Source: Dialister sp. (lineage in GTDB: Bacteria > Bacillota > Negativicutes > Veillonellales > Dialisteraceae). From it: 64,000 nt of DNA. Each line of letters opens with the position of its first letter. Position 1 is the stretch's first letter. The notes under the pieces are model-generated. The model had not been told where the DNA came from, did not search any database, and was given only the letters and a program-made list of their open reading frames with translations. Positions 1-64,000 of this stretch are shown here, in pieces. The position numbers and the translations under genes were made by a program. Where the stretch lies: the NCBI RefSeq assembly GCF_051885895.1, contig NZ_JBJEXP010000079.1:58146-122145 (forward strand). The letters are read 5' to 3'.

Positions 1-1067
1 GCCAGGGATTCGGCAGAGGGGTCGCCGGATACGGGGGTAATGATGGCCTGGCTCCCCAGATAGACGGTGCCGTCTCTGACCTCGGCGGAATTCTTGTTTT
101 CTCCGTGGTCATAGGCAGCGGCCAGATTGCCCATGACGAAGTATTTCCTTTCAGCAGCGCTCATGTCGCCGGCAGGAGCAGGGGTAACGAATTCTTTCCC
201 GTTGACTTCCACCGTATCGCTGCCGCTTTTCAGGGTAACATGCTTTTGGGACAGTTCGGTCAGTCTTTTTTCATAGGTATCCCGCCGTTCACTGTTGGAG
301 GGATGATCGGAAGGAGCGAATACTTCCTGGGCAAAGCTGGGGTCGTTGTCTCCGCCTTTTTCAATGACTCTCTGCCATACGGCAGCCGTGGCGCCGGGAT
401 TGTAGCCGGCGCGGTAAATGTAGTCGAAGGAAAGCTTATCGGCTTCCTTTTCATCGTTTCTTCCAATCTGCACCGTTTCGATCTGGTTCACGGCAATGCT
501 CAGCACTTCCTGGCTCAGGACGCTGTCGCCCATAGCGCCGGAAAGAACAGCGGCGCCCAGCTCTGTTTTGGCCTTTTTGTGAAGGGCGTTCATGACATGG
601 TTCTTCTGGCCGTGTCCCATTTCATGACCCAGAACGACTGCGATTTCATCGGTATTGGTAAGGTATTTGAAAAGTCCGTCATTCACCACCATGACATGGC
701 CCATGGAGCAGGCGGCGTTGAAGGATTCATCGGCGGCGATAAAGTAGATATAGGGTTTTTCGTAGATGGAAGGATCTTCCGCACCGATGCTGGCGGTGAG
801 GCGGTTCATAATGCCGGATAATTCCGCTTCCTTGGCTTCATCATGCACGACGCCCATTTTTTCCTGATAGGATTTGAAGAGTTCCTGACGTCCCTCTTCC
901 GTGTTGTTGTAATAGTTGAACTGTTTATCCAGCAGGGCATACTGGGCGGCACCCTGGGCGATGCCGATAACGTCTCCGATACTGAAGGCTTCTGCCGGAA
1001 GAGCAGGCATGGTGCAGGCGGACATCATGGCCAGCATGGCGGCGGTGCATATCAATTTCTTTTTCAT
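1..1067 (-). CDS. M48 family Zn metallopeptidase with signal peptide (runs off left edge; absent from ORF track)
   Basis: Manual translation of minus strand from ATG at 1067 (RBS GGAGA): MKKKLICTAAMLAMMS...DEIAVVLGHEMGHGQK (HEXXH) ...EKEAD...GYNP; no stop before window edge. Confidence 0.85.
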   Translation of the reverse strand, partial: MKKKLICTAAMLAMMSACTMPALPAEAFSIGDVIGIAQGAAQYALLDKQFNYYNNTEEGRQELFKSYQEKMGVVHDEAKEAELSGIMNRLTASIGAEDPSIYEKPYIYFIAADESFNAACSMGHVMVVNDGLFKYLTNTDEIAVVLGHEMGHGQKNHVMNALHKKAKTELGAAVLSGAMGDSVLSQEVLSIAVNQIETVQIGRNDEKEADKLSFDYIYRAGYNPGATAAVWQRVIEKGGDNDPSFAQEVFAPSDHPSNSERRDTYEKRLTELSQKHVTLKSGSDTVEVNGKEFVTPAPAGDMSAAERKYFVMGNLAAAYDHGENKNSAEVRDGTVYLGSQAIITPVSGDPSAESL

Positions 1068-1202
1068 GAAAAAATCTCCTTTCTCCTGAAAGTATCTGCT
1101 GTCTCTATGATACCGCATTTTGGAGATCAATGGTGGGATTCAATGACACCCCTGTTTCCGGACATACAGAAATCCCGGAACCGCAGGGGCTCCGGGATTT
1201 TT

Positions 1203-2114
1203 TTATTTCGACCAGTCGTGGTTGTACACGTCGTAGTTTTTCTTTGACTTCAGATAAAGGATGCTGGCATCAATGTCTTCAAGGAGCCGGTCCTTATCTC
1301 TGGGCAGGGTGGCTGCCAGACGGATATAGTTGGACACATGGTTGCTTCTGAAAATCATGTGCTCCGTTTCGGGAAGATCAAGGTGTTCGACGATGACCTT
1401 CAGCTCTTCCATGAGGCCGTAGGGCGGAAGAGGTTTGAATTCGCCGCGCTCGAACTGGTCTTTCAGTTCGCTGCCCCGATAGAGCATGAGGGAGAGGGCG
1501 GACAGGTGGGTGGGTTTGATTTCATTGATGGCATGGGCGGTGGCCAGGGCGTGTCTTTCACTGCCCGGAACGCCGGCAATGCCGAGAATGATCATAATGG
1601 AAAGATCCATGCCTGCTGCACGAACGCGTCTGCCCACTTCAATGGACTGCTCTCCGTTTACTCCTTTGCGGATATCCTTCAGGGTCTTTGAATCTCCGCT
1701 TTCCATGCCGTAGTAGAGAAGCTGGAGACCGGCCTGCTGCAGCTGCTTCAGTTCATCCAGAGACTTCCGGAGGATGTCGCCGGGGGCTGCATAGGAGGAG
1801 ACCCGTTCCAGGTTGGGGAAATATTTTTTCAGTGTATTCAGAATCTTGAGGAGCCGTTCTGTGGGAAGCACCAGTGCGTCGCCGTCAGCCAGGAATACAC
1901 GGCGTACGCCGTCCCTGTCTACGGAATAGGCAATGGCAATCTGGCGCATGATCTGTTCGTCAGAAAGCTTCTCAAACTTTACGCCTCTGTACATATTGCA
2001 GTAGGTGCAGCTGTTATGGGCACATCCTCTGGTAACCCGGAGGATGAAGCTGTCCGCTTCGCTTGGCGGACGGAAAACGGGGGTGTCATAATCGTCAAAA
2101 AATAAACCTGCCAT
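1203..2114 (-). CDS. Radical SAM protein, unknown substrate
   Basis: CxxxCxxC (CAHNSCTYC), FRPPSEA N-terminal motif, FLADGDAL; start moved to ATG 2114 after GAAAGGA RBS. Confidence 0.85.
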   Translation of the reverse strand: MAGLFFDDYDTPVFRPPSEADSFILRVTRGCAHNSCTYCNMYRGVKFEKLSDEQIMRQIAIAYSVDRDGVRRVFLADGDALVLPTERLLKILNTLKKYFPNLERVSSYAAPGDILRKSLDELKQLQQAGLQLLYYGMESGDSKTLKDIRKGVNGEQSIEVGRRVRAAGMDLSIMIILGIAGVPGSERHALATAHAINEIKPTHLSALSLMLYRGSELKDQFERGEFKPLPPYGLMEELKVIVEHLDLPETEHMIFRSNHVSNYIRLAATLPRDKDRLLEDIDASILYLKSKKNYDVYNHDWSK

Positions 2115-2257
2115 GGCATCAAATCCTTTCATTGCAAGGAAATTATTACTATACGAAACATCACGAATGTCATTATACGATATGAAGGGGAAAAATACAA
2201 CTAAAAATTTAAATATTTTAATGTGAATGGGGGGGAGAGACGATCCCTGCCGGTGAA

Positions 2258-3124
2258 TCAATGCATTTCTGATACGCCGCCGGTTGTTTCTGCCGGCTCT
2301 ACGAACCACAGAGGGTGCGCTTCTTTCAGCAGCCGGCGGAATGAAAGAGCTTCCTCCCGGTTCTGAAGAATCATGAAGAAGGCGGATCCGGAACCGGTCA
2401 TGAGAGCAGGCCGGTCCAGACCGTGAAGGACGGAGGCTGTTTCTTTCAGCAGAGGATTCATCGGGAACAGGGCTTCTTCAAAATCATTGGACAGGGATGA
2501 AAGGAGCCGGGAGAGGTTTCTGCTTTTCAGCCCTTCAGCGCAGAGATCTGTCCGATTTTCAGGATGGACTGCCAGACCGTCAATGAGGGCATAAGCCTTT
2601 CCTGTGGAAACAGAGGTCTGGGGGCGGACGATGAGAAGGGGAAGACCCTTCCAGGCAGGGAGGGGAGAAAGCTTTTCACCTATGCCCTGACACCGGGCGG
2701 CCCCTCCCCGGACACAGAAGGGCACATCGGCTCCCAGAGAAGCACCCAGAGCTGAGAGGGAGGAAAGAGAGTCCTTTGTGTCATAGAGTGCCGCCATGCC
2801 CCGCAGCACGGCGGCCGCATCGGAGGAGCCGCCGCCCATGCCGGCTTCCGAGGGAATTTCCTTGGAAAGGGTCATGCGGACGCCTCCGGAAATTCCTTTT
2901 TTCTCAAGAAAAAGAGCAGCTGCCTTAACCATGAGATTATCGTTCCCTGCGGGGGCGGTGCCTTTGAGAATGGACAGGGAAATTCCATCCCCTTTTTCCA
3001 AAGTGATGGAGTCGTGAAGAGAAATGGAATGCATGACGGAATCAATGTCATGGTAGCCGTCTTCTCTTTTTCCGGTCACCGAAAGGGTGAGGTTGATTTT
3101 GGCATAGGCTGTTTCCCGTATCAT
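2258..3124 (-). CDS. ispE: 4-diphosphocytidyl-2-C-methyl-D-erythritol kinase
   Basis: AYAKINL, REDGYHDI, IPSEAGMGGGSSDAA, GADVPF, MTGSGS motifs. Confidence 0.95.
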   Translation of the reverse strand: MIRETAYAKINLTLSVTGKREDGYHDIDSVMHSISLHDSITLEKGDGISLSILKGTAPAGNDNLMVKAAALFLEKKGISGGVRMTLSKEIPSEAGMGGGSSDAAAVLRGMAALYDTKDSLSSLSALGASLGADVPFCVRGGAARCQGIGEKLSPLPAWKGLPLLIVRPQTSVSTGKAYALIDGLAVHPENRTDLCAEGLKSRNLSRLLSSLSNDFEEALFPMNPLLKETASVLHGLDRPALMTGSGSAFFMILQNREEALSFRRLLKEAHPLWFVEPAETTGGVSEMH

Positions 3125-3174
3125 ATTTTTACTCCTTCCATATGATGATTTCCTTTATTATATCCTATGATTAG

Positions 3175-3212
3175 AAAAAGGATTGTGCCTGTTTTTCTGC
3201 ACAATCCTTTTT
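3175..3212 (-). terminator. Intrinsic terminator after the D-hydroxyacid dehydrogenase
   Basis: AAAAAGGATTGTGC / GCACAATCCTTTTT 14-bp inverted repeat. Confidence 0.7.
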
Positions 3213-3267
3213 GTCCTTTTTACGGATAGGAGGGTCCTGCCTGCCCTCGGCATGCCAACCCTTTTTC

Positions 3268-4251
3268 TCATTTCGTCAATTCAAAGGGACAGGCTTTTCC
3301 TTCCCTGAACTGCAGATAGGATTCAAAATTATTTTTTGACATATCATACACATCCTTTTCCGTGTAAAAGGCAGTGTGGGGCGTATGGATCACATTGGGG
3401 AAGGAGCGCAGGATGGCCAGCTTGTCATCATCCAGGGGCTGGTCTATATAGTTCAGCCGTTTGTGCTCGTTTTCCGTGACATCAAGACCGGCACCTCCTA
3501 TTTTGCCGGATTTGATGCCCCGGATGAGGGCGTCGGTGTCTACCAGCTTTCCCCGCGCCGTGTTAATGAGGATCACGTGGTCCTTCATTTTGGAAATGGT
3601 TTCATCATTGATGAGGTAATGGTTTTCTTCTGTGGCATTCATATGAAGGGTGATGATGTCCGATTCCCGAAGGAGGGTGTCCAGGTCCACATAGGTGACG
3701 AAGTTCTCTATGTCCCTGTTCCTGTACAGGTCATAGCCCAGAAGGCGGCAGCCGAAGCCGCGGAGGTGGCGGGCCACGGTGCTTCCGATATGGCCGGTGC
3801 CGATGATGCCTACGGTGGAGTCCGATATTTCCAGTCCCATTTTTCCTTGCAGCGTGAAATCGTTACAGCGGGAAGACTCAATGATCAGTTTCAGCTTTCG
3901 GCTGCAGGCCAGCATGAGCATGATGGCATAATTGGCCACGCTGTTTGGCGGATATCCCGTGTTACTTACGCGGAGCCCGATTTTTTTCGCATGGGCCGTA
4001 TCTACATGATCATAGCCGATGGTACGGCAGAGGATGTATCGAATTCCCGCTGCCTTTGCCCGGTCCAGAAGGGCCGCGTCCACGGAGGTGGACTCCATGA
4101 TGCTGATAGCATCAAACCCTTTTGACAAAGGAAGGGTATCCGATGAAAACTGCTCTTCCGTATAGGCAAAGGGTACACCATATTCACCGGAAAGCTTCCG
4201 GCAGATATCCAATTCGTCAAATTTTCGAAGTCCATAAAAGAAAATGCCCAT
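3268..4251 (-). CDS. D-isomer-specific 2-hydroxyacid dehydrogenase (D-lactate dehydrogenase-like)
   Basis: GIIGTGHIG Rossmann motif, LINTARG, GLDV, HTPHTAFYT; ATG 4251 after GAGGTG RBS. Confidence 0.88.
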   Translation of the reverse strand: MGIFFYGLRKFDELDICRKLSGEYGVPFAYTEEQFSSDTLPLSKGFDAISIMESTSVDAALLDRAKAAGIRYILCRTIGYDHVDTAHAKKIGLRVSNTGYPPNSVANYAIMLMLACSRKLKLIIESSRCNDFTLQGKMGLEISDSTVGIIGTGHIGSTVARHLRGFGCRLLGYDLYRNRDIENFVTYVDLDTLLRESDIITLHMNATEENHYLINDETISKMKDHVILINTARGKLVDTDALIRGIKSGKIGGAGLDVTENEHKRLNYIDQPLDDDKLAILRSFPNVIHTPHTAFYTEKDVYDMSKNNFESYLQFREGKACPFELTK

Positions 4252-4492
4252 GAGGATCACCTCGTCTGTTTTAAGAAAGTCCTTTACTAAAACCGGAATC
4301 CCGTTTTTGTTATTTTACTCCCTTTTAAATGGCGGAAGCAATGGAAAATCACGTTAGCTGCTCCCTATCTGCGGGGGACCTGGTGTAGAAGGGGATGGCT
4401 GTCGGCTGGTCTATAAAACTCCGGCGTATTTATTAGTGTGCTGCCTTCATTCTCCATTTTCTATTTTCATTTTTTATTCATTCATTTCCCTG

Positions 4493-4521
4493 TTTACCAC
4501 GCTTTACCACAGTGATATAAT
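4493..4521 (+). promoter_or_regulatory. sigmaA-type promoter of gltB
   Basis: TTTACC-N17-TATAAT. Confidence 0.6.
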
Positions 4522-4547
4522 ACAAAATACAACTAAAGTTTTCCGAA

Positions 4548-4588
4548 GCCGGACATGACAGCTCTTTTGCTGTGGTGTCCGGCTTTTT
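4548..4588 (+). terminator. Terminator-like hairpin inside the gltB 5' leader (putative attenuator)
   Basis: GCCGGACATGACAGC / GCTGTGGTGTCCGGC stem followed by TTTTT, between promoter and RBS. Confidence 0.55.
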
Positions 4589-4610
4589 GTCTCACAGGGA
4601 GGCGCGGAGT

Positions 4611-7600
4611 ATGGGAGAAATATGGAGGGATCTGCCCCAGCCCCAGGGGCTCTATGATCCGAGAAATGAGCATGATGCCTGCGGCATCGGCTTTGTGGCA
4701 AATATTAAAGGAAAAAGGTCCTATGGGATTGTGGATGATGCGCTGAAAATTCTGGAAAATCTGAAGCATCGCGGCGGCGAGGGAGCAGACCAGAAGAGCG
4801 GAGACGGCGCAGGCATCCTGACCCAGATTCCCCATGAATTCTTCCAGCGGGAATGCGAAGTGCTGGGCTTTCATCTTCCTCCAGAAGGCGAATACGGCGT
4901 AGGCATGATTTTTGCCCATCGGTACAGGGATTTCCGGGAGGAGCAGAAGCGCATCTTCGAAGACATTGTGAAGGAAGAAGGGCAGACCGTACTGGGCTGG
5001 CGGGAAGTGCCTATCGACGAAAGCCTTATCGGCGAAGAAGCCAAGCGGATACGTCCCCATTTCCTGCAGGTTTTCATCGGCCGGGATCCCTCCATTAAGG
5101 AGCCCATGGATTTTGAGAGAAAGCTCTATCTGATCCGACGGCTGGCAGAAAAGAAGATTATCCCCCTGTCGGAAGGCATGGGCACCGATTTCTATATTGC
5201 CAGTCTGTCGTCCCGCACCATTGTATACAAGGGCATGCTTACCAGCGACCAGATGCGCCATTTCTATCTGGATCTTTCAGATCTGGATTTCAAGACAGCC
5301 ATGGCTCTCGTGCATTCCCGGTTCAGCACCAATACTTTCCCCAGCTGGGCCAGAGCCCATCCGAACCGCTATATCGTGCATAACGGGGAAATCAATACCA
5401 TTCAGGGAAATATCAACTGGCTGAATGCCAGAGAAAGCAAATCCCGGCCTTCCGACTATCCGGAACTGGCCAAGGCATTCCCCGTGGTAGATGCTACGGG
5501 AAGCGACTCCGCCATGTTTGACAACTGTCTGGAATATCTCCATATGGCCGGCCATTCCCTGGCCCATGCCATGATGGTCATGATTCCGGAACCCTGGGAA
5601 AAGAATCCTTCCATGAGCCAGGAAAAGAAAGATTTCTACCGCTATCATAATTTCATGATGGAACCCTGGGATGGGCCGGCGGCCATCTGCTTCTGCGACG
5701 GCGTGGTTATCGGCGGTATGCTGGACAGAAACGGACTTCGCCCTGCCCGGTACTATGTGATGAAGGATGACCGGGTGATCCTGTCTTCCGAAGTAGGCTC
5801 CGTACCGGTCAGCCAGGAGGATGTGCTCTACAAGGGCCGACTGGAACCGGGGAAAATTTTCCTTATTGATACATCCCAGCAGCGCATCGTGGGAGATGAG
5901 GAAATCAAGCACAACATGGCCAAGGCTCACCCCTACGGCGACTGGTGCAGGGAACATATTCTGGATCTGAAGGATCTGGAGAAAAAGGAAGTGAAGAAGC
6001 CGCTTCCGGCGGAACTGCTGGAGCAGCAGCGGGCGTTCGGCTACACCCAGGAGGATATGCGGGATATGATTATCCCCATGGCCCAGGATGGAAAAGATCC
6101 GGTGGGCGCTATGGGCATGGACTCCCCGCTTCCCGTGCTTTCGGAAAAGCCGCGCCTCCTCTATGACTATTTTCAGCAGAATTTTGCCCAGGTCACCAAT
6201 CCGCCCATTGATGCCATCCGGGAGAAAATCGTAACTTCCTCCACCGTATATGTGGGGAACATGGCCAATATCATGGATCCCGATGAAAAGGGCACGGCAG
6301 CCCTTGCCATGGACCGTCCCCTGCTGACCAATGAAGAAATGGAAGCGGTGAAGGAACTGAAGGACGAACGCCTCCGCCCGGTGGTGCTTTCCCTCCTGTA
6401 TCCGGCGGAAGGGAAGGGAGAACTCCAGAAGGCACTGGACGCTCTTTTTGATAAGGCACTTCAGGCAGTGAAGGACGGACATAATATTCTCATCCTCTCC
6501 GACCGCGGCGTGGACCGGGATCACCTGGCCATTCCTGCTCTTTTGGCGTCGGCGGGGCTGCATAACTTCCTCATCCGGGAAAAGGTGCGCCCGGACGTGG
6601 GCATTATCCTGGAATCAGGAGAACCGAGGGAAGTCCATCATTTCTGCACCCTTATCGGCTACGGCGCCACCGCCATCAATCCCTATCTTGCCCTGGATAC
6701 GGCAGGGGATCTGGCGGAAAAGGGCCGGCTTGGCGGGAAGACGGCAGAGGAAGCGCAGGAAAATTACATGAATGCTTCCGTAAAGGGCATCCTGGCGGTC
6801 ATGTCGAAAATGGGGATTTCCACGGTAAAAAGCTATCACGGTGCCCAGATTTTTGAAGCCGTAGGCATTGGGAAAGAAGTGGCCGATACCTTCTTCGGGC
6901 ATACCGCTTCTCCTGTAGGGGGCATGGGCATTGCGGATATCGAAGAGGAAAACCGGCGCCGCCATGAAGAGGCTTATGGTAAAAAGAGAGGCCTTCCTGC
7001 CGGGGATATTTTCAAATACCGCAGAAACGGCGACGAACCCCATATCCTGACAGCAGAAGCTATCCGCCTTCTCCAGCAGGCCTGCCGCAGCGGCAGCTAT
7101 GAACTGTATAAAGTCTATGCCAAAAAAGTGAATGAGCCTCTCATCCGGCTCCGGGATCTCCTGGATTTCACCTATCCTGCCGGATGCAGCATTCCTATTG
7201 AAGAAGTGGAAAGCGTGGAATCCCTTGTCCGCCATTTCCGCACCGGCGCCATGAGCTACGGCGCTCTCAGCAGGGAAGCCCACGAATGTATTGCCAGAGC
7301 CATGAACTCCCTCCACAGCCGAAGCAATACCGGAGAAGGCGGGGAGGATGCGGAGCGGTTTGCTCCCCTGCCCGACGGCAGCAGCATAAATGATGAAATC
7401 AAGCAGGTGTCCACGGCCCGCTTCGGCGTCACCGGCAATTACCTGGTTCATGGATCGGAAATCCAGATCAAGTGCGCCCAGGGAGCCAAGCCCGGCGAAG
7501 GCGGACATCTTCCGGGCAGCAAGGTGGATCCTGCCATTGCCCGCACCAGGCACTCCACGCCCGGCGTATCTCTCATTTCCCCTCCGCCCCATCATGATGT

Positions 7601-9161
7601 ATATTCCATTGAGGATCTGGCGGAACTCATCTTTGATCTGAAGAATGCAAACCCGAAAGCGGAAATCAACGTGAAACTGACTGCAGGCAACGGTGTTGGC
7701 ACCATAGCTGCCGGGGTGGTCAAGGCCAAGGCTGACGGCATTACCATCAGCGGCTATGACGGCGGCACCGGCGCCTCTCCCAGAACCAGCATGCGCCATG
7801 CCGGCCTTCCCTGGGAAATCGGCCTTTCTGAAGTGCAGCAGGTGCTTCTCCTGAACCAGCTCCGCGACCGGGTCAAGCTGGAAACCGACGGCAAGCTGCT
7901 GACAGGAAGGGACGTGGCTGTTGCGGCTCTTCTGGGAGCGGAGCTTTTCAGCTTCTGCACCGGGCCACTCATTGCCCTGGGCTGCCAGATGTATCGCGTG
8001 TGCAACAGAAATACCTGCCCCGTGGGCATCTGCACCCAGGATGAAAAGCTGAGAAAACGGTTCACCGGAAAACCGGAATACGTAGTGAACTTCATGCGCT
8101 TTGTGGCGGAGGATCTGCGGGAAATCATGGCCCGTCTGGGATTCCGCAGGCTGGAAGACATGGTAGGAAGGAACGACCGTCTGAAACAGAAGGGGCTTAC
8201 GGGCAATCCCAAGGCGGACACCCTCAATCTGGATGCCCTGCTTTTCCGGCCCTATACAGATATTTCCGTAGGCCATCATTTTATGAAGCAGCAGGATCAC
8301 CAGATGGAAAAGACCCTGGACATGGCCAAACTGGTGCGCATGTGCAAACCGGCACTGGATGAAGGGAAACCGGTACGGGCCAAGCTTTTCATCAGAAATA
8401 CGAACCGGGTTACCGGCACCATTGTAGGCAGTGAAATTTCAAGAAGGTACGGTGAAAAGGGACTGCCTGAAGATACCATCCGCCTTTCCTTCGTAGGTTC
8501 TGCCGGACAGAGTTTCGGTGCCTTCATTCCCCGGGGACTGACCCTGACCCTGGAGGGGGACTCCAACGATTATACCGGCAAGGGACTTTCCGGCGGCAAA
8601 ATTATTATTTATCCGCCGAAAGAAGCCACCTTTAAGGCGGAAGACAATGTGATTATCGGAAATGTAGCCTTCTTCGGCGCTACCGGCGGGAAAGCCTTCA
8701 TTTCCGGCAGAGCGGGCGAACGGTTCTGCGTCAGAAACAGCGGAGCCACCGTAGTGGTGGAAGGCGTAGGCAATCATGGCCTGGAATACATGACCGGCGG
8801 CAAAGCGGTTATCCTGGGCCCCACCGGCATGAACCTGGCTGCCGGCATGTCCGGCGGCACCGCCTACGTGGTGGATCTGGACGAGAAACTGCTGAATCAT
8901 GAAATGGTTCATGCGGAACCGCTGGAAAATGAGGAAGAAGCAGAAGAAGTGCGGAAGCTGATTGAAGAACACTACATCTGTACCAGAAGCGAAAGGGCAG
9001 AGGAAATCCTGGCCCAGTGGAGCCGCTTCCTCCCGCGGATCAGTAAGGTTATCCCCAAAGACTATGAAGCCATGGAAATAGAAATCCGCCGTTTCATGAA
9101 TCAGGGGAAGACAAGAAAAGAAGCGGAGCAGGCAGCCTTTGACATGAAATTTGCCAGATAG
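4611..9161 (+). CDS. gltB: Glutamate synthase large (alpha) subunit
   Basis: HDACGIGF amidotransferase N-terminal Cys, HSRFSTNTFPSW, SNTGEGGE, QGAKPGEGG, C-x5-C-x4-CP 3Fe-4S motif, GXGXG C-terminal domain; start at ATG 4611 after GGAGG. Confidence 0.97.
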   Translation: MGEIWRDLPQPQGLYDPRNEHDACGIGFVANIKGKRSYGIVDDALKILENLKHRGGEGADQKSGDGAGILTQIPHEFFQRECEVLGFHLPPEGEYGVGMIFAHRYRDFREEQKRIFEDIVKEEGQTVLGWREVPIDESLIGEEAKRIRPHFLQVFIGRDPSIKEPMDFERKLYLIRRLAEKKIIPLSEGMGTDFYIASLSSRTIVYKGMLTSDQMRHFYLDLSDLDFKTAMALVHSRFSTNTFPSWARAHPNRYIVHNGEINTIQGNINWLNARESKSRPSDYPELAKAFPVVDATGSDSAMFDNCLEYLHMAGHSLAHAMMVMIPEPWEKNPSMSQEKKDFYRYHNFMMEPWDGPAAICFCDGVVIGGMLDRNGLRPARYYVMKDDRVILSSEVGSVPVSQEDVLYKGRLEPGKIFLIDTSQQRIVGDEEIKHNMAKAHPYGDWCREHILDLKDLEKKEVKKPLPAELLEQQRAFGYTQEDMRDMIIPMAQDGKDPVGAMGMDSPLPVLSEKPRLLYDYFQQNFAQVTNPPIDAIREKIVTSSTVYVGNMANIMDPDEKGTAALAMDRPLLTNEEMEAVKELKDERLRPVVLSLLYPAEGKGELQKALDALFDKALQAVKDGHNILILSDRGVDRDHLAIPALLASAGLHNFLIREKVRPDVGIILESGEPREVHHFCTLIGYGATAINPYLALDTAGDLAEKGRLGGKTAEEAQENYMNASVKGILAVMSKMGISTVKSYHGAQIFEAVGIGKEVADTFFGHTASPVGGMGIADIEEENRRRHEEAYGKKRGLPAGDIFKYRRNGDEPHILTAEAIRLLQQACRSGSYELYKVYAKKVNEPLIRLRDLLDFTYPAGCSIPIEEVESVESLVRHFRTGAMSYGALSREAHECIARAMNSLHSRSNTGEGGEDAERFAPLPDGSSINDEIKQVSTARFGVTGNYLVHGSEIQIKCAQGAKPGEGGHLPGSKVDPAIARTRHSTPGVSLISPPPHHDVYSIEDLAELIFDLKNANPKAEINVKLTAGNGVGTIAAGVVKAKADGITISGYDGGTGASPRTSMRHAGLPWEIGLSEVQQVLLLNQLRDRVKLETDGKLLTGRDVAVAALLGAELFSFCTGPLIALGCQMYRVCNRNTCPVGICTQDEKLRKRFTGKPEYVVNFMRFVAEDLREIMARLGFRRLEDMVGRNDRLKQKGLTGNPKADTLNLDALLFRPYTDISVGHHFMKQQDHQMEKTLDMAKLVRMCKPALDEGKPVRAKLFIRNTNRVTGTIVGSEISRRYGEKGLPEDTIRLSFVGSAGQSFGAFIPRGLTLTLEGDSNDYTGKGLSGGKIIIYPPKEATFKAEDNVIIGNVAFFGATGGKAFISGRAGERFCVRNSGATVVVEGVGNHGLEYMTGGKAVILGPTGMNLAAGMSGGTAYVVDLDEKLLNHEMVHAEPLENEEEAEEVRKLIEEHYICTRSERAEEILAQWSRFLPRISKVIPKDYEAMEIEIRRFMNQGKTRKEAEQAAFDMKFAR

Positions 9162-9653
9162 GCGGTTCCCGGGAAACAGAACTTCCTGCCCGGCATTTTC
9201 AAAAAGAAAGAGACGGCACCGGCGTGGCTCCCGCATTGGCAGATTTTTTTCTACGGGACATTTTCCTCCTTTTCCGGACTGTATAGATAGAGAAGCGAAA
9301 GGGCCCGGAAGGGCCGGCCATAGAATCCTGCCGGCGCGCATCCATGGAAGGCAGGATGGCCCGGCTCCTCCTTCATGATCCGCTTCTCCCGGCCGGCTGA
9401 AAAATAAATCCTGCAAAACTCCCTGCAATTCCCGGGGGTCTGACACATTACCGGGAATGGACAGGGAGTTTTTGCCGTGGAAGAAATGGGATATTCCACG
9501 GGATCTTCCTTTATGACAGGGAGCGGAAAGCCCCTTTTCAAAAGAGCGGTGTCTGGATTATAATTAAGAATGGAAAAATGGCAGTGAAAGCGAAACATAC
9601 CGGGAGGCAGGGCCAGGATGCATGCCTGCAGGGACGGGGAAAGGAGGTCTGCT

Positions 9654-10814
9654 ATGGGTCTGTCTATCAGGGATATACTGATATTGGATTATTTTGACGG
9701 GAAACCGCTGCACCATCGGATACCGCCCTACAAACTGCATATCTACGGCGCCGATGCCAATACCCGGATAGATTCGCTCATGGAAGACGGATGGATACGG
9801 ACCAGCCGTCCCCAGGAAACGGTGAATATGCTGCCGGACAAGGCGCTTTCCGATTTTCTTAAACGCTACGGACTTTCCGGAGAAGGCACCCATGCGGAAC
9901 TGACAGGACGGGTCATTGCCAAAATACCGGAAAAGGACTACGCCCACGGAGTGCCACGGATCTATGTGCTTACCAAAGAAGGCAAAGCGGAAATCGGCCA
10001 TCATATGGCCTACGTGCTGAATGTACGGGAAAATTACGGACTGACGGAAGGGGAGATCGGAGAATCCCAGAATGCGCTGACCCAGCGGGGAGAGCCCTTC
10101 ACCGCCAGGGATATCCTGTACCGCGCATTCCAGCAGAAAATTGCCATTTATACCATGGCGGGGGAATGGTCAAAGCTTAGAAATATGTACTACACCGTGG
10201 CCAATTTCTATCTGCGTATCAAAGATAACGACAAGGCTCTGCCCTATCTGTACCTGGTATTTTTCATGGATATGTCCGGTATGGGCAATAAAAACAACCT
10301 GGTTCCCTACGAGAACCTCTTCCCCACCCAGAAGGGCATGATCCTTCTGATGGATGAAATCCGAAAAGAGCTGCATCTGACCATGGACGATGTGAAGACT
10401 TCCTTCCTTTCCTCCATTGCCCGCATGGCCCCGCGGCTTCCCTTTTCCTATTTTTCACCGCAGATGATGGCCTCCATGCTGCTGGAACGGCTCCGCGGAC
10501 GGGATTTCAACGGCACCCGGTATATTGCGGACCGCAATGTGCCGGATCCCTCCTCCAAGGCCTATCATTACGTGCCCTACGGCAGAAGCGAAGCCCGGGC
10601 GCCGCTTCGCCGCACACCGGTAGTGAAACCGAAAATCATGGCTCCTCCGGTACTGCGGATGCCTACCTTTACCGCTCCGCCCCCTTTCCGGCCCAGCGAA
10701 AATTCTGCCTCCCTGCCCCGTATTCCTAAGCCGGAACCGGAAAAGCCGGTCATGCCCAAGCCTTTGAAAAGAGAGAAAAAAGGAATACTGGCAAAGATCA
10801 GGGACCTGTTCTGA
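9654..10814 (+). CDS. Hypothetical protein: SAP-like helix-extension-helix, TPR-like helical core, Pro/Lys-rich tail
   Basis: GGAGG RBS; LSDFLKRYGLSGEGTHAELTGRV resembles SAP consensus; C-terminal PVVKPKIMAPP...PKPEPEKPVMPKP. Confidence 0.7.
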   Translation: MGLSIRDILILDYFDGKPLHHRIPPYKLHIYGADANTRIDSLMEDGWIRTSRPQETVNMLPDKALSDFLKRYGLSGEGTHAELTGRVIAKIPEKDYAHGVPRIYVLTKEGKAEIGHHMAYVLNVRENYGLTEGEIGESQNALTQRGEPFTARDILYRAFQQKIAIYTMAGEWSKLRNMYYTVANFYLRIKDNDKALPYLYLVFFMDMSGMGNKNNLVPYENLFPTQKGMILLMDEIRKELHLTMDDVKTSFLSSIARMAPRLPFSYFSPQMMASMLLERLRGRDFNGTRYIADRNVPDPSSKAYHYVPYGRSEARAPLRRTPVVKPKIMAPPVLRMPTFTAPPPFRPSENSASLPRIPKPEPEKPVMPKPLKREKKGILAKIRDLF

Positions 10815-10927
10815 ATGCTTCCGGGCGTGAAAAGCCGGTGAGCGGAAAAGGCAAATCCCTGCGGGATCTCCGGCCGCTGCTGGAATCCCTTTACAAAACC
10901 GCTTTCTTTTTGTAAAATAATACTAAT

Positions 10928-11004
10928 GCGTTTGTAGCTCAGCTGGATAGAGCAGCGGTTTCCTAAACCGTGTGTCGGGAGTTCGAATCTCCCCAAGCGC
11001 ACCA
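10928..11004 (+). tRNA. tRNA-Arg(CCT)
   Basis: GCGTTTG acceptor, TAGCTCAGCTGGATAGAGC D-arm, anticodon loop TTCCTAA, GTTCGAATC T-loop, encoded CCA; upstream TTTACA-N17-TAAAAT promoter. Confidence 0.97.
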
Positions 11005-11014
11005 CTATAAAATC

Positions 11015-11048
11015 AGCACTTTTGAGACTTCTCAAGAGTGCTTTTTTT
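11015..11048 (+). terminator. Intrinsic terminator after tRNA-Arg
   Basis: AGCACTTTTGAG / CTCAAGAGTGCT stem plus T-run. Confidence 0.8.
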
Positions 11049-11054
11049 ATTCAG

Positions 11055-11076
11055 CTGTCACTATAACTGTCACTAT
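11055..11076. repeat. Tandem direct 10-mer CTGTCACTAT x2 (integrase arm-type-like)
   Basis: CTGTCACTAT-AA-CTGTCACTAT, 50 bp after the tRNA 3' end in an AT-rich tract. Confidence 0.5.
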
Positions 11077-11327
11077 GAAGTGAGATGCCATGTTTTTATC
11101 AGTCATTTCCGACTCAACTATTAAACCATTCTAAGCCATTCATTTAACTTACTGTATCTGCATAATATATATATACTACTATGTTGCTATTGCATATTTT
11201 CTTTTCTAATGCATAAAAAAGACCTATTTCTACTTAAAGAAACAGGTCGTATTTTTCTTATCTGTGATTTGATATCTTTTTCTCTTTCACCATGTCATGT
11301 GAATTTCAGGGAACGGGCTCCCCTTTT

Positions 11328-12209
11328 CTATTTCCTTGCCACGGCGCCTACTGCCAGAATGATGAAAACCATGCCGGCCAGCTGCCAGAAGCTGAAAAGG
11401 AGGTGGAAGATGAAGAAGGAGAGGATGATGGAGGAGAGAGGCTCTATGGCGGAAATGATGCTGGCTTCCGTGGGAAGTATATAGGCCACGCTGCCGAGAT
11501 AAAGGACGAAGGAGCAGATGGTGCCGAAGAGGACTACGTAGGCGAAGGCCAGGAGCACCGGCGCATCGATGGTACCGGTGAAGGGCGTGAGAAGGGCCAC
11601 GGGGCAGAGGAAAAGAGAGGCCAGAAACATGCCCCAGCCTACGATCAGCGGCGCACCGTATTTCTTGATGATTTTCACCGGCTCCACGGTATAGAGGGCG
11701 CAGGCCAGAGCGGAGAGAAGGCCCCAGAAAAGGGCTTTCCCGGAAATGGCCAGATTTTCGAAATCACCGCCGGTAGCTATGAGGGCGGTGCCGGCTACGG
11801 CAAAGATCGTACAGAAGATTTCGACCATTCGAGGCCATCTTTTTTCAGAAATACAGTACCAGAAAATAATGAGGATGGGCATGAGGTACTCCAGAATGGT
11901 GGCGGTGGGCGCATTGCTGTAGCGGATGGAGGCAAAGTAGCAGTACTGGGTGCCCAGCATGCCGAAGGCGCCGAATATAAGAAGGGAGAGACGGTCCTTT
12001 TTGTCTTTCCAGATGGCAAAGGTTTTTCCATAGAGGAAATGGGTGATGAGCAGGAGCAGCAGCCCGGCGAATAAAAGACGGAAGAAGGTCAGCCATTCGG
12101 GAGCAATATTTTCATTAATGAGCAGAAACTGGCCTGCAATACCGCTGCTTCCCCAGAGCGCAGCACCGGTGGAGGCAAAAAGCAGCCCTTTTTTTCTATC
12201 ATGGGTCAT
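11328..12209 (-). CDS. DMT/EamA family transporter
   Basis: Two EamA repeats, about 10 TM helices, LWGSSG..., ASIISAIEP; start ATG 12209 after AGAAAGGA. Confidence 0.88.
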   Translation of the reverse strand: MTHDRKKGLLFASTGAALWGSSGIAGQFLLINENIAPEWLTFFRLLFAGLLLLLITHFLYGKTFAIWKDKKDRLSLLIFGAFGMLGTQYCYFASIRYSNAPTATILEYLMPILIIFWYCISEKRWPRMVEIFCTIFAVAGTALIATGGDFENLAISGKALFWGLLSALACALYTVEPVKIIKKYGAPLIVGWGMFLASLFLCPVALLTPFTGTIDAPVLLAFAYVVLFGTICSFVLYLGSVAYILPTEASIISAIEPLSSIILSFFIFHLLFSFWQLAGMVFIILAVGAVARK

Positions 12210-12327
12210 GAGATCATCCTTTCTCTGCCGTATTTTTAGTACATATATCATAGCAAATGGAAAAAGGGACTGCAAGAAAAGGGGATTATGGAGCAGGGGC
12301 CGCTGACAGAAAGCAGAAATCAGATGA

Positions 12328-12747
12328 TCATCGGGGGAGAAAGTCTCGGCTTTCCAGCTTATGCACCAGAGCCTGCACTTTCGAATCGATTTCCCGGATC
12401 ACGGCAAGGTACGCTTCATTTCCCCGGCCGGCGGGATCTTCCAGCTGCCAGTCTTCGTCAAAAGGGCGTCCCATCCACGGACAGCCTGCAAGGCAGCCCA
12501 TGGAGATCAGGATGTCAGCACGGGGAATCCGGTCAATGGATTTGGGCATCTGCTCTTTTTCCATATCGATATGGTACAGATCTTTCATCAGCTTCAGGGC
12601 AGCGGGGTCGATGCAGCCAGCCGGCTCGGTTCCGGCGGAGCAGCTTTCAAAAAGGGCGGCGCCGTACTTTCTGCCCAGGGCTTCCGCAATCTGGCTTCGG
12701 CAGGCATTGTGGGTGCAGATGAAAGCAACCAGCGGTTTATGATTCAT
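12328..12747 (-). CDS. arsC: Arsenate reductase (LMW-PTP fold)
   Basis: CTHNACRSQ P-loop, SAGTEP, SMGC...CP, WQLEDPAG; downstream of acr3. Confidence 0.92.
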   Translation of the reverse strand: MNHKPLVAFICTHNACRSQIAEALGRKYGAALFESCSAGTEPAGCIDPAALKLMKDLYHIDMEKEQMPKSIDRIPRADILISMGCLAGCPWMGRPFDEDWQLEDPAGRGNEAYLAVIREIDSKVQALVHKLESRDFLPR

Positions 12748-13804
12748 GAGGAAACCATCCTTTCGTACGGTTGGCGATTTTTACCAGTGTGAGCATGACA
12801 GGCACTTCGGTCAGTACGCCTACCGTGGTAGCCAGGGCGGCAGGGCTTGAAGCGCCGAAGAGAGCAGCGGCTGCAGCTACGGAAAGTTCAAAGAAATTGG
12901 AAGCGCCGATCATGCCGGCAGGAGCGGCAATGGAAAAGGGGAGCTTCAGCAGGAAGGAGGCGCCGTAGGCAGTCAGAAAGATGAGGAATGTCTGGATAAT
13001 AAGGGGAATGGCAATGAGCAGAATGTGAAGGGGATTGGAAAGGATGATGTCCGCCTGGGAGCTGAAGATGATGACCAGGGTGAGAAGAAGGCCTGCGGTG
13101 GCGGTGCTGTCAAATTTGTGGACAAAAACATTTTCCAGATAGTCCCTGCCCCGGTGTTTGATTACCAGGTACCGGGTAAGGACACCGCCGGCCAGAGGGA
13201 TGACCACGAAGAGGAAGATGCTGAGAAAGAGAATGTCATAGGGTACGGCCACCCGGGAAACACCAAGAAGGAATTTCACAATAGGTACGAAGGCGATCAG
13301 GATGATGAGATCGTTAGTGGCTACCTGCACCACCGTATAGGCGGGGTTTCCCTGGGTCAGGGTGCTCCATACGAATACCATGGCCGTACAGGGGGCGGCG
13401 CCCAGCAGTACAGCGCCTGCCAGGTACTGCCGGGCCAGGTCCGGCGGAATCAGCCCGGAAAACAGGTGAAAAAGGAAGAAGGCGGCAATCAGGTACATGG
13501 TGAAGGGCTTGATGAGCCAGTTCGTGATCCAGGTGACCAGCAGTCCTTTTCCATTCCTTCCTGCCTGCCGTATGCTTTGAAAATCCACTTTGATCATCAT
13601 GGGGTAAATCATGACCCAGATGAGGAGGGCAATGGGAAGAGATATGCCGTCTATCTGCATATAGCCCAGAACCCGGGGCAAAGCGGGAAGAAAATGGCCC
13701 AGGGCTGCGCCCAGTCCCATGCATAGCAGCACCCATAGGGTGAGGCCGCGCTGGAAGGAACTGATTCCTTTTTCTTTACCGGCAGCAGTACGCATCATGA
13801 TCAT
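12737..13804 (-). CDS. acr3: Arsenite efflux pump Acr3 (exact start among tandem ATGs uncertain)
   Basis: IYPMMIKVDF, GAAPCTAMVF, ASNFFELSVA, GVLTEVPVML. Confidence 0.95.
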   Translation of the reverse strand: MIMMRTAAGKEKGISSFQRGLTLWVLLCMGLGAALGHFLPALPRVLGYMQIDGISLPIALLIWVMIYPMMIKVDFQSIRQAGRNGKGLLVTWITNWLIKPFTMYLIAAFFLFHLFSGLIPPDLARQYLAGAVLLGAAPCTAMVFVWSTLTQGNPAYTVVQVATNDLIILIAFVPIVKFLLGVSRVAVPYDILFLSIFLFVVIPLAGGVLTRYLVIKHRGRDYLENVFVHKFDSTATAGLLLTLVIIFSSQADIILSNPLHILLIAIPLIIQTFLIFLTAYGASFLLKLPFSIAAPAGMIGASNFFELSVAAAAALFGASSPAALATTVGVLTEVPVMLTLVKIANRTKGWFPHES

Positions 13805-14090
13805 CTCCCGACTCTGTTACCTGAAAAAGATCCTGAATCATTGCGGCCAGTTCATTTCCCCTCTGCCTGTTCAGGGAATAGTAAACCCATTTTCCCTCTT
13901 TCCGGCTGTTTACCAGTCCTGCTTCACAGAGGACTTTCATATGATGGGACAAAGTGGGCTGGGAGAAATGAAGCCCCTCCAGAAGCACGCAGGCACAGCG
14001 TTCCCCATGCTGCAGCAGTTCCAGAATATGAAGCCTGTTTTCATCAGTTATAGCCTTCAGCATCATCATTCGTTCTTTTTTCAATTCCAT
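13776..14090 (-). CDS. arsR: ArsR/SmtB family repressor
   Basis: GERCAC, SQPTLSHHMKVL, RKEGKWVYY; GAGGAGG RBS before ATG 14090. Confidence 0.92.
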   Translation of the reverse strand: MELKKERMMMLKAITDENRLHILELLQHGERCACVLLEGLHFSQPTLSHHMKVLCEAGLVNSRKEGKWVYYSLNRQRGNELAAMIQDLFQVTESGDDHDAYCCR

Positions 14091-14101
14091 AGCGTCCTCC
14101 T

Positions 14102-14163
14102 CATATTCATCTACATCAATATGTAATAAAGCATAGCACATACATTTACGAACGTCAATATGT
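14102..14163 (-). promoter_or_regulatory. ars promoter with probable ArsR operators
   Basis: TTGACG-N17-TATGCT on minus strand; two ACATATTGA-starting copies, one over -35 and one downstream of -10 (the latter forming CATAT..ATATG inverted repeat). Confidence 0.6.
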
Positions 14164-14426
14164 GAAATGCATCGGCAGCACCGGCGGCATTTTTGAAGGC
14201 CTGCGGACCTTTCTTTCCGTAAACTCCGAACGGGGTCCGGCTCTTTTCCCCTTTTTTACAAAATATCCGGATTTGTTACTTTTTTGATGATTTTATGGAA
14301 TTTCTAATTTTAATTTTTCTTTTCCTGTACAAATCCCTTTCACGGCTGTTTCATTTTTTCTCTATGATGGGATACAGAACAATAACAAAAGTGATGAATC
14401 ACTTCAAAAGTGGAAGGAGCAGAGGC

Positions 14427-16271
14427 ATGAAAAAAACTTGGATGAAAGCAGCAGTTTGCGGACTTCTTGCAGGAGGTGCCCTTTTAGGAGGCATGTTTCC
14501 TTCTGAGGCATCGGATATCCGGATTCTTCCGGTAGATACCGCCAAATTCTGGGCAGGGGCCCGTTTTGACTTTGATGTGGAAGTATCCAATGCTAAAAAT
14601 CTGCAGAATGTGGATGTAAAGGTCAACGGCATTCCTGCAGAAAAGTTTTTTGGCAAGAAGGCCGTAACGAAGGATCTGGGAAACGGAGTTACTTCCTACC
14701 GCATTGATGATGTGGATTTTGCCAAAACCGGTAAAATTGCAGTGACTGTGGAGGCGAAAGACAGCCTGGGCACTTCCGCTGCTTCGGCAGGCTATGAAGT
14801 CGTCCATGAAACCGCACCGAAGCGGGCGAAGAATGTAATTCTCTTCGTAGGTGACGGCATGTCCCTCCAGGCCAGAGAAGTGGCCCGCATTCTTTCCAAA
14901 GGAATGACCAACGGCAAGTACAATGACCTTCTGGCTATGGAAAAACTGGATCACAATGCGGTGATTACCACCTCCGGCTATGATTCCCTGGTAACGGACA
15001 GCGCCAACTCTGCATCCGCCTATGCAACCGGCCACAAATCCGTGGTCAATGCCATGGGCGTGTATGAAGATTCTACCAAGGATCCCTTCGATGATCCCAA
15101 GGTGGAAAATATTTCTGAAATTCTGAAACGGACCCGCGGCATGTCCATCGGTATCATTACCCAGGCGGAATCTACCGATGCTACACCGGCAGCCATGATC
15201 GGACACACCAGAAGAAGAGCCAACCAGGATTTCCTGGCCAAGAGCTATCTGGATGCCTATCACCGTCCGGATGTAATTATGGGCGGCGGTTCTTCCCGCT
15301 ATCTCCCCAAGTCGGTGCCCGGCTCCAAGAGAAAGGACAATGACAACATTATCCAGGATTTCAAGGATCTGGGATATACCTTTGTCACCAATTCCAAGGA
15401 AATGATGGCAGCACCGTCGGATAAACCCATGCTGGGCCTTTTCCACACAGGCACCATGAACGTCTACATTGACCGTGAAATGCTGAAGAATCCGAAAGTG
15501 CTCAAAGGCTTTGACGATCAGCCGAACCTCATGAATATGACTAAGAAATCCCTGGATATTCTCTCCAAGAATCCGAATGGCTTCTTTGCCATGATTGAAG
15601 GCGCATCCATTGATAAGCAGCTCCATGTCATGGACTGGCAGAGAGCGGCCTATGATACCATCGAATTCGACAAGTCCATTGAATATGCGGAAAAGTGGGC
15701 TAAGGAACACGGCGATGATACCCTCATCATTGTTCTGGCAGACCATGCTCACGGTATTTCCATCAGCGGCACCTATCATGAACGGGATGGGAAGAAGGGC
15801 ACTGAAGCGGTCCGCGTATATGCCAACTCCATATTCCCCACATTCAAGGATGCCGACCATGATGGATTCCCGGATAACCCCGATCCCGATGTGACTCTGG
15901 CAGTGCAGTATGCCAACCATCCGGAATATTATGAAAACTATCATTTCATGAAGACACCGACTCCTCCGGCTCTGGCAGTAACGGAGACAAAGGAAGAGGC
16001 AGTACAGAACGGAGACAAGGTGGAATACCACCAGGTATCCTCCGCTTCCTCCAAAGCCAACCCCGCCCGTATCCATCCGGGAGATCCGGCAGAACTGGTA
16101 CCGGCCAATACGCCGAAGGACGATCCCCAGGAATGCCATTCCGCCGATGATATCCTTCTCAATGCCGGCGGTCCGGGATCTGAATATTTCCATGGCACCA
16201 TGGATAATACGGAAGTCTTCTTCGGTATGATGAGAGCTCTTGGCATTGATGCCAATAAGAATAAGAAGTAA
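14427..16271 (+). CDS. phoA: Secreted alkaline phosphatase with extra N-terminal beta-rich domain
   Basis: Signal peptide; NVILFVGDGMS, VTDSANSASA (catalytic Ser), DATPAA, IEGASIDKQLH, LADHAH, HSADD. Confidence 0.9.
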   Translation: MKKTWMKAAVCGLLAGGALLGGMFPSEASDIRILPVDTAKFWAGARFDFDVEVSNAKNLQNVDVKVNGIPAEKFFGKKAVTKDLGNGVTSYRIDDVDFAKTGKIAVTVEAKDSLGTSAASAGYEVVHETAPKRAKNVILFVGDGMSLQAREVARILSKGMTNGKYNDLLAMEKLDHNAVITTSGYDSLVTDSANSASAYATGHKSVVNAMGVYEDSTKDPFDDPKVENISEILKRTRGMSIGIITQAESTDATPAAMIGHTRRRANQDFLAKSYLDAYHRPDVIMGGGSSRYLPKSVPGSKRKDNDNIIQDFKDLGYTFVTNSKEMMAAPSDKPMLGLFHTGTMNVYIDREMLKNPKVLKGFDDQPNLMNMTKKSLDILSKNPNGFFAMIEGASIDKQLHVMDWQRAAYDTIEFDKSIEYAEKWAKEHGDDTLIIVLADHAHGISISGTYHERDGKKGTEAVRVYANSIFPTFKDADHDGFPDNPDPDVTLAVQYANHPEYYENYHFMKTPTPPALAVTETKEEAVQNGDKVEYHQVSSASSKANPARIHPGDPAELVPANTPKDDPQECHSADDILLNAGGPGSEYFHGTMDNTEVFFGMMRALGIDANKNKK

Positions 16272-16306
16272 GGAATTCCCCTGCTTCTCTGGAGCTGTGA
16301 AAGCTT

Positions 16307-16738
16307 ATGAAACGCATTCTTTTGATTTCCTTTATGGCTGCAGCCCTGTTCCTGTCAGCTTCGGCGGCGGAAGCGGAAGAGTTATCCTTTGACGAAATTT
16401 ATTCCGCCTACTCCGCCGACGGCCTGACATTTTCGGACAAGACAAGGAGCCTTGAAGGCGGCACGGTGACCGTGTCAGGTTATATGGCACCGCCGCTGAC
16501 GCCGACCATACATTTCTTCGTGCTCACTGAAGTTCCTATGTCCGTCTGCCCCTTCTGTTCCAGTGACGCAGACTGGCCTGATAACATCATTGTCGTTAAA
16601 ATTGACGATCCCATAACAGCACTCCCATATGATACCCCCATTACCGTTACAGGCACTCTGGAGATAGGCAGTGAGACCGACGAAGAAACCGGATTTGTGA
16701 GCCAGCTTCGAATCCATGCGGATTCCATAGACAGCTGA
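16307..16738 (+). CDS. Secreted DUF3299/ZrgD-like protein
   Basis: Signal peptide; GYMAPP..., FVLTEVPMSVCPFC, ITVTGTLEIG. Confidence 0.7.
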   Translation: MKRILLISFMAAALFLSASAAEAEELSFDEIYSAYSADGLTFSDKTRSLEGGTVTVSGYMAPPLTPTIHFFVLTEVPMSVCPFCSSDADWPDNIIVVKIDDPITALPYDTPITVTGTLEIGSETDEETGFVSQLRIHADSIDS

Positions 16739-16906
16739 TTTCTCCGGCCGGAACCTCGTTTGAATAAAGAAAGCACTGTAACAGGTGCTTTTTTTGCTTA
16801 TGAAATCCTGCTGCCTCATGGGACCCGGGACGCCGCAGACTTCACCTGCCGGATATGCCCTCTGTCCCCTGTGGATGACAGGATTCAAAAATCAAAGGAG
16901 AGATCT

Positions 16907-17566
16907 ATGATAACCATCCAGAACCTGATCTGTGATTTCCCTGACGGAGACGGGAAGAAACTCCGCGCTCTTTCCGTCCCTTCCTTTTCATTAAAAGAGG
17001 GAGGCATGGCTGTGATTACCGGTCCGTCGGGAAGCGGAAAGACCACCTTTCTCCACTGCCTTTCCGGACTGCTGACTCCTTCCTGCGGGGATATACGGAT
17101 AGGGGATGTACATCTGTCCGACCTGTCTCCTGCGCAGCGGTGCGGCTTCCGTGCGGCGAAGGTGGGATATGTGTTTCAGAAGCCCCTTCTTCTTTCTTTT
17201 CTCACAGTGAAGGAGAATATCCTTCTTTCCGCATCCCTGGCAGGCAGAAGGCCGGAGGACCGGGAAATCAGCGATCTTCTTTCCCGTGTGGGGCTGGAAG
17301 GGCTGGAGGACAGAAAGGGAGACTGGCTTTCCGGCGGACAGCAGCAGCGGGTCTCTTTCCTTCGTGCGGTGATTCGAAAGCCTTCCCTGCTTCTGGCAGA
17401 TGAGCCTACCGCAGCCCTGGATGAAGAAAACGGAATGCGGCTGATGGATATGATGCTGGACTATCAGAAAGAAGCGGGCTGTTTCCTTCTCTGTGCTACC
17501 CATGATAAACGGGTGATGGACCGGTTTCCTGTCCGCTATGATGTGCAGAAAGGAGCATTTCTATGA
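16907..17566 (+). CDS. ABC transporter ATP-binding protein (LolD/MacB-type)
   Basis: GPSGSGKT, LSGGQQQR, LLADEPT; AAGGAG RBS before ATG 16907. Confidence 0.92.
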   Translation: MITIQNLICDFPDGDGKKLRALSVPSFSLKEGGMAVITGPSGSGKTTFLHCLSGLLTPSCGDIRIGDVHLSDLSPAQRCGFRAAKVGYVFQKPLLLSFLTVKENILLSASLAGRRPEDREISDLLSRVGLEGLEDRKGDWLSGGQQQRVSFLRAVIRKPSLLLADEPTAALDEENGMRLMDMMLDYQKEAGCFLLCATHDKRVMDRFPVRYDVQKGAFL

Positions 17567-18735
17567 TCAGGCTGGCATTTCTTTCTCTTTTCCGGCGCCC
17601 TCTCCGGCAGTTTCTTCTTTTTCTTCTCATTGCCGTTACGGCGGCGCTGCCTGTGTTTATCCTGCAGACGGCCGGCGGACTTTACGGCGGCATTAACCGG
17701 GCGGTAAGCCCTTTCCCCATCCTGGCCGGAGCCAGGGGTTCCGCCTACCAGCTGGTGCTGAATACTGTCTTTTTACGGGATCGGCCTATAGGAAATATTC
17801 CCTACGGAGAAATGGAGAAGCTGGAGGAAAGCGGCAGGACACAGGCAGTCTATCCCCTGGCCTTTGGCGATAATTACCGGGGCTTTCGCATCGCCGGCAC
17901 GGATCCGTCTCTTTTCAGCTACCGGCCTGTAAAAAATAAGGCACCCTGGCTGGAAATAGGGGAAGGGCAGGCTTTCCAGGAAGAAGGGGAAGCAGTCATC
18001 GGCAGCGAGACAGCCCGTCTGACCGGACTTAAAATAGGAGATACCTTCCAGTCTATCCATGGCAGTTCTTCCAAGGGACATGCCCACAATCATCCTTTCC
18101 GGGTGACAGGCATTCTGAAGCCTGTGGGAGGTCCCTACGATACGGCCATTTTTATTGATATGAAAGACGTATGGGAAGCCCATGGGGAAAACGAAGAAGC
18201 CCGTCGGGAGGTCACCGCTCTTCTGGTTGTGCCCAAAGGCTATAAGGAGGCCATGGAGCTTCTGGCTTCCTACCAGAAGAACAGGGATGTGCAGATGGTT
18301 TTCCCCTCCCAGTCTGTCATTTCCCTCTATGCTATGGTAGGGCAGACAAAGCATTTCTGGGAAATCTTTGTCACCGCTCTTCTGGCCATGTCTCTTCTGA
18401 TTACCCTTCTGGTCATGTACTGGAGCGGCCTTTCCCGGATAGGGGAACTGGCCCTGCTGGAAGCCCTGGGGGCAGGAAAAGGAAAAATCCGTCAGTTCCT
18501 TCTGGCAGAACAGGGGCTCCTGCTCCTGTTCGGAAGCTCCTGCGGCTGGCTTATGGGTTATGGAGCCAGTCTTCTGGCAGCCCGTATGGTATCAGGGGCC
18601 GCCGCCATTACCATGACGACTTCACCGGACTGGAGAGGATTTCTCATGATTCCTGCAGTTACCCTGATAGGTACCGCCGCAGGTCTCCTGCCTGCCTTTC
18701 TCCTGGGAAGAAAGGATGTATCGCCGTACCTGTGA
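17563..18735 (+). CDS. FtsX/MacB-like ABC permease with His-rich periplasmic loop
   Basis: 1+3 TM topology, HGSSSKGHAHNHPF; ATGA overlap with ATPase. Confidence 0.88.
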   Translation: MIRLAFLSLFRRPLRQFLLFLLIAVTAALPVFILQTAGGLYGGINRAVSPFPILAGARGSAYQLVLNTVFLRDRPIGNIPYGEMEKLEESGRTQAVYPLAFGDNYRGFRIAGTDPSLFSYRPVKNKAPWLEIGEGQAFQEEGEAVIGSETARLTGLKIGDTFQSIHGSSSKGHAHNHPFRVTGILKPVGGPYDTAIFIDMKDVWEAHGENEEARREVTALLVVPKGYKEAMELLASYQKNRDVQMVFPSQSVISLYAMVGQTKHFWEIFVTALLAMSLLITLLVMYWSGLSRIGELALLEALGAGKGKIRQFLLAEQGLLLLFGSSCGWLMGYGASLLAARMVSGAAAITMTTSPDWRGFLMIPAVTLIGTAAGLLPAFLLGRKDVSPYL

Positions 18736-18764
18736 GATACCGGCGGCAGCCGCAAAGCGGCCTC

Positions 18765-18794
18765 TTGACAAAATCGGCCCCGTGAGCCTATACT
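18765..18794 (+). promoter_or_regulatory. sigmaA promoter of aro leader/operon
   Basis: TTGACA-N18-TATACT. Confidence 0.75.
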
Positions 18795-18825
18795 AAACTA
18801 ACTTCTAACGAAAGGAGAGGGCACG

Positions 18826-18942
18826 ATGAGACTTGATTCCATGAATAAAGAAATGGCATATGGCGTCTTTGGCTGGGGCTATTATTATGGCTTCGGTTAT
18901 TTTTGCTGCGCCTGCCATGAGTCTCGTGCCCTTTTCAGATAA
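18826..18942 (+). CDS. Aromatic-amino-acid leader peptide (38 aa) MRLDSMNKEMAYGVFGWGYYYGFGYFCCACHESRALFR
   Basis: AAAGGAG RBS 8 nt upstream; 9 aromatic codons in residues 12-26; lies between promoter and terminator upstream of aroF. Confidence 0.85.
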   Translation: MRLDSMNKEMAYGVFGWGYYYGFGYFCCACHESRALFR

Positions 18943-18958
18943 AGCAGTTTTCGAAATG

Positions 18959-18995
18959 AAAGGACAGACTCATGGGAGCCTGTCCTTTTCTTTTT
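18959..18995 (+). terminator. Attenuator terminator (3:4 helix) of the aro leader
   Basis: AAAGGACAGACTC-ATGG-GAGCCTGTCCTTT then TCTTTTT. Confidence 0.85.
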
Positions 18996-19082
18996 GAAGG
19001 ATAGTAGGATGGAAGTTAGAAGGAGTGGGGCGATTGTCCCGTAGCATTGAAGGAGCCCTGAAAGGGCACAGGAGGAAACATC

Positions 19083-20099
19083 ATGATTATTGTAATGAAA
19101 CAGAATGCACCGCTTACCGCTATTGAATCCCTGGAACAGGAAATGAGGGACCGCGGATTCCAGGTAGACCGCAGCAAAGGTTCCAGCAAGGTAGTCCTTG
19201 GCCTGGTGGGAGATACGTCCGGACTGGATGAACGGGATTTCCTCAGTAATCCCTGGGTGGACAAGGTCATGCGGGTGCAGGAGCCTTATAAACGGGCCAG
19301 CCGTGCTTTTCACCCGGCAGATACCGTGGTGGATGTGAAAGGCGTCAAAATCGGCGGGAAGAAGCTGGTGGTCATGGCAGGTCCCTGCTCCATCGAAACG
19401 CCGGAGCAGATTGGCGGCATTGCCAAGGCAGTCAAAGCTTCCGGTGCAGCGGTTCTCCGCGGCGGGGCTTTCAAACCGAGAACATCTCCCTATTCCTTCC
19501 AGGGACTGGGAGAAAAAGGGCTGGATATGCTGATTTCTGCTGCCCGGAAAGAGGACATGCCGGTGGTGACTGAACTCATGAGCGCTGATAAGATCGGCAT
19601 GTTCCTGGAAAAAGGCGTAGATATCATCCAGATCGGTGCCAGGAATATGCAGAATTTTGACCTGCTGAAGGCGGTAGGCCGTCTGAATGTACCGGTACTG
19701 CTGAAGCGGGGTATGTCAGCTACCATTGAGGAATGGCTCATGAGTGCGGAATACATTATGTCCGAAGGCAATCACAATGTAATTCTCTGCGAACGGGGCA
19801 TCCGCACCTTTGAAAAGGCTACCAGAAATACACTGGATCTGTCGGCGGTGGAAGTGGTTAAGGAAAAGAGCCATCTGCCGGTTATCGTAGATCCCAGCCA
19901 CGCCACCGGTCACAGGGAAATGGTGCCGGCCATGGCTATGGCTGCTATTGCGGCCGGTGCCGATGGTATTATGTGTGAAGTTCATAATGATCCGGAACAT
20001 GCATGGTGCGATGGAGCGGAATCCATTACGCCGGAGACTTTTGATGACCTCATGGGACGGCTGAAACAGCTGGCACCCATTGTGGGAAGAGAGCTCTGA
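19083..20099 (+). CDS. aroF: DAHP synthase type I-beta with N-terminal ferredoxin-like regulatory domain
   Basis: [45 protein letters not shown]. Confidence 0.95.
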
Positions 20100-20135
20100 C
20101 GGCGGAAGCCCTGCATGCCGTTTCGGAATGCGCAG

Positions 20136-20166
20136 AAGGCAGGGCTCCCCGGGGCTCTGCCTTTTT
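20136..20166 (+). terminator. Terminator-like hairpin between aroF and tyrA
   Basis: AAGGCAGGGCTC / GGGCTCTGCCTT stem with G-U pairs followed by TTT. Confidence 0.45.
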
Positions 20167-20211
20167 GCACATACATATCATCGATTCAATTTACATATAA
20201 AGGAAACCAAC

Positions 20212-21072
20212 ATGAACAGTGACTTTAGAAAGATTCCCATAGCGGTTATCGGACTGGGCCTTATGGGAGGCTCCTTTGCCAAAAGACTGAAGGAGCTGGG
20301 CCATCCGGTCATCGGCCTGAACCGAACGAAGAGCGTGGCGGAAAAGGCTTTGGCTCTGGGAATGGTAGACACCATAGACCCCGGCGAACTGAAGAAAGCG
20401 GAAATCGTGATTTTCTGCACGCCGGAGAAGGGGACGCTTTCTTTTATCCGGGAGCACATCTCCCTGCTGAATGAAAAGGCGGTGCTGACGGATATTGCCG
20501 GCGTGAAGAACGGATTTGCCAAAGAGGTATCTTCGCTCCTGCCGGAAGGAATGGACTTTGTGTCCGGCCATCCCATGTGCGGAAGAGAAGGGGCGGGCCT
20601 CCTGCAGGCAGACGGTGCCATATTCGACGGTGCCAATTACGTGCTCATTCCGGAACCCTGGAACAGCAGGGAACACCTGGAACTGATCAAAGGCATGGCC
20701 CTGGAGCTTGGCTGTGCCCATGTACCGGTGGTGACAGCCGAGGAACATGACCGGGCAATTGCCTACACCAGCGATCTGCCCCATGTGCTGGCTACGTCTC
20801 TGATGAACAGCGCCTCCTACTCGGAAAAGACGAAGTACTTTATCGGAGGTTCCTTCAAGGATGAGACGAGGGTGGCAGATATTAATGAAAAGCTCTGGAC
20901 ATCCCTGTTCCTGGCCAACCGGGAGAAACTGCTGGAAGAAATCGACCGCTTCAGCGGTTCCCTGCAGCAGATCCGGCAGGCCATAGCAGAGGGCAGCGAG
21001 GAAGATATGACCGCTTTTCTGAAAGAGGCGGGAAGAAGAAGAAGGGAAATGATGCATCATGGCAGCTGTTAA
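20212..21072 (+). CDS. tyrA: Prephenate dehydrogenase
   Basis: IGLGLMGGS, TDIAGVK, GHPMCGREGAG, HDRAIAYTSDLPH; start ATG 20212. Confidence 0.92.
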   Translation: MNSDFRKIPIAVIGLGLMGGSFAKRLKELGHPVIGLNRTKSVAEKALALGMVDTIDPGELKKAEIVIFCTPEKGTLSFIREHISLLNEKAVLTDIAGVKNGFAKEVSSLLPEGMDFVSGHPMCGREGAGLLQADGAIFDGANYVLIPEPWNSREHLELIKGMALELGCAHVPVVTAEEHDRAIAYTSDLPHVLATSLMNSASYSEKTKYFIGGSFKDETRVADINEKLWTSLFLANREKLLEEIDRFSGSLQQIRQAIAEGSEEDMTAFLKEAGRRRREMMHHGSC

Positions 21073-22126
21073 TGTGGATCTGGGAAAGGATTCCTATACC
21101 ATTGAAATAGAAAGAGGACTTCTTGACCGGGTGGGCGGAAAAATCCGAGCCCTTACGAAAGCGGATAAAATCGCAGTCATTACCGACGATCACGTGGCAC
21201 CGCTCTATGGGGAAAGGCTCAGTCATGCCCTGGAGGCCGAGAGATTTGAGACGCGGATTATCGCCATTCCTGCGGGAGAGGCCAGCAAGAACCTGAAGGT
21301 CCTGTCCGATGTGTACGATGCCATGTCGGAATTCGGCATGTCCAGAAGCGATGCGGTGGTTACCCTTTCCGGCGGCGTGCCGGGGGATCTCGGCGGCTTT
21401 GCGGCAGCCACCTACATGAGGGGGATTCCCTTCTTCCAGATACCGACTACCATTCTGGCCCAGATCGACAGCTCTGTAGGCGGGAAGGTGGCAGTGGATC
21501 TTCCCAGCGGGAAAAATCTGGCCGGCGCCTTCTACCAGCCAAAGGGCGTATTCATCGATCCGGATCTTTTACAGACACTGCCTGCCCGCTATGTGCATGA
21601 CGGACTGGCGGAAGCGGTGAAATACGGATGCATCGGTGACGCGGAGCTTTTTGAAATCTTTGAGTCCCTGAAAACGGAAAAAGACCTGGAGGATCATATG
21701 GAGGAAATCATCCTTCACAGTGTGCTGCAGAAAACCCGCGTCGTGGAGGAAGATGAATTTGATACGGGGAAACGTCAGATTCTCAACTTCGGACATACCA
21801 TCGGTCATGCAATAGAACGGTATTTCCACTATTCCACCTTTACCCACGGGGAAGGCGTAGCCATAGGCATGAGCCTTCTTACGGAGCAGACAGAAAAGTT
21901 GGGACTTACGGAAAAAGGAACCGCCGACCGCCTGATCCGGGTGCTTCGTAAACTGTCCCTGCCCACATCTATCGGCGTACCGGCAGAGGAACTGATTCCA
22001 CTGGCCATGCATGACAAGAAGAGAAGAGGAAAGGAAATCACTCTGGTAGTGCTGAAGAAAATCGGAGCCTGCGAGCTTGTGACCGTTCCTACAGATGAAC
22101 TTTCCCGGTATATTGTGACAGGCTGA
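21059..22126 (+). CDS. aroB: 3-dehydroquinate synthase
   Basis: GEASK, SGGVPGDLGGF, TTILAQIDSSVGGK, LNFGHTIGHAIE. Confidence 0.95.
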   Translation: MAAVNVDLGKDSYTIEIERGLLDRVGGKIRALTKADKIAVITDDHVAPLYGERLSHALEAERFETRIIAIPAGEASKNLKVLSDVYDAMSEFGMSRSDAVVTLSGGVPGDLGGFAAATYMRGIPFFQIPTTILAQIDSSVGGKVAVDLPSGKNLAGAFYQPKGVFIDPDLLQTLPARYVHDGLAEAVKYGCIGDAELFEIFESLKTEKDLEDHMEEIILHSVLQKTRVVEEDEFDTGKRQILNFGHTIGHAIERYFHYSTFTHGEGVAIGMSLLTEQTEKLGLTEKGTADRLIRVLRKLSLPTSIGVPAEELIPLAMHDKKRRGKEITLVVLKKIGACELVTVPTDELSRYIVTG

Positions 22127-22136
22127 GGAGGATGCC

Positions 22137-23414
22137 ATGCAGATGACCATTGCGCCTGCGCCTTTGGCAGGCACCATCCGGGTCCCCTCTTCCAAGAGCA
22201 TGACCCACAGGGAAATCATTGCCGCCGCTCTGGCAGAAGGGAAGACAGAAGTGACCGGCGTGACCTGGTCGGAAGATATTGAAGCCACTGTGCGCATTCT
22301 TTCCCTGCTGGGAGCTTCCATCGAAAAACAGGAGGGCAGAGAGGGCTTGACCCTTTCCATCAAAGGGGGCCTCAAAAAGCAGGAAGGCATCCTTTCTGCA
22401 GACGCCGGGGAATCGGGCTCAACCCTCCGCTTTCTGATTCCGCTGGGACTGGTTTCCGGCAGCCATGTCATATACAGAGGACATGGACGGCTGTCCGAAC
22501 GGCCGCTCACCCCCTACTACCGTTTGTTTGAGCAGAAAAAAATTGCCTTCCGGACGAAAGGCGGCCTGCCTCTGGAAGTGGAGGGAACCCTTTCCGGCGG
22601 CGTGTATGAGCTGCCAGGCAATGTGAGCTCCCAGTTCTTTACGGGGCTTCTCTTTGCCCTGCCGCTGGTAAAGGGAGACTCTCTCCTGAAGAGTACTACC
22701 CCGCTTGAGTCCAAAAGCTATGTGGATATGACACTGGATACGCTGGCCCGCCATGGTATCAGGATTCTGGAAAAAGAAGCGGGTCTCTATGAAATACCGG
22801 GAGGACAGCACTATCAAAACGGCTCCTTTGCGGTGGAGGGAGACTATTCCCAGGCGGCTTTCTGGCTGACGGCCGCTCTTTCCGGCGGTCATATTACTCT
22901 TACCGGCCTGTCTGACAGTTCCTTGCAGGGAGACAAGGCCATCCTTTCTATTCTGAAGGATATGGGAGGCGTGATCAGGAAGACAGAAAAGGGGATAGAG
23001 GCGCAGACCGGCAGCCTCCACGGCACGGTGGTGGATGCGGAAAATATACCGGACCTGGTGCCTGCCCTGGCGGCTCTGGCGGCTGTGAGCGAAGGTAAAA
23101 CGGAAATTATCCACGCCGGAAGGGTGCGCCTTAAAGAATGCGACCGCCTCCATGCCATGGCAGTGGAGCTTTCCCGTCTGGGAGCGGAAGTGGAAGAAAA
23201 GCCGGAGGGTCTGGTCATCTGCGGGAAGCCGTCTCTTTCCGGCGGTACCGTTTCCTCCTGGAATGACCACCGCATCGCCATGGCCCTGGCCTCCATTACA
23301 CCCCGCCTCACGGGGCCTCTGACCATCGAAGGCGCAGAAAGCGTAAAGAAATCCTATCCCCGCTTCTGGGAGGATTTCCGGAAAGTGGGCGGAAGGACGG
23401 CAGAAAAGCGGTAG
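22137..23414 (+). CDS. aroA: EPSP synthase
   Basis: PSSKSMTHR, GESGSTLRF, SSQFFTGL, RLKECDR, NDHRIAM. Confidence 0.95.
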   Translation: MQMTIAPAPLAGTIRVPSSKSMTHREIIAAALAEGKTEVTGVTWSEDIEATVRILSLLGASIEKQEGREGLTLSIKGGLKKQEGILSADAGESGSTLRFLIPLGLVSGSHVIYRGHGRLSERPLTPYYRLFEQKKIAFRTKGGLPLEVEGTLSGGVYELPGNVSSQFFTGLLFALPLVKGDSLLKSTTPLESKSYVDMTLDTLARHGIRILEKEAGLYEIPGGQHYQNGSFAVEGDYSQAAFWLTAALSGGHITLTGLSDSSLQGDKAILSILKDMGGVIRKTEKGIEAQTGSLHGTVVDAENIPDLVPALAALAAVSEGKTEIIHAGRVRLKECDRLHAMAVELSRLGAEVEEKPEGLVICGKPSLSGGTVSSWNDHRIAMALASITPRLTGPLTIEGAESVKKSYPRFWEDFRKVGGRTAEKR

Positions 23415-23420
23415 CGGAGG

Positions 23421-23517
23421 GCGCCTGACAGCTTCAAAAGAAGTAAGCGCAGCTCCGCTTTGCGGCAGCCGCCGCGAAGCTGGCAGTTTTTTACATCACC
23501 TGCGCCGTCAGGTGCGC
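23421..23517. repeat. GC-rich intergenic palindromic element (REP/MITE-like)
   Basis: Imperfect terminal inverted repeat GCGCCTGAC / GTCAGGTGCGC; internal 20-mer matches 18741-18760 (reverse strand) at 19/20. Confidence 0.4.
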
Positions 23518-23550
23518 TTCACCGGCTCACCATTATAACAGGAGAAGACC

Positions 23551-24651
23551 ATGAGCAATACATTTGGAGAAACACTGAAAGTAACAATTTTCGGGGAATC
23601 CCACGGCACTGCCATTGGAGCAGTGATTGACGGGCTGCCTCCCGGCATTTCCATAGACTGGGACGAAGTGAGGCGGGAAATGGCCCGCCGGGCGCCGGGA
23701 AGTTCAAACCTGGCTACGCCCCGAAAGGAAAAGGACCAGATTGAAATCCTTTCCGGCTATTTCCGGGACCATACGACAGGAACACCTCTGGCTATGGAAA
23801 TCCGGAATACAAACCAGCATTCCGGGGACTATGATATTCTGAAAGACCATATGCGTCCGGGCCATGCCGATTATACAGGCTTTGTCAAATACGGCGGATT
23901 TAATGACTATCGGGGCGGCGGCCACTTTTCCGGACGCATTACGGCGCCGCTGACATTTGCCGGAGCCATTGCCCGGCAGGTGCTGGAAAAGGAAGGCATT
24001 TACATTGGAGCCCATGCGGCAGATGTCCACGGCATCCGGGACTGCCCTTTCCATCCCCTGGGAGAGGAGAAGGCGCTCTTTGACCGTCTGGATAGGAAAA
24101 AGCTTCCTGTGATTGACGAGGAGAAAGGAAAGGCCATGGAAGAAGCCATCCTGGCTGCACAGAAGGAGGGGGACTCTGTGGGAGGCATGGTGGAATGCAT
24201 GATCTGCGGCCTTCCTATGGGGCTGGGAGATCCTTTCTTTGATTCCCTGGAAAGCGAAATGTCTCATATGATGTTCTCCGTGCCTGCGGTGAAAGGCATT
24301 GAGTTCGGGAGCGGATTCGGGTTTGCTTCCCTTTTCGGCTCAGAGGCCAATGACAGCCTCCATTATGCCGGGGAAAAGCCTGTTTCCCTCACCAATCATA
24401 ACGGCGGCGTGCTGGGAGGCATTTCCAGCGGAAGCCCCGTCCTTTTCCGGCTGGCGGTAAAGCCCACCGCTTCCATCGGGAAACGGCAGAAAACCATTGA
24501 TATTGCAAAGAAGGAAGATACAGAACTTTCCATCGGCGGACGCCATGATCCCTGCATTATTCCCCGGGCCATCCCGGTGATTGAAAATGCAGCGGCTCTG
24601 GTGATTCTGGATCTGCTCCTTACAGACAGGAGGAATTCCCATGTCAGATAA
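23551..24651 (+). CDS. aroC: Chorismate synthase
   Basis: FGESHG, RPGHADY, GGHFSGRITA, NHNGG, KPTASI, GRHDPCI. Confidence 0.95.
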   Translation: MSNTFGETLKVTIFGESHGTAIGAVIDGLPPGISIDWDEVRREMARRAPGSSNLATPRKEKDQIEILSGYFRDHTTGTPLAMEIRNTNQHSGDYDILKDHMRPGHADYTGFVKYGGFNDYRGGGHFSGRITAPLTFAGAIARQVLEKEGIYIGAHAADVHGIRDCPFHPLGEEKALFDRLDRKKLPVIDEEKGKAMEEAILAAQKEGDSVGGMVECMICGLPMGLGDPFFDSLESEMSHMMFSVPAVKGIEFGSGFGFASLFGSEANDSLHYAGEKPVSLTNHNGGVLGGISSGSPVLFRLAVKPTASIGKRQKTIDIAKKEDTELSIGGRHDPCIIPRAIPVIENAAALVILDLLLTDRRNSHVR

Positions 24652-25477
24652 AATACTTCGGGTTGGATGCTACGGCGCCAAAGGTTCCTATACCTATGAA
24701 GCCATGGAAAAACAGTTTGGCGAAAGGAAAAGGGAGGAATCCTATTTTCCCCTTTTCGAAGATGTGCTGAAAGCGGTGCAGGAGGGAGACATCGATTACG
24801 GCGTAGTGCCCATTGAAAATTCTTCCACCGGCGGCATTACGGAGGTGTATGACCTCATCCAGCGCTACGGCTGTGCCGTGGTGGGAGAGCAGGTGGTCAA
24901 AATCGAGCACAACCTGCTGGGCCTTCCGGGAGCGAAACTGGAAGATATTGACACGGTTTTCTCCCATCCCCAGGGATTTGCCCAGTGCCGTCCCTTCTTC
25001 AACAAGCATAGGAACTGGACATTGAAGCCCTATTTTTCCACTTCCCGAAGTGCGGAAAAAGTCGCCCAGGATGGAAAGAAAAACCAGGCCGCCGTGGCCA
25101 GCAGGACAGCGGCACGGCTGTATGGACTTACGGTGCTGGCAGAAAATATTTTCTTCAATGCCAGCAACTACACCCGATTCTTTATTATCGGGCCGAAAAT
25201 GGAAATCAAGCCGGAGGCGGATAAAATCACCCTTGTGATTTCCGTGCGCCATGAACCTGGCGCTCTTTACCATGTGCTGGGCTATTTCTTCTACGGCGGC
25301 ATGAACATGACCCACCTGGAATCCCGCCCCATGGAAGGAAGGCCTTTTGAATACTTCTTCCATATTGATGTCATGGGCCGCCTGGAGGATCCCTCCAATG
25401 CCCAGACACTCAGGGGACTGAAATCCATGTGTACCTATTTCAAAATTCTGGGAAACTATCCTGCCTGCAGGGCGTAA
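24641..25477 (+). CDS. pheA: Prephenate dehydratase (no chorismate mutase domain)
   Basis: VPIENSSTG, SHPQGFAQC, NYTRF, C-terminal ACT with LESRP. Confidence 0.92.
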   Translation: MSDKILRVGCYGAKGSYTYEAMEKQFGERKREESYFPLFEDVLKAVQEGDIDYGVVPIENSSTGGITEVYDLIQRYGCAVVGEQVVKIEHNLLGLPGAKLEDIDTVFSHPQGFAQCRPFFNKHRNWTLKPYFSTSRSAEKVAQDGKKNQAAVASRTAARLYGLTVLAENIFFNASNYTRFFIIGPKMEIKPEADKITLVISVRHEPGALYHVLGYFFYGGMNMTHLESRPMEGRPFEYFFHIDVMGRLEDPSNAQTLRGLKSMCTYFKILGNYPACRA

Positions 25478-25572
25478 AGAAAATCTGAGGAGAAAGCTCT
25501 ATTTGCCAGGGGCCTTCTCTTCCGTACCTCCTGCTCCATGCAGCGGTCCATCGCAATAGAAAGGAGCCGACC

Positions 25573-26379
25573 ATGAAACTGGGCCTTTTGGGAGAAGTGC
25601 TGGGACACAGCCTGTCTCCCGTGATTCATGAGAAATTATTTAAAAAACTGGGCATTGCCTCCACCTATGAACTGATTGAAATTCCGAAAGCTTCCTTCCG
25701 GACAGATCTGCCCTCCCTGCTTTCTTCCTATGACGGGCTGAACGTGACCATTCCCTACAAGGTGGATGTCATCCCTTTCCTGGATGAATTGTCCAAAGAA
25801 GCGGAGACCATAGGCGCAGTGAACACCATCGCCCATAAGAACGGGAAACTTCTGGGACTGAATACGGACTATACAGGATTTGCCCGCACCCTTTCGCGCA
25901 TCCACTGCCAGGTGGAAGGGAAGGATGCGGTGGTTCTGGGGCATGGCGGCGCTTCCCGGGCCATTATCCAGTGCCTTTTTGATGAAAGGGCGAAAGAAAT
26001 TCATGTCATCAGCCGCCATCCGGAAAAGGTGGATCCGGATTTTCTTTCCTTTGCGGAGAAAAGAAATGTGAAAATCGAAGGCTATGACAGTCTGCAAGGG
26101 AAAGAGGATAATTATCTTCTGGTTAATGCCACGCCGGTAGGCATGTATCCCCGTACAGGCGTCTCTCCTGTTCCTGCCGCTGTGGCCGCCTCTTTCCCCA
26201 AGGTTGTGGATATTATCTATAATCCGGCGGAGACGAAGCTTCTGCAGGATGCGGAAACAAGCAGCCGCTCCAACGGCATGTACATGCTTGTCATGCAGGC
26301 CATGGCGGCGGAAGAAATCTGGCTGGGCAGGAAAATTCCCGAATCGGTGACGGCGGCGATTGTGGAGGAAATGATATGA
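25573..26379 (+). CDS. aroE: Shikimate dehydrogenase
   Basis: GHSLSP, NVTIPYK, GAVNT, NTDY, GHGGA, NATPVGM. Confidence 0.95.
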   Translation: MKLGLLGEVLGHSLSPVIHEKLFKKLGIASTYELIEIPKASFRTDLPSLLSSYDGLNVTIPYKVDVIPFLDELSKEAETIGAVNTIAHKNGKLLGLNTDYTGFARTLSRIHCQVEGKDAVVLGHGGASRAIIQCLFDERAKEIHVISRHPEKVDPDFLSFAEKRNVKIEGYDSLQGKEDNYLLVNATPVGMYPRTGVSPVPAAVAASFPKVVDIIYNPAETKLLQDAETSSRSNGMYMLVMQAMAAEEIWLGRKIPESVTAAIVEEMI

Positions 26380-26870
26380 CGAAAAATATTGTTCTCATCG
26401 GCATGCCGGGCTGCGGGAAAACCACCTTCGGCCAGGCGCTGGCCCATGCACTGCACCGCCCTTTTATAGATGCCGATGTTTATCTGGAACAGAGGGAAAA
26501 GAGAACCATCCCCAGCCTTTTTGCGGAAAGCGAGACGGTCTTCCGGGATGCGGAGGAACGAACCATCCGGGAACTGTCCCAGCAGGAAGGAATCATCATC
26601 GCCACTGGCGGAGGCGTTGTGAAGCGGGATATCAATATCCAGAGGCTTCATAAAAAAGGACTGATCATTTTCATTGACCGGAAGGCGGAAGACATCATTA
26701 CCGATGTGGAAGTGGAAAAACGGCCGCTTCTGAAGAATGGGCCGGATCAGGTGTTTACACTGTATAAGGAAAGAATCAGCCTTTACCGCAGAGCAGCGGA
26801 CAGGACCCTGGAAAACCGGGGCAGCCTGGAGGAAGTGATGGCCCGCCTGCTGGCAATGGTGGAAGGATAA
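26376..26870 (+). CDS. aroK: Shikimate kinase
   Basis: IGMPGCGKTT, FRDAE, ATGGG, RPLL. Confidence 0.95.
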   Translation: MTKNIVLIGMPGCGKTTFGQALAHALHRPFIDADVYLEQREKRTIPSLFAESETVFRDAEERTIRELSQQEGIIIATGGGVVKRDINIQRLHKKGLIIFIDRKAEDIITDVEVEKRPLLKNGPDQVFTLYKERISLYRRAADRTLENRGSLEEVMARLLAMVEG

Positions 26871-27023
26871 AAGAAATTTTTTCCGCCTGCTTCCTGCCTT
26901 CAGACCTTTTACAGGGAAAATGCAGAAGGAGGTTGGCAGCGCCCGGCCGGTTTTGTAAAATGAAGGTAACAGCTCCGGAGACGAAGGGGCTTATCCATGG
27001 TTTTCACATGAAGGAGGTTTATC

Positions 27024-27239
27024 ATGCCTTACGTCAACATCAAAATTACCAGAGAAGGAAATGTTACACCGGAACAGAAGGCCCGGCTGATCAGCGGCGT
27101 TACCAGCCTGCTGGCTGACGTACTCCATAAGAATCCTGCCACCACGGTGGTGGTCATTGATGAAGTGCCTCTGGAAAACTGGGGTCTTGGCGGAGATCCG
27201 ATCCTCATTGCCCGGGAAAAGAGAGCCAAAAAGCAGTAA
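27024..27239 (+). CDS. 4-oxalocrotonate tautomerase family protein
   Basis: Catalytic Pro after Met (MPYVNIK), EQKARLI, WGLGG. Confidence 0.9.
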   Translation: MPYVNIKITREGNVTPEQKARLISGVTSLLADVLHKNPATTVVVIDEVPLENWGLGGDPILIAREKRAKKQ

Positions 27240-27320
27240 TGATTTTCTGCACTGCGCCGGAAGGCAAAAATGGTATCTTTCTGTTAAAGGCCGCTGTGCG
27301 GCCTTTTTTCATTTTCCCCC

Positions 27321-27349
27321 TTGACGTTTCGTAAATGCTATTGTATCCT
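27321..27349 (+). promoter_or_regulatory. sigmaA-type promoter of amtB-PII
   Basis: TTGACG-N17-TATCCT. Confidence 0.55.
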
Positions 27350-27392
27350 ATTAACATACATAGGGCCGAGAGGCCAAAACTACATATTTTTT

Positions 27393-27475
27393 GACAAAGA
27401 TGTCTGATAGGAGTATTCATATCAGGCTTTTTCTTTTGGACAAAGGCGCCCGGGAATTTTCCGGGCGCCTTTGTC
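27393..27475 (+). promoter_or_regulatory. Putative ANTAR-target leader with terminator
   Basis: GAC-AAAGAT-GTC and GAC-AAAGGC-GCC hexaloops (A1,G4); terminator 27402-27437; 15-bp hairpin 27439-27475. Confidence 0.5.
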
Positions 27476-27536
27476 ATTGGAAGGAAAGCCGGTGATTCCA
27501 TCAGACCTCTTTTGTTCAGGAGAGGGAGTGGGTTTT

Positions 27537-29351
27537 ATGAAAAAAATGGAAGCGGTTGTACGAAAGTGGCCTCTGCTTCTGGCTGCCCTGACCATGCCGA
27601 CCGTGGTTATGGCTGCAGATACGGAAGGCCGGTATTCTTCGGTGGATACCATCTGGGTGCTTTTAGGCGCTATCCTGGTTTACTTTATGCAGCCCGGGTT
27701 CGCCATGGTGGAAACAGGACTGACCCGTGCAAAGAATGCGGGCAATATCGTCATGAAGAATTTCATGGATTTTGCTCTGGGCACCGTGGTATTCTGGTTT
27801 CTGGGCTTTGGTCTCATGTTTGGTACGGACATCGGCGGCATCATCGGCACGCCGGACCTCTTTGTCACCCATTTCCAGGTGCCTGATGATGCAGGCTATA
27901 CACCCATGACATACCTCTTCTTCCAGACGGTATTCTGTGCGACCTCGGCTACCATCGTTTCCGGGGCTATGGCAGAACGGACCAAGTTTTCCGCCTACTG
28001 CATCTATTCCGTAGTGATTTCTCTTCTGATTTATCCTATTTCCGGACACTGGATCTGGGGCGGCGGCTGGCTCTCCCAGCTGGGCTTCCATGATTTCGCC
28101 GGCTCCACCTGCGTTCATCTGGTAGGCGGTGTATGTGCCCTGGTAGGAGCATGGCTCCTGGGACCAAGAATCGGCAAGTACAATAAGGACGGCAGCGTAA
28201 ATGCCATTCCGGGCCACAGCATTACCCTGGCCTGCCTGGGCATGTTCATCCTGTGGATGGGCTGGTTCGGATTCAACGGCGGCTCCACGGTTTCCATGAC
28301 CGGTGATGAAGTCATCGAATCTGCAGGCCATATCATGATTACCACCAACCTGGCTGCAGCAGTAGCTGCCTGCACCACCATGATCGTTACCTGGGTGAAA
28401 TACGGCAAACCTGATGTTTCCATGACACTGAACGGCGGCCTGGCCGGCCTCGTTGCCATTACCGCCGGATGCGATACCGTAACGGTACCCGGATCCTTCT
28501 TCATCGGCCTTATCGCCGGCGTATTCATTGTCTATGCTGTTGAATTCATTGACCAGAAAATGAAAATCGATGATCCCGTAGGCGCTGTAGCAGCTCACGG
28601 CGGATGCGGCGCACTGGGCACCATCCTCACCGGTTTCTTCTCCGAATCAGACGGTCTTCTCTATACGGGAGATCCTCATTATCTCTTCATCCAGATCCTG
28701 GGTGTAGTGGTTGTAGCTCTTTATGTATTCATTGCCATTAATATTGTATTCCGCCTCATCCGTGCCACCATCGGTCTCCGCGTCAGCAGAGAAGAAGAAA
28801 TCAACGGCCTGGACTTCGAGGAACACGGTCTGGCTTCCGCTTATGCCGATTTCATGATGGTTCCGGAAACAGCAGAGGAAAAGATAGAAGCCGGCAAGGC
28901 TCCGGCCAATGCAGTAGAAATCCCCATGGACAAGGAAGTACCGGAAACGGTGGTACCGAAAGAACCGCCGGCAGACGGACACCGTCTCTACTGTGTCACC
29001 ATTATTACTTCGGACAAGCGGTTTGAAATTCTGAAAGCTTCCATGGAAGCCATCGGCATTACCGGCATGACTGTCACCAAAGCCCTCGGGTTCGGTCTGG
29101 AAAAGGGACAGACCCAGATGTACCGCGGCGCTGCCGTTTCTGCCAAACTTCTGCCTAAGGTGCGTGTGGATATCGTCGTATCCAAGATCTCCCCCAGAAC
29201 AGTGATTGAAGTGGCCAAGAAAGCCCTGTATACCGGCAAGTACGGCGACGGCAAGGTCTTTGTTACCACTGTGGATAATGCAGTGAAGATCCGTACCGGC
29301 GAAGAAGGCTACGATGCCCTGCAGGATTATCCGATTGAAGAAAGTAAATAA
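27537..29351 (+). CDS. amtB: Ammonium transporter fused to a C-terminal PII (GlnK-like) domain
   Basis: FMQPGFAMVETG, HDFAGSTCVH, WFGFNGGS, DDPVGAVAAHG; then GFG...YRG...LLPKVRVDIVV...TGKYGDGKVF...IRTGE. Confidence 0.95.
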   Translation: MKKMEAVVRKWPLLLAALTMPTVVMAADTEGRYSSVDTIWVLLGAILVYFMQPGFAMVETGLTRAKNAGNIVMKNFMDFALGTVVFWFLGFGLMFGTDIGGIIGTPDLFVTHFQVPDDAGYTPMTYLFFQTVFCATSATIVSGAMAERTKFSAYCIYSVVISLLIYPISGHWIWGGGWLSQLGFHDFAGSTCVHLVGGVCALVGAWLLGPRIGKYNKDGSVNAIPGHSITLACLGMFILWMGWFGFNGGSTVSMTGDEVIESAGHIMITTNLAAAVAACTTMIVTWVKYGKPDVSMTLNGGLAGLVAITAGCDTVTVPGSFFIGLIAGVFIVYAVEFIDQKMKIDDPVGAVAAHGGCGALGTILTGFFSESDGLLYTGDPHYLFIQILGVVVVALYVFIAINIVFRLIRATIGLRVSREEEINGLDFEEHGLASAYADFMMVPETAEEKIEAGKAPANAVEIPMDKEVPETVVPKEPPADGHRLYCVTIITSDKRFEILKASMEAIGITGMTVTKALGFGLEKGQTQMYRGAAVSAKLLPKVRVDIVVSKISPRTVIEVAKKALYTGKYGDGKVFVTTVDNAVKIRTGEEGYDALQDYPIEESK

Positions 29352-29366
29352 AGATTCCCGTGCATG

Positions 29367-29398
29367 AAAAGGACTGCGGCATGCCGCAGTCCTTTTTG
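29367..29398 (+). terminator. Intrinsic terminator after amtB-PII
   Basis: AAAAGGACTGCGGC-AT-GCCGCAGTCCTTTT. Confidence 0.85.
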
Positions 29399-29458
29399 CA
29401 TGGGATGGAGGGAAAAGGGAATAAGGTATACTTGTTCTTCTCCTTCTGAAAACTCAAC

Positions 29459-29922
29459 CTTTTCACAGAGTTATTCACAACTTGTTCATAACTTTGAAAT
29501 GAGAATGAAGAATATAGACATAAAGCAGGGAAAAGAGAACTGTCTACTGGAGATATACACAAAAATATGTGAATCATTGTGAATAAAAAGGGTAGAGAGT
29601 AGAAAAAGGGAAAATGAATAGCCCTCTATGTGGGGATTTCAGGAGAAATTCAGTTATCCACAGGGGGAATATCTGTGAATAGGCTTTTCACAGTCTGCCG
29701 GGCAGAGAGAAAAAATAGAGAAAAGATTCTGTAAACAAAGGGTCAACATATGATTTCACGTTAAAAAATCACGAAAAATGGAGAATACGGCGGAAAATAA
29801 AAGGAAAGGATCTGTCCGTATCCAGTGGAATGACAAAAATCAATATAAGAATACACAGGAATAAGGCCCCTGAAAGGAACTTGTGAAAAGAGGTATACTA
29901 TTATTTTCTTCACAATTTCACA
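29459..29922. promoter_or_regulatory. DnaA-box cluster
   Basis: 3 perfect TTWTNCACA boxes (29471, 29578 rev, 29654) plus 7 one-mismatch boxes (29459, 29553, 29568, 29674, 29684, 29882, 29906). Confidence 0.8.
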
Positions 29923-30009
29923 GGAGCTGCCTCCGGAGAGTAAAACGCCCCGGTATCATACAGGAAACTATTGACTTTTGGGGAAGTTCAGTTTAAAATA
30001 GCTATAATT

Positions 30010-30270
30010 TCAAAGAAGCAGGGAAGAGAAGAGTACCCGTGCAGGAATGGCAAAGAGAGCTCCGCTTGGTGGGAAGGAGCGCAGGATCGCATGGAGAAGA
30101 TGGCCTCTGAGCTTGATCTGCCGAATGGTGAAGCAGTCCGGGAGTCTCCCGTTACAGAGACAGGGTATCAAGGCATGTCCGGCGTACCTGCAGAGGCTTT
30201 TCCGGTGACGGAAAAGCGAAATTGGGTGGTAACACGAGTATCTCGTCCCGAAAAGGGACGGGATTTTTTT
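30010..30270 (+). ncRNA. Met T-box riboswitch upstream of metA
   Basis: Promoter TTGACT-N17-TAAAAT (29971-29999); AGTA/GAA loop-E, AGAGA bulge, specifier GAAG-ATG-G at 30100, GGGTGGTAACACG at 30224, terminator 30240-30270. Confidence 0.92.
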
Positions 30271-30310
30271 ATTGCACCGCATCGGTGCTGCCGTAAGGAG
30301 GTTCATTATT

Positions 30311-31261
30311 TTGCCGATTAAAATTGCAGATGGACTTGACGCCATTACAGAACTGAAAAAGGAAGGCATTGTGACCATCGGGGAGGAACGGGCGCGAACC
30401 CAGGATATCCGTCCATTGAAGATTCTCATCCTGAATCTCATGCCCATCAAGAAACCGACGGAAGTGCAGCTTCTCCGCCTTCTGGGGGATACACCGCTGC
30501 AGCTGGATGTGGACTTTGCCCGGATTGCATCCAGGGAAACCACCCATACGGATAAATCCTATCTGGATGAAAATTACCTGACCTTTGAGGACATTAAGGA
30601 CAGAAAATACGACGGTTTTATTATTACCGGGGCGCCGGTGGAAAAAATCCCCTATGAGGAAGTGGACTACTGGCCGGAAATGCTGCAGTATTTCAACTGG
30701 GCTGACACCCATGTATTCTCCACCCTCCATTTCTGCTGGGCGGCCCAGGCAGGCCTGTACCGGGATTACGGTGTGGAAAAGCGGATCCTTCCGCGGAAGC
30801 TGTTCGGCATTTACCAGTACAACCTCACCCTGGCCTACCATCCGCTGCTTCGGGGTTTTGATGACCGCTACTTTATTCCCCAGTCCCGCCACACCTCCAT
30901 TGATGACAGAAAAGTGGATTCGGTGCCGGAGCTTACGGTGCTTTCCCGCTCTGAGGAAAACGGCATCAATATTATTTCCGATAAGGAATCCCGCCGCATT
31001 TTCGTGCTGGGCCACTTTGAATACGACCTTCGCACCCTGGAATGGGAATACAAGAGAGACCGGGAAAAGGGCCTGCCCATCCGCCTGCCGGAAAATTACT
31101 ATCCCTATGATGATCCCCAGGAAAAACCCCGGTTCGTATGGTGCAGCTACGCCCATCTTTTCTATCATAACTGGCTGAATTTCGTGTATCAGGAAACGCC
31201 GTACAGTCTGGATAACCTGATGCCCTTCAATGTGCATAATCCCCTGCACGGGAAAGAATAA
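30311..31261 (+). CDS. metA: Homoserine O-acyltransferase, acetyl-type predicted
   Basis: TTG start after AAGGAGG (MPIKIADG); ILNLMP, TGAPVE (Glu at the specificity position, acetyl-type), HFCWAAQA, GHFEYD. Confidence 0.93.
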   Translation: MPIKIADGLDAITELKKEGIVTIGEERARTQDIRPLKILILNLMPIKKPTEVQLLRLLGDTPLQLDVDFARIASRETTHTDKSYLDENYLTFEDIKDRKYDGFIITGAPVEKIPYEEVDYWPEMLQYFNWADTHVFSTLHFCWAAQAGLYRDYGVEKRILPRKLFGIYQYNLTLAYHPLLRGFDDRYFIPQSRHTSIDDRKVDSVPELTVLSRSEENGINIISDKESRRIFVLGHFEYDLRTLEWEYKRDREKGLPIRLPENYYPYDDPQEKPRFVWCSYAHLFYHNWLNFVYQETPYSLDNLMPFNVHNPLHGKE

Positions 31262-31284
31262 ACGGCAGAGATAGGAGAATTGAT

Positions 31285-32064
31285 ATGAAAAAACTATTTC
31301 TTTTTCTGGCCCTGCTTCTTGGTATCACGGCAGGACTGGCCGGCTGCGGAGAGCAGAAGCAGGAATCGGGAGTGCTCCGGGTAGGCATGGATGCAGCTTA
31401 TCCTCCTTTCGGTTTCCAGAATATGGATACCAAAGCCTATGAAGGTTTTGACGTGGATATCATCAAAGCCATCGCCAGGGAAGAAGGGCTTTCTGCAGAC
31501 ATCCGGAACGTCAATTTTGACGGCCTGATTCCTGCCCTGAAGTCAGGAGATCTGGATGTGGCCATTAATGATATTACCGTCACGGAAGACAGAAAGCAGT
31601 CCGTAGATTTTTCAAAGCCCTACTACATTGCCGGTCTCGGGGTGGTGGTGAGAAGCGAAAATGAATCCATCCGTTCCAAAGAGGACCTGAAAGGAAAGGT
31701 TCTGGGCGTTACCATCGGCTCCACCGGAGAGGAAGCGGCTCGCAAAATCGAAGGGGCTACTGTGAGAACCTACAGCACACTGAGCGATGCCTTCCTGGAT
31801 TTGAAGCAGGGAGCCGTGGATGCGGTGATCAATGATATTCCCACCAATGAATACTACACCGCCAGGACGGAAGACCACTCCGTCAAAACGGCGCCGGTGG
31901 CTCTGTCTACAGAAAATCTGGCTATTGCTGTCAAAAAAGGAAATACAAAACTTCTCGGCCAGATAGATGATGGCCTTTCCAAAATCAAGAAATCCGGGGA
32001 GTTTACAGAGATTTACAGGAAATGGTTTGGAAAGGAACCGCCGGAGGAAATAGTCAGACAGTGA
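31285..32064 (+). CDS. Polar amino-acid ABC substrate-binding lipoprotein (family 3)
   Basis: Lipobox LAGC, YPPFGF, GFDVDI, FDGLIPAL. Confidence 0.9.
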   Translation: MKKLFLFLALLLGITAGLAGCGEQKQESGVLRVGMDAAYPPFGFQNMDTKAYEGFDVDIIKAIAREEGLSADIRNVNFDGLIPALKSGDLDVAINDITVTEDRKQSVDFSKPYYIAGLGVVVRSENESIRSKEDLKGKVLGVTIGSTGEEAARKIEGATVRTYSTLSDAFLDLKQGAVDAVINDIPTNEYYTARTEDHSVKTAPVALSTENLAIAVKKGNTKLLGQIDDGLSKIKKSGEFTEIYRKWFGKEPPEEIVRQ

Positions 32065-32191
32065 GGCAGCGGCGGTGTCCGGCTGCTTTTCCGAGCTGAC
32101 ACCTGACAAACTGCCGGGAAACCTTCGGGGCGAAAGCCTGTCAAATGTTGGAACCTTCTGCGCCGGAAGGGCGCGGAGTAAAGGAGTCATT

Positions 32192-33124
32192 ATGATAGAA
32201 GAAATCTTGAAAAAATATCCATTCATCGTGCTGGACGGTGCCTTTTCCACGGAACTGGAAAGGCAGGGCTTTTCCATTAACGATGAACTCTGGAGTGCCA
32301 TTGCCCTGTATCAGAAACCGGATATGGTCAAGGCGGTTCACCGGTCCTATTACGAAGCGGGAAGTGATATCGTCACCAGCGCCAGCTACCAGGCTACGCT
32401 GGAAGGATTTGAGAAAAAGGGATTCAGCCGGGAAGAGGGGAAAGAACTTCTGATCCGCTCGGTGAGACTGGTACAGGAAGCTAGAGATGAATACCTGGAA
32501 CATGCGAAGGCGGAAACCAGGCCGGTGCCTCTGACAGCTGCTTCCATAGGGCCTTATGGGGCCTACCTGGCAGACGGCAGCGAATACCGGGGCCATTATG
32601 GCATAACCAGAGCGGAACTGGCTGATTTTCATCGGGAACGCATGCATATCCTGGCAGGAGGGGGTCCGGATATTTTTGCCTGTGAAACCATTCCCTGTCT
32701 GGAAGAAGCGCTGGCGGAGACGGATGTGCTGAAGGAAATCGAAGGGGCTGAAGCCTGGGTATCCTTCTCCTGCCGGGATGGACTGCACACCTGCGGCGAT
32801 GACTATATCGGAGATTGCGCCAAAGCACTGGACGCCGTTCCGCAGGTCAGGGCCATAGGGGTGAACTGCACGGCGCCGGAGTATGTGGAATCTCTTATTT
32901 CAGAAATCAGAAAGTACACGGATAAGCCGGTGGTGGTATACCCCAATTCCGGAGAGCAGTATGACCCGGAAAGCAAGACCTGGCACGGCGCTTCTGCTGA
33001 ATATGCGGATTTTGTCAGAATCTGGCAGAAGGCCGGAGCCCGGCTGATCGGCGGCTGCTGCCGCACCACGCCGGAAGATATCAGGAAGGTGGCGGCATTC
33101 AGAAAGGAACTGATGGGAGAATAG
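32192..33124 (+). CDS. mmuM: Homocysteine S-methyltransferase
   Basis: LDGAFSTEL, GPYGA, ACETIP, GVNC, YPNSGE, IGGCCRT. Confidence 0.93.
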   Translation: MIEEILKKYPFIVLDGAFSTELERQGFSINDELWSAIALYQKPDMVKAVHRSYYEAGSDIVTSASYQATLEGFEKKGFSREEGKELLIRSVRLVQEARDEYLEHAKAETRPVPLTAASIGPYGAYLADGSEYRGHYGITRAELADFHRERMHILAGGGPDIFACETIPCLEEALAETDVLKEIEGAEAWVSFSCRDGLHTCGDDYIGDCAKALDAVPQVRAIGVNCTAPEYVESLISEIRKYTDKPVVVYPNSGEQYDPESKTWHGASAEYADFVRIWQKAGARLIGGCCRTTPEDIRKVAAFRKELMGE

Positions 33125-33231
33125 ACAGAGGAGCGGCGGAGCCGTACGTTTCCTTTGAACCCCTTTCTTTCATCATGTATAATAAAGCCATCATGAAAGT
33201 ATGTTGCTTATGTTGAAGGAGCAGTGAAAAT

Positions 33232-33534
33232 ATGCAGGGCGGCGACGCGGACGAATTTATTGATTATATGAACGACGGAGAGGCTTCCGTGCGGCACCGG
33301 GGCTATGTGTACCGTTTTTCCGGGCTCAAGTTTCACCCCGGCAGGAATACCTACAGCCTCAGTGTGGAAAAATACCGTTTTTCCAAAGAGCCCTTTGAGG
33401 AATTTATGGAACTGGTGTATTACTATGAGTCGGAAGATGCAGAAGATGTGCTGGACCATCTCACCGAAGACATCCTGTGGGACGGAAAGACTTTCTATGA
33501 GCTGGAAAAAGCACTCACCTGGATCGACTGGTAA
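33232..33534 (+). CDS. Small acidic hypothetical protein (100 aa)
   Basis: Own promoter TTGAAC-N17-TATAAT (33155-33183), AAGGAG RBS; ends WDGKTFYELEKALTWIDW. Confidence 0.7.
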   Translation: MQGGDADEFIDYMNDGEASVRHRGYVYRFSGLKFHPGRNTYSLSVEKYRFSKEPFEEFMELVYYYESEDAEDVLDHLTEDILWDGKTFYELEKALTWIDW

Positions 33535-33659
33535 TGGGAAGCTGCGGGAATGCCCACTGCTCTGCAGCAGAGGATTTCTTCAGAACTTTGGCAAAGAGAA
33601 GCACCTTTCGGGAAATTTTTCTTGACTTGTGGATTTCTCAATGATATAGTTAATGCAAC

Positions 33660-33920
33660 TTCATAAAGGCAGTGAAGAGAAGAGTACATGAAACAATCCG
33701 GCCAAGAGAGCCCCGTCCGGTGAAAAGGGGTGCGGAAGGTTTGATGGAAGATGGCCTCTGAGCCTGGTGCGCTGAATGATGAGGCGGCCCGGGAGCTCCC
33801 GTTACAGAGACAGGGTATCAAGGCGGCAGCCGGCGTACCTTATGAGATCGGTGAAGCGATTCACCGGTGAAATTGGGTGGTAACACGGTCCTCCGTCCCT
33901 TTCGGGATGGAGGATTTTTG
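33660..33920 (+). ncRNA. Met T-box riboswitch upstream of metQ
   Basis: Promoter TTGACT-N17-TATAGT (33622-33650); specifier GAAG-ATG-G at 33751; GGGTGGTAACACG at 33875; terminator 33889-33919. Confidence 0.92.
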
Positions 33921-33965
33921 TTTTGCTGTATGAATTTTTATAAGACAGGATCAGGAGGTTTTATT

Positions 33966-34793
33966 ATGAACTGGAAGAAAACATTAGCACTTTCCCTGGC
34001 AGCACTGGCTGTGGCCGGCGCTATTTCCGGCTGCGGCGGCAGCGACAAGAAGGATGCCAAGGCTCCGGCGGAAAAGAAGGAAATCACTGTAGGCATTACA
34101 CCGGGGTATTCTGAGCAGGTGATGGAATTTGTGGCTAAGGAAGCAGAAAAACAGGGACTGAAGGTGACGCTGAAATCCTTCTCTGATTATGTCACTCCTG
34201 ACCAGGCCTTGGCTGCCGGAGACATCGATCTCAACTCTTTTCAGCACGGTCCGTTCCTGGAAGCCTTTAATGAAAAGAACGGCACCAAGCTGGTTTCCAT
34301 TGGAAATACCTACCTGGCTCCTCTTCGCATTTACTCCAGCAAACTGACGGATATCAAAGATGTGCCGGACGGCGCTAAGGTATCCATCCCCAATGATCCC
34401 TCCAACGGCGGCCGTGCCCTGCTTCTTCTGGATCATCAGGGCCTGCTGAAGCTGAAGGAAGGCACGGATCCGACCAAGGCTGTGGTAGGAGATATTGCGG
34501 AAAATCCGAAGAACCTGCAGATTATCGAACTGGAAGCAGCCCAGCTGCCCCGTTCCCTGGATGATGTATCCATTGCGGTCATCAATGCGGGCTATGCAAA
34601 GTCTGCCGGACTGGACTCCAAGAAAGCACTGGCTACCGAAGACAATACATCTCCCTATGTCAACATTATTGCAGCCCGTGAACAGGACAAGGATAATCCG
34701 ACCTATCAGAAATTTGTCAAGATTTTCCAGAGCGACGCTGTAAAGAAATATATTAATGACAACTTCAGCGACGGACTGATTCCTGCTTTCTAA
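33966..34793 (+). CDS. metQ: Methionine-binding lipoprotein (NlpA/MetQ)
   Basis: Lipobox ISGC, FSDYVTPD, NSFQH, IPNDPSNGGRAL, QLPRSLDD, SPYVN. Confidence 0.93.
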   Translation: MNWKKTLALSLAALAVAGAISGCGGSDKKDAKAPAEKKEITVGITPGYSEQVMEFVAKEAEKQGLKVTLKSFSDYVTPDQALAAGDIDLNSFQHGPFLEAFNEKNGTKLVSIGNTYLAPLRIYSSKLTDIKDVPDGAKVSIPNDPSNGGRALLLLDHQGLLKLKEGTDPTKAVVGDIAENPKNLQIIELEAAQLPRSLDDVSIAVINAGYAKSAGLDSKKALATEDNTSPYVNIIAAREQDKDNPTYQKFVKIFQSDAVKKYINDNFSDGLIPAF

Positions 34794-34801
34794 AAAATAA
34801 T

Positions 34802-34832
34802 AAAAAAACAGCGCTCCAGGCGCTGTTTTTTT
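34802..34832. terminator. Bidirectional terminator metQ / nitroreductase
   Basis: AAAAAAACAGCGC / GCGCTGTTTTTTT. Confidence 0.75.
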
Positions 34833-34891
34833 ATTTCATCGGAAAAGGTAGGTATATAAAAACTGCCGGGCCTGTGCCCGGCAGGGGATGC

Positions 34892-35536
34892 TTACTGTTC
34901 TCCGCTGATCATGGCTTTCCATTCATCCGGATAGTCGCCGCGGTATTCCACCACCTGCTCCAGCGGTTTTCTGGGCAGGGGACGGACTTCCTTATCGGTA
35001 TAGCCGAAGGCAATGGCAGCCACCATTTCGCCGTCTTCATGAAGCCATTCTTTCAGCTCATCATAAGCAAAGAAGACATTGCAGGTCCAGAGGCTTCCGA
35101 TATTCCTGTCAGCGGCTTCCAGGCACATGTTCTGGATGGCAGCGCTGATGGACTGGACGTCGGCCAGCTCCATAAGGTACTGGTCCCGGGGATGAGTTTC
35201 CCGATAATTCAGGCCTTTGGTGTTCAGAACGAAAACGATGACCGGCGCCTGTTCCAGCACCCGGGCGGTGTAAATGGCGGAAGGAATGAATTTTTCATAT
35301 TTCTTGCCGAAAAGGGCATTGTCTTCTCCCTTCCTGTTTTTCATGATGCCTTCCTTCAGGCATTTCACCATGGCCTTTCGTTCTGCTCCGCGGACAACAA
35401 TGAATTTCCAGGGCTGGGCATTCTTTTCGGAGGGGGCCCACATGCCTGCTTCCAGGATCTGGTCTAAATCTTCCTGGGGAACAGGCTTCTGCAGGAAATG
35501 ACGTATACTTCTTCTTTTATAAATCGCTTCAATCAC
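34892..35536 (-). CDS. Nitroreductase family protein
   Basis: IYKRRSIRHF, AGMWAPSEKNAQPW, AIQNMCL, GSLW. Confidence 0.9.
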   Translation of the reverse strand: MIEAIYKRRSIRHFLQKPVPQEDLDQILEAGMWAPSEKNAQPWKFIVVRGAERKAMVKCLKEGIMKNRKGEDNALFGKKYEKFIPSAIYTARVLEQAPVIVFVLNTKGLNYRETHPRDQYLMELADVQSISAAIQNMCLEAADRNIGSLWTCNVFFAYDELKEWLHEDGEMVAAIAFGYTDKEVRPLPRKPLEQVVEYRGDYPDEWKAMISGEQ

Positions 35537-35890
35537 AGTGGTATTCCTTTCAATGCATAAGTTTATGTTTTGGGTATGACTGCATAAAAGAAATTATATG
35601 CAATTTTGCCAGATAAAGCAAGTCTTTTTAGACTGGCGGTCATATCGACAGGCATGAAAATCATCAGGCACCTGCAGGAAGCGGGTTATAGATATCGGGA
35701 GCTGACAACATCTGCTATAATAAAGGAAATGAAGCAGTGAAGGAATGGCAGGATTTGTATTCCATAAGGACGGTCGGACTTCCCGGGCAGCGGGCTGCTT
35801 TTCCTGCAGGGAATGCCGGATCGGACATGGAATCCATCAGTGCTTCTTCAGAAAATTATGGAAAAGTGTCTGTCCAAAGGAGGTCTTATT

Positions 35891-36319
35891 ATGGAGATCA
35901 AAAAAATACTCGTTCCCATTGACGGCTCCGATGCTTCGGAGAGAGCCTTTTCGTATGCCGTGGCTTTTGCCAGAAAAACGGCAGCAGAAATTGTTCTTCT
36001 CTATGTCGTGGATGCAGATACCCTCATATATCCGGTATACCGTGTCAGCCTGGTGGAAACAGACACGGCTTCTGTGAAGGAGAAGGGGGAGGAAATTCTG
36101 GCCCTTTATGCAAAGGATGCACCGGCAGATGTGAAGGTGAACCGACTGGTGACCATCGGCGTGCCCGGCTCTTCCATTATTCGTACGGCGGAAGCGGAGG
36201 GCGCTGACATGATCATCATGGGCAACAGCGGCAAGGGCTCTGTTTCTTCCTTTGTCATGGGCAGTGTAAGCCATTACACCGTGCACCATGCAAAATGCCC
36301 GGTATTGATTGTAAAGTAA
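35891..36319 (+). CDS. Universal stress protein
   Basis: KKILVPIDGS, IIMGNSG, GSVSHYTVHHAKCPVLIV. Confidence 0.92.
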   Translation: MEIKKILVPIDGSDASERAFSYAVAFARKTAAEIVLLYVVDADTLIYPVYRVSLVETDTASVKEKGEEILALYAKDAPADVKVNRLVTIGVPGSSIIRTAEAEGADMIIMGNSGKGSVSSFVMGSVSHYTVHHAKCPVLIVK

Positions 36320-36387
36320 GTACAGCCTGTTTCTGAAATGGTTGAGCGGCCGGATAATCAATGCCGCTGCAGAAAGAAGGGGTTTTT

Positions 36388-36831
36388 ATGATCGATAGAG
36401 AAATACACAAGATCCTGATTCCGGTGGATGACTCGAAAATGTCGGATCGGGCTTTTGACTATGGCATGGAAATAGCCAAGCTGTTCGACGCCGATGTGAG
36501 TGTGATTTATGTGGCTCATTCGGAAAGCATGAGCTCTCCGGATTTCACTGTCCATTTCAATGAAAAGAATGATGATACCAGCCCGCTGAAGGAAAAGGGC
36601 GCCGCCGTGCTGGCTCGGCTGATGGAAAGGGTGCCTGAAGGGGTGAAGGTGAAACAGGAGCTTCTCCTGGGATCGCCGGAGGTCATGATTGCTCTCACTG
36701 CGGAAGATGAGGGAGTGGATCTGATTATCATGGGCAGCAGCGGACGGAATTCCTTCTCCTCCATGTTCCTTGGCAGCGTGAGCTACTATACGGTTCATCA
36801 TGTGAAATGCCCGGTTATGCTGATTAAGTAG
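36388..36831 (+). CDS. Universal stress protein
   Basis: HKILIPVDDS, LIIMGSSG, GSVSYYTVHHVKCPVMLI. Confidence 0.92.
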   Translation: MIDREIHKILIPVDDSKMSDRAFDYGMEIAKLFDADVSVIYVAHSESMSSPDFTVHFNEKNDDTSPLKEKGAAVLARLMERVPEGVKVKQELLLGSPEVMIALTAEDEGVDLIIMGSSGRNSFSSMFLGSVSYYTVHHVKCPVMLIK

Positions 36832-36865
36832 GAGGAATGCTCTTTAACGGACGGGAGGCGTAGAA

Positions 36866-37348
36866 ATGAGCCGGGAGACGAAAATAGGGATTGCGGTTTT
36901 TATCCTTCTGCTCTTTATCGGCACGGCCGGCTTGTTTCTTGAACCTTTTCACTGGCTGCACCGGGATACCTACGAGGTGCATGCGGTTTTTGACAATGCC
37001 CAGGGCATCAGGGAAAAGGCCCAGGTGCTCTATGCCGGCGTATATGTGGGCAATGTCCGCAGGATCCGTGTAAAGGACGGGAAAGCAATCCTGGATCTGG
37101 ATATTAAGGAGAAGACGGTGATTCCGGAGGATGCCCGGTTCACCATTGACAGCTCCGGCGTAGTAGGCGATCTTTATGTGAAGATTTCCGGCGGCCGTCC
37201 GGGGAGCCGCATCCTTTCTGACGGGATGACGGTGCAGGAATACAGGAATGACCGGATGGATGAGCTGATGAATAAAGCCGGAAAGCTGATGGATACGGCT
37301 AAAAGCGTACAGGAAAATATAGAGGGCCTCCGAGACGGCGGAAAGTAG
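36866..37348 (+). CDS. MCE/MlaD family protein
   Basis: N-terminal TM, FDNAQGI...VLYAGVYVGNV, SGVVGDLYV. Confidence 0.85.
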   Translation: MSRETKIGIAVFILLLFIGTAGLFLEPFHWLHRDTYEVHAVFDNAQGIREKAQVLYAGVYVGNVRRIRVKDGKAILDLDIKEKTVIPEDARFTIDSSGVVGDLYVKISGGRPGSRILSDGMTVQEYRNDRMDELMNKAGKLMDTAKSVQENIEGLRDGGK

Positions 37349-37445
37349 CGCCGGCAAAGCGCAGATGCTCCGGATACCGGATTTCATTTGACCTTTTTTC
37401 TCTGCTGTGCAGGAAAGCAGGGAATATAAAAAGCATAGGCTCCAT

Positions 37446-37478
37446 AAAAAAAGCACGGTCTCTGCAGACCGTGCTTTT
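37446..37478. terminator. Bidirectional terminator mlaD / nitroreductase
   Basis: AAAAGCACGGTC / GACCGTGCTTTT. Confidence 0.7.
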
Positions 37479-37492
37479 CGTTTCTTCCGGGT

Positions 37493-38083
37493 TCAGTCTC
37501 TGACTTCGATAACCTCGTTTTCGCTCTTCCTTGCCAGAGGGCAGGGGTTGTGGTTCGGGTAGCCGAAGGACATGGCCATAACCATTTCTCCTTCGCCCAG
37601 CCAGTCGTGAAGTTCTTCGTAGGCAAAGAAAATATTTCCGATCCAAAGGCTCCCGATGCCCATGGATTCTGCCTGGAGAGCCATGTTTTCCGCAGCGGCG
37701 CCGATGGCCTGCACATCGGAAAGTTCATGAATCTTTTCGGCGGCAGTCCAGTTGTCGGTGAGGGGACGGCCTGTGGGGTTGACGATGAAAACAAGGACCG
37801 GTGCCTGTTCCATGCATTTCAGGGTGAAGCGGGCGTTGGTAAAGAGCTCCGGTGCGCCGGCCAGAACGCCTTCTCCCTTTTCTGATTTTTCAATGCCCTT
37901 TTCCATCAGGGCCAGGGCGGTTTTCTTGCTTTCTCCCTTGACCACGATGAACTTCCAGGGCTGGCGGTTTTTGGCAGAAGGAGCCCACATGCCTGCACGA
38001 AGGATTTCCCGCATGTCTACCTTGGAAATGTCAGTGTTCTTGAAGAAACGGACGCTTCTTCTTTTGAAAATCAGATTGTACAT
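37493..38083 (-). CDS. Nitroreductase family protein (paralogue of 34892-35536)
   Basis: IFKRRSVRFF, AGMWAPSAKNRQPW, AAENMAL, GSLW. Confidence 0.9.
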   Translation of the reverse strand: MYNLIFKRRSVRFFKNTDISKVDMREILRAGMWAPSAKNRQPWKFIVVKGESKKTALALMEKGIEKSEKGEGVLAGAPELFTNARFTLKCMEQAPVLVFIVNPTGRPLTDNWTAAEKIHELSDVQAIGAAAENMALQAESMGIGSLWIGNIFFAYEELHDWLGEGEMVMAMSFGYPNHNPCPLARKSENEVIEVRD

Positions 38084-38283
38084 AGTATTTCCACCTTTCC
38101 AGTTTTTATCTTCCTGTTAGAATCATACCGCTTTTATTATACACCGTTTTACAGGTTTGGTGTGAAAAAAGTCGTTTCCCGCAGGTGGTGAGAGCTTCGG
38201 CATCCTGCTCAGCAGCGCCTGTTTTGAGCCATTTTTCTGTGCCCTGTTTCCTGTCCTTAAAGGGTATGTTAAAATATAGGAAA

Positions 38284-38541
38284 TCCCTAAAAATGTCATT
38301 TTAGGGAGGGCCGCAGGCCGTTTTATAAGCCGTACAGCCGGCGCGAAAAGAGTTTTCGCAAGCTGAGGGAGGATCTTCCTCCATGAGTTGATACGAAAGA
38401 TTTTTCGTACAGGATTTTAGGGAATGCTGATATGCCGATTGGATTCAGTCATGGATTTTTATGGGGGTTTTGGACCGCATAAAAATCAAAGGATGAGGAA
38501 AAAGACAGAAGATGCTGGTTTTCCTGACGGATACATATCAG
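38284..38541 (+). ncRNA. Candidate structured leader/ncRNA upstream of mcrB-like gene
   Basis: Extended -10 TG-T-TAAAAT at 38267-38275; seven stems identified by eye; not a family I recognise. Confidence 0.4.
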
Positions 38542-38566
38542 TCCCCTGGAAAGAAGGAAATTGAAT

Positions 38567-40666
38567 ATGGGGAATTATAATTCAAATTACGGGAGTTCTG
38601 ACAGTTCTTTTTTTGCACTCCGCCAGGCTGACGGTAAGGTGCTTGGCCGTGTCCGCCCGGGAGTGAAGCTGTCTACGCCGCAGCCGGGAGTGAAGGATTA
38701 CCGTTTTTTTGTGGATCCGCTCTCCCCGCTGCCCAAGGGATTTGAAGAATCGGAAAAGCATGGATTTACAGGATTTATGAGCCGTATCGGCTGCGGGTAC
38801 AATGCTTTTGCCAATGAAGCGGATGCCCTGAATTATTTAAAGACCGTTTTCGGTGATGCATTCGTCACCTTTACGCCGGCCATCCGGAATAATAAGTTTT
38901 TTGTGCTGGATGATATGCAGCTGGAAGGCAGGACGCCTTTCATGGATGTGGATACCCATTTTTATCCCATTCCCGCTTTCGGCACCGTAGACCAGCCGCC
39001 CTTTTCCGGGGATATCAACAAGTTCTGCAGCCATATTCTGAATGGAAAGCCGCTGCCCGGCCTTTCCAAGAAATACTGGAATAATGATATACAGCCCCGG
39101 GTAATTATGGCAGCCACCAGAAATTTTGAGGGAAAGATCGGCCCCTGGGTGGTGTTTGCACCCCTCTATGACGATGCCTTTGACTCCACCGTTATCGGAG
39201 AAGGAGGCGCCTACTTCCATGTGAAGAACAATGGACCTCTGGGCTATGGAGTCGTGGACTTCAAAAATTCGGAACTCTTTTCCCATATCCTGCGCTGCAC
39301 CCATTCGCCCCTGTGGTTCGTGCCGGAGGAATTTATCCCCGATTTCCGGCTGAAGCTGAAGCCGGTGCCGGCAGACGGCGACCTGCTTGCAGACAGCGGC
39401 GTGCTGGTGAATCCTTTCTCCTCCCAGGACAGCATCATCCTTTCGGAAGAAGGAAATTCATTGGAAGGGAAAAAATTCAGAGAAGAGGATATGGAGGAAC
39501 TGATCCGGAGTCTTACATCGAAAGAAGAGAAGAAGCCGGTTAATGACGGAGAAGAGGAAATCACTTCCGAAGAAAAAGAAAGGCCGCTGGATGAGGCGGG
39601 CTTCCTGGAAAGACTGTCAGAAGCAGCAGAACGGTCCGGCCTTCTTTACGCAGAGGAAGACCTCATCAACTTTCATATTTCCCTTAAATCGTCCCGCCTG
39701 ACCATCCTGGCAGGAATGAGCGGCACCGGCAAATCGGGACTGGTGCGCCTTTACGGAAGAGCCCTGGGCCTTCCGGAAGAACAGGTGCGCTTCCTTGCCG
39801 TGCGTCCTTCCTGGATGGATGACGGAGACATCCTGGGATATGTGGATGTGAAGAATATGGTATACCGCAGTGCGGATACGGGACTGGCGGAATTTCTGGC
39901 GGAAGCGGCAGCGCATCCGGAGAAGATGTACCTGATCTGCTTTGATGAAATGAATCTGGCCAGAGCAGAGCACTATTTTGCCCAGTTCATTTCCGTACTG
40001 GAAAAAGAGGAAAATCCGGTGATCTGCCTGTACAATCCATCCCTGAAGGGAAAGCTGTACAATGGAGAATCCTATCCGGCGGAAATCCCTGTGGGAAGGA
40101 ATGTGCTCTTTACAGGGACGGTGAATGTGGATGAATCGACCTATCACTTTTCGGACAAGATTCTGGACAGGGCCAATGTGATTACCCTGCATCAGGGAAA
40201 GTTCCGCGACCTGCTCCAGCTGGGGAAGAAGGAAAAAATTGATTATCCGGAAATCCCGTCATCCCTCTTTGAAAGCTTCTGCCATGCGGACGGGCTGGGC
40301 CTTTCGGAAGAGGAACTGGATCTTCTGGACGCACTGAATGATGCTTTCCGGAAAAGCGGGATCCAGTGCGGCATCGGATTCCGTGTTGCCTGCCAGATGG
40401 GCCGGTATCTGGAAAATATACCGGAGGGACTCTCCTTTAACCGGGAAGAAGGGCTGGATGCCCAGGTGGTGCAGCGCATACTGACCAAGCTTCGGGGCTC
40501 TTCCCAGCAGCTCAGCACCCTGGTGTCCACCAATGACAAGGGAGAGCTGACCGGCTCCCTTCTGGATGTGCTGAACCGCTTCCATGGACTTTCTCCATTC
40601 ACTTCAGCCCGCAGCGTGCTGGAAGAAAAAGCCAGGGAGCTGAAACTCTATGACTACACCATCTAA
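38567..40666 (+). CDS. mcrB: McrB-like AAA+ GTPase (NxD variant) with uncharacterised N-terminal domain
   Basis: AGMSGTGKS Walker A, VRPSW, CFDEMNLAR Walker B, TVNVDES, DKILDRAN; start ATG 38567 (TTG 38561 alternative). Confidence 0.85.
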   Translation: MGNYNSNYGSSDSSFFALRQADGKVLGRVRPGVKLSTPQPGVKDYRFFVDPLSPLPKGFEESEKHGFTGFMSRIGCGYNAFANEADALNYLKTVFGDAFVTFTPAIRNNKFFVLDDMQLEGRTPFMDVDTHFYPIPAFGTVDQPPFSGDINKFCSHILNGKPLPGLSKKYWNNDIQPRVIMAATRNFEGKIGPWVVFAPLYDDAFDSTVIGEGGAYFHVKNNGPLGYGVVDFKNSELFSHILRCTHSPLWFVPEEFIPDFRLKLKPVPADGDLLADSGVLVNPFSSQDSIILSEEGNSLEGKKFREEDMEELIRSLTSKEEKKPVNDGEEEITSEEKERPLDEAGFLERLSEAAERSGLLYAEEDLINFHISLKSSRLTILAGMSGTGKSGLVRLYGRALGLPEEQVRFLAVRPSWMDDGDILGYVDVKNMVYRSADTGLAEFLAEAAAHPEKMYLICFDEMNLARAEHYFAQFISVLEKEENPVICLYNPSLKGKLYNGESYPAEIPVGRNVLFTGTVNVDESTYHFSDKILDRANVITLHQGKFRDLLQLGKKEKIDYPEIPSSLFESFCHADGLGLSEEELDLLDALNDAFRKSGIQCGIGFRVACQMGRYLENIPEGLSFNREEGLDAQVVQRILTKLRGSSQQLSTLVSTNDKGELTGSLLDVLNRFHGLSPFTSARSVLEEKARELKLYDYTI

Positions 40667-42401
40667 GCTGCCCTTCAGCCTGTCCTTTTCCGGCGGCTGG
40701 GATAAAGGGACACATCCTTTTACCCGGTTCACGGAAAATCCGTCGGAGCTGGGGGAAGATATGATGCCGGGGCTGACGCTGACGGAAAACCAGGACATTT
40801 ATGTCCGCTTTGACGGGCCTAAAGGATTCCGCTTTACCATGGACGGACTGGATGTGGTCACCATTCCCGGACAGGAAAGAGAAAACGGGCAGACCTATAT
40901 TGCCCCCTTCCGGCGGCAGGATCAGCCGCTTCTCCTTTTTGAAGGACAGGATTTTCCCCTGGTGCCGGGCTACTATGTGCTGACGGTGGAAGGAAACGGG
41001 AAAAGCTGGTACGGGATTATGGAAATTACGCCCAAGTACATGGGCAAACAGAGCTGGCAGGACATGCGGGACGAGCTGGCCGATGAAATCCGCACCCTGT
41101 CCTTTGATTTCATGAAAAAGAACATCCATATTTCCAAGGCATTGGAAGGGGCGCTGGGTCTCAGCACATCCATGCTCCTCCGCTTTTATACCATCAGCGA
41201 TGAGTCGCCGGTGGTGCTGAATGTGCTGGATGAGCTTTCCCATACAGCCAACGCCCGTCTGGTACTGAAGCTGAAGCAGACCCGTCTGGAGGAGGGGCGC
41301 CGCATGGATCCCCATATCCGTCCCCAGCACGTGAAAGAAAGGACGGGCATGGGACGCATGCCTGCCCTGTATACGGAAATCACCAGAGATGTGGCGGAAA
41401 ACCGCTTTGCCAAGTCCATTCTTCTGTCGCTGGACCGCATTCTGCAGCAGTTTCTGGAAGAAATCAGAGGCCCTGTGGAAAGGCTGGAGCGAAAGCAGGC
41501 GGAATTACGGAAATATACCCGGGGACTGGAATATAAAACCGGTGAAAAGGCGCTGTCCCGTCTCCGCCTGTATGAACAGCGGGCACGGCGCATTAAGAAC
41601 AGCATCCGCCGCGTCTCTCTGGCGCCCTGGTTTGAAGAGGCCCGGGGCGAGATGCCCGGCGAAGTGCCTATGGCTGTTTTTATGGATCCAAGGTACAGCG
41701 TGCTCTACCGGCTGTATAAGAATCTCTCGGATCCGGCGGGAAGCCTGGATGTGTCCAGTTTCTACCAGTTCCAGTGGAAACGGACGGATAAACTGTATGA
41801 GCTGTGGGGCTTCCTCCAGTTCATCAAGGCGCTGACAGCGAAGGGCTGGGAGCTGGAGGAAGGCATTTCCGTCATTAAAGAGGAAGGACGGTACCGCCTG
41901 TCCAGTTTGGAGTCAGGTACGGAAATCAAGCTGCGGCGCGGCGGTGAGGAAGTGCATCTGACCTATGACGGAATTCTTCCTTCCTCTTCTTCGGAAACGG
42001 ATCGGGAAAATCATCCTCTGTATACCAATAATTCCCACCGCCAGCCGGATCTCCGCCTGGATTATTACCGGGAGGGACTTTATTACGGCTCCCTGGTGGC
42101 GGATTTCAAATACAGGGATATTCTCTTCCTCTGGCAGGATGAAACAAGAAGCGCCAGCCTTCGCCGCCAGTTCAACGCGTACAGGGACATGAATACCCGG
42201 TTTTACCGGGATTATGATGAAACCTCTTCCCTCCGCGACAGCCGGCCGGTGAAGGAGGTATGGGCTCTGTTTCCCCGGGAGATTCCGGGAAGAAGTGATG
42301 AAGACTACAGCCTCCGCTTCATTCCTCTGGCGCCGGGACTCAAAAGCAACGGGCGTCTGGCGGAGGAACTGGAAACCTACCTGGCTTCCCTGCGGGAATG
42401 A
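40650..42401 (+). CDS. mcrC: McrC-like DUF2357 / PD-(D/E)xK nuclease
   Basis: Beta-rich N-terminus, ENRFAK, YSVLYRLY, TDKLYELW, RQPDLRL...ADFKYR; overlaps mcrB stop by 17 bp. Confidence 0.82.
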   Translation: MTTPSKLPFSLSFSGGWDKGTHPFTRFTENPSELGEDMMPGLTLTENQDIYVRFDGPKGFRFTMDGLDVVTIPGQERENGQTYIAPFRRQDQPLLLFEGQDFPLVPGYYVLTVEGNGKSWYGIMEITPKYMGKQSWQDMRDELADEIRTLSFDFMKKNIHISKALEGALGLSTSMLLRFYTISDESPVVLNVLDELSHTANARLVLKLKQTRLEEGRRMDPHIRPQHVKERTGMGRMPALYTEITRDVAENRFAKSILLSLDRILQQFLEEIRGPVERLERKQAELRKYTRGLEYKTGEKALSRLRLYEQRARRIKNSIRRVSLAPWFEEARGEMPGEVPMAVFMDPRYSVLYRLYKNLSDPAGSLDVSSFYQFQWKRTDKLYELWGFLQFIKALTAKGWELEEGISVIKEEGRYRLSSLESGTEIKLRRGGEEVHLTYDGILPSSSSETDRENHPLYTNNSHRQPDLRLDYYREGLYYGSLVADFKYRDILFLWQDETRSASLRRQFNAYRDMNTRFYRDYDETSSLRDSRPVKEVWALFPREIPGRSDEDYSLRFIPLAPGLKSNGRLAEELETYLASLRE

Positions 42402-42418
42402 AATGCAAAAAAAAAGAA

Positions 42419-42452
42419 AAAAGCGGCACCTTCTGCGGAAGGTGCCGCTTTT
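42419..42452. terminator. Bidirectional terminator mcrC / ABC exporter
   Basis: AAAAGCGGCACCTTC-TGCG-GAAGGTGCCGCTTTT. Confidence 0.85.
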
Positions 42453-42502
42453 GCTGTGGGATAAAGAGATGTATTTTTTATGAGCGCCGCTGTTTTCGGC
42501 CC

Positions 42503-44158
42503 TTATGAATCAGTGCCCTTTCCTATCCAGAGGATGCGTCCTTTCCCGTTTATTTCCAGTCTGTGGGAGATGGAAAGCACGGTTCTCCGGCTGGAAGCCC
42601 GGGACAGGGCATCCAGTACCTTTTTCTCAGTAATGGAATCCAGGTGGGCATTCATTTCATCCAGGAGAAGGAGAGGCGGCTGGAAGACCATGGCCCGGGC
42701 AATGGCAAGGAGCTGGCGTTCGCCCTGGGAGAAAAGGCCTTCCTGAAACGGGGTATCCAGTTTCTGCGGAAGTTTCATGCAGGTTTCGTACAGTCCGGCA
42801 AGCTGGAGAGCCGGTTTTATTTTTTCATCAGTGACACGGGCATCGCCCAGGGTGAGCTGATCTCTCACCGTACCTTCCACCATGGGAATGGACTGAGTCA
42901 CGATGCCGAAAATTTCCCGCCTTTTTTCCGGCGGCAGAGAAAGGGGATTCTTTCCGAACACCAGAATGCTTCCTTCATCCGGCGGATACAGTCCGGAAAT
43001 CAGCTTGAAAAGGGTGCTCTTTCCGCTGCCTGTCCTTCCGGCAATGGTGATTTTTTCACCGGCGCGAAGAGTCAGGGAGAAATCCCTGAAAAGAGGATGC
43101 CCCTTTTCGTAGGCAAAGGAAAGGTGGCTGATGGCAAGGGGAATCGTTTCATCCCCTTCCTCCAGGGAAGGAGGCTCCATTTCTTTTTCTTCCAGAAAGT
43201 CCTGGATGCGGCGGGTGCCGGCCATGGCGGACTGGATATTTTCGATTTCCATGCCCATGCTCTCCAGCGGAGAAAAGATTTTTCCCACGTAGGCAATGAG
43301 AGCGGCGGCAGTGCCGGCGGTTATGCCGAAGAGAGAGGCCGAGTCGGGACTGCTGACGGACAGGACGGCCATAAGGGCGATGATGAGGGCACTGACGGTG
43401 ATAATGATGGGAGAATAGATGGAGTCGTAGAAATTGGTTTTCTCCATGGCCTTGAAGCTCTGGATGATGGAGGAGCCGTATCTCTTTTTCATGAAATCTT
43501 CACAGCCTGTGAGATGAATGGTGCGGATATTGGCAGAGGTTTCCGGAATGATTTCATTGGTGGCTGCCACGGCCTGCCGGTTTTCCAGCTGGGCAGAAAG
43601 CATGCGCTTCTGGAAGGCGCGGGTCAGGCAGAAAAGAAGGGGAAGGGCCAGAAGGAGGATGATAAAAAGGCCGGGACTCAGGTAAAAGACGGCAGCCAGA
43701 ATGGAAATCACGCGGCAGGCGTCAGCGGCCATGCTGATAATGCCGGAGTCGAAGAGGTCTTCTATGGTGTCTACATCATTGACGAAAAGGGATGTGACAC
43801 GGCCTCCCTCGTGATGAATGAAGTAGGAGGCGGGAAGACGGTTCAGCTTGGCGGCCATGGTGTGCCGGATATGCCGGGTGACTGCCTGGCCGAAGCAGGT
43901 GATGAAGGACTCCCTGGCGGCATCGGAAAGGCCGGAAAGAGCGGTGAGGGAAAAATAAAGCAGCCCCCACAGAAGCAGGTGCCCCGTGGTCACGGTGCCG
44001 TCGGTCAGGGAATCAATGGCTCTCTGAAGCACCAGAGGCGGAAGGACGCCAAGGGTGAGGGACAGCAGAATGACTGCAAGCAGGGCGGCGGTAAGACGGG
44101 GATGGACAGAAATAGCGGAAAGAACAATCTGCTTCAAACTGTTTCGCTTTTCATGCAT
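42503..44158 (-). CDS. Heterodimeric ABC exporter subunit (TMD+NBD, degenerate signature)
   Basis: 6 TM region, GRTGSGKST, FSQGERQ, LLLDE. Confidence 0.9.
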   Translation of the reverse strand: MHEKRNSLKQIVLSAISVHPRLTAALLAVILLSLTLGVLPPLVLQRAIDSLTDGTVTTGHLLLWGLLYFSLTALSGLSDAARESFITCFGQAVTRHIRHTMAAKLNRLPASYFIHHEGGRVTSLFVNDVDTIEDLFDSGIISMAADACRVISILAAVFYLSPGLFIILLLALPLLFCLTRAFQKRMLSAQLENRQAVAATNEIIPETSANIRTIHLTGCEDFMKKRYGSSIIQSFKAMEKTNFYDSIYSPIIITVSALIIALMAVLSVSSPDSASLFGITAGTAAALIAYVGKIFSPLESMGMEIENIQSAMAGTRRIQDFLEEKEMEPPSLEEGDETIPLAISHLSFAYEKGHPLFRDFSLTLRAGEKITIAGRTGSGKSTLFKLISGLYPPDEGSILVFGKNPLSLPPEKRREIFGIVTQSIPMVEGTVRDQLTLGDARVTDEKIKPALQLAGLYETCMKLPQKLDTPFQEGLFSQGERQLLAIARAMVFQPPLLLLDEMNAHLDSITEKKVLDALSRASSRRTVLSISHRLEINGKGRILWIGKGTDS

Positions 44159-44245
44159 GGCATTTTCCTTTCAAAATCATGGACAGGCAGGATTTCTGCT
44201 ATCTGTCCTTCGAACGGGACGGCTGTTTACGAAGTGCTGCAGGCT

Positions 44246-45979
44246 TCATGCGGGCGGGCTGCTTCTTTCTCCGGTCTGTATTTCCCAGAGCCGTCTGTAT
44301 TCTTTGTTATGCGCCAGCAGCTCCTGATGAGTGGATGCGGTGACACGGCCGTCCTGCCCTATCCAGAGGACTTTGTCCAGCTGGGGGAAGGTGCGGAGGC
44401 GGTGAGAAATCAGAAGGATGATGGAATTCCGGCAAACGGAGGATAGACGGGTAAAAATGAGATCTTCCGTGGTATAGTCCACCGAGGCGAAGGGATCGTC
44501 CAGAATAAGGAGGGGACGTTTGTGATAGACCAGACGGGCAAGGACAAGGCGGGCTTTCTGTCCTCCGGAAAGCCGGACGCCGCCTTCACCGACAGCGGTT
44601 CTGATTCCTTCCGGGAAGGAGGAAATATCCTCGTCCAGACAGGAGGCCCACAGGGCTTCCTGCAGGTTTCCCGGCTTTCCCAGACGGATGTTGTCTTCCA
44701 CGGAGGCGCTGAACAGTTCTGCTTCGTGGCCCATGTAGCCTATGAGAGACCGGGGAGATATATCCGATCCCAGTTCTTTTCCGCCCCAAAGAATGGAGCC
44801 TTCATGAGGGGATTCCATGAGGAAGATCCGGCCCAGCGTGGATTTTCCCGAGGCTGTTTCACCGGTGATGCCGATGATGTCTCCGGGGCGGGCGCTGAAG
44901 GAGCAGTCTCTGATGACGGGACGGCTGCCGCCGTCATAGGTAAAGGATACACGGCTTACGGTAAGAGAGGCAGGAGAAACGGGAGTGAAAGAGGGCGTAT
45001 CTTCCGGAATCAGGTAGGAATGAATCCGCTGCCAGGAAACTTCCGCTTTCTGCAGGGCGTTGAAAAGGTGGGCCGCATGGGAGGCCTTGACTGCCAGCCG
45101 GGTAAAGCAGGCAAGATAGGCGGCAAAGGCGGCGATATTCCAGGTTTCCCATCCAAGGCCCATTACGTTTTTTCCGCCCAGCCAGAGGATGAACAGGGAG
45201 CCGGTCATGGCGATGACCTGGTACAGAGGCTCCATCGTATTTTCCCACAGGCCGGAATGGATCCGCTTTTTCTCGTAATCGGCGAGGAGCCGCTCATACC
45301 GGCCGTTCTGCGTTTTTTCTTCCCCGAAAAGACGGTAGGCCATGGCATTCTGGATACGGTCCATGGTACCGGCGGCCAGCTGCCCGGCGGATTCTCTGGA
45401 TTTTCTGCTGGCGGTGGTGACCGCCTTTTTCAGTCTGTCTGCCAGAAAATAGGCAGCCGGCGGGAAAAGGAGCACCAGAAAGGTCAGACGCCAGTCATAG
45501 TAGAAAAGCATGGCGCTGTAGGCTGCCATGGCTATGCCGGTATCAAAAACTTCCGTGGTAAATTTCCGCATGCCTTCGGCGCAGGCATCCACATCAGAAA
45601 TCACCCGGGTCATCAGATTCCCTGCTCCCTGTCCCTGCAGCTCCTGACGGCTTCTGGCAAGGAGGCGGACATAAATGATTTCCTTCATGGAAAGGCCGGT
45701 ATGATTGGCAAAACGGCGTACGTAAAGCCGCTTGACATACCGCATGGCCTGTACAAAAAGAATGGCAAGCACGTAGCAGAGAGCAAGGAGCACCATATCA
45801 GAGGGCCGGCGGAGGCCCTCCAGGATATCTGCTATGTACTGGGACAGCTGCCCTTCAAACCAGGGAGTCAGAACCAGCCCCAGATTGTATAAAAGACCGC
45901 TGACGGTAGTGACAGCCAGCACCTTTTTCTCCTTCAGAAAATAATAGGATACCCTGTCGGTTCGTAGCCTTTCTGCCAT
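44246..45979 (-). CDS. Heterodimeric ABC exporter subunit (TMD+NBD, non-canonical Walker B)
   Basis: GETASGKST, LSGGQKAR, LILDD; start ATG 45979 after AGGGAGG. Confidence 0.9.
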   Translation of the reverse strand: MAERLRTDRVSYYFLKEKKVLAVTTVSGLLYNLGLVLTPWFEGQLSQYIADILEGLRRPSDMVLLALCYVLAILFVQAMRYVKRLYVRRFANHTGLSMKEIIYVRLLARSRQELQGQGAGNLMTRVISDVDACAEGMRKFTTEVFDTGIAMAAYSAMLFYYDWRLTFLVLLFPPAAYFLADRLKKAVTTASRKSRESAGQLAAGTMDRIQNAMAYRLFGEEKTQNGRYERLLADYEKKRIHSGLWENTMEPLYQVIAMTGSLFILWLGGKNVMGLGWETWNIAAFAAYLACFTRLAVKASHAAHLFNALQKAEVSWQRIHSYLIPEDTPSFTPVSPASLTVSRVSFTYDGGSRPVIRDCSFSARPGDIIGITGETASGKSTLGRIFLMESPHEGSILWGGKELGSDISPRSLIGYMGHEAELFSASVEDNIRLGKPGNLQEALWASCLDEDISSFPEGIRTAVGEGGVRLSGGQKARLVLARLVYHKRPLLILDDPFASVDYTTEDLIFTRLSSVCRNSIILLISHRLRTFPQLDKVLWIGQDGRVTASTHQELLAHNKEYRRLWEIQTGERSSPPA

Positions 45980-46239
45980 ATGTTTTCCTCCCTGCCGTAA
46001 TGATACTTTTATTATAAAATAGGAGGAGAGGGAAAGAGTTAAAGAAATCTTAAATCTGCAGAAGGGGAAGAAAGAAAAAGCTTTCCGCACCCCTGTTTTT
46101 GGAAGGGAGGAACCTCGGGCAAGTGCGGATTTTCGCATTTCTTTTCGGAGAAAAGGAAAAAATCCCCTTTACAAATGGGGAAAGTGCATGTATACTATTC
46201 TCAACTTCAATTTTTGAATAAAGCTTTACAGCACAGCTT

Positions 46240-46466
46240 GTGCATAAAAGACAAGGAACGGAAGCGAGTGATACGGTTTCCTCTCAGAGAGCTGCCGGAA
46301 GGTGGAAGACAGCAGGAGATCCTCACAGAGTCGTCCGCAAGTCCTGTATCTGAACCGAGTAGGATATGGCGTTTGGCACCGTTACAAGGCCGCATGAGTA
46401 TAGTGCGAGGTGGTACCGCGTAGGTGTTACGCCCTGGTTGATTTTTATCAATCAGGGCGTTTTTTG
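46240..46466 (+). ncRNA. T-box riboswitch upstream of TRAP operon (specifier unresolved)
   Basis: Promoter TTTACA-N17-TATACT (46169-46197); AGAGAGCTG, CCGTTA, GAGGTGGTACCGCG at 46407, terminator 46429-46466. Confidence 0.88.
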
Positions 46467-46538
46467 TAGTATGGCAGAGGTTCCGGGCTTGATTTCAAAA
46501 AGAAAGAATACAGATGAGTTCATTTAAAGGAGGATTTC

Positions 46539-47606
46539 ATGATGGGTATGTTTAAGAGAAGTCACAAAGTAGTTTTAGCAGGTTTAGCAGCCCTTGCCAT
46601 TGCGGGCATGATGACTGGCTGCGGTATGTCATCCGGCGGCGATAAAAAGGCAGCCGCTTCCGGCAATGGGCAGAAAGTGGAATTGAAGCTGGCATACCAG
46701 CTTCCGGCGGAACATCATCTGTCCAAGAGCGTTGAAAAATTTGCCAAGGAAGTCAATGAACGGTCCAAAGGCCAGATCGACATCAAGGTGTATCCGGCAG
46801 GTCAGCTCTATAACGACCAGAATATGAACGATGCACTCATGAGCGGCGGCCTGGACATCGGCATGAACTCCACCGCCCGCTGGTCCATGGTGGTGCCGGC
46901 ACTGAAAGTGCTGGATATGCCTTTCGTTCTGACCTCCTACTCTGCTGTAGACAATGCACTGGATGGGGATCTCGGGAAAGCACTGAACCAGGAAATGGAA
47001 AAGAAGGGCGTTCATCCGCTGATCTGGGCAGACTACGGCTACGTACAGTTCTGCAACAATGTCAAGAAAATTGAAAAGCCGGAAGATTTCCAGGGCATGA
47101 AGATCCGCTCCTATTCCGAAACATCGGCAGACATCATCCAGGCACTGGGAGCATCGCCTACGACCATGAGCTCCTCTGAAGTATACATGGCAATCAAGAA
47201 CGGCACCATCGACGGCCAGTCCTCCGGCCAGACCGCAATTCTGTCCCGCAAGATCTACGAAGTGGCCAAGTACCTCACTGTGACAAACAATTCCTACGTC
47301 GAATTCCTGGTATCTATGAATGATAATTCCTGGAAGAAACTGACACCGGAACAGCAGAAGATCATCACTGACACCGCTAAGGAAATCCAGGATGAAATCC
47401 GCAAGGAAACCAAGGCGGAAGATGAACGGTGCCTGAAAGAACTGGCAGATAAAGGCATGGATGTGTATGTGATTCCGAAGGATGAAATCCACCTCTGGCA
47501 GGAAGCTACCGCTCCGGTAGTTGCCAAGTTCGAACAGGAACAGGGCGACTTCGGCAAGAAGCTGGTGGATGACTGCCTCAAAGCCAGCGCAGCATCAAAG
47601 GACTAA
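46539..47606 (+). CDS. dctP: TRAP transporter substrate-binding lipoprotein
   Basis: Lipobox MTGC, VYPAGQL, GMKIR, GTIDGQ. Confidence 0.92.
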   Translation: MMGMFKRSHKVVLAGLAALAIAGMMTGCGMSSGGDKKAAASGNGQKVELKLAYQLPAEHHLSKSVEKFAKEVNERSKGQIDIKVYPAGQLYNDQNMNDALMSGGLDIGMNSTARWSMVVPALKVLDMPFVLTSYSAVDNALDGDLGKALNQEMEKKGVHPLIWADYGYVQFCNNVKKIEKPEDFQGMKIRSYSETSADIIQALGASPTTMSSSEVYMAIKNGTIDGQSSGQTAILSRKIYEVAKYLTVTNNSYVEFLVSMNDNSWKKLTPEQQKIITDTAKEIQDEIRKETKAEDERCLKELADKGMDVYVIPKDEIHLWQEATAPVVAKFEQEQGDFGKKLVDDCLKASAASKD

Positions 47607-47752
47607 GGACCGCAGGGTGACGCCGGCGGCAGGGGAATGATTTCCGGAAACCGGAAATTGATTCACTGATTCACCGGCTCACCGGTCCATTCACTGTTTC
47701 ACCGTTTTCAACACATGTAAGAACAAAGCCAATGACAAAGGAGGGCTGTCCT

Positions 47753-48262
47753 GTGCGTTCCATCTATCATATATATGACCGTATCCTCGGTTATATTACC
47801 AATTTTGCCGCAGCCATTGCAGGGCTTGCCATTTTATTGACAGCCTTCATGATCTGCTATGAAATCATTGCCCGCAGTATTTTCCATCATCCCACCGTAT
47901 GGGTTATGGAAATTTCCACCTATCTCCTGGTGCTGGCCGGTTTCTTCGGCATGTCCTACACCATGAGAAAGAACGGGCATATTACCGTAGATTTCCTCTT
48001 CAGCCGTTTCCCGAGAAACGTGCAGCGGGGACTGGATATTGTGACGTCCATTCTCTCTCTCTTCGTCATGTATGTATGCATGACGGAATCCACCAATTAC
48101 ATGCTCATGAGCCAGGCCATGGGAGTGGTATCTCCTTCCCTGCTCCGGGTGCCCATGTGGATTCCCCAGACCTTCATGGTGATAGGGTTTGTGCTGCTGT
48201 TTCTGGAAATCATCAACCATCTTCTGGGTGATTTCTTCAAAGAAGAAAAGGAGGGGAAATAA
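47753..48262 (+). CDS. dctQ: TRAP small permease
   Basis: 4 TM, WVMEIS, GHITVD; GTG start after AAGGAGG. Confidence 0.88.
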   Translation: MRSIYHIYDRILGYITNFAAAIAGLAILLTAFMICYEIIARSIFHHPTVWVMEISTYLLVLAGFFGMSYTMRKNGHITVDFLFSRFPRNVQRGLDIVTSILSLFVMYVCMTESTNYMLMSQAMGVVSPSLLRVPMWIPQTFMVIGFVLLFLEIINHLLGDFFKEEKEGK

Positions 48263-49540
48263 ATGGTTCTGGCAGGATTCGCACTGTTTATCATCGTCCT
48301 CCTCATCATCGGCATGCCTGTGGCATTTACCCTGTCCCTGGCAGGCATTCTGGGCATTATCCAGTTCGTGGATATGTCCACACTCTCCCAGGTGCCGGTG
48401 ATTGCCTTCAAGACGCTGAACTCCTATGTATTGACTTCTGTACCTCTTTATATCCTCATGAGCCAGATCATGCTGACCGGACGGGTAGGCAGCGGCCTTT
48501 TTGACCTGGGCAGCAAATGGATGGGTCATCTGCCCGGCGGCCTGGGGATTGCCACCATTTTCGCCTGTGCTATTTTTGCCGCAATTTCCGGCTCTTCTGT
48601 AGCAACTGCCGTAACCATCGGCGCCATGGCGATTCCGGAAATGCTGAAGCGTGGCTATGACAGGAAACTGGTGGTCGGCTCGGTTGCTGCCGGCGGTACG
48701 CTGGGTATCCTGATTCCGCCGTCCATTCCCATGATTCTCTACGGCACCATTACCGATGAGTCGGTGGGCAAGCTTTTCATGTCCGGCGTGGTGCCGGGGG
48801 TGCTCCTGACACTGGCCTTTGTGGCTTATATCGTTTTTGCCTCCTGGAATAAACCCAGGGAGGAAAGAGCGTCCCATGAAGCTAAAATGAAAGCGCTTCG
48901 GGAAAATGTGTGGGGTCTGCTCCTCCCGGTGATTATTATCGGCGGTATTTATACCGGCATCTTTACCCCTACCGAAGCTGCTGCCGTAGGTACGGTATAC
49001 GCTCTGATCATTACCTTCTTCGTTTACCACAGCATTACGGTGGAGGATATGCCTGCCATTCTCCGGGCCACCATCAAGACATCCTGCATGATTTTTGCCA
49101 TTATGGTAGGCGCCATGCTTTTCGGCTATATCCTCACCGTGCTCCAGGTGCCTCAGGCACTGATGTCCCTGGTGACGGACGGACACTTCAACCGCTGGAT
49201 CGTCCTCATCGGCATCAACATTGTTCTTCTTATTCTTGGCTGTGTGCTGGAAACGGTATCCATTATCCTCATCACCCTGCCTATGCTCTACCCGGTAATC
49301 AAGGCCCTGGGCTTTGATCCCATCTGGTTCAACGTAGTGCTCCTGATCAACATGGAACTGGCCCTCATCACACCGCCGGTGGGCATGAACCTCTTTGTAA
49401 TCAAAGGCATCAGCGAGGACAGCACCATCCAGGATATTATTTCCGGTGCCGCACCCTTTGCGTTCATTATGATTCTGGAAATCGTACTGCTCTGCTTCTT
49501 CCCGGGCATTGCCACCTGGCTGCCTTCTGTATTGAAATAA
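48263..49540 (+). CDS. dctM: TRAP large permease
   Basis: SGSSVATA, GTLGILIPPS, FTPTEAA, TPPVGMNLF. Confidence 0.95.
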   Translation: MVLAGFALFIIVLLIIGMPVAFTLSLAGILGIIQFVDMSTLSQVPVIAFKTLNSYVLTSVPLYILMSQIMLTGRVGSGLFDLGSKWMGHLPGGLGIATIFACAIFAAISGSSVATAVTIGAMAIPEMLKRGYDRKLVVGSVAAGGTLGILIPPSIPMILYGTITDESVGKLFMSGVVPGVLLTLAFVAYIVFASWNKPREERASHEAKMKALRENVWGLLLPVIIIGGIYTGIFTPTEAAAVGTVYALIITFFVYHSITVEDMPAILRATIKTSCMIFAIMVGAMLFGYILTVLQVPQALMSLVTDGHFNRWIVLIGINIVLLILGCVLETVSIILITLPMLYPVIKALGFDPIWFNVVLLINMELALITPPVGMNLFVIKGISEDSTIQDIISGAAPFAFIMILEIVLLCFFPGIATWLPSVLK

Positions 49541-49544
49541 GTTT

Positions 49545-49576
49545 AAAAACCGGTACGGCACCGTACCGGTTTTTTT
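49545..49576 (+). terminator. Terminator after TRAP operon
   Basis: AAAAACCGGTACGG-CA-CCGTACCGGTTTTT. Confidence 0.85.
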
Positions 49577-49677
49577 GGCAGAAGGGAAGAATTCCGACCT
49601 CAATGCATAGAATTTCCATAGGTGAAAAAGTCCCCTTTTCATGTTTCTTTTTCTATGATACAATTACATTCATCTAC

Positions 49678-49771
49678 GGCGATGGAGTTCGCCGGGCTTC
49701 GGGAAGGCTTTTCCCGCCGAATGCTCTTTGAGATGATGACTCCTGTTCCTTTTGGGAACAGGAGATTTTTT
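49678..49771 (+). ncRNA. Fluoride riboswitch with terminator platform
   Basis: GGCGATGGAGTTCGCC ... AATGCT ... TGATGACTCCT; terminator CTCCTGTTCC/GGAACAGGAG+T run overlaps the aptamer 3' end. Confidence 0.93.
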
Positions 49772-49784
49772 TGTGGAGGGAACA

Positions 49785-50174
49785 ATGAATGGATCTTATG
49801 TATTCCCGGCGCTGGTAGCCCTGGGCGGCGCCCTGGGAGCGGTGTGCCGCTATTTTATGACCATGGTTATGGCAGGCTGGATGGGTACGGCCTTTCCTTT
49901 CGGCACCCTGGCAGTCAACGGGGCCGGTTCGTTTCTGATCGGCATTTTAAGCGTCCTTTTTTCCCGGGTGTATCCTCTGCCGGGAGCGGCGGCTTTCCTG
50001 ATTACCGGATTTCTGGGAGGACTGACCACCTTTTCTTCTTTTATGAATGAGACGCTGCAGTTCTGGGCCGGCGGACGCTGGATGGAAGGACTGGGATATA
50101 TTTTCCTCCAGCTGGCCTGCGGCCTGGTTTTTGTGGGACTGGGGTATTTCCTGGCAGAAAAACTGTTTTTCTAA
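49785..50174 (+). CDS. crcB: Fluoride channel Fluc/CrcB
   Basis: GGALGAVCRY, GTLAVN, GFLGGLTTFSSF. Confidence 0.95.
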   Translation: MNGSYVFPALVALGGALGAVCRYFMTMVMAGWMGTAFPFGTLAVNGAGSFLIGILSVLFSRVYPLPGAAAFLITGFLGGLTTFSSFMNETLQFWAGGRWMEGLGYIFLQLACGLVFVGLGYFLAEKLFF

Positions 50175-50312
50175 GCCAAGACACCCATGCTGCCGGACTG
50201 CCTTTCTCTGCGGAGGCAGCGGTCTCTGCAGAGGACTGCGCTCCTTCCTTTTCTGTAGTATAATAAGGGAAAATTTTCCATAATAATGAGAAATCTATGA
50301 GAAGGAGAACCT

Positions 50313-52025
50313 ATGACATCAGGACAATGGAATCGGCAGACCGTCAGGGCCTTGTGGCAGCTGACAGCCCGGTATTGGAAAAGTGAAGAAAAAAAGAGCG
50401 CCTGGCTTTATCTTTCAGGCATTGTTATTCTTACGATTGCAGCGGTATACATGACCCTCCTTTTGAATGACTGGTTTAATGAGTTTTACAGCGCCCTGCA
50501 GAATTACGACAGCGAAGCGGTGTATCATGGACTCATCCGATTTACGGCCATTGCCTTCGGACATATTGCTTTCTCCGTCTATGCCTACTATCTGCAACAG
50601 ACCCTGGCCCTTCGCTGGCGCCGCTGGATGACGGAAGAGTACCTGTCCCGCTGGACATCCCGCCAGATGTTTTACCGGCTGGAAATGTTTTCTTCCGGCC
50701 GTTCCGATAACCCGGATCAGCGTATTTCCGAGGATATCAACCTCTTTACTTCCCGGACACTGTCCTTTATGTCCGGCCTCCTTCGGGCAGTAACTACTAT
50801 TTTCTGCTTTATCTTTGTGCTCTGGTCTCTGTCGGAGCCTTTGTCCTTTACCCTGGGCGGCGGTACCTTCCATGTATACGGATACCTGGTATGGACAGCT
50901 CTGGCCTATTCCGTCATCGGCACGTGGATTACCCATAAGGTGGGGCATAAGCTGGTGGGACTGAACTTTGTGCAGCAGAAGCTGGAGGCGGATTTCCGCT
51001 ATGCCATGGTGAGGCTTCGGGAAACGTCGGAAAGCGTGGCCTTTTATCACGGCGGAGGAGAGGAGAAGAAAATCCTTTCCGGCCGCTTTCATAAGCTTCT
51101 GGTGAATACGGTATTCATTATCCGCAAACAGAAACAGCTCTCCTGGCTTACCAACTCTTACGCCCAGATAGCCATTATATTTCCCTTCGTGGTGGCGGCA
51201 CCCAGATATCTGTCAAAAAATATTTCCCTGGGCGGACTGATGCAGGTGGCCAACTGCTTCGGCAAGGTGCAGGAGTCCATGTCTTACTTCGTGGATGTAT
51301 ATTCCTCTCTGGCAGAATGGATGTCCTGCGTGGAACGACTGCTTACCTTTGATGAGCATATGGACCATATGCTGGAAGAAACCAGACGCCGGCAGGGCCG
51401 GCTGGAACGAAAGGAAGGGGCCCCCTCCCTTTCCCTTCAGGGAGTCAATGTGGATCTTCCCGACGGAAAACGGCTTCTTTCCTCTTTATCCTGCACGATT
51501 CGGGAGGGGGAAAAGGTTATACTGAAAGGCTCTTCCGGCTCCGGAAAATCGACTCTTCTCCGCGTACTGGCAGGGCTGTGGCCCTACGGGGAAGGGAAAA
51601 TGATCCTTCCTCCGGCAGGGGAAACACTCTTCATTCCCCAGAAACCCTACATGCCTATCGGGACACTGGCGGAAACGGCAATGTATCCCGGAGGCCGCGG
51701 AAATCGGGAAGAACTGGTGAACCTTATGAAAACATGCGGCCTTTCCCACTGGATAGGACAGCTGGATGCAGAAGGGGACTGGAGTCACATCCTGTCTCTG
51801 GGAGAACAGCAGAAGCTGGCATTTGTCCGTATTTTCATGACCCGGCCCCGCTGGGTATTCCTGGATGAAGCCACATCCGCCATGGATGAGGAAACAGAAG
51901 ACCGGCTCTACCGCCTTCTGGTATCACTTCCCGGCATTACCGTCATCAGCGTGGGACACCGATCCACCCTGGACAAGTACCATAACCGCACTCTTCGCAT
52001 AGAAGAAGGCAGGCTGGTGGGATGA
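50313..52025 (+). CDS. ABCD/YddA-like ABC transporter (fused permease-ATPase)
   Basis: DNPDQRISED, EADFRYAMVRLRE (EAA-like), GSSGSGKST, LSLGEQQK, LDEATSA. Confidence 0.9.
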   Translation: MTSGQWNRQTVRALWQLTARYWKSEEKKSAWLYLSGIVILTIAAVYMTLLLNDWFNEFYSALQNYDSEAVYHGLIRFTAIAFGHIAFSVYAYYLQQTLALRWRRWMTEEYLSRWTSRQMFYRLEMFSSGRSDNPDQRISEDINLFTSRTLSFMSGLLRAVTTIFCFIFVLWSLSEPLSFTLGGGTFHVYGYLVWTALAYSVIGTWITHKVGHKLVGLNFVQQKLEADFRYAMVRLRETSESVAFYHGGGEEKKILSGRFHKLLVNTVFIIRKQKQLSWLTNSYAQIAIIFPFVVAAPRYLSKNISLGGLMQVANCFGKVQESMSYFVDVYSSLAEWMSCVERLLTFDEHMDHMLEETRRRQGRLERKEGAPSLSLQGVNVDLPDGKRLLSSLSCTIREGEKVILKGSSGSGKSTLLRVLAGLWPYGEGKMILPPAGETLFIPQKPYMPIGTLAETAMYPGGRGNREELVNLMKTCGLSHWIGQLDAEGDWSHILSLGEQQKLAFVRIFMTRPRWVFLDEATSAMDEETEDRLYRLLVSLPGITVISVGHRSTLDKYHNRTLRIEEGRLVG

Positions 52026-52205
52026 AAAGCGGCAGGATAGAGGGGATTGATTTCTGAAATCCGGTTTTACCAGCATTTGATGCACTGCTGTGTCATGGAA
52101 GTTCTGCTTCTTTCCAGGCGCCCCCTGAAGGGGCGTTTTTTAATGGATAAAATCCCGATGACAGGGAAGAAGCAGGATTTAGAAAAAGAATAGAATTATG
52201 AAATA

Positions 52206-52267
52206 TTAATATTACACAATGTAATATTAAATTATTTATTGCAAAGATTAGCATAAAATGATATACT
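52206..52267 (+). promoter_or_regulatory. Promoter of dpp/nik operon with upstream palindrome
   Basis: TTAATATTACA-CAA-TGTAATATTAA (52206-52230); TTGCAA-N17-TATACT with TG extension. Confidence 0.65.
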
Positions 52268-52500
52268 ATTTTCACAAAAAACTAATAATTGCTGTAAAGT
52301 GAGACGGTCCCGGCAGAGGACTGCCGCTGGCATTATTGGATATTTAAAGAGTTACATGGAAACTGCTCTTTATCTGGTATGAGGGTAAAAAGTCTGCGTT
52401 GATTGTTGTTTGTTCCGACAAGGTCCCTGTTTCCGGCCTTGCTTTTTTCGTGCTTTTTTTCAGGAACACTGGTTTATTAAGAAACGGGAGATGGTTTGTC

Positions 52501-53445
52501 TTGGGGAAAAAACAGCTGGCCGTCCGGCTGGGCGAGATGGTACTTGTCCTGATAGGAATCAGCTTTATTACATTCTGTCTGGTCATGCTGGCGCCGGGAG
52601 ATCCGGTGCGGCAGATGATTGCAGGCAATGAAGACATCGTGGTGAGCCAGGTGGAAATCGATGCGCTCCGTCATGAGCTGGGACTGGATAAGCCCTTTAT
52701 TTTCCAGTATCTGGACTGGCTTTTCCGGGTGCTCCACGGCAACTTCGGCTTTTCCTTCATGATGAAGAAACCGGTTATCGAAGCCATTATGGAAGCACTG
52801 CCGGCTACGGTGGTCCTGGCGCTGGCTTCTACGCTGTTCATGCTGGTCTTTTCCATTCCCTTGGGGATTTATACGGCGGTGAAGCAGAATACCTGGTTTG
52901 ATTACCTTGTCCGCGGATTTTCCTTTTTGGGCGTTTCCGTGCCGAACTTCTGGATGGGCCTTATGCTTCTCTGGATTTTTGCATTGAAACTGGGCGTGCT
53001 TCCCATTGTGGGCGGCAGCATTACCCTGGAAAATCTGATTCTTCCCATGGTCACTCTGGGGATCGTCATGACATCGAAGTATACAAGGCAGGTCCGGGCT
53101 GCGGTATTGGAAGAACTGCATCAGGACTATGTCATGGGAGCCAGGGCCCGCGGTTTTTCCGAGTCCTATATCCTTTGGAAAGAGGTGCTTCCCAATGCCC
53201 TTCTTCCGCTGGTTACCCTTCTTGGCCTTGCCTTCGGATCGCTTCTGGGCGGTGCGGCAGTGGTAGAAATCGTTTTCTCCTGGCCCGGTCTGGGGTACAT
53301 GGTGGTGCAGGCCATTACCTATCGAGATTTCCAGACTGTGCAGGCAGTGGTGCTCTGGGTGGCTTTCATGTACATGGTGATTAATCTGGTGGTGGACCTT
53401 TCCTATCATCATCTGGATCCGCGTCTCAGGAAGGGGGGCCGCTGA
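52501..53445 (+). CDS. Peptide/nickel ABC permease (DppB/NikB-like)
   Basis: LAPGDP, GLDKP, SVPNFW, YVMGARARG; probable TTG start. Confidence 0.9.
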   Translation: MGKKQLAVRLGEMVLVLIGISFITFCLVMLAPGDPVRQMIAGNEDIVVSQVEIDALRHELGLDKPFIFQYLDWLFRVLHGNFGFSFMMKKPVIEAIMEALPATVVLALASTLFMLVFSIPLGIYTAVKQNTWFDYLVRGFSFLGVSVPNFWMGLMLLWIFALKLGVLPIVGGSITLENLILPMVTLGIVMTSKYTRQVRAAVLEELHQDYVMGARARGFSESYILWKEVLPNALLPLVTLLGLAFGSLLGGAAVVEIVFSWPGLGYMVVQAITYRDFQTVQAVVLWVAFMYMVINLVVDLSYHHLDPRLRKGGR

Positions 53446-53446
53446 T

Positions 53447-54277
53447 ATGGAAAACATCATTCGGGGATTTAAGGAAAATAAATCCTTCCGCATATCCACG
53501 CTGCTTGTGGTTCTTCTTCTGGCCGTCACCATTCTGGCACCGGTGATTGCGCCATACAATCCGCTGGAAGCGGTGATGAAGGATGCCAATATGGCACCGT
53601 CAGCAGCCCATCTCTTTGGTACGGATAAGCTGGGGCGGGATGTGCTTTCCCGCATTCTTTACGGCGGAGCCTATTCTCTTTCCAGTGTGCTGGCTCTGGT
53701 AGTCATCATTTTCGCCATCGGTACCACTTTAGGTATCCTGGCCGGCTACTTCGGCGGCATCGTGGACACGGTGATCATGCGTATTGCGGACATGATGATT
53801 TCTTTCCCCGGCGTCATTCTGGCCATTGCCATTGCCGGCATTATGGGCGGCAGCCTGGTAAATGCCATGATTGCGCTGACAGCGGTGACATGGACGAAGT
53901 ATGCAAGACTGTCCCGGTCCATGGTTCTTAAAATTAAAAAACGGGATTTTGTAGATGCGGCCATTGTGAGCGGCGGCACCTCAACCCATATTCTCTGGTA
54001 TCATCTCCTGCCTAATATTGTGCCCCTTCTTCTGATTACGGCAGTGTCCGATATCGGCGCCATGATGATGGAACTGGCAGGCTTGTCCTTCCTGGGCTTC
54101 GGCAGCCAGCCTCCGGCACCGGAATGGGGCCTTATGCTGAATGAAGGACGCCAGCAGCTGCAGACAGCTCCCTGGCTTATGATATTCCCGGGCCTTTCCA
54201 TTTTCATTTCCGTGGTCATTTTCAATCTCTGGGGCGACTCCCTCAGGGACGTGCTGGATCCGAGAAATGAGGAATAA
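53447..54277 (+). CDS. Peptide/nickel ABC permease (DppC/NikC-like)
   Basis: HLFGTDKLGRDVLSR, LSFLGFG...PEWG. Confidence 0.92.
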   Translation: MENIIRGFKENKSFRISTLLVVLLLAVTILAPVIAPYNPLEAVMKDANMAPSAAHLFGTDKLGRDVLSRILYGGAYSLSSVLALVVIIFAIGTTLGILAGYFGGIVDTVIMRIADMMISFPGVILAIAIAGIMGGSLVNAMIALTAVTWTKYARLSRSMVLKIKKRDFVDAAIVSGGTSTHILWYHLLPNIVPLLLITAVSDIGAMMMELAGLSFLGFGSQPPAPEWGLMLNEGRQQLQTAPWLMIFPGLSIFISVVIFNLWGDSLRDVLDPRNEE

Positions 54278-54434
54278 GGCGGCTTCACGATGGTGAATAG
54301 CCCTGGTACCGGCGGAAAGGCGTATCCTTCGGATGTTTGGTGGTTCACTGCTTTTTCCCCGGTGCGGGAAAGGCGGTTTTCTCCTATACTGATTTATTTT
54401 TTATATTTCCAATGAGAAAGGAAGCGTTCAAAAC

Positions 54435-56015
54435 ATGAAATCCATTTACAAAAAAGGTGCCGTTCTGGCAGCAGCAGCTCTGATGGCCTTTGCTTTTGCA
54501 GGGTGCGGCGGAAGCTCCGGCAGTGGCTCCAAGACAGCCAAAGACACCCTGGCGGTAGGCGTTACAAACTTTGCCGACAGCCTGGAACCGACGGACAACT
54601 ACTTTGGCTGGCAGGTCATGCGCTACGGCATCGGCGAATGTCTCGTTCATTTTGATGACAAAATGAATGCAGAACCATGGCTGGCTGAAAGCTGGAAAGT
54701 ATCTGATGACCATATGTCCTGGACCTTCAAGATTAAAGATGTGAAGTTCTCCAACGGCACACCGGTCACCGGCGAAGCAGTCAAGAACTCCATTGAACGA
54801 ACCTTTGCCAAGGCACCCCGTGCCAAGGCCATGTTTGAACTGGACCATATTACCGCTGACGGGCAGAATGTGACCATTTACACAAAGAAGCCGGTGGCTA
54901 CCCTCCCGGGCATGCTGGGCGACCCGCTCTTCATCATTGTGGATACCGCATCTGACGGCAAGGTGGACTTTGCTAAGCAGGGACCGATCTGCACCGGTCC
55001 CTACATGGTGAAATCTTTCTCCAAGGCCAAGACAGAACTGGATGCCAACCCGAATTACTACGACAAGGTTCCCTTTGCCCACGTGGTGGTGAATACCATC
55101 GATGATCCCAACACCCGCGCCATGGCTCTCCAGAAAGGGGAAGTGGATGTGGCAGTTAACATTGCTCCCGGAGACATGCAGCTCTTCCAGGACAAGAATA
55201 AATTTACGGTTTCTACCATTTCCTCCATCCGCGACGTGCTGGCCCGCCTGAATGTATCCAACGGCAGATTCCTGGCTGACAAGAATGTACGAAAAGCGCT
55301 TCTCCAGTCCCTGGACCGGGATACCTACTGCAAGGTTCTCCTGAAGGATACCTTCACGCCCGGCGGCCCGCTGCTCCCGCCGTCTGTGGACTTCGGCTTC
55401 GATGAACTGAATAAGGAATATCCGGACAAGACCAATGTGGAAAATGCAAAGAAGCTGCTGGCAGATGCAGGCTGGAAGGATACCGACGGCGACGGCTATG
55501 TGGATAAGGACGGAAAGAACCTGGAACTGGACTTCATCTATTACAGCGGCCGTGCAGAACTTCCGCTCTTTGCCGAAGCCACCCAGTCTGATGCTAAGAA
55601 AGTGGGCATCAAGATCAACCTGAAGAACGTGGACTACAACGTACTTGACGGCATCGGCACCCGCGGCGAATACGACCTCCTGATTTCCAACATCCTCTCC
55701 GAACAGGCCGGCGATCCGGAAGTCTTCATCAACCAGTACTGGAAGACCAATGTGAACGGCAGCAACCCGCAGAACGGCTCGGGCTACAGCAATCCGGAAT
55801 ACGATGCCCTTTCCGATCAGCTGGCAGGCGAATTTGATCCGGCAAAACGCAGGGAAATCATTATCAAAATGGAAAAAATTGTGCAGGATGATGCAGCTAC
55901 TCTGGTCTTCGGCTACCCGCAGACCAATATGATTTCCAATAAGAAAGTCAAGAATGCGGACATTAAGCCTTGCGACTATTACTGGATTACCAAGGATATT
56001 GTTCCGGCCGAATAA
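54435..56015 (+). CDS. Peptide/nickel ABC substrate-binding lipoprotein (family 5)
   Basis: Lipobox FAGC, LAESW, KFSNG, CTGPY. Confidence 0.92.
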   Translation: MKSIYKKGAVLAAAALMAFAFAGCGGSSGSGSKTAKDTLAVGVTNFADSLEPTDNYFGWQVMRYGIGECLVHFDDKMNAEPWLAESWKVSDDHMSWTFKIKDVKFSNGTPVTGEAVKNSIERTFAKAPRAKAMFELDHITADGQNVTIYTKKPVATLPGMLGDPLFIIVDTASDGKVDFAKQGPICTGPYMVKSFSKAKTELDANPNYYDKVPFAHVVVNTIDDPNTRAMALQKGEVDVAVNIAPGDMQLFQDKNKFTVSTISSIRDVLARLNVSNGRFLADKNVRKALLQSLDRDTYCKVLLKDTFTPGGPLLPPSVDFGFDELNKEYPDKTNVENAKKLLADAGWKDTDGDGYVDKDGKNLELDFIYYSGRAELPLFAEATQSDAKKVGIKINLKNVDYNVLDGIGTRGEYDLLISNILSEQAGDPEVFINQYWKTNVNGSNPQNGSGYSNPEYDALSDQLAGEFDPAKRREIIIKMEKIVQDDAATLVFGYPQTNMISNKKVKNADIKPCDYYWITKDIVPAE

Positions 56016-56104
56016 GGCGGGAACGGCGGAAGGGGACCGGCGGGCCGGATCAGACCGCCTGCCGGGTCCTGCTTCCTTATTTGTGATTTGATAACGGTGA
56101 ATGA

Positions 56105-56905
56105 ATGACAGGAGCCAATATGCTGTTAGAAGTGAAAGACCTGGGCATTGCCTATGGAAAAGCGGAACCGGTGGTACGCCATGTTTCCTTTCAGCTGGAA
56201 CAGGGGGAAATTCTTGCTATCGTAGGAGAATCGGGTTCCGGAAAAACGACGGTTATCCGTGCCATCCAGCATGTGCTGCCCGGCGGCGGACATATTGCAG
56301 AGGGGCAGCTTCTTTTTGAAGGAAAAGACACCCAGAAGGAAAGTGCGGAAATGCACAGAATGCTGGATGGAAAAGAAGTGTCCATGATTTTTCAGGACAG
56401 CGGTGCCATGATGAACCCCATCCGCCCCATTGGACAGCAGTTCCGCGACTATCTTTCCCTACACGGGCTTACCGATGAGAAAGAAGCCCATGAGCGCATG
56501 ATAGACATGCTCCATATGGTGCGCCTTCCGGATCCTGAGCAGATTCTGAAAAGCTACACCTTTGAACTGTCCGGCGGCATGAGACAGAGGGTAGGCATTG
56601 CCATGGCCATGGCTTTCCATCCGAAGCTTCTTCTGGCCGATGAACCGACCAGCGCCCTGGATGTGACCACCCAGGCAGCCATCGTGAAGGAAATGATGGA
56701 AGTGAGAAACCGGATGAATACGTCTATTATCATTGTGACCCACAATATGGGAGTGGCTGCCTACATGGCGGACCGCATCATGGTCATGCGGCAGGGCCGG
56801 ATGGTGGAATACGGAAAAGCGGAAGATGTCATCTACTATCCGAAAGAGGACTATACCCGCATGCTTCTCTCCGCCGTGCCCAGACTGGGAGGTGAGACCG
56901 CATGA
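56105..56905 (+). CDS. Peptide/nickel ABC ATPase (DppD-like)
   Basis: GESGSGKT, LSGGMRQR, ADEPTSALD. Confidence 0.92.
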   Translation: MTGANMLLEVKDLGIAYGKAEPVVRHVSFQLEQGEILAIVGESGSGKTTVIRAIQHVLPGGGHIAEGQLLFEGKDTQKESAEMHRMLDGKEVSMIFQDSGAMMNPIRPIGQQFRDYLSLHGLTDEKEAHERMIDMLHMVRLPDPEQILKSYTFELSGGMRQRVGIAMAMAFHPKLLLADEPTSALDVTTQAAIVKEMMEVRNRMNTSIIIVTHNMGVAAYMADRIMVMRQGRMVEYGKAEDVIYYPKEDYTRMLLSAVPRLGGETA

Positions 56906-57714
56906 AAGGATATGGCGAAGAAATTCTCCGTATGGAAGACATTGTAAAAACCTTCGACCTGGGAGAAGGAAAGAAGCTTGTGGCGTCCGATCATGTGAAT
57001 ATCAGCCTCCATAAAGGGGAAACCCTGGGCATTGTAGGAGAATCGGGCTCCGGGAAATCCACACTGGCCAAGATTCTGACCCGGCTGTATCCCATGGACA
57101 GCGGGCGGATTCTCATTCACGGAAAGGATATTGCTCCTCTGAAAGGAGAAGAACTCCGGCAGGCGAGAAGAAATATCCAGATGGTTTTCCAGGATCCCTC
57201 CACCGCTTTTAATCCGAAGCAGAGGGTAAAGGAAATTATCTGCGAACCGCTTCAGAACTATGGTCTCATCCGGAAAGGAGAAGTGGAAGAAAAGGCAAAG
57301 GAAATGCTCCGCCTGGTAGACCTTCCGGAAGATTTCGCCAACCGCTACCCGAACAACATGTCCGGCGGCCAGCGGCAGCGCATTGCCATTGCCAGAGCCC
57401 TGGTACTGAAGCCGGAAATCATTATCTGCGACGAGGCCACCAGTGCCCTGGATGTATCTGTACAGAAAACGATTATTGAACTTCTGGACCGGCTCCAGAG
57501 AGAAACCCATGTAGCCTACTTCTTCATCTGCCATGATCTGGCACTGGCCAATATGTTCTGCGATAACATGATTATCATGCAGAAAGGAAAAGTGGTGGAA
57601 AGGATCCACGATCTTAGGGAAGCCAAAGATCCCTATTCCAAAAAACTCCTTGCTTCCATATTTACCATCGAAGAAGGAAAGAACAAAGTCCTTCCGGACG
57701 AACTGTTCCAATGA
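56902..57714 (+). CDS. Peptide/nickel ABC ATPase (DppF-like)
   Basis: GESGSGKS, MSGGQRQR, CDEATSALD. Confidence 0.92.
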   Translation: MKGYGEEILRMEDIVKTFDLGEGKKLVASDHVNISLHKGETLGIVGESGSGKSTLAKILTRLYPMDSGRILIHGKDIAPLKGEELRQARRNIQMVFQDPSTAFNPKQRVKEIICEPLQNYGLIRKGEVEEKAKEMLRLVDLPEDFANRYPNNMSGGQRQRIAIARALVLKPEIIICDEATSALDVSVQKTIIELLDRLQRETHVAYFFICHDLALANMFCDNMIIMQKGKVVERIHDLREAKDPYSKKLLASIFTIEEGKNKVLPDELFQ

Positions 57715-57862
57715 GCTGTCAGTCATAGAAACGGCGGAAAAAAGCGGAAAGCCGGAGAGGGCAGGCCGAAAGGCCGGATGCTGCCGGCAGGAAGCGGATG
57801 GAACCCGTTTACTATATACCTATTTATTCTTCATTCTTGATTCACAGAAAGGGGACAATTTG

Positions 57863-59137
57863 ATGAAGAAAATCATTGCACTGGCAGCAGCTGCTGCCCT
57901 TACTGCAGGCGTATCCGCCTTTGCGGCCAATCCGTTTTCCGATGTGAGTACCGATGACTGGGCCTATCAGGCCGTATCGGACCTCTCCGACCAGGGCGTG
58001 GTAGAAGGCTATCCGGATGGAACCTTCAAAGGGGAGAGAAATATTACCCGCTATGAGCTGGCCCAGATTATTGCCCGCCTTATGGCAAAGGAAGACCAGC
58101 TGAATGCAGAGCAGCGGGCCACCCTGGACAAACTGGCCGGCGAATACGCTGATGAACTGGCCAATCTGGGTGTCCGCGTTTCCAACCTGGAAAAGAAAGT
58201 AGGCAATATTTCCTGGTCCGGTGATGCCCGTATGCGCTACCAGCACAGCAAGTACAATAAGGATGGCAGTGTATCGGATAAGTGGAATGGCCGTATGCGT
58301 ATCAATGTAAAAGGACAGGTCAATGATTCCACCTATGTACAGGGCCGCTTCACCACCACCATGGATTTTAAAAATTCCGGTGACAGCACGACTTCCATGG
58401 ATGTGATCTATGCCCACCATCAATTTGGGGATAAATTCTACATCAACTTAGGCCGCAAGGATCTCTATGTAGGCCAGACAAATATTTTCTTCGATGATTA
58501 TTTTGACGGCGTGCAGGCAGCTTATGGCGATGATGCCCTGAAGCTGGAAGCAGGCTATGGCCGTATGCATATCTGGCAGCGGGGAGAAGACTATCCGCTT
58601 CCCGGTTCCACTGCCGGTGCCGGTGATGATACGGAAGGTGCCTATGCCCGTCTCCTTGGCTCCTCCAGCAGACTGAACTATGATCTGGAATATTATGATT
58701 TCAATGAAAGAGCCTTTGGCGCAGACCGGCAGAGAATCTGGGGCGCCGGTCTGACAGCAGACATTACCAGTGACTTTAATGTATTCGGCGATTTTTACCA
58801 GAACACCAAAGTCTCCGGGGACCCGCACCTCTGGACGGCAGGTCTGGGTTATGGCCACGCTAATAGAAAGAAGCCGGGAACCTGGCGTTTGGCTGCTCAG
58901 TATGTAGATGTGGAAAAGGGTGCATACCTCGGTGGAACCACCTATCATATCGATCCTTTGGCGCTCACATTAAAGGATGGCATTGATGAAGTGAAATTCT
59001 GGCTCCTTTCCGGAGATCTGGTACTCCAGAAAAATGTGACACTCCACGGCGAATATGCGCTGGATATTGATACTGATGGCACCAGCAAGACAGATTATGA
59101 TGATCTGGCTGCTCTGGTCATTAACTATAAATTCTGA
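57863..59137 (+). CDS. ompM: SLH-domain outer-membrane protein (OmpM-type)
   Basis: Signal peptide, NPFSDV...GYPDGTFKG...ITRYE SLH, coiled-coil LGVRV, beta-barrel ending YKF. Confidence 0.88.
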   Translation: MKKIIALAAAAALTAGVSAFAANPFSDVSTDDWAYQAVSDLSDQGVVEGYPDGTFKGERNITRYELAQIIARLMAKEDQLNAEQRATLDKLAGEYADELANLGVRVSNLEKKVGNISWSGDARMRYQHSKYNKDGSVSDKWNGRMRINVKGQVNDSTYVQGRFTTTMDFKNSGDSTTSMDVIYAHHQFGDKFYINLGRKDLYVGQTNIFFDDYFDGVQAAYGDDALKLEAGYGRMHIWQRGEDYPLPGSTAGAGDDTEGAYARLLGSSSRLNYDLEYYDFNERAFGADRQRIWGAGLTADITSDFNVFGDFYQNTKVSGDPHLWTAGLGYGHANRKKPGTWRLAAQYVDVEKGAYLGGTTYHIDPLALTLKDGIDEVKFWLLSGDLVLQKNVTLHGEYALDIDTDGTSKTDYDDLAALVINYKF

Positions 59138-59159
59138 TACTGACAGATGCTCATGGACG

Positions 59160-59200
59160 AAAAACCGTGCGGAGAGGATTTTCCTTCCTGCACGGTTTTT
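59160..59200 (+). terminator. Terminator after ompM
   Basis: AAAAACCGTGC / GCACGGTTTTT. Confidence 0.7.
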
Positions 59201-59261
59201 ATACTTCTCTATAAAAAATTGGAAAGATGATGAAATATTTGTTTTAAATTAAAAATAATTG

Positions 59262-59301
59262 AATTTTTCAAGTTGAAAATTTAATAAACAGCATATATAG
59301 T
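59262..59301 (+). promoter_or_regulatory. Promoter with palindrome over -35, upstream of amino-acid SBP
   Basis: AATTTTTCAA-G-TTGAAAATTT; TTGAAA-N17-TATAGT. Confidence 0.55.
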
Positions 59302-59356
59302 TAATACAGAGAGTTGGTTGATCCTTACGGTACAGGAAAGAGGGCAGGAGGTTCGT

Positions 59357-60154
59357 ATGAACAAAAAGCTGAAGACAGTGATGGCGGCAGTGATCCTTAT
59401 GGGGGTTATGGCGATGGTGGAGGGCTGCGGCGGAAACAGAGCGGAATCCCAGGCAGCGTCAGACGGCAGGACATTGAAAGTAGCTACGGAAGCGGCCTAC
59501 CCGCCTTTCCGCTACATGGATCAGGATAAGCACATGGTGGGCTTTGAAATCGACCTTTTGAAGGAAGTGGCCAGCCGGATAGGAGCTGACGTGGAAATCA
59601 AAGATATGCCTTTCGACCGGCTGCTGGATGCGGTGGAAGAGAAAAAGGTGGATGCAGCTATCGGAGCGATTACTATCACAGAGGAAAGGTCGAAGAAGGT
59701 GGCTTTTTCTGATTCCTACTATAAACTCAGCGGCTATTCCCTGCTCGTAATAAAAGGCAATCCTCCTGTACGGAATGAAGAGGAACTGGCCGGCAGAATT
59801 GTGGCGGCCAAAAGAGGCTCTACCAGCGAGGCCAGGGCGAAAACACTGCATCCGAAGAAAATCGTGTCCATGGATCATTATTCCGATATATTCAAAGCAG
59901 TGGAATCGGGCGAGGTGGATGTCGGCATTACAGGAGATCAGGCTGCGGTTTACGAGCTGGAACATGGCGGCAGCGGGCGGCTTGTTCTTTCAGGAACTAT
60001 TCCGGCAGATGATCATTTTGCCATTGCTCTTTCCAAAGAAAATCCCGGACTGAGAGAAGAGATAAACCAGGCGCTGAAAAGTATCATGGACGATGGTACC
60101 TATGACAGACTGACAAATAAATGGTTCTTTGCCAGAGCGGTAGATAAGGAGTGA
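59357..60154 (+). CDS. Polar amino-acid ABC substrate-binding lipoprotein (family 3)
   Basis: VEGC lipobox-like, TEAAYPPF, GFEIDL, ITEER. Confidence 0.9.
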   Translation: MNKKLKTVMAAVILMGVMAMVEGCGGNRAESQAASDGRTLKVATEAAYPPFRYMDQDKHMVGFEIDLLKEVASRIGADVEIKDMPFDRLLDAVEEKKVDAAIGAITITEERSKKVAFSDSYYKLSGYSLLVIKGNPPVRNEEELAGRIVAAKRGSTSEARAKTLHPKKIVSMDHYSDIFKAVESGEVDVGITGDQAAVYELEHGGSGRLVLSGTIPADDHFAIALSKENPGLREEINQALKSIMDDGTYDRLTNKWFFARAVDKE

Positions 60155-60386
60155 ATCCGGAAAGAAGCGGGCGGTCCCTTTTCCGAAAGCTCAAGTCTCA
60201 CACACCGGAAACCCCTATGAGACAGGGCACTGCATTCATGGCATAAACCTTCTGCTTGTGTCGTGGATGATTGACGTTTACATTATGCAAAACGGAATGG
60301 ACTTATGCTATTCTTAATCTGCGGTTTTCCGTTAGATTAAAGTGCATGCAGCGGTTTAGCAGCTGCGAAGTTTGAGTAAGCAATAT

Positions 60387-60429
60387 AAAAGCGGTATATC
60401 ATGGATTTCCGTGATATACCGCTTTTTTT
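60387..60429. terminator. Bidirectional terminator between SBP and MATE
   Basis: AAAAGCGGTATATCATGG / CCGTGATATACCGCTTTT. Confidence 0.8.
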
Positions 60430-60487
60430 CATAGCGCATCGGGCGGATGGAAAAGTTCCTGCCGCTTATGGAAAATCTTTCTGTTCC

Positions 60488-61816
60488 TTATCCTGCCTGG
60501 GGCAGAAATTTTCCTTTTGCGGAAAGGCGGCTGACCAGGAAGGAAGCGCAGGAAGCACGGATGACCTGATCAAGGAAGAGGGCACACCAGGTGCCGATCA
60601 GTCCCATGTCCAGTCCATAGATAAAGAAAGCAGTGAGGAGAGGACGAAGGAAAGTAATGGACAGGAAGGAATAGGCCGCCACCTGGGCTGTCTGGCCGCT
60701 GCCCCGGAGAACGCCGGCGCCCCAGAGGGCAATGGCTTCCGGATAACTTACGAAAGCGATAAAAACCATAATGGTTCCGGACAGAGCAAGAAGGGAAGAA
60801 TCGGCGGTATAAAAGGTAAAGATATCTTCTGCAAAGAGGAGAATAGTGCCGCAGGCAGCAGTGGATAAAAGGAGACACCAGCGAAGGCCGGTCTTCCTGT
60901 ACTGCTGCCAGTCAGAGAAATTTCCCTTTCCCACAGCCTGTCCGGCGGTAACCATGCCTGCTTTTCCGAAACCCATAATGAAATCATAATACACATCACA
61001 GATATTCATGCAGATGCTGTGTACCGCAAAGGGGACAGTGCCGAGCCCCGCCGCCATGCGGGAAAAAAGCACCATGCCGATGCGTTCGCTGCCCTGCTCG
61101 CTGAGGACACTTCCGAAAAGAGGTCCCACCGTTTTGAAATAGGCTGCATCGGGAAGCCAGGCGCCGCCCTGGAAGAATCCATTCCGTTTCAGGAGGAAAA
61201 AGGAATAGACCAGGGAGAAAAGGGTGCCGGCGGCAGTGCCGAACGCAGCGCCCATGACGCCGAAGGCAGGAAGAGGACCGGCGCCGCGGATAAGAAGAAA
61301 ACTGCATACTGCATTCAGCAGGTTTCCGCAGATATTGGTTTTCATAATGGACGCCGTATCTCCATAGCCCAGCTGCACCGCCTGGAGAATCAGGGTGAGG
61401 GAGGTGAAGTACACGGCTAGAAGCGCCAGAGGCCCGTAGTCCATGGCTAAAGGCAGGTAGTCCTCTGAGGCTCCCATCAGAATAAAAATATCTTTCAGGA
61501 AAAACAGAAACAGCAGATGGAGGGCGCCCAGAGCCAGAGCTCCGAGAAACAGGGATTTTTTCAGAAGATCAGCAGAAGGCTCCTTTTCCTCCTTTCCCGC
61601 ATGGCGGCAGGAAACCAGTGTGACGGCAGAGGCCAGGGAACGGGAAAAGCAGAGGAGCACAAGGCGGGGCTGGAGAAAAATACTGACTGCTGCCACGGAA
61701 AGGCTTCCCAGGGCGCCTACGAGGATAAGATCCGTGGAAGCCAGAAGAATCATGAAAAGTCCCTCCAGCGCGGCAGGCAGTGCAATTTTCAGATAGTGTC
61801 CGTCGTATTTGTTCAT
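60488..61816 (-). CDS. MATE family efflux transporter
   Basis: IALPAALE, about 12 TM, two MatE repeats, GQAVG, GVLRGSG. Confidence 0.9.
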   Translation of the reverse strand: MNKYDGHYLKIALPAALEGLFMILLASTDLILVGALGSLSVAAVSIFLQPRLVLLCFSRSLASAVTLVSCRHAGKEEKEPSADLLKKSLFLGALALGALHLLFLFFLKDIFILMGASEDYLPLAMDYGPLALLAVYFTSLTLILQAVQLGYGDTASIMKTNICGNLLNAVCSFLLIRGAGPLPAFGVMGAAFGTAAGTLFSLVYSFFLLKRNGFFQGGAWLPDAAYFKTVGPLFGSVLSEQGSERIGMVLFSRMAAGLGTVPFAVHSICMNICDVYYDFIMGFGKAGMVTAGQAVGKGNFSDWQQYRKTGLRWCLLLSTAACGTILLFAEDIFTFYTADSSLLALSGTIMVFIAFVSYPEAIALWGAGVLRGSGQTAQVAAYSFLSITFLRPLLTAFFIYGLDMGLIGTWCALFLDQVIRASCASFLVSRLSAKGKFLPQAG

Positions 61817-62251
61817 CTTAAATCCTTAAAATAAAATATTTTTAGATTAAATTAATATAATAATATTGTACAGGAAAATGAGAATACAGGCAACTTGATT
61901 ATTTCAAGAAATGGGGGAGGCGGCTGTTTCCGGCTGTCCGCTTACTGCGTACGGCCCCCTTTCCCGTCTTATCCGTTCGTGAATTCTATGCAGGATATGC
62001 GCACGATGGCGGGAGGGGGATTCCAGCACCGCCGCCAAAGGCTGCATATATATCTGCTGCGAAGCGGCCGCCGCAGTCCTCAGCCGCGAAGTGACTGTCA
62101 AACTTCAGAACCTGAAGAACTTTCAGCCCTTCAGGGCCGTCAATCTTTCCCTTTGAACCTTCTGAACCGGTCCCCGTATCTCTGTAAAGAATGATATAAT
62201 GATAAAAGATTTGCAGTGCATTCCGTAAATCAACAGAGAAAGGAAATAATC

Positions 62252-63280
62252 ATGTCAACCACTTTAGGAGCGGATTTCCGTACGCCCACATTCTGGCAGC
62301 GTCTTGCTTTTATTATCGGAATTACCCTTGTAGGTACATTCCTTTATTCCGTAGGGGTCAATGCCTTTCTGGTGCCTCACCAGTTTCTGTCGGGAGGGCT
62401 CACCGGTATTGCCATGGTGCTCTATTATCTCACCGGCTTTCCCATCGGCATGGCCAATCTCCTCATGAATATTCCTATTCTTCTTCTTTCTCTCAAATTC
62501 ATGGGAAAATTCTATACCATCATAACCATTCTGGGAACGGTATGCTGTTCCATATTTATCGACCTTACCGCATTTCTGGCAGATTATAATGTGGTGAAGG
62601 ATCCTCTGGTGGCGGCCATTTCCGGCGGCGTGGTGCTGGGGATTTCCATGGGTCTCCTGTACCGATACAACAGCAATACCGGTGGTCTGGATGTGGTGGG
62701 CGCCATTTTGAAAAAGTATTATAATCTGGAAATCGGATACGTGGTATTTGCCCTGAACTTTGTCATTGTGACGGCAGGCGCCTTTATCTTTGCCCTGGAA
62801 CCGGCTATCTGCACCCTGATTTCCATGTATATCAACGCCAATCTGTCCAGCCGTATCGTCATCGGGTTTGCCCAGAGAAAAGCGGCTTTCATCGTATCGG
62901 ATAAGCCTCTGGAAATTTCAGACGCCATTCTCCGGAACATCCATCATGGAGCTACCCTGCTCTACGGACAGGGCGCCTTTTCCGGAACAGAAAAGAAAAT
63001 TGTCTTTGCTATTGTGGACCTGACCCAGATTACCCGGGTGCGCCATCTGATTGAAGACATTGATCCGTCGGCTTTCCTTTTCATTATGAATACCACCGAT
63101 GTCATAGGCCGCGGCTTCACCAGACCTCTTTCCACAGCCAAAACCATGCCCAAATCTGTCCGCTATACCTGTGACAAGAATGGAAATATGATCCCGACCC
63201 ACATGTGGTCCTATGAGATGGAAGCGGAAGCCCATCCGGAAAAGGAGGAGCAGCCGCAGCCCCGGGAAGACGGGAAATAA
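62252..63280 (+). CDS. YitT family membrane protein
   Basis: FLSGGLTG, NIP, TGGLDV, C-terminal GATLLYGQGAFSG...IDPSAF. Confidence 0.88.
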   Translation: MSTTLGADFRTPTFWQRLAFIIGITLVGTFLYSVGVNAFLVPHQFLSGGLTGIAMVLYYLTGFPIGMANLLMNIPILLLSLKFMGKFYTIITILGTVCCSIFIDLTAFLADYNVVKDPLVAAISGGVVLGISMGLLYRYNSNTGGLDVVGAILKKYYNLEIGYVVFALNFVIVTAGAFIFALEPAICTLISMYINANLSSRIVIGFAQRKAAFIVSDKPLEISDAILRNIHHGATLLYGQGAFSGTEKKIVFAIVDLTQITRVRHLIEDIDPSAFLFIMNTTDVIGRGFTRPLSTAKTMPKSVRYTCDKNGNMIPTHMWSYEMEAEAHPEKEEQPQPREDGK

Positions 63281-63352
63281 AGGATTTTAATAAAGCCTAT
63301 TTCAGGGGGACTGTCAGACAGGCGGCCCCTTTTTTACAGAAAGGTGACAGCC

Positions 63353-63661
63353 ATGGAATATGTCATTGACGACGGCTATGTAGATCTGGATAGACGAATC
63401 CGGGAAATGGAGTACCTTATGGAGAAGGTCCTGATTGATGCCGGCTATATCAGCAGCCTGGCTGGAGGAGAGGAAAGCGGATCCTCCTATGATGACGATG
63501 ATGATGATTTTGCCGCATCCGGTCTGGAGGCCATGACGCTCCGCCTGAAGCTGGATTCCGTGAGGGAAGCAGCGGAAGAAATGCGGAGAAATGCAGAAGA
63601 GGCCCGGGATGCAGCCTCCAGGCTGCGGCACGATATAGACTGGTACGGAGAAAAGCGGTAA
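63353..63661 (+). CDS. Small acidic coiled-coil hypothetical protein
   Basis: AAAGGTG RBS; poly-Asp linker, heptad-like C-terminal half. Confidence 0.55.
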   Translation: MEYVIDDGYVDLDRRIREMEYLMEKVLIDAGYISSLAGGEESGSSYDDDDDDFAASGLEAMTLRLKLDSVREAAEEMRRNAEEARDAASRLRHDIDWYGEKR

Positions 63662-63764
63662 GGGAATCTCTGGTTCCGCAGGAAGGCGCGGATTCGATCT
63701 GCTCTTTTCCGCAGCCCTTTCTTGACAGAAAGAGGCCGGCTGATTATAATATCGGGTAAATACA

Positions 63765-63978
63765 CCAAATGCAATGAACAGGATTGAGCTTGGCCGGAAA
63801 TAACAGAGAGCCGGGAGGATGGAAACCGGTATGGAAGGCGGGCGTGTCCCCTGGGAGCAAAGGGCTGAATCGGTTTTTCCGGAGTAAGCCCGGCGTCAGT
63901 CCGCGTTAAGGATATGGAGTATAATGCAGGGTGGTACCGCGCTCACAGCGCCCTTGTCCGATGGACAGGGCTTTTTTT
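63765..63978 (+). ncRNA. T-box riboswitch (controlled gene lies beyond window)
   Basis: Promoter TTGACA-N17-TATAAT (63722-63750); AGAGAGCCG, GCGTTA, GGGTGGTACCGCG at 63929, terminator 63950-63978. Confidence 0.88.
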
Positions 63979-64000
63979 ATGTCCTTCCTCCTTATGCTCC

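Follow-up and report, generated by a model that had tools for sequence, protein, structure and literature searches.

Which mechanism controls the aromatic amino-acid operon at this Dialister locus? Clostridia, Negativicutes and some Bacilli are usually described as reliant on T-boxes and TRAP. The DNA analysed here, a 64,000-nucleotide stretch (called the window), does carry the four T-boxes that had been listed for it, as confirmed by an E-value search with Rfam (positions 30012, 33663, 46245 and 63765; E = 1e-11 to 1e-19). All four score just under the Rfam gathering cut-off, and are missed at the gathering threshold but visible by E-value. At 18600-19200, the region that precedes the operon, no match to the Rfam families Trp_leader, Phe_leader, His_leader, Leu/phe leader or T-box was found at E ≤ 10. 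The original prediction for this region was a leader-peptide attenuator.

The operon occupies positions 19083-26870 of the + strand, on which all the features below lie, and reads aroF-tyrA-aroB-aroA-aroC-pheA-aroE-aroK by NCBIfam and Pfam assignments; aroF encodes a DAHP synthase with an FXD domain. No strong + strand terminator was found inside the operon, the first one being at 27286-27306. These genes encode the common aromatic pathway plus tyrA and pheA. No dehydroquinate dehydratase was recognisable among them, and the operon is therefore not literally the entire shikimate pathway: the earlier claim that the leader controls an 'entire shikimate operon' is correct in that an aro operon lies directly downstream, and overstated with respect to this enzyme.

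The promoter, ribosome-binding site, short open reading frame (sORF) and aromatic residue counts proposed for the leader are all present. A sigma-70-type promoter, TTGACA-N18-TATACT (18765-18794), matches the consensus at 11 of 12 positions and places the predicted transcription start at about 18801-18803, some 25 nt before a 38-codon ORF. This ORF (18826-18942, stop codon TAA at 18940-18942) encodes MRLDSMNKEMAYGVFGWGYYYGFGYFCCACHESRALFR and is preceded by the Shine-Dalgarno (SD) sequence AAAGGAG (18810-18816), with GGAG 9 nt ahead of the ATG. Its residues 12-26, from Y12 to F26 (codons 18859-18903), comprise five Tyr, three Phe and one Trp, the sole Trp codon of the leader being TGG at 18874-18876; F37 is an additional Phe. 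The stretch YGVFGWGYYYGFGYF, in which 9 of 15 residues are aromatic, ranks first in aromatic density among about 85,000 stop-free 15-residue stretches when the window is translated in all six frames. A peptide HMM built from 23 leaders, Dialister sequences left out, matched the window sORF with E = 6.7e-8; this was the sole significant match among 1,701 six-frame segments, the next best having E = 0.33. The -10 element and the leader downstream of it are conserved in Dialister sp. UMGS370, and in a comparison of the two Dialister genomes conservation is concentrated in the SD and segment 1, the core of the aromatic tract, segment 2 and the terminator. In a search for runs that included RNA, the window sequence was located in wastewater DNA metagenomes only.

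Three mutually exclusive helices, 1:2, 2:3 and 3:4, had been proposed, and folding and complementarity place all three where they were expected. The MFE fold of the leader has an energy of -76.8 kcal/mol (z = -6.1), and none of 200 shuffled sequences folds as well. In this fold, segment 1 (18814-18833), which contains the SD, the AUG and the first codons and forms the 5' strand of the anti-antiterminator, pairs with 18920-18935, so that the SD and the AUG are sequestered. Segment 2 (18914-18935) has an alternative partner, segment 3 (18966-18975), which lies within the 5' arm and loop of the terminator: CCATGAGTCT (18915-18924) and AGACTCATGG (18966-18975) are perfect 10-bp complements that would form the antiterminator, with a duplex energy in the window of -19.3 to -19.9 kcal/mol. 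Within this helix, CAUGAG (18916-18921) is paired with CUCAUG (18969-18974). The intrinsic terminator itself (18959-18995) consists of a hairpin at 18959-18988, followed by the U-tract TTTTCTTTTT up to 18995.

The original prediction had suggested a search upstream of aroF in relatives. Units composed of an aromatic-rich sORF and a terminator were found before aromatic-biosynthesis genes in dozens of genera. Among the 80 closest aroF loci, 32.5% are preceded, at a distance of no more than 300 nt, by an sORF in which 7 or more of 12 residues are aromatic; the controls gave 1.25% (reverse strand) and 0.4% (shuffled sequences). A hairpin with a U-run lies behind the sORF in every aromatic-rich candidate examined. 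The core motif of the family is W-G-[FY]3-S-A-G-Y-F. The DNA pattern W-G-[FY]3-xx-G-Y-F, searched for irrespective of gene context, returned 120 loci, about 75 of which are sORFs of 33-64 aa, and wherever the next gene was identified it was aroF, pheA, aroE, aroK, tyrA or a LarA/symporter (SSF) operon. Members occur in Clostridium, C. difficile, Intestinibacter, Trichococcus, Tissierella, Pelosinus, Megasphaera, Phascolarctobacterium and Dialister. The original prediction was aware of no description of such a leader for Negativicutes; these homologous units show that it is no peculiarity of that class, and judged by sequence the element belongs to a Firmicutes-wide family. No published description of this family was found in the open full-text literature, to which the search was confined.

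An SD-like motif and an in-frame ATG are found in 57 of 57 members of the family, and, variable as the length is, the reading frame is uninterrupted for 25-60 codons. Where the sORF stops ahead of segment 2, the distance is at most 15 nt, and the start of the terminator follows the stop by 13-65 nt. An equivalent terminator with a conserved CUCAU element is present in 57 of 62 aligned members. A covariance model (R1) built from 60 non-Dialister sequences matched the window once, and this match was limited to the 37-nt core at 18873-18909 (31 bits, E = 0.07); the spacer from the core to segment 2 is about five codons shorter in the window than in other members.

RNAalifold applied to MAFFT alignments recovered the core hairpin only, because the registers of helices 1:2 and 2:3 shift between lineages. 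The long-range helices were therefore evaluated by comparing cognate duplexes, formed by two segments of the same leader, with non-cognate ones. For helix 1:2, the cognate duplexes of 57 loci have a mean energy of -21.7 kcal/mol, versus -13.4 kcal/mol for non-cognate duplexes; for helix 2:3, the means are -10.1 and -8.0 kcal/mol, respectively. In both cases none of 10,000 permutations was as good (p ≤ 1e-4). The usual AAUGAG:CUCAUU pairing of segments 2 and 3 is replaced in some lineages by CUAAGAA:UUCUUAG, AGGAG:CUCUU or CCAAAAG:CUUUUGG. Segment 2 is read in two frames, as F-S-N-E or as F-L-M-S, and AAUGAG is kept in both; conservation of the motif (A/C)AUGAG in spite of the different frames shows a constraint at the RNA level.

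A second RNA-level constraint was found in the aromatic tract itself. The codons of W-G ... G-F-G form a hairpin in the MFE fold (GGCUGGGGC / GGCUUCGGUU), followed by a U-rich tract (18870-18899). This core hairpin forms the top of the 1:2 domain and is scored as terminator-like in the window; it is a candidate RNA-polymerase pause hairpin. Across the family its inner seven pairs are paired in 418 of 420 cells, and overall 86% of cells are paired, compared with 31-48% when the partners are slid. The GC-rich codons GGC, AGC, GCT and GGC are retained even in AT-rich clostridia, and nucleotide conservation in the core extends to synonymous sites; part of the apparent 'peptide' conservation is thus RNA structure. 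The window has G-F-G where the family has S-A-G, and the hairpin pairing is kept through G-U/G-C changes. The single Trp codon is a structural part of this hairpin (UGG GGC ... GCU GGC), whereas Phe and Tyr codons interchange at positions upstream of it that the search pattern does not fix. The proposal that one leader integrates Tyr, Phe and Trp is therefore not established: Tyr and Phe codons are abundant and interchange freely, but sensing of Trp is unproven because the lone Trp codon also belongs to the conserved hairpin, and its role may be structural. Of the analogues, C. glutamicum aroR (Phe-Tyr-Phe) is the sole one put to experiment, and there limitation of Phe alone had an effect.

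Such conservation of RNA raises the question of whether the leader is translated at all. It could be an untranslated structured RNA, such as a riboswitch or a protein- or tRNA-binding site, that senses an aromatic metabolite or factor, the ORF being a by-product of a U-rich RNA. The nucleotide conservation of the core, third codon positions and rare GC-rich codons included, the conserved hairpin and the extensive long-range pairing all fit this explanation, and in Lactobacillales, too, aro genes have been proposed to be preceded by RNA elements related to aromatics, all of them candidates and distinct from this one. We nevertheless consider it very improbable. Every one of the 57 members has a properly spaced SD and ATG, the frame is open over 25-60 codons, the position of the stop codon is constrained relative to segment 2, and the interchange of TTY and TAY codons at unconstrained positions preserves aromatic identity. 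Furthermore, shorter and unrelated-looking aroF leaders (HFYFYFR, AYYYYYGY, YAYYFYFSY) share only the aromatic codons and the terminator, and the window leader has no Rfam match.

Conversely, translation could matter through the nascent peptide: W-G-[FY]3-S-A-G-Y-F might be a TnaC-like arrest peptide that senses free aromatic amino acids or another ligand in a ribosome-dependent manner, and not how much charged tRNA is available. Conservation of the core across distant genera is indeed unusual, and extends to its non-aromatic residues (G, S, A and G). These residues are, however, kept as specific codons (GGC for G, AGC for S, GCT for A) that build the hairpin stem, and RNA structure accounts for their conservation. 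The window departs from the motif, with G-F-G for S-A-G and pairing kept, and leaders of the short class lack it. The polarity also argues against an arrest peptide, as a biosynthetic operon should turn on under amino-acid scarcity, which is what stalling at hungry codons predicts. We give this explanation as little credence as the preceding one. Weaker still is the notion that the sORF makes a functional small hydrophobic or aromatic protein (a membrane peptide or RiPP precursor) merely co-transcribed with aroF: the sequence is hydrophobic and aromatic and some genomes annotate it as a gene (123 clusters, all 'hypothetical protein'), but its C-terminal tails show no conservation of peptide sequence and differ in frame relative to the conserved RNA motif, the antiterminator overlaps the end of the ORF with a terminator always behind, several copies per genome each precede a different aromatic-pathway operon, and the peptide belongs to no Pfam or NCBIfam family, so that this can scarcely be entertained.

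Published data from C. difficile bear on termination. A premature transcription termination event was mapped in the aroF 5' UTR of strain 630 and classed among those unlike known riboregulators, with no leader peptide or mechanism proposed (Fuchs et al., 2021, PMC8237595). The locus is of the same type as two of our family loci (L081 and L087), with a family leader, MKGILKELTAKLYSFYYFMFWGFYFSAGYFFYK..., and a terminator that lies about 157-186 nt past the Trp codon. In C. difficile RNA-seq, RNA 5' ends precede the leader SD by about 10 nt, and the leader is contiguous with the aroF mRNA. With mapping at 85% identity, one run showed full read-through and the other little coverage of the leader; isolated leader contigs stop near the sORF stop codon and not at the terminator. 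Two apparent signals were rejected: a drop in coverage after the leader at 95% identity was a mapping artefact of strain divergence, and a '0.21 share of words' taken for a leader-only transcript reflects SNPs between strains. These RNA-seq data are taken here as evidence of a 5' end upstream of the SD, and no claim of attenuation is built on them.

Taken together, the homologous units at aromatic genes, the SD and ATG present in all 57 members, the co-varying helices 1:2 and 2:3 and the premature termination at C. difficile aroF argue strongly that the element is a ribosome-mediated transcription attenuator of the aromatic amino-acid operon, of the trpL/pheL leader-peptide type. The core of the original prediction, an attenuator with alternatives 1:2, 2:3 and 3:4 at an aro operon, thus gains strong support from the comparative evidence, and we consider it very probably correct.

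How would such an attenuator work? In the default fold, segment 1 would pair with segment 2, just after the aromatic codons, and helix 1:2 would close a long hairpin tipped by the conserved stem-loop of the W-G-Y-Y-Y-G-F-G codons. With 1:2 formed, the terminator 3:4 would be free, and transcription would end at about 18995 without reaching aroF. The 1:2 hairpin would be opened by a ribosome that has loaded by the time the polymerase makes segment 2; the sORF is presumably translated, and its response would be to charged tRNA. When Tyr- and Phe-tRNA (possibly also Trp-tRNA) are plentiful, the ribosome would cross segment 2 to the stop codon during synthesis of segments 3 and 4, the terminator would form and the operon would be off. 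When they are scarce, it would stall within the 15 codons of the aromatic tract, short of segment 2. That segment (CCAUGAGUCU) would then be free to pair with the terminator's 5' arm (AGACUCAUGG), and transcription would continue into the operon from aroF to aroK.

Two steps of this scheme had been put more simply than the folds allow. It had been proposed that translation to the stop codon covers segment 2. A ribosome on the stop codon would occupy about 18922-18955 and so reach no more of the 2:3 arm than its 3' edge; helix 2:3 would be blocked sterically and through the arm having just been traversed, but the ribosome would not sit on all of it. It had also been proposed that stalling frees segment 2. 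The 2:3 pairing co-varies, but when a single stalled ribosome was masked the equilibrium MFE fold was still 1:2 with the terminator, and the antiterminator became the MFE structure only with segment 1 also masked and the stall at codons 17-21. The trpL arrangement, in which the regulatory codons lie inside segment 1 and are masked by the stalled ribosome, was not found in the window leader, where the aromatic codons (18859-18903) sit between segments 1 and 2. For this reason the prevention of helix 1:2 is something we infer: during the stall, segment 1 may be kept unpaired by a second ribosome, initiating or queued, or by sterics and kinetics.

The first of these possibilities suggests a bolder reading, which we put forward tentatively and would on balance bet against: that of a regulon of aromatic leaders, not described before and spread across Firmicutes, whose core is doubly coded and in which antitermination takes two ribosomes and the leader acts as a sensor of ribosome queues, unlike trpL. 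The codons of W-G-(F/Y)3-S-A-G-Y would serve both as hungry codons and as the pause or apical hairpin. A lead ribosome would be stalled on the aromatic codons, while a trailing or initiating ribosome would hold segment 1; two would be needed because the loop that segments 1 and 2 close houses the tract, and because the leader's own SD and AUG make up segment 1.

If attenuation is confirmed, it would fill a gap in what is understood of the control of the common aromatic pathway in Clostridia, Negativicutes and some Bacilli, and would provide a mechanism for the orphan termination event at C. difficile aroF. The leader would also be a regulon marker for aromatic-related neighbours, such as the LarA-family racemase and symporter in Intestinibacter (in I. 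bartlettii DSM 16795, copies lie ahead of three different operons), dozens of 'hypothetical protein' annotations would be corrected, and a compact Phe/Tyr-responsive switch would become available for engineering anaerobes.

The principle of leader attenuation for such operons has precedents in Corynebacterium aroR-aroF, Acholeplasma uORFC-13-1 and the His leaders of Firmicutes. In C. glutamicum, a leader peptide with Phe-Tyr-Phe and a terminator precede the DAHP-synthase operon, and stalling raises read-through, Phe limitation being effective and Tyr limitation not (Neshat et al., 2014, as reported in PMC11802643; first noted in PMC4046766). The likeness lies in mixed aromatic codons and a terminator ahead of a DAHP synthase gene; the differences are that C. 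glutamicum belongs to the Actinobacteria and that aroR has only three regulatory codons, the comparison being one of descriptions. There is no indication in aroR of a conserved W-G...S-A-G hairpin or of an SD-sequestering 1:2 helix.

The uORFC-13-1 element, reported only from Acholeplasma and environmental sequences (24 representatives), occurs exclusively before aroF; its description is that of a run of U residues that encodes one or more Phe (Brewer et al., 2021, PMC8632094). Compared by description, it resembles the present family as a predicted uORF with Phe codons directly before a terminator in a Firmicutes-related lineage. His-leader attenuators occur alongside T-boxes in Bacillus, in Peptostreptococcaceae including C. 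difficile, and in Erysipelotrichales (Naville and Gautheret, 2010, PMC2965389; Ashniev et al., 2022, PMC9413887). These too are classical leader-peptide attenuators, but they respond to a different amino acid, control different operons and are unrelated in sequence.

With E. coli trpL, pheL and hisL the Dialister leader shares the 1:2/2:3/3:4 logic, an sORF rich in codons for the end product, an intrinsic terminator and, probably, a pause hairpin. It differs from them in the apical position of its codons, between segments 1 and 2, and in a segment 1 that holds the leader's own SD and AUG. Compared with the E. coli leaders, the tract of this family also holds two or three types of amino acid and is long: 9 of 15 residues are aromatic here, and clostridial tracts reach about 15 of 25.

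The region upstream of aroF carries a near-consensus promoter (TTGACA-18-TATACT, 18765–18794), the Shine-Dalgarno (SD) sequence AAAGGAG and a 38-codon sORF (MRLDSMNKEMAYGVFGWGYYYGFGYFCCACHESRALFR) that runs from the ATG at 18826 to the stop codon at 18940–18942. Residues 12–26 of the sORF comprise 5 Tyr, 3 Phe and 1 Trp, and form a 15-residue stretch richer in aromatic residues than any other of the roughly 85,000 stop-free windows obtained by translating the 64 kb in all six frames. The fold of 18796–19000 has a free energy of -76.8 kcal/mol (z = -6.1), and none of the shuffled sequences folded equally well. In this predicted fold, the SD, the AUG and the first codons (segment 1, 18814–18833) pair with segment 2 (18920–18935), the W-G-Y-Y-Y-G-F-G codons form an inner, core hairpin (18870–18899), and a terminator hairpin (3:4, 18959–18988) is followed by TTTTCTTTTT. 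The antiterminator (2:3) is a perfect 10 bp complement between CCATGAGTCT (18915–18924) and AGACTCATGG (18966–18975, in the terminator 5' arm). Since the 1:2 helix and the terminator are folded and the 2:3 complement is perfect, we consider the three mutually exclusive helices to be real; sequence inspection and folding thus recovered the promoter, ribosome-binding site, 38-aa ORF, aromatic counts and exclusive helices of the original prediction. No Rfam model matched this leader, even at E ≤ 10.

Two other features were observed in this region. The CCAUGA motif recurs near the sORF start (UUCCAUGA, 18838–18845; UUUCAUGA in the Dialister genome UMGS370), and this second copy could also pair with UCAUGGGA (18970–18977) in the terminator arm. 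The 86 nt separating the terminator from the aroF start (18997–19082), nearly unconserved in the other Dialister genome, contain two small hairpins, at about 19026–19041 and, adjoining the aroF SD, at about 19055–19067 (GCCCUGAAAGGGC).

The closest AroF protein (95% identity) is that of the uncultured Dialister UMGS370, followed by those of Veillonellaceae and Megasphaera, which assigns the window to Dialister. In a species-representative genome collection, the 80 nearest aroF loci were surveyed over the 300 nt upstream. At 32.5% of them an sORF had 7 or more aromatic residues within a 12-residue stretch; the opposite strand gave 1.25% and shuffled sequence 0.4%. A hairpin with a U-run separated the sORF from aroF in all 39 aromatic-rich candidates examined. 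Aromatic-rich sORFs, which the original prediction had proposed to look for, are found with terminators upstream of aroF in Dialister, Megasphaera and clostridial loci. A long class of leaders (FYSFFYFMFWGFYFSAGYFFCKK in clostridia, YVFTYFSWGYFYFSAGYFCYDK in Megasphaera, AYGVFGWGYYYGFGYFCC in the window) was distinguished from short classes (HFYFYFR, AYYYYYGY, YAYYFYFSY, YGYFYFSFTKF), whose shared features are limited to the aromatic codons and the terminator. Phascolarctobacterium has aroF in tandem duplicate (L006, 587–732 and 877–3014): the two paralogues are about 60% identical to the window AroF, and the leader (…AIEYGFYYAPVFNYYFSTGYFAWEK…), devoid of a Trp codon, and its terminator are found before the first paralogue only. 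Aromatic-rich leaders and terminators also precede Firmicutes-like aroF genes (58–60% identity) in bins that are not from Firmicutes, namely two Treponema/Spirochaetaceae MAGs (L021, L039) and one bin labelled Bacteroides sp. CAG:927 (L034); this points to mis-binning or to an operon that was transferred horizontally together with its leader.

Searching without regard to context, with a DNA pattern for W-G-[FY]3-xx-G-Y-F, yielded at least 120 loci; about 75 of the matches listed are sORFs of 33–64 codons. The next gene, where identified among these matches, is mostly aroF, and also pheA, aroE, aroK or tyrA. Among the carrier genera are Clostridium, Clostridioides, Terrisporobacter, Intestinibacter, Tissierella, Alkaliphilus, Blautia, Caproiciproducens, Eubacterium, Trichococcus, Pelosinus, Megasphaera and Dialister. 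Leader copies stand before three different operons in Intestinibacter bartlettii DSM 16795, and Pelosinus fermentans has two divergent copies within 4 kb (L118, 893–1207 on the + strand and 4221–4535 on the - strand), one of which precedes a shikimate kinase gene. In Intestinibacter and a related Clostridium the next genes encode a LarA-family protein, then a sodium:solute symporter; leader and terminator precede this 422-aa protein (Lar_N and LarA_C domains) and symporter at five loci (L155 from I. bartlettii, L116, L141, L173 and L178). This operon is predicted to direct uptake and racemization of an aromatic 2-hydroxy acid, such as phenyllactate, under Phe/Tyr control.

A profile of 25 leaders retrieved 123 protein clusters from 5.8 billion sequences, all unnamed or annotated 'hypothetical protein'; none of the 123 contained a Pfam domain, and no NCBIfam or Pfam model covers the leader peptides. 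A peptide profile built without Dialister matched the window sORF (E = 6.7e-8), its sole significant match in 1,701 six-frame segments. The window spacer between core and segment 2 is about 5 codons shorter than in other members. Because the peptide profile matches while the covariance model built without Dialister reaches the core only (18873–18909, 31 bits, E = 0.07), the window leader is, judged by sequence, a divergent member of the family.

All 57 members compared have an SD-like motif with an in-frame ATG, and a stop codon at most 15 nt upstream of segment 2; the terminator begins 13–65 nt past the stop. Upstream of the Trp codon, at positions left free by the search pattern, Phe and Tyr codons interchange, which reflects selection on amino-acid identity there. 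Core codons are retained even in AT-rich clostridia (GGC 76/80, AGC 68/71 for Ser, GCT 67/74 for Ala, and GGC). They encode the core hairpin, (A)GCUGG.GC / GC.CUGGC(U), the loop of which consists of three aromatic codons. Of the 420 cells compared for the seven inner pairs, 418 were intact; overall 86% of cells were paired, versus 31–48% with the partners slid, with few double changes. In the window core (GGCUGGGGC/GGCUUCGGUU), pairing is kept via G-U/G-C exchanges. The conservation of the peptide motif W-G...S-A-G is thus largely explained by the hairpin stem, and the single invariant Trp codon is therefore no proof of Trp sensing. Of the proposal that one leader integrates all three aromatic amino acids, the Phe/Tyr part is consistent with codon interchange, but the Trp codon doubles as hairpin stem. 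Two reading frames run across segment 2 ((U)CUAAUGAG), giving F-S-N-E or F-L-M-S, and the window has H-E-S there; the segment is therefore an RNA element.

MAFFT with RNAalifold recovered the core hairpin only, since pairing registers shift between lineages; cognate and non-cognate partners were therefore compared at 57 loci. The segment 2 zone paired with the terminator 5' arm at -10.1 kcal/mol for cognate versus -8.0 for non-cognate partners, and the 5' leader (SD, start and N-terminal codons) with the zone past the aromatic tract at -21.7 versus -13.4 kcal/mol; in both cases 0 of 10,000 permutations were as good. In the alignment, AAUGAG:CUCAUU is swapped in some lineages for CUAAGAA:UUCUUAG, AGGAG:CUCUU or CCAAAAG:CUUUUGG. 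Conservation between the two Dialister loci centres on the -10 element, the SD with segment 1, the core, segment 2 and the terminator; the spacers and the 88 nt between terminator and aroF have diverged.

The anatomy of the leader fits classical attenuation. With the ribosome absent or at the stop codon, 1:2 and 3:4 would form and transcription would end near 18995; with the ribosome stalled on aromatic codons, 2:3 would form and transcription would continue. Unlike in trpL, the hungry codons of the window (18859–18903) sit between segments 1 and 2. As to the idea that stalling itself frees segment 2, in an equilibrium model with one stalled ribosome masked, 1:2 and the terminator remained the best fold; the antiterminator was best only when segment 1 was also masked and the stall placed at codons 17–21. 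In the window, segment 1 consists of the SD/AUG of the leader itself, and aromatic codons begin at codon 12. Segment 1 may be kept unavailable by a second ribosome, initiating or queued, or else by the steric and kinetic penalty of a helix closing around a ribosome. In the clostridial leaders, segment 1 corresponds to codons 4–7 (AUUAGAAAAGA) and the following codon is already Phe. The core hairpin and its U-rich tail are a candidate transcriptional pause site that would synchronize polymerase with ribosome.

In Clostridioides difficile 630, aroF is among the 5' UTR premature-termination events without a known riboregulator (Fuchs et al., 2021, PMC8237595), and the C. difficile loci L081 and L087 carry the family leader and terminator. 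In one run of raw reads, RNA 5' ends lay about 10 nt upstream of the leader SD and coverage was continuous into aroF; other runs were ambiguous. At L081 (6726–6924), leader RNA contigs terminate close to segment 2 and the stop codon of the sORF, short of the predicted terminator about 70–100 nt further on; one is an isolated 199-nt contig (depth 166), and others are short and very deep (6756–6897). They may stem from a stable 5' fragment closed by 1:2, from pausing or processing, or from an artefact of assembly.

The operon downstream of the leader starts with aroF (19083–20099, a DAHP synthase with a ferredoxin-like regulatory domain), continues with tyrA, aroB, aroA, aroC, pheA and aroE, and ends with aroK at 26870; no strong + strand terminator was found within this stretch, the first being at 27286–27306. 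Neither dehydroquinate dehydratase nor chorismate mutase was recognized in it. It was predicted to be an entire shikimate operon; it covers the common pathway except for one step (dehydroquinate dehydratase), and also the Tyr and Phe branches. Downstream lie a 626-aa ORF (27471–29351, +) encoding an Amt ammonium transporter that ends in a P-II (GlnB-like) domain at the C terminus, and a fluoride riboswitch (49669–49752, +; 35.9 bits, above the Rfam gathering cut-off). The four T-boxes expected in the window were found on the + strand (30012–30253, 33663–33903, 46245–46439 and 63765–63958) by E-value (1e-11 to 1e-19), with scores slightly under the gathering cut-off (63–92 versus 93 bits). Three precede metA/ABC-transporter binding protein/homocysteine S-methyltransferase genes, metQ, and a DctP/DctM TRAP transporter, respectively, so that none of these three is followed by an aromatic-pathway gene; the gene downstream of the fourth, at the window's end, is outside view.

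In the openly searchable full-text literature, we found neither a description of the long-class family nor a mention of it in Negativicutes or Clostridia, in line with the original prediction, which knew of none for Negativicutes; the family also spans Clostridia and other Firmicutes. We rate the long-class leaders as a new family of a known kind of attenuator. The family is widespread, including in medically relevant species; it would account for an orphan termination event and can serve regulon-based annotation. Leader-peptide attenuation exists in Firmicutes for His leaders (PMC2965389, PMC9413887), and a Phe-codon uORF with a terminator precedes aroF in Acholeplasma (PMC8632094). The window leader follows the same logic as trpL and pheL, and its nearest functional precedent is the aroR-aroF attenuator of C. 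glutamicum (Phe-Tyr-Phe codons), which, according to PMC11802643 citing Neshat et al. (2014), responds to Phe limitation and not to Tyr limitation.

Follow-up and report, generated by a model that had tools for sequence, protein, structure and literature searches.

We uncovered a dense, non-origin cluster of DnaA boxes in DNA from a Dialister (Veillonellaceae, Negativicutes) close to D. succinatiphilus; its most likely role is as a chromosomal locus adjusting the level of active initiator. It was recognized in a continuous stretch of 64,000 nucleotides, hereafter the window, whose MetA shares 96–97% identity with its counterparts in D. succinatiphilus YIT 11850 and in Dialister MAGs. Within 29459-29922, 11 boxes depart from TTWTNCACA at no more than one position, and three of these are perfect; the 11 boxes span 456 bp. 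As judged from sequence comparisons, these boxes are selectively conserved, in a fixed order, spacing and orientation, in at least 19 lineages.

The whole cluster (29459..29922, no strand assigned; GC 37%; non-coding) contains, beyond these 11 boxes, two weaker ones, and its first nine boxes are organized as three triads. Triad 1 (29459..29491) consists of B1 (29459-29467, + strand, CTTTTCACA), the perfect B2 (29471-29479, +, TTATTCACA) and B3 (29483-29491, −, TTATGAACA), with start-to-start distances of 12 and 12 bp and a minus-strand order of (+)(−)(−). In triad 2 (29553..29586), B4 (29553-29561, +, ATATACACA) is followed after 6 bp by B5 (29568-29576, −, TGATTCACA, read as TGTGAATCA within the triad) and after another 1 bp by the perfect B6 (29578-29586, −, TTATTCACA, read as TGTGAATAA), the start-to-start distances being 15 and 10 bp. 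Triad 3 (29654..29692) has the order (+), (−), (+) and comprises the perfect B7 (29654-29662, +, TTATCCACA), B8 (29674-29682, −, CTATTCACA) and B9 (29684-29692, +, CTTTTCACA). The right-end group (29882..29922) features B11 (29882-29890, −, CTTTTCACA), a −10-like element, GGTATACT, at 29892-29899, and the tandem boxes B12 (29906-29914, +, TTCTTCACA) and B13 (29914-29922, +). The latter and a site at 29849 are the two weak boxes, which have two mismatches and retain the CACA core. The first-pass annotation of this DNA had counted about ten boxes, and every one that it listed was recovered at its position; a motif scan added those at 29483 and 29553. The GGTATAC words it had noticed near both ends of the cluster are likewise present, at 29425 and 29892.

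Several further elements are interspersed with the boxes. A conserved TGAGAAT (29499..29505) is a possible degenerate box (TCATTCTCA on the minus strand, with two mismatches). Directly to the left of B4 is a CTGTC(C/T) motif (29540..29545, +); other lineages read CTGTCCAC at this site, resembling a weak TTGTCCACA-type box. A second conserved CTGTCC block (29811..29830, +; CTGTCCGTATCCAGTGGAAT) contains the short palindrome TCCAgTGGA, and between triad 3 and this block lies a partly conserved A-rich spacer (29700..29750, +; GAAAAAA..GAAAAGATTCTGTMAA..GGTCAA), which is not a DnaA-trio run.

The cluster is genuine and strongly enriched over chance. As the block is AT-rich (37% GC), it was shuffled on its own: dinucleotide shuffles of 29400-29949 contained 1.6 ± 1.2 boxes and never more than 7; none of 2000 such local shuffles reached 11 boxes or three perfect ones. 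It is also the densest 500-bp stretch in the window, with 11 boxes against at most 6 anywhere else, and across some 1.07 Mb of related DNA, the module itself excluded, a single T-rich place attains 8–9 boxes. This place (L015 1000-1750; also seen in L010 and L013) has 8–9 near-consensus boxes per 500 bp, but these hits, T-rich words such as TTTTCCATA and TTTTTCATA, mostly miss the CACA core, and hence it is probably not a DnaA site.

The cluster occupies a 960-bp gap between a gene for an AmtB–PII fusion (27471-29351, +; Pfam Ammonium_transp and P-II) and metA (30311-31261, +; HTS family). Its left boundary is the intrinsic terminator of amtB-PII (29371..29396, +; a hairpin with a T-run) and its right boundary is the metA promoter (29971-29999, +; TTGACT-17-TAAAAT), which lies outside the cluster; thus, the boxes form a separate 460-bp block. 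Downstream of the promoter is a T-box leader with its terminator (30012-30253, +; 88.5 bits, E 1e-19), which is missed at the default threshold because its score is just under the Rfam gathering score of 93. A second T-box leader, about 76% identical to that of metA, is found at approximately 33657-33860 upstream of an NlpA/MetQ lipoprotein gene (33867-34793), and the two paralogous leaders suggest a methionine T-box regulon. The AmtB–PII protein itself combines an ammonium transporter with a C-terminal P-II (GlnK-like) domain in a single 626-aa ORF; both Logan contigs with the metA of the window start inside this gene, pointing to an assembly break or strain variation there.

Elsewhere in the window, a fluoride riboswitch (49669-49752, +; 35.9 bits, above the gathering score) follows a set of TRAP transporter genes and lies about 560 bp upstream of a gene for an SbmA/BacA-like ABC protein (50313-52025); no crcB-type gene was identified beside it. 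The region 38561-42401 codes for a 701-aa ORF without a Pfam match followed by a protein with DUF2357 and PD-(D/E)XK (PDDEXK_7) domains, a pair that is also present in L001 and looks like an McrBC-like or other restriction/defence pair. Three ORFs of 161–398 aa with no Pfam family (9618-10814, 11292-12074 and 12257-12742) surround a tRNA at 10928-11001; these surroundings may be an integration spot or a set of lineage-specific genes.

The conservation of the cluster was established along two routes. From species-representative genomes, 40 loci encoding MetA relatives were taken. Four other species with an amtB-linked cluster (L003, L004, L005, i.e., D. succinatiphilus, and L007) share the layout of the window, and in L009 the cluster lies 5 kb downstream of metA, behind a different gene. 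In an alignment of six species found via metA homology alone, the boxes stand out as islands of identity amid diverged sequence, and triad 2 is nearly invariant, with one variable position each in B5 and B6. Metagenome contigs were then scanned with the triad 2 pattern ATATACACA-N6-TGTGAAT-N3-TGTGAA, which is matched by 108 contigs from the human gut. Taken together, the copies from both routes split into 19 groups at <88% identity, with mutual identities of 57–86% over 450 bp, and one of the groups could be identified as D. hominis by its MetQ protein (BBK26244.1).

For the footprint statistic, one representative was used for each of the 19 groups and identity was measured to the window. The conservation of triad 2 in the metagenome copies holds by construction, as this triad was used to find them, whereas the six boxes unused in the search (B1–B3 and B7–B9) have a mean identity of 82%, as against 44% in 369 non-box columns (Mann–Whitney p = 2e-19). 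Across the 19 lineages, the values are 0.78, 0.97 and 0.81 for B1, B2 and B3 of triad 1, and 0.73, 0.83 and 0.82 for B7, B8 and B9 of triad 3; triad 2 is the most conserved core of the cluster. The CTGTCC motif, in both its occurrences, and TGAGAAT are as conserved as the boxes over the same lineages; they could represent weak boxes or mark where a partner protein binds. The right-end motif TTCTTCACAATTTCACAG is kept in the amtB-linked species and in L111, and is absent from the type B loci described below and from D. hominis. Thus, the check in relatives recommended by the first-pass annotation shows the box layout recurring in 19 sequence groups, including D. hominis. In the searchable literature, no comparable DnaA-box cluster was found described for Dialister or the Negativicutes. 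Among sequencing runs, those found to contain the cluster sequence were all DNA runs from wastewater, with no RNA run among them.

In contrast to this constancy, the surroundings of the cluster show at least five gene arrangements among the groups. Arrangement A, that of the window, has amtB and metA both pointing rightward on either side of the cluster, with a 1–2 kb insertion separating the cluster from metA in L003 and L005; in L005 (D. succinatiphilus YIT 11850), a 382-aa transposase-like ORF and a run of Ns lie between them at 4433-5581. In arrangement B, the commonest apart from that of the window, genes which we take to encode MGMT and PTP, from their recognized motifs PCHRV and CX5R, run toward the cluster, followed by 300–600 bp of short repeats and an amtB gene pointing back at it. 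This places the cluster between two 3′ ends and metA 7–10 kb away, and a T-box–metQ unit comes after amtB. In arrangement C (L049), amtB and the PTP gene converge on the cluster. In D. hominis the cluster stands between aldo-keto reductase (AKR) genes and metQ, and in L163, a locus of this species, a gene for an rve-family integrase adjoins it. Finally, in groups D and E, which are AT-richer, the flanking genes are all on one strand and the cluster is adjoined by a gene presumably coding for a DUF2156-like protein, a name that rests on our own recognition.

The orientation of the cluster relative to amtB is inverted between arrangements A and B; no single inversion linking the two fits the maps. 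When read in the orientation of the cluster, the GC skew on its two sides is positive in type A, whereas type B and groups D and E have a negative skew on both; in D. hominis it is weak and without a switch at the cluster. That the internal structure stays constant while neighbors and orientation vary argues that the function probably resides in the module itself, rather than in a neighboring gene, and is orientation-independent. The locus also looks like a hot spot for rearrangement. Several Dialister species carry blocks of short repeats, degenerate and either tandem or dispersed, rightward of the cluster (L009 12620-12939; +300 to +800 from the pattern in L065, L109 and L148; approximately 4660-4800 in L003 and 3760-3900 in L005), with repeat units that include GTGGCTAG, GGGATTAG, GTGACTG/A, GAACCYGCT, GCTATCC and GTGAGACA.

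Some other interpretations of the block were considered and rejected. As a structured RNA or riboswitch, it is contradicted by the Rfam search, which finds the downstream T-box only, and by RNAalifold on the six species, which detects covariation only in the amtB terminator, the sole helix in the alignment with compensatory changes; the other predicted “helices” in the cluster are inverted DnaA boxes that never vary. ORFs of 22–72 aa do exist in the cluster, but a small protein is not compatible with an indel-rich alignment in which only the boxes are conserved. An origin in a plasmid, phage or other mobile element was discarded, as blastn against PLSDB and INPHARED gave no match and the pattern was absent from the viral contigs of IMG/VR.

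The cluster is not oriC, there being neither a switch in skew or strand, nor a convincing trio module, nor an adjoining dnaA or dnaN. Almost all 2-kb bins of the 64 kb have a positive GC skew, and the cumulative skew climbs through the cluster without a minimum. The aro operon, amtB, metA and the following genes are all on the + strand, in keeping with the earlier remark that gene strand bias does not switch here. The skew inversion by which the first-pass annotation would have recognized a displaced origin is absent at the cluster in the window and likewise for type B, D. hominis and groups D and E. That annotation had also noted that dnaA, dnaN, rpmH and gidA are not nearby; indeed, none is seen over the 29 kb leftward and the 34 kb rightward of the cluster, the ORFs of at least 150 aa in the window having no dnaA, dnaN or gidA-type domain and its six-frame translation no DnaA or L34 motif. 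The 108 other loci likewise lack dnaA and dnaN. In a basal unwinding system, a DnaA box is separated by no more than 16 bp from at least three DnaA-trios, behind which the DNA is AT-rich (PMC8287927). Scanned by this rule (box, spacer ≤16 bp, trios read 3′-GAT-5′; PMC8287927 and PMC7561715), none of the boxes in the cluster is followed by four or more trios; the three-trio matches are inter-box spacers with 0–2 consensus trios and no AT-rich element behind them, and no conserved AT-rich unwinding element was found beside any box. The orientation of the rule was checked against E. coli R1 only.

The site thus differs from the oriC of Firmicutes (incA/B and incC flanking dnaA), which it resembles in its dense bidirectional boxes in AT-rich intergenic DNA, in having no trio run, unwinding element, adjacent dnaA/dnaN, or skew and strand switch. 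That it could yet be a real displaced oriC, or half of a split origin, has this typical box density and base composition in its favor, as well as a possible location near the origin and the fact that about 15% of predicted origins are without a recognizable DnaA-trio module (PMC8287927). Nevertheless, with the skew retaining its sign across the site in the window, type B, D. hominis and groups D and E, the flanking genes running the same way, the orientation relative to skew differing among lineages and neither unwinding elements nor the initiator gene found nearby, we consider this highly improbable. A use of DnaA as a transcription factor, coupling a local promoter to replication status, deserves somewhat more attention, though it too is unlikely. 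Candidate promoters would be that of metA, the −10-like GGTATACT at 29892 overlapped by the tandem boxes, or that of an unrecognized small transcript. B12 and B13 lie 7–23 bp downstream of the −10-like TATACT, 49 bp separate the last box from the metA −35 further downstream, in D. hominis the opposite end of the cluster faces metQ, and in groups D and E the cluster is upstream of the DUF2156-type gene; moreover, the DnaA-box clusters (DBCs) of B. subtilis regulate sda, ywlC, yydA and dnaA (PMC3245932). However, no target gene is common to the lineages, and the boxes are not found at the promoter of the same gene across relatives, their neighbors being different. The suggestion in the first-pass annotation that the purpose of the cluster is control of metA fares poorly on these grounds: the 1–2 kb insertion, with its transposase-like ORF in one case, separates the two in D. 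succinatiphilus and one other species, the type B cluster sits between the 3′ ends of two convergent genes at 7–10 kb from metA, and D. hominis and two other groups have unrelated neighbors at the cluster. Further, the right-end boxes are missing in type B and D. hominis, no conserved small ORF or structured RNA was found, and a dozen boxes far exceed what a promoter needs.

It is conceivable, if quite improbable, that the array belongs to another protein, which would recognize the TGTGAAT/ATTCACA-like words or CTGTCC, and that its likeness to DnaA boxes is coincidental. Position 5 of the boxes is indeed strongly biased to T (TTATTCACA), and the two CTGTCC motifs and TGAGAAT match the boxes in conservation. 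Yet, it is the full 9-mer that is conserved, including its TTAT half and often a trailing G as seen in strong E. coli boxes, and three sites are perfect for TTWTNCACA. A reading of the TGTGA/TCACA words as CRP/FNR-type palindromes (TGTGA-N6-TCACA) was rejected, as the spacings do not fit. The remaining alternative, which we hold to be possible but doubtful, accepts DnaA as the ligand and casts the site as DARS-like, in which case head-to-head DnaA would release ADP, with ATP-DnaA being regenerated and initiation promoted. It draws on triad 2, the most conserved element, wherein a (+) ATATACACA is followed after 6 bp by a (−) TGTGAATCA and after 1 bp by a (−) TGTGAATAA; the DARS1 core in the MG1655 sequence comparably has a (+) TTATCCACT, 5 bp, a (−) TGTGGATAA, 3 bp and a (−) TGTGTATTA. 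The orientation is that of boxes I–III of DARS1, at start-to-start distances of 15/10 bp versus 14/12 bp, and the minus strand of triad 1 shows the order (+)(−)(−) as well, its boxes being spaced by 12 and 12 bp. In both DARS1 and DARS2, the three-box core has I opposing II and III head-to-tail with II, the same arrangement as in triad 2, and functionally DARS is defined by its head-to-head pair I/II, which drives ADP release (PMC6868365). However, an order of (+)(−)(−) or (+)(+)(−) is expected in a quarter of random triads, so that triad 2 shows a resemblance to DARS and not membership; besides, no IHF-type site was found in 29400-29969, and the DARS cores measure about 50 bp, whereas the Dialister triad sits inside a cluster of 12 boxes. 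The biochemical setting is also different: RIDA/Hda makes ADP-DnaA abundant in E. coli and its relatives, and it is only in these that DARS has, to our knowledge, been described; we know of no Hda in Firmicutes, and the DnaA of B. subtilis exchanges its nucleotide quickly by itself.

As its best explanation, about which we are moderately confident, the Dialister cluster is a non-origin DnaA-assembly locus of the kind represented by the B. subtilis DBCs and E. coli datA. Thus, of the earlier proposal, an equivalent of the datA/DARS type or DnaA control of metA, the first part stands to the extent that a non-origin cluster with footprints in 19 lineages fits the datA/DARS/DBC pattern, while the second finds no support. 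B. subtilis has six non-origin DBCs that restrain initiation, and their combined deletion raises the ori:ter ratio 1.37-fold; deletion of single DBCs has little effect and a plasmid-borne DBC does not complement (PMC3245932). Firmicutes commonly have DBCs close to oriC, with gene neighbors that vary from species to species, and no structural feature was found that distinguishes the active clusters of B. subtilis (PMC3245932). Like these, the Dialister cluster is an intergenic array of consensus boxes outside oriC, in a Firmicutes lineage, with varying gene neighbors; it may be origin-proximal as well, and a restraint of initiation would be expected of it. It departs from them in keeping its order, spacing and orientation in at least 19 lineages while the neighbors change, and in that one cluster per genome is known so far in Dialister, as opposed to six. 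A non-origin cluster in the oriC-proximal region of Streptomyces coelicolor (Smulczyk-Krawczyszyn et al. 2006, cited in PMC3245932) is likewise thought to modulate replication. It differs in phylum and box consensus and has no sequence relationship to ours.

E. coli datA offers the other parallel, being a single conserved chromosomal unit with several high-affinity boxes, as proposed here for the Dialister cluster. It lowers the initiation potential, needs an IHF-binding site and stimulates the hydrolysis of DnaA-bound ATP. There are also differences: the 5 boxes of datA are spread over about 1 kb, compared with 11–13 boxes in 460 bp in Dialister, and the IHF consensus WATCARNNNNTTR, the counterpart of the site needed by datA, has no match on either strand of 29400-29969.

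With respect to location, metA is found 41.7 kb into the complete chromosome NZ_CP181256.1, on the positive-skew strand; in a 2.52-Mb contig it is on the negative-skew strand, with 165 kb left to the contig end. Such positions would be expected if both records began at the origin and the region lay on opposite replichores; the publication describing the closed MAG gives no account of how its start was chosen, the contigs that encode proteins of the window are short, and the near-complete contigs of D. hominis are not rotated to a common start. Together with the precedent from B. subtilis (PMC3245932), these two near-complete Dialister chromosomes hint that the cluster may be origin-proximal rather than remote.

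Based on these sequence features and analogies, we propose that DnaA binds the cluster and that this binding would affect initiation negatively. The high-affinity boxes (TTATTCACA twice and TTATCCACA once) could nucleate DnaA, and the flanking boxes of the three triads, 10–15 bp apart from start to start, would then allow further DnaA to join cooperatively, such that a single chromosomal site might hold roughly a dozen initiator molecules. Once the locus is replicated, its copy number would double, and DnaA might be drawn from oriC or altered while bound. A loaded locus would thereby lower the amount or activity of the initiator available to oriC, most strongly when duplicated, and re-initiation would be damped. 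Simple titration may be too simple an account, given the little effect of single DBC deletions and the failure of a plasmid-borne DBC to complement in B. subtilis; the conservation of the exact geometry and of the two CTGTCC motifs suggests that the complex formed at the cluster might be more specific than a passive sink. A stronger version, to which we attach only a small probability, is that of a portable, architecture-constrained module, in which the head-to-head triad and CTGTCC, with a possible partner protein, do more than titrate.

Only for datA, DARS1 and DARS2 of E. coli is there a mechanistic understanding of how DnaA is controlled at sites other than the origin, whereas in B. subtilis the understanding is only phenomenological. 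The Dialister site also marks a hot spot for rearrangement in a genus abundant in the human gut. Should it prove irrelevant to replication, it would be one more DnaA-box cluster of the sort already expected in Firmicutes. If the portable-module version were true, it could catalyze a change in the nucleotide or oligomeric state of DnaA, and would be the first catalytic site of the DARS/datA type outside Proteobacteria. At 460 bp, the cluster offers a compact in vitro substrate for the DnaA of Negativicutes. Moreover, with an architecture fixed over at least 19 lineages while its surroundings vary, it amounts to a natural experiment that shows which features of such a locus are under selection.

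What the first reader, a model, noticed from the sequence alone, without database searches (positions are those of the whole stretch)
38267..38566. ~260-nt multi-hairpin RNA with a built-in switch upstream of the McrB-like gene
Seen: an extended -10 places the likely TSS near 38282. TCCCTAAAA (38284-38292) can pair with either TTTTAGGGA at 38299 or an identical copy at 38415, the latter closing a multi-stem domain. Inner stems are GGCC/GGCC, CAGC/GCTG around GCGAAAA/TTTTCGC, GGAGGA/TCCTCC and TACGAAA/TTTCGTA. A second domain CTGATATG-CCG / CGG-ATA-CATATCAG (38427-38541) encloses GATTTTTATG/CATAAAAATC and ends about 12 nt before the RBS. Inference: a regulatory leader or an ncRNA partner (antitoxin or guide) of the nuclease pair. 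Caution: intergenic hairpins are common in this genome.
Basis: partly seen in the sequence, partly recalled or inferred. Interest (0 to 1): 0.62.

Follow-up and report, generated by a model that had tools for sequence, protein, structure and literature searches.

The report
Conserved hairpin-rich leader of McrBC operon
The flagged stretch is the long, hairpin-rich untranslated start of the messenger RNA for a two-gene McrBC-type DNA-cutting defence system in a Dialister-like gut bacterium; relatives keep it and no RNA database describes it, but the proposed built-in switch is not supported.

Summary
The 285-nt stretch folds better than all 200 shuffles (z -4.3) and ranks in the top 1% of the 64 kb window.

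It is the 5' UTR of a two-gene operon: an invariant extended -10 promoter, the leader, an mcrB-like gene, a DUF2357/PD-(D/E)xK mcrC-like gene, then a strong terminator.

Dialister homologues (65-86% protein identity, synonymous sites near saturation) keep four things:
- the promoter;
- a hairpin at the very 5' end, with about a dozen different stem sequences;
- a ~100-nt core: four stems, two carrying an invariant CGAAA/UUUCG;
- the ribosome-binding region.

A covariance model of the core hit, at E below 0.1 on the + strand, only these leaders in 0.7 Mb. Rfam has no match. In one homologue a metatranscriptome contig runs from about 9 nt after the predicted start into the gene.

The "switch" is not supported. 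The second TTTTAGGGA pairs with CCCTGGAA to close an inserted domain, and no relative has a second partner for the 5' arm. Nothing suggests a separate antitoxin or guide RNA.

Most likely it is a cis-acting leader that protects the mRNA and sets expression, with a sequence-specific binding hairpin of unknown partner.

The parts
38265..38276 (+). Extended -10 promoter TATGTTAAAATA (TG-n-TAAAAT), no recognisable -35. Predicted transcription start is about 38282-38283.
   Evidence: Read directly. TATGnTAAAATA is invariant in the closest Dialister homologues and sits 130-290 nt before their ATG. Sequence conservation begins abruptly here. It is the only exact copy in the window.
38284..38307 (+). 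H1, the 5'-terminal stem-loop: UCCCUAAAA / UUUUAGGGA, 9 bp with a 6-nt loop.
   Evidence: Pair probability 0.94. A hairpin starts 5-9 nt (13 in L180) after the -10 in about 12 lineages, each with a different stem sequence. These windows fold at a mean of -9.0 against -5.4 kcal/mol for controls, p 1.4e-4.
38309..38319 (+). Small hairpin GGCC-GCA-GGCC.
   Evidence: Present in the MFE. The L002/L003 equivalent is (U)GCC-GCAA-GGC(G/A).
38329..38342 (+). S1 hairpin GCCG / CGGC. Its loop UACAGC contains CAGC (38335-38338).
   Evidence: Pair probability 0.98. Variants are ACCG/CGGU, GCCC/GGGC and GUCG/CGGC.
38343..38359 (+). Hairpin A: GCGAAAA-GAG-UUUUCGC, a CGAAA/UUUCG-type hairpin.
   Evidence: Pair probability 0.91. 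L001 and L031 have 8-12 extra nt inside the loop while the base of the stem is kept. L010 has the compensatory version GGAAAAG/CUUUUCC.
38362..38365 (+). GCUG, a possible pseudoknot partner of CAGC 38335-38338.
   Evidence: CAGC and GCUG are both present in five lineages and both absent in three. There is no covariation. The pairing is not in the nested fold.
38368..38382 (+). SD-like hairpin GGAGGA-UCU-UCCUCC.
   Evidence: Pair probability 0.96. Compensatory GGAGAG/CUCUCC in L004/L005; GGAGG/CCUCC in L031; absent in L011 and L001.
38388..38414 (+). Hairpin B with its conserved flanks: UUGA-UACGAAA-GAUU-UUUCGUA-CAGGA.
   Evidence: Pair probability 0.93. About 37 of 38 nt are identical to L031, where 4-fold sites are only 53% identical. 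All 119 aligned cells are Watson-Crick and one base pair covaries, U-A to C-G. CGAAA-N3-7-TTTCG occurs 37 times in 36.9 kb of leaders against 12 times in 1.17 Mb elsewhere.
38415..38551 (+). Domain 2, a lineage-specific inserted multi-stem domain. It is closed by UUUUAGGG (38415-22) : CCCUGGAA (38544-51) and CUGAUAUG (38427-34) : CAUAUCAG (38534-41). The inner hairpin is 38454-38487.
   Evidence: Domain MFE -48.1 kcal/mol, z -4.2; pair probabilities 0.94-0.997. The domain is absent in L004, L011, L183, L006, L007 and L009, where hairpin B sits 9-14 nt from the SD. Analogous closed domains with different sequence occur in L001, L031, L002 and L180.
38549..38569 (+). Ribosome-binding region GAAAGAAGGAAAUUGAAUAUG, with start codon ATG at 38567.
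   Evidence: About 26 nt identical across the closest homologues. SD core unpaired probability 0.83 with 45 nt of CDS included and 0.49 with 90 nt.
38567..40666 (+). mcrB-like AAA+ (AAA_5) gene, 699 aa.
   Evidence: Pfam AAA_5 at 19.5 bits, below the 22-bit cut-off. PADLOC PDC-M26A, E 2.4e-38. PDB E. coli McrB, E 0.005. Fold matches to AAA+ motors including McrBC 6hz4. A Dialister relative (72% identical) is named 'McrB family protein' by NCBI.
40650..42401 (+). mcrC-like gene (DUF2357 + PD-(D/E)xK nuclease), overlapping mcrB by 17 nt.
   Evidence: Pfam DUF2357 at 36 bits and PDDEXK_7 at 29.7 bits, both above their cut-offs.
42420..42452 (.). Bidirectional intrinsic terminator that ends the operon.
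   Evidence: A 15-bp stem (GC-rich core of 11 bp) with an A-run before it and a T-run after it.

Best explanation
The region is the ~284-nt 5' untranslated leader of a two-gene McrBC-type (type IV restriction-like) defence operon.

Transcription starts about 7 nt after an invariant extended -10 promoter. The RNA folds into a chain of self-contained hairpins.

1. A stem-loop begins 1-2 nt from the 5' end. It most likely shields the transcript from 5'-end-dependent decay, as the RppH / RNase J / RNase E pathways are blocked by 5' stem-loops in other bacteria.
2. A conserved ~100-nt core follows: S1, hairpin A, an SD-like hairpin and hairpin B. The two hairpins built on an invariant CGAAA/UUUCG are constrained in sequence as well as in pairing. 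I therefore infer that they are the docking site of a trans-acting factor, an RNase or an RNA-binding regulator of unknown identity, that sets mRNA half-life or translation.
3. A lineage-specific inserted domain is zipped shut by its own closing helix, so the Shine-Dalgarno sequence stays accessible.

The net effect would be a fixed, buffered expression level for a nuclease that could harm its own cell, not a two-state switch.

Shown: the anatomy, the conservation, the covariation, the strand specificity and co-transcription in a homologue. Inferred: the stabilising role of the 5' hairpin and the existence of a binding factor.
For: **Operon context.** Promoter, leader, mcrB-like gene, mcrC-like gene and terminator follow one another.

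**Selection on the leader.**
- 4-fold degenerate sites between the window and its closest homologues are only 44-56% identical.
- Against that background the promoter (12/12), the hairpin B block (about 37/38) and the SD/start block (about 26 nt) are essentially invariant.
- Sequence upstream of the promoter is unalignable.

**The 5' hairpin.** It sits at the same distance from the -10 in about a dozen lineages, each with a different stem. More distant Veillonellaceae homologues carry GAAAGGAGG near the 5' end instead, the sequence of the STAB-SD stabiliser.

**The core.**
- CM R1 hit, at E below 0.1 on the + strand, only mcrB leaders in 702 kb over both strands, and also found L180 and L183.
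- On the model-fitted alignment 94.2% of cells pair, 19 of 23 pairs change on both sides, 0 of 500 shuffles reach this, and slid partners give 37-58%.
- In leader-only + strand rows there are 299 Watson-Crick, 12 G-U and 1 A-C cells. The + strand folds 11.7 kcal/mol better than the - strand. Both point to RNA rather than a DNA palindrome.
- A 1-nt loop insertion in L001 keeps hairpin B but breaks the only frame that runs over it.

**Transcription.**
- No + strand terminator lies in the leader.
- The metatranscriptome contig of X22 covers L031 3796-4219. It starts about 9 nt after the predicted start site and runs 219 nt into the CDS. Nothing in that run covers the promoter, 3685-3795.

**Background.** 5' stem-loops and STAB-SD elements stabilise whole mRNAs in Bacillus (review PMC3997798).
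Against: - No RNA data exist for this organism. The homologue evidence consists of assembled contigs without strand or depth resolution, and a second homologue (L118) was uninformative.
- The stabiliser role is inferred from Bacillus and E. coli. It has not been tested in Negativicutes, and I did not verify that this genome encodes RNase J or RNase Y.
- Hairpin B shows almost no covariation (one pair), so its structure rests on thermodynamics plus sequence conservation.
- The covariation counts were made on an alignment fitted to the model, from about 8-9 lineages that are not independent.
- No candidate binding protein is encoded nearby.
- Half of the leader (domain 2) is lineage-specific and may have no function.
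Confidence: 0.55

Rival explanations
1. A two-state riboregulator. The 5' arm TCCCTAAAA toggles between the adjacent TTTTAGGGA and the copy at 38415, remodelling the leader in response to a ligand, a protein or temperature, and so changing mcrB expression.
For: - Both partners are perfect 9-mers. No shuffled arm gives a 9-nt distal complement (0 of 200).
- The forced alternative fold is only 4.5 kcal/mol above the MFE.
- CAGC/GCUG could form an alternative helix or a pseudoknot in the core.
Against: - Ensemble probability of the distal pairing is 0.0015, against 0.94 for the local hairpin.
- In 16 other lineages the best distal complement is 4-6 nt, no better than shuffled arms.
- In L002 the local hairpin changed on both sides while the distal TTTTAGGG did not.
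- The distal copy covaries with CCCUGGAA / UUUCCUGGAA instead.
- Neither state contains a terminator or sequesters the SD.
- Rfam finds no aptamer.
Confidence: 0.1
2. A separate non-coding RNA that works with the nuclease pair, as an antitoxin, guide or scaffold, either processed out of the leader or terminated before mcrB.
For: - The element is tightly and specifically associated with mcrB-like genes.
- The core is conserved in sequence beyond what pairing alone needs.
- Some McrBC relatives are predicted to target RNA (PMC11090510).
Against: - No terminator lies between the leader and the gene.
- An RNA contig in a homologue is continuous from the leader into the CDS.
- There are no tandem repeats of the ToxI type.
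- The leader has no significant complementarity to anything else in the operon or the window.
- Length and content vary from 123 to about 290 nt between close relatives, and reach about 600-740 nt in L008, L010 and L039.
Confidence: 0.07
3. The palindromes act in DNA, as operators for a dimeric transcription factor that represses the operon, rather than in RNA.
For: - CGAAA-N-TTTCG is a perfect inverted repeat, is sequence-invariant, and occurs twice.
- H1 overlaps the +1 region, where repressors often bind.
Against: - The distance between half-sites ranges from 4 to 16 nt, through self-complementary insertions.
- H1 differs completely between lineages.
- G-U cells outnumber A-C cells 12 to 1 in the stems, and the + strand folds better than the - strand.
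- The sites lie 60-130 nt downstream of the start of transcription.
- No regulator gene is linked; the neighbouring genes differ between loci.
Confidence: 0.07
4. Largely non-functional accretion. Hairpin modules, MITE-like inserts or slipped duplications pile up in a tolerant 5' UTR, and only the promoter and the ribosome-binding site matter.
For: - Modules come and go between close relatives; domain 2 is present in some and absent in others.
- L008, L010 and L039 carry 350-600 nt of low-complexity repeats at the same insertion point.
- Other intergenic regions in the window are even more hairpin-rich.
Against: - The core and H1 are maintained against saturated neutral divergence, with compensatory changes.
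- The inserts are always closed by a helix that leaves the SD free.
- No other copy of any leader module is found in the window or in 1.2 Mb of related loci.
Confidence: 0.15

Closest known systems
5'-terminal stem-loop mRNA stabilisers (B. subtilis aprE leader, ermC; E. coli ompA 5' UTR)
   Same: A stable hairpin lies within 1-3 nt of the predicted 5' end of a long leader, followed by an accessible SD. [quoted passage not shown]
   Different: No half-life data exist and the start site is only predicted. This leader also carries a sequence-constrained ~100-nt core that those stabilisers lack.
STAB-SD of B. thuringiensis cryIIIA (GAAAGGAGG in a 5' UTR)
   Same: More distant Veillonellaceae homologues of the same operon carry GAAAGGAGG about 20 nt after the -10, in place of the 5' hairpin. 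The window has an SD-like GGAGGA inside the leader.
   Different: In the window GGAGGA is locked in its own hairpin (pair probability 0.96), so it is unlikely to dock a 30S subunit. In some homologues the element may instead serve a 12-13-codon uORF.
B. subtilis hbs highly structured 5' UTR
   Same: A long, structured 5' UTR upstream of a strong ribosome-binding site. The structure and the initiating ribosomes jointly control access of RNase Y and RNase J1 (PMC5737220, abstract).
   Different: No sequence or structural homology, and no evidence here for a 5'/3' UTR interaction or a mapped cleavage site.
Riboswitches and attenuator leaders (Rfam cis-regulatory families)
   Same: A conserved multi-stem 5' leader with some invariant nucleotides and a possible pseudoknot.
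   Different: No Rfam match even at E up to 10. No terminator/antiterminator pair. No conserved alternative pairing. The leader does not sequester the SD.
Type III toxin-antitoxin RNAs (ToxI-like)
   Same: A structured RNA encoded immediately upstream of a potentially toxic defence protein.
   Different: No tandem direct repeats and no terminator between the RNA and the gene.

Membership tests
McrBC-type (type IV restriction-like) operon | McrB-like AAA+ GTPase subunit | tested here: met
   AAA_5 domain at residues 380-483, at 19.5 bits (below Pfam's 22-bit cut-off). E. coli McrB chains in the PDB, E 0.005. Fold match to McrBC 6hz4 among other AAA+ motors. PADLOC PDC-M26A, E 2.4e-38. A Dialister relative (72% identical) is named 'McrB family protein' by NCBI.
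McrBC-type (type IV restriction-like) operon | Adjacent McrC with an N-terminal DUF2357 and a PD-(D/E)xK nuclease | tested here: met
   DUF2357 at 36 bits and PDDEXK_7 at 29.7 bits, both above their cut-offs. The gene overlaps mcrB by 17 nt.
5'-terminal stem-loop mRNA stabiliser | Stable hairpin within a few nt of the transcript's 5' end | tested here: met
   H1 starts at 38284 and the predicted start site is 38282-83. The same placement is seen in about 12 lineages. The start site is predicted, not mapped.
5'-terminal stem-loop mRNA stabiliser | Removing the hairpin shortens mRNA half-life | not testable with these tools
   Needs a rifampicin chase or a reporter assay.
Riboswitch / attenuator leader | Recognisable aptamer family | tested here: not met
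   No relevant Rfam hit in the window at E up to 10, and none at the gathering threshold in 16 homologous loci.
Riboswitch / attenuator leader | Expression platform: an intrinsic terminator or an SD-sequestering helix that competes with an alternative helix | tested here: not met
   No + strand terminator in 38267-38566. The SD is not paired with leader sequence. The alternative pairing is not conserved.
Type III TA antitoxin RNA (ToxI-like) | Tandem direct repeats of a ~30-40 nt unit upstream of the toxin, separated from it by a terminator | tested here: not met
   The only direct repeats are 8-10 nt two-copy matches. TRF finds nothing there. There is no terminator.
Dispersed intergenic repeat (REP / BOX / MITE) | Multiple copies elsewhere in the genome | tested here: inconclusive
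   No second copy in the 64 kb window. No significant copy outside mcrB leaders in 702 kb of related loci; the only other matches are at E 0.4-0.5. The whole genome could not be scanned.
Transcription-factor operator palindrome | Fixed half-site spacing and no strand bias in mismatches | tested here: not met
   Spacing between CGAAA and TTTCG is 4-16 nt. G-U to A-C cells are 12 to 1.

The most novel reading that the evidence does not exclude
The conserved ~100-nt core is a specific three-dimensional RNA receptor dedicated to this defence system. The core comprises S1 with CAGC in its loop, hairpin A, GCUG forming an H-type pseudoknot, the SD-like hairpin, and the invariant hairpin B.

On this reading it binds McrB or McrC themselves (autoregulation or an RNA cofactor), or a phage- or stress-derived signal. 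Expression or activity of the nuclease would then be coupled to infection. That would make it a previously undescribed class of defence-associated riboregulator.
Probability: 0.12. Interest if true: 0.7.

Novelty: new member of a known kind. Interest (0 to 1): 0.42.

Why it matters
How bacteria keep self-damaging defence nucleases at a safe but ready level is poorly understood, and almost nothing is known for McrBC-type systems beyond E. coli.

This work defines a conserved, unannotated leader RNA motif with no Rfam match. In the sequence searched it is found only upstream of one clade of McrBC-like operons in Dialister, a common human-gut genus.

Three testable elements are defined:
- a 5' cap hairpin;
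- an invariant CGAAA/UUUCG hairpin pair;
- a helix-closed insertion site.

If the core binds a factor, that would be a handle on post-transcriptional control of a defence system. If not, it is a clean natural example of a modular mRNA-stabilising leader in Negativicutes, where RNA decay has hardly been studied.

Tried and rejected
- **Rfam.** Searched the whole window, the region at E up to 10, and 16 homologous loci. Nothing relevant.
- **RNA-seq for the window itself.** No RNA runs are available; only wastewater DNA metagenomes hold the sequence.
- **RNA contigs on the D. invisus-like homologue L118.** Contigs cross the promoter, so they are uninformative.
- **Viral contigs.** A scan for the hairpin B pattern gave 19 matches. 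None is next to an McrB/McrC homologue and all look like chance.
- **Leader peptide.**
  - The 46-codon ORF 38424-38564 has no usable SD (AGGGA abuts the ATG) and lies in a domain that is not conserved.
  - A 10-codon TTG frame over hairpin B is broken by a 1-nt insertion in L001.
  - Both were rejected.
- **MAFFT/RNAalifold on the core.** The indel-rich first hairpins were misaligned, so only hairpin B was recovered. A hand-specified structure and a CM replaced it.
- **Structure prediction and fold search of McrB, to identify its N-terminal domain.** Only the AAA+ module matched. The beta-rich domain at about residues 130-285 stays unassigned.
- **Complementarity between the leader and the rest of the operon.** Nothing significant.
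- **Literature.** No paper on a McrBC leader RNA was found. The McrBC census PMC11090510 does not mention one.

Full report
**1. What is in the sequence**

The finding lies in the 483-nt gap between two genes. One is a nitroreductase gene on the minus strand (37493-38083). The other is a 699-codon gene on the plus strand starting at ATG 38567.

- That gene has an AAA_5/McrB-like module. Evidence: Pfam at 19.5 bits (just under the cut-off); PDB McrB at E 0.005; PADLOC PDC-M26A at E 2.4e-38; a Dialister relative (72% identical) named 'McrB family protein' by NCBI.
- It is followed, with a 17-nt overlap, by a DUF2357 + PD-(D/E)xK McrC-like gene (40650-42401).
- A strong bidirectional terminator follows at 42420-42452.

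So the finding sits in front of a compact two-gene McrBC-type operon. The closest relatives of the protein are from Dialister.

**2. Check of the observation**

- The extended -10, TATGTTAAAATA, is at 38265-38276.
- RNA 38282-38566 folds at -96.5 kcal/mol, against -73.1 +/- 5.4 for shuffles (z -4.34).
- Among 1344 GC-corrected 285-nt windows on both strands it ranks 11th. The plus strand folds 11.7 kcal/mol better than the minus strand.
- It is not the most structured stretch in the window.
- Two details change:
  - CAGC/GCTG is displaced in the nested ensemble by GCCG 38329-32 / CGGC 38339-42 (0.98 against 0.001).
  - The second TTTTAGGG pairs with CCCTGGAA 38544-51 (0.94).

**3. Comparison with relatives**

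I collected 160 loci encoding relatives of the McrB-like protein from genomes and metagenomes, and five more by exact protein look-up.

In the Dialister relatives (65-86% protein identity):
- Sequence conservation begins abruptly at the extended -10 promoter, which is invariant. The promoter lies 130-290 nt before the start codon.
- 4-fold degenerate sites in the gene are only 44-56% identical. Yet the promoter, a 38-nt block around hairpin B and a 26-nt block around the SD and start codon are essentially identical.

That is purifying selection on non-coding sequence.

**4. The 5' hairpin**

A hairpin starts 5-9 nt after the -10 (13 nt in L180), that is, at the predicted 5' end or within a few nt of it. 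This holds in about a dozen lineages, with quite different stems. Examples:
- UCCCUAAAA/UUUUAGGGA
- CCGAAAA/UUUUCGG
- AUUCCAAA/UUUGGAAU
- AAUGGCAAAAG/CUUUUGCCAUU
- GGAAUUUACAG/CUGUAAAUUCC
- GUGCUGAU/AUCAGCAU

. These windows fold significantly better than controls (p 1.4e-4).

Veillonellaceae homologues at about 50% identity carry GAAAGGAGG at that place instead.

**5. The core**

From 38323 to 38423 there are four stems: S1, hairpin A, an SD-like GGAGGA/UCCUCC hairpin, and hairpin B.

*Specificity*
- A covariance model built from four sequences found significant + strand matches only in mcrB leaders in 702 kb over both strands. The other matches were minus-strand images of those leaders and two chance-level hits at E 0.4-0.5.
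- It recovered two new orthologues, L180 and L183, which share the nitroreductase neighbour.

*Pairing and covariation*
- On the fitted alignment 94.2% of cells pair and 19 of 23 pairs change on both sides.
- No shuffle of 500 reaches this, and slid partners give 37-58%.
- The alignment leans towards the model and the lineages are related, so this is supportive rather than conclusive.

*RNA or DNA*
- Restricted to plus-strand leader rows there are 299 Watson-Crick, 12 G-U and 1 A-C cells. That is the signature of RNA on this strand, not of a DNA palindrome.

*The CGAAA/UUUCG hairpins*
- Hairpins A and B are both built on an invariant CGAAA...UUUCG.
- That pattern occurs 37 times in 36.9 kb of leaders and 12 times in the other 1.17 Mb.
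- The base of the stem covaries (UA, CG, GUG/CAC, GCG/CGC).
- The loop of hairpin A tolerates self-complementary insertions of 8-12 nt.
- Hairpin B itself is almost sequence-invariant (119 of 119 cells paired, one covarying pair), which suggests sequence-specific recognition.

*Possible pseudoknot*
- CAGC in the S1 loop and GCUG after hairpin A are present together in five lineages and absent together in three.
- This fits an H-type pseudoknot, but there is no covariation to prove it.

**6. Domain 2 and the "switch"**

- In L004, L011, L183, L006, L007 and L009, hairpin B sits 9-14 nt before the SD.
- In the window, L180, L001, L031 and L002, a 65-140-nt domain is inserted exactly there. Its sequence differs in each lineage, but it is always closed by a long-range helix.
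- In L008, L010 and L039 the same spot holds 350-600 nt of low-complexity repeats.
- In the window the closing helix uses the distal UUUUAGGG with CCCUGGAA. In L180 it is UUUUAGGAAA with UUUCCUGGAA, and in L002 UUUUAGGG with CCCUGGAA. So the distal copy has its own covarying partner.
It has probability 0.0015.
- In 16 other lineages the 5' arm has no second complement better than shuffled arms.

The switch is therefore a peculiarity of this one sequence and is not conserved.

**7. Transcription**

- No RNA library holds the window's sequence.
- For the 85%-identical D. succinatiphilus-type locus L031, one metatranscriptome (X22) has a contig covering 3796-4219. It starts about 9 nt after the predicted start site (3787) and runs 219 nt into the gene. 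Nothing in that run covers 3685-3795, the promoter region.
- A second RNA-type library (X21) has a similar contig at 3809-4225.
- These are assembled contigs, so they show presence and continuity, not a mapped 5' end.
- There is no plus-strand terminator in the leader.
- With 45 nt of CDS included, the SD core is mostly unpaired (0.83). With 90 nt it can pair with a pyrimidine run at 38603-38614 (0.49 unpaired). See section 10.

**8. Interpretation**

The best reading is a cis-acting, modular 5' UTR.
- The 5' cap hairpin matches the known logic of 5' stabilisers in Bacillus and E. coli. There, occlusion of the 5' end or a STAB-SD protects the whole mRNA (PMC3997798; hbs leader, PMC5737220).
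- The sequence-constrained CGAAA hairpins point to a bound factor that I cannot identify.
- Domain 2 looks like a tolerated, helix-insulated insertion.

Rivals, each with its evidence in the structured fields:
- a true switch;
- a separate ncRNA partner;
- DNA operators;
- neutral accretion of hairpins.

**9. Novelty**

- No Rfam family matches.
- The literature search found no description of a leader RNA for McrBC systems.
- The kind of element, a structured stabilising or regulatory 5' UTR, is well known. This is a new, lineage-restricted member with an unusually well-defined conserved core.

**10. Side observations**

- The SD region GAAAGAAGGA is complementary to a pyrimidine run about 37-48 nt into the coding region (38603-38614). 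It is predicted to pair with that run in many lineages, including ones with a different SD (AAGAGG with CCUCUU in L118).
  - Against other windows of the same gene, this pairing ranks in the top 10% in 11 of 23 lineages.
  - It may be an additional translational brake. The evidence is moderate.
- Other items are listed under Noticed in passing.

Noticed in passing
window 38550-38559 and 38603-38614: The SD region AAAGAAGGAA is complementary to AGTTCTTTTTTT (codons D-S-S-F-F), 37-48 nt into mcrB. The same pairing of the SD with early coding sequence is predicted in many homologues, including ones with a different SD (AAGAGG:CCUCUU in L118). Against other CDS windows it ranks in the top 10% in 11 of 23 lineages. 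It may be a translational brake.
   Followed up: partly
L008 about 3660-3990; L010 about 3400-3990; L039 about 950-1400: In these homologues 350-600 nt of odd low-complexity repeats lie between hairpin B and the SD. The repeats include TAGGGATTAGGG, AGTCACCAGTCAC and TTCTCACTTCTAAC, together with GTTTCACGTGAAAC palindromes. Similar repeats flank the promoters in L006, L009, L012 and L014. None are present in the window. Their origin is unknown.
   Followed up: partly
L025, L027, L028, L030, L042, L155, L156 (about 20 nt after the -10): Veillonellaceae homologues have GAAAGGAGG near the 5' end of the leader instead of a 5' hairpin. This is either a STAB-SD-like element or the SD of a 12-13-codon uORF (MAAAGK...). 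The uORF start is missing in L027.
   Followed up: no
window 38335-38338 and 38362-38365: CAGC in the loop of S1 and GCUG after hairpin A are present together in five lineages and absent together in three. The geometry fits an H-type pseudoknot with hairpin A in loop 3. There is no covariation.
   Followed up: partly
window 49669-49752 (+): Fluoride riboswitch (crcB motif), 35.9 bits, just above the gathering score. A CrcB gene also lies beside the nitroreductase in the syntenic locus L180.
   Followed up: no
window 42420-42452: Strong bidirectional intrinsic terminator between the mcrC-like gene and the convergent genes downstream, one of which encodes an ABC-transporter-like protein.
   Followed up: yes
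window 27266-27650 (+) and 60231-60515 (+): Intergenic stretches even more hairpin-rich than the leader. 60231-60515 has z -6.3 and holds terminator hairpins between convergent ORFs. 27266-27650 has several stem-loops before a gene starting at about 27538.
   Followed up: partly
window 38087-38102 and 38546-38561: The ribosome-binding regions of the two divergent genes (nitroreductase and mcrB-like) form a 16-nt inverted repeat, 88% complementary. Both genes use CTGGAAAG(G/A)(T/A)GGAAAT before the start codon.
   Followed up: no
L180 229-819 and L183 213-803: The same nitroreductase gene lies divergently upstream of the mcrB-like gene in loci at 75% and 66% identity. So the operon occupies a conserved chromosomal site in this Dialister clade. 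Other homologues sit in different contexts.
   Followed up: no
window 38567-39420 (McrB residues 1-285): The N-terminal part of the McrB-like protein has no Pfam, NCBIfam or PDB sequence match. It includes a confidently modelled beta-rich domain at about residues 130-285. Only the AAA+ half matched known folds, so the target-recognition domain is unassigned.
   Followed up: partly
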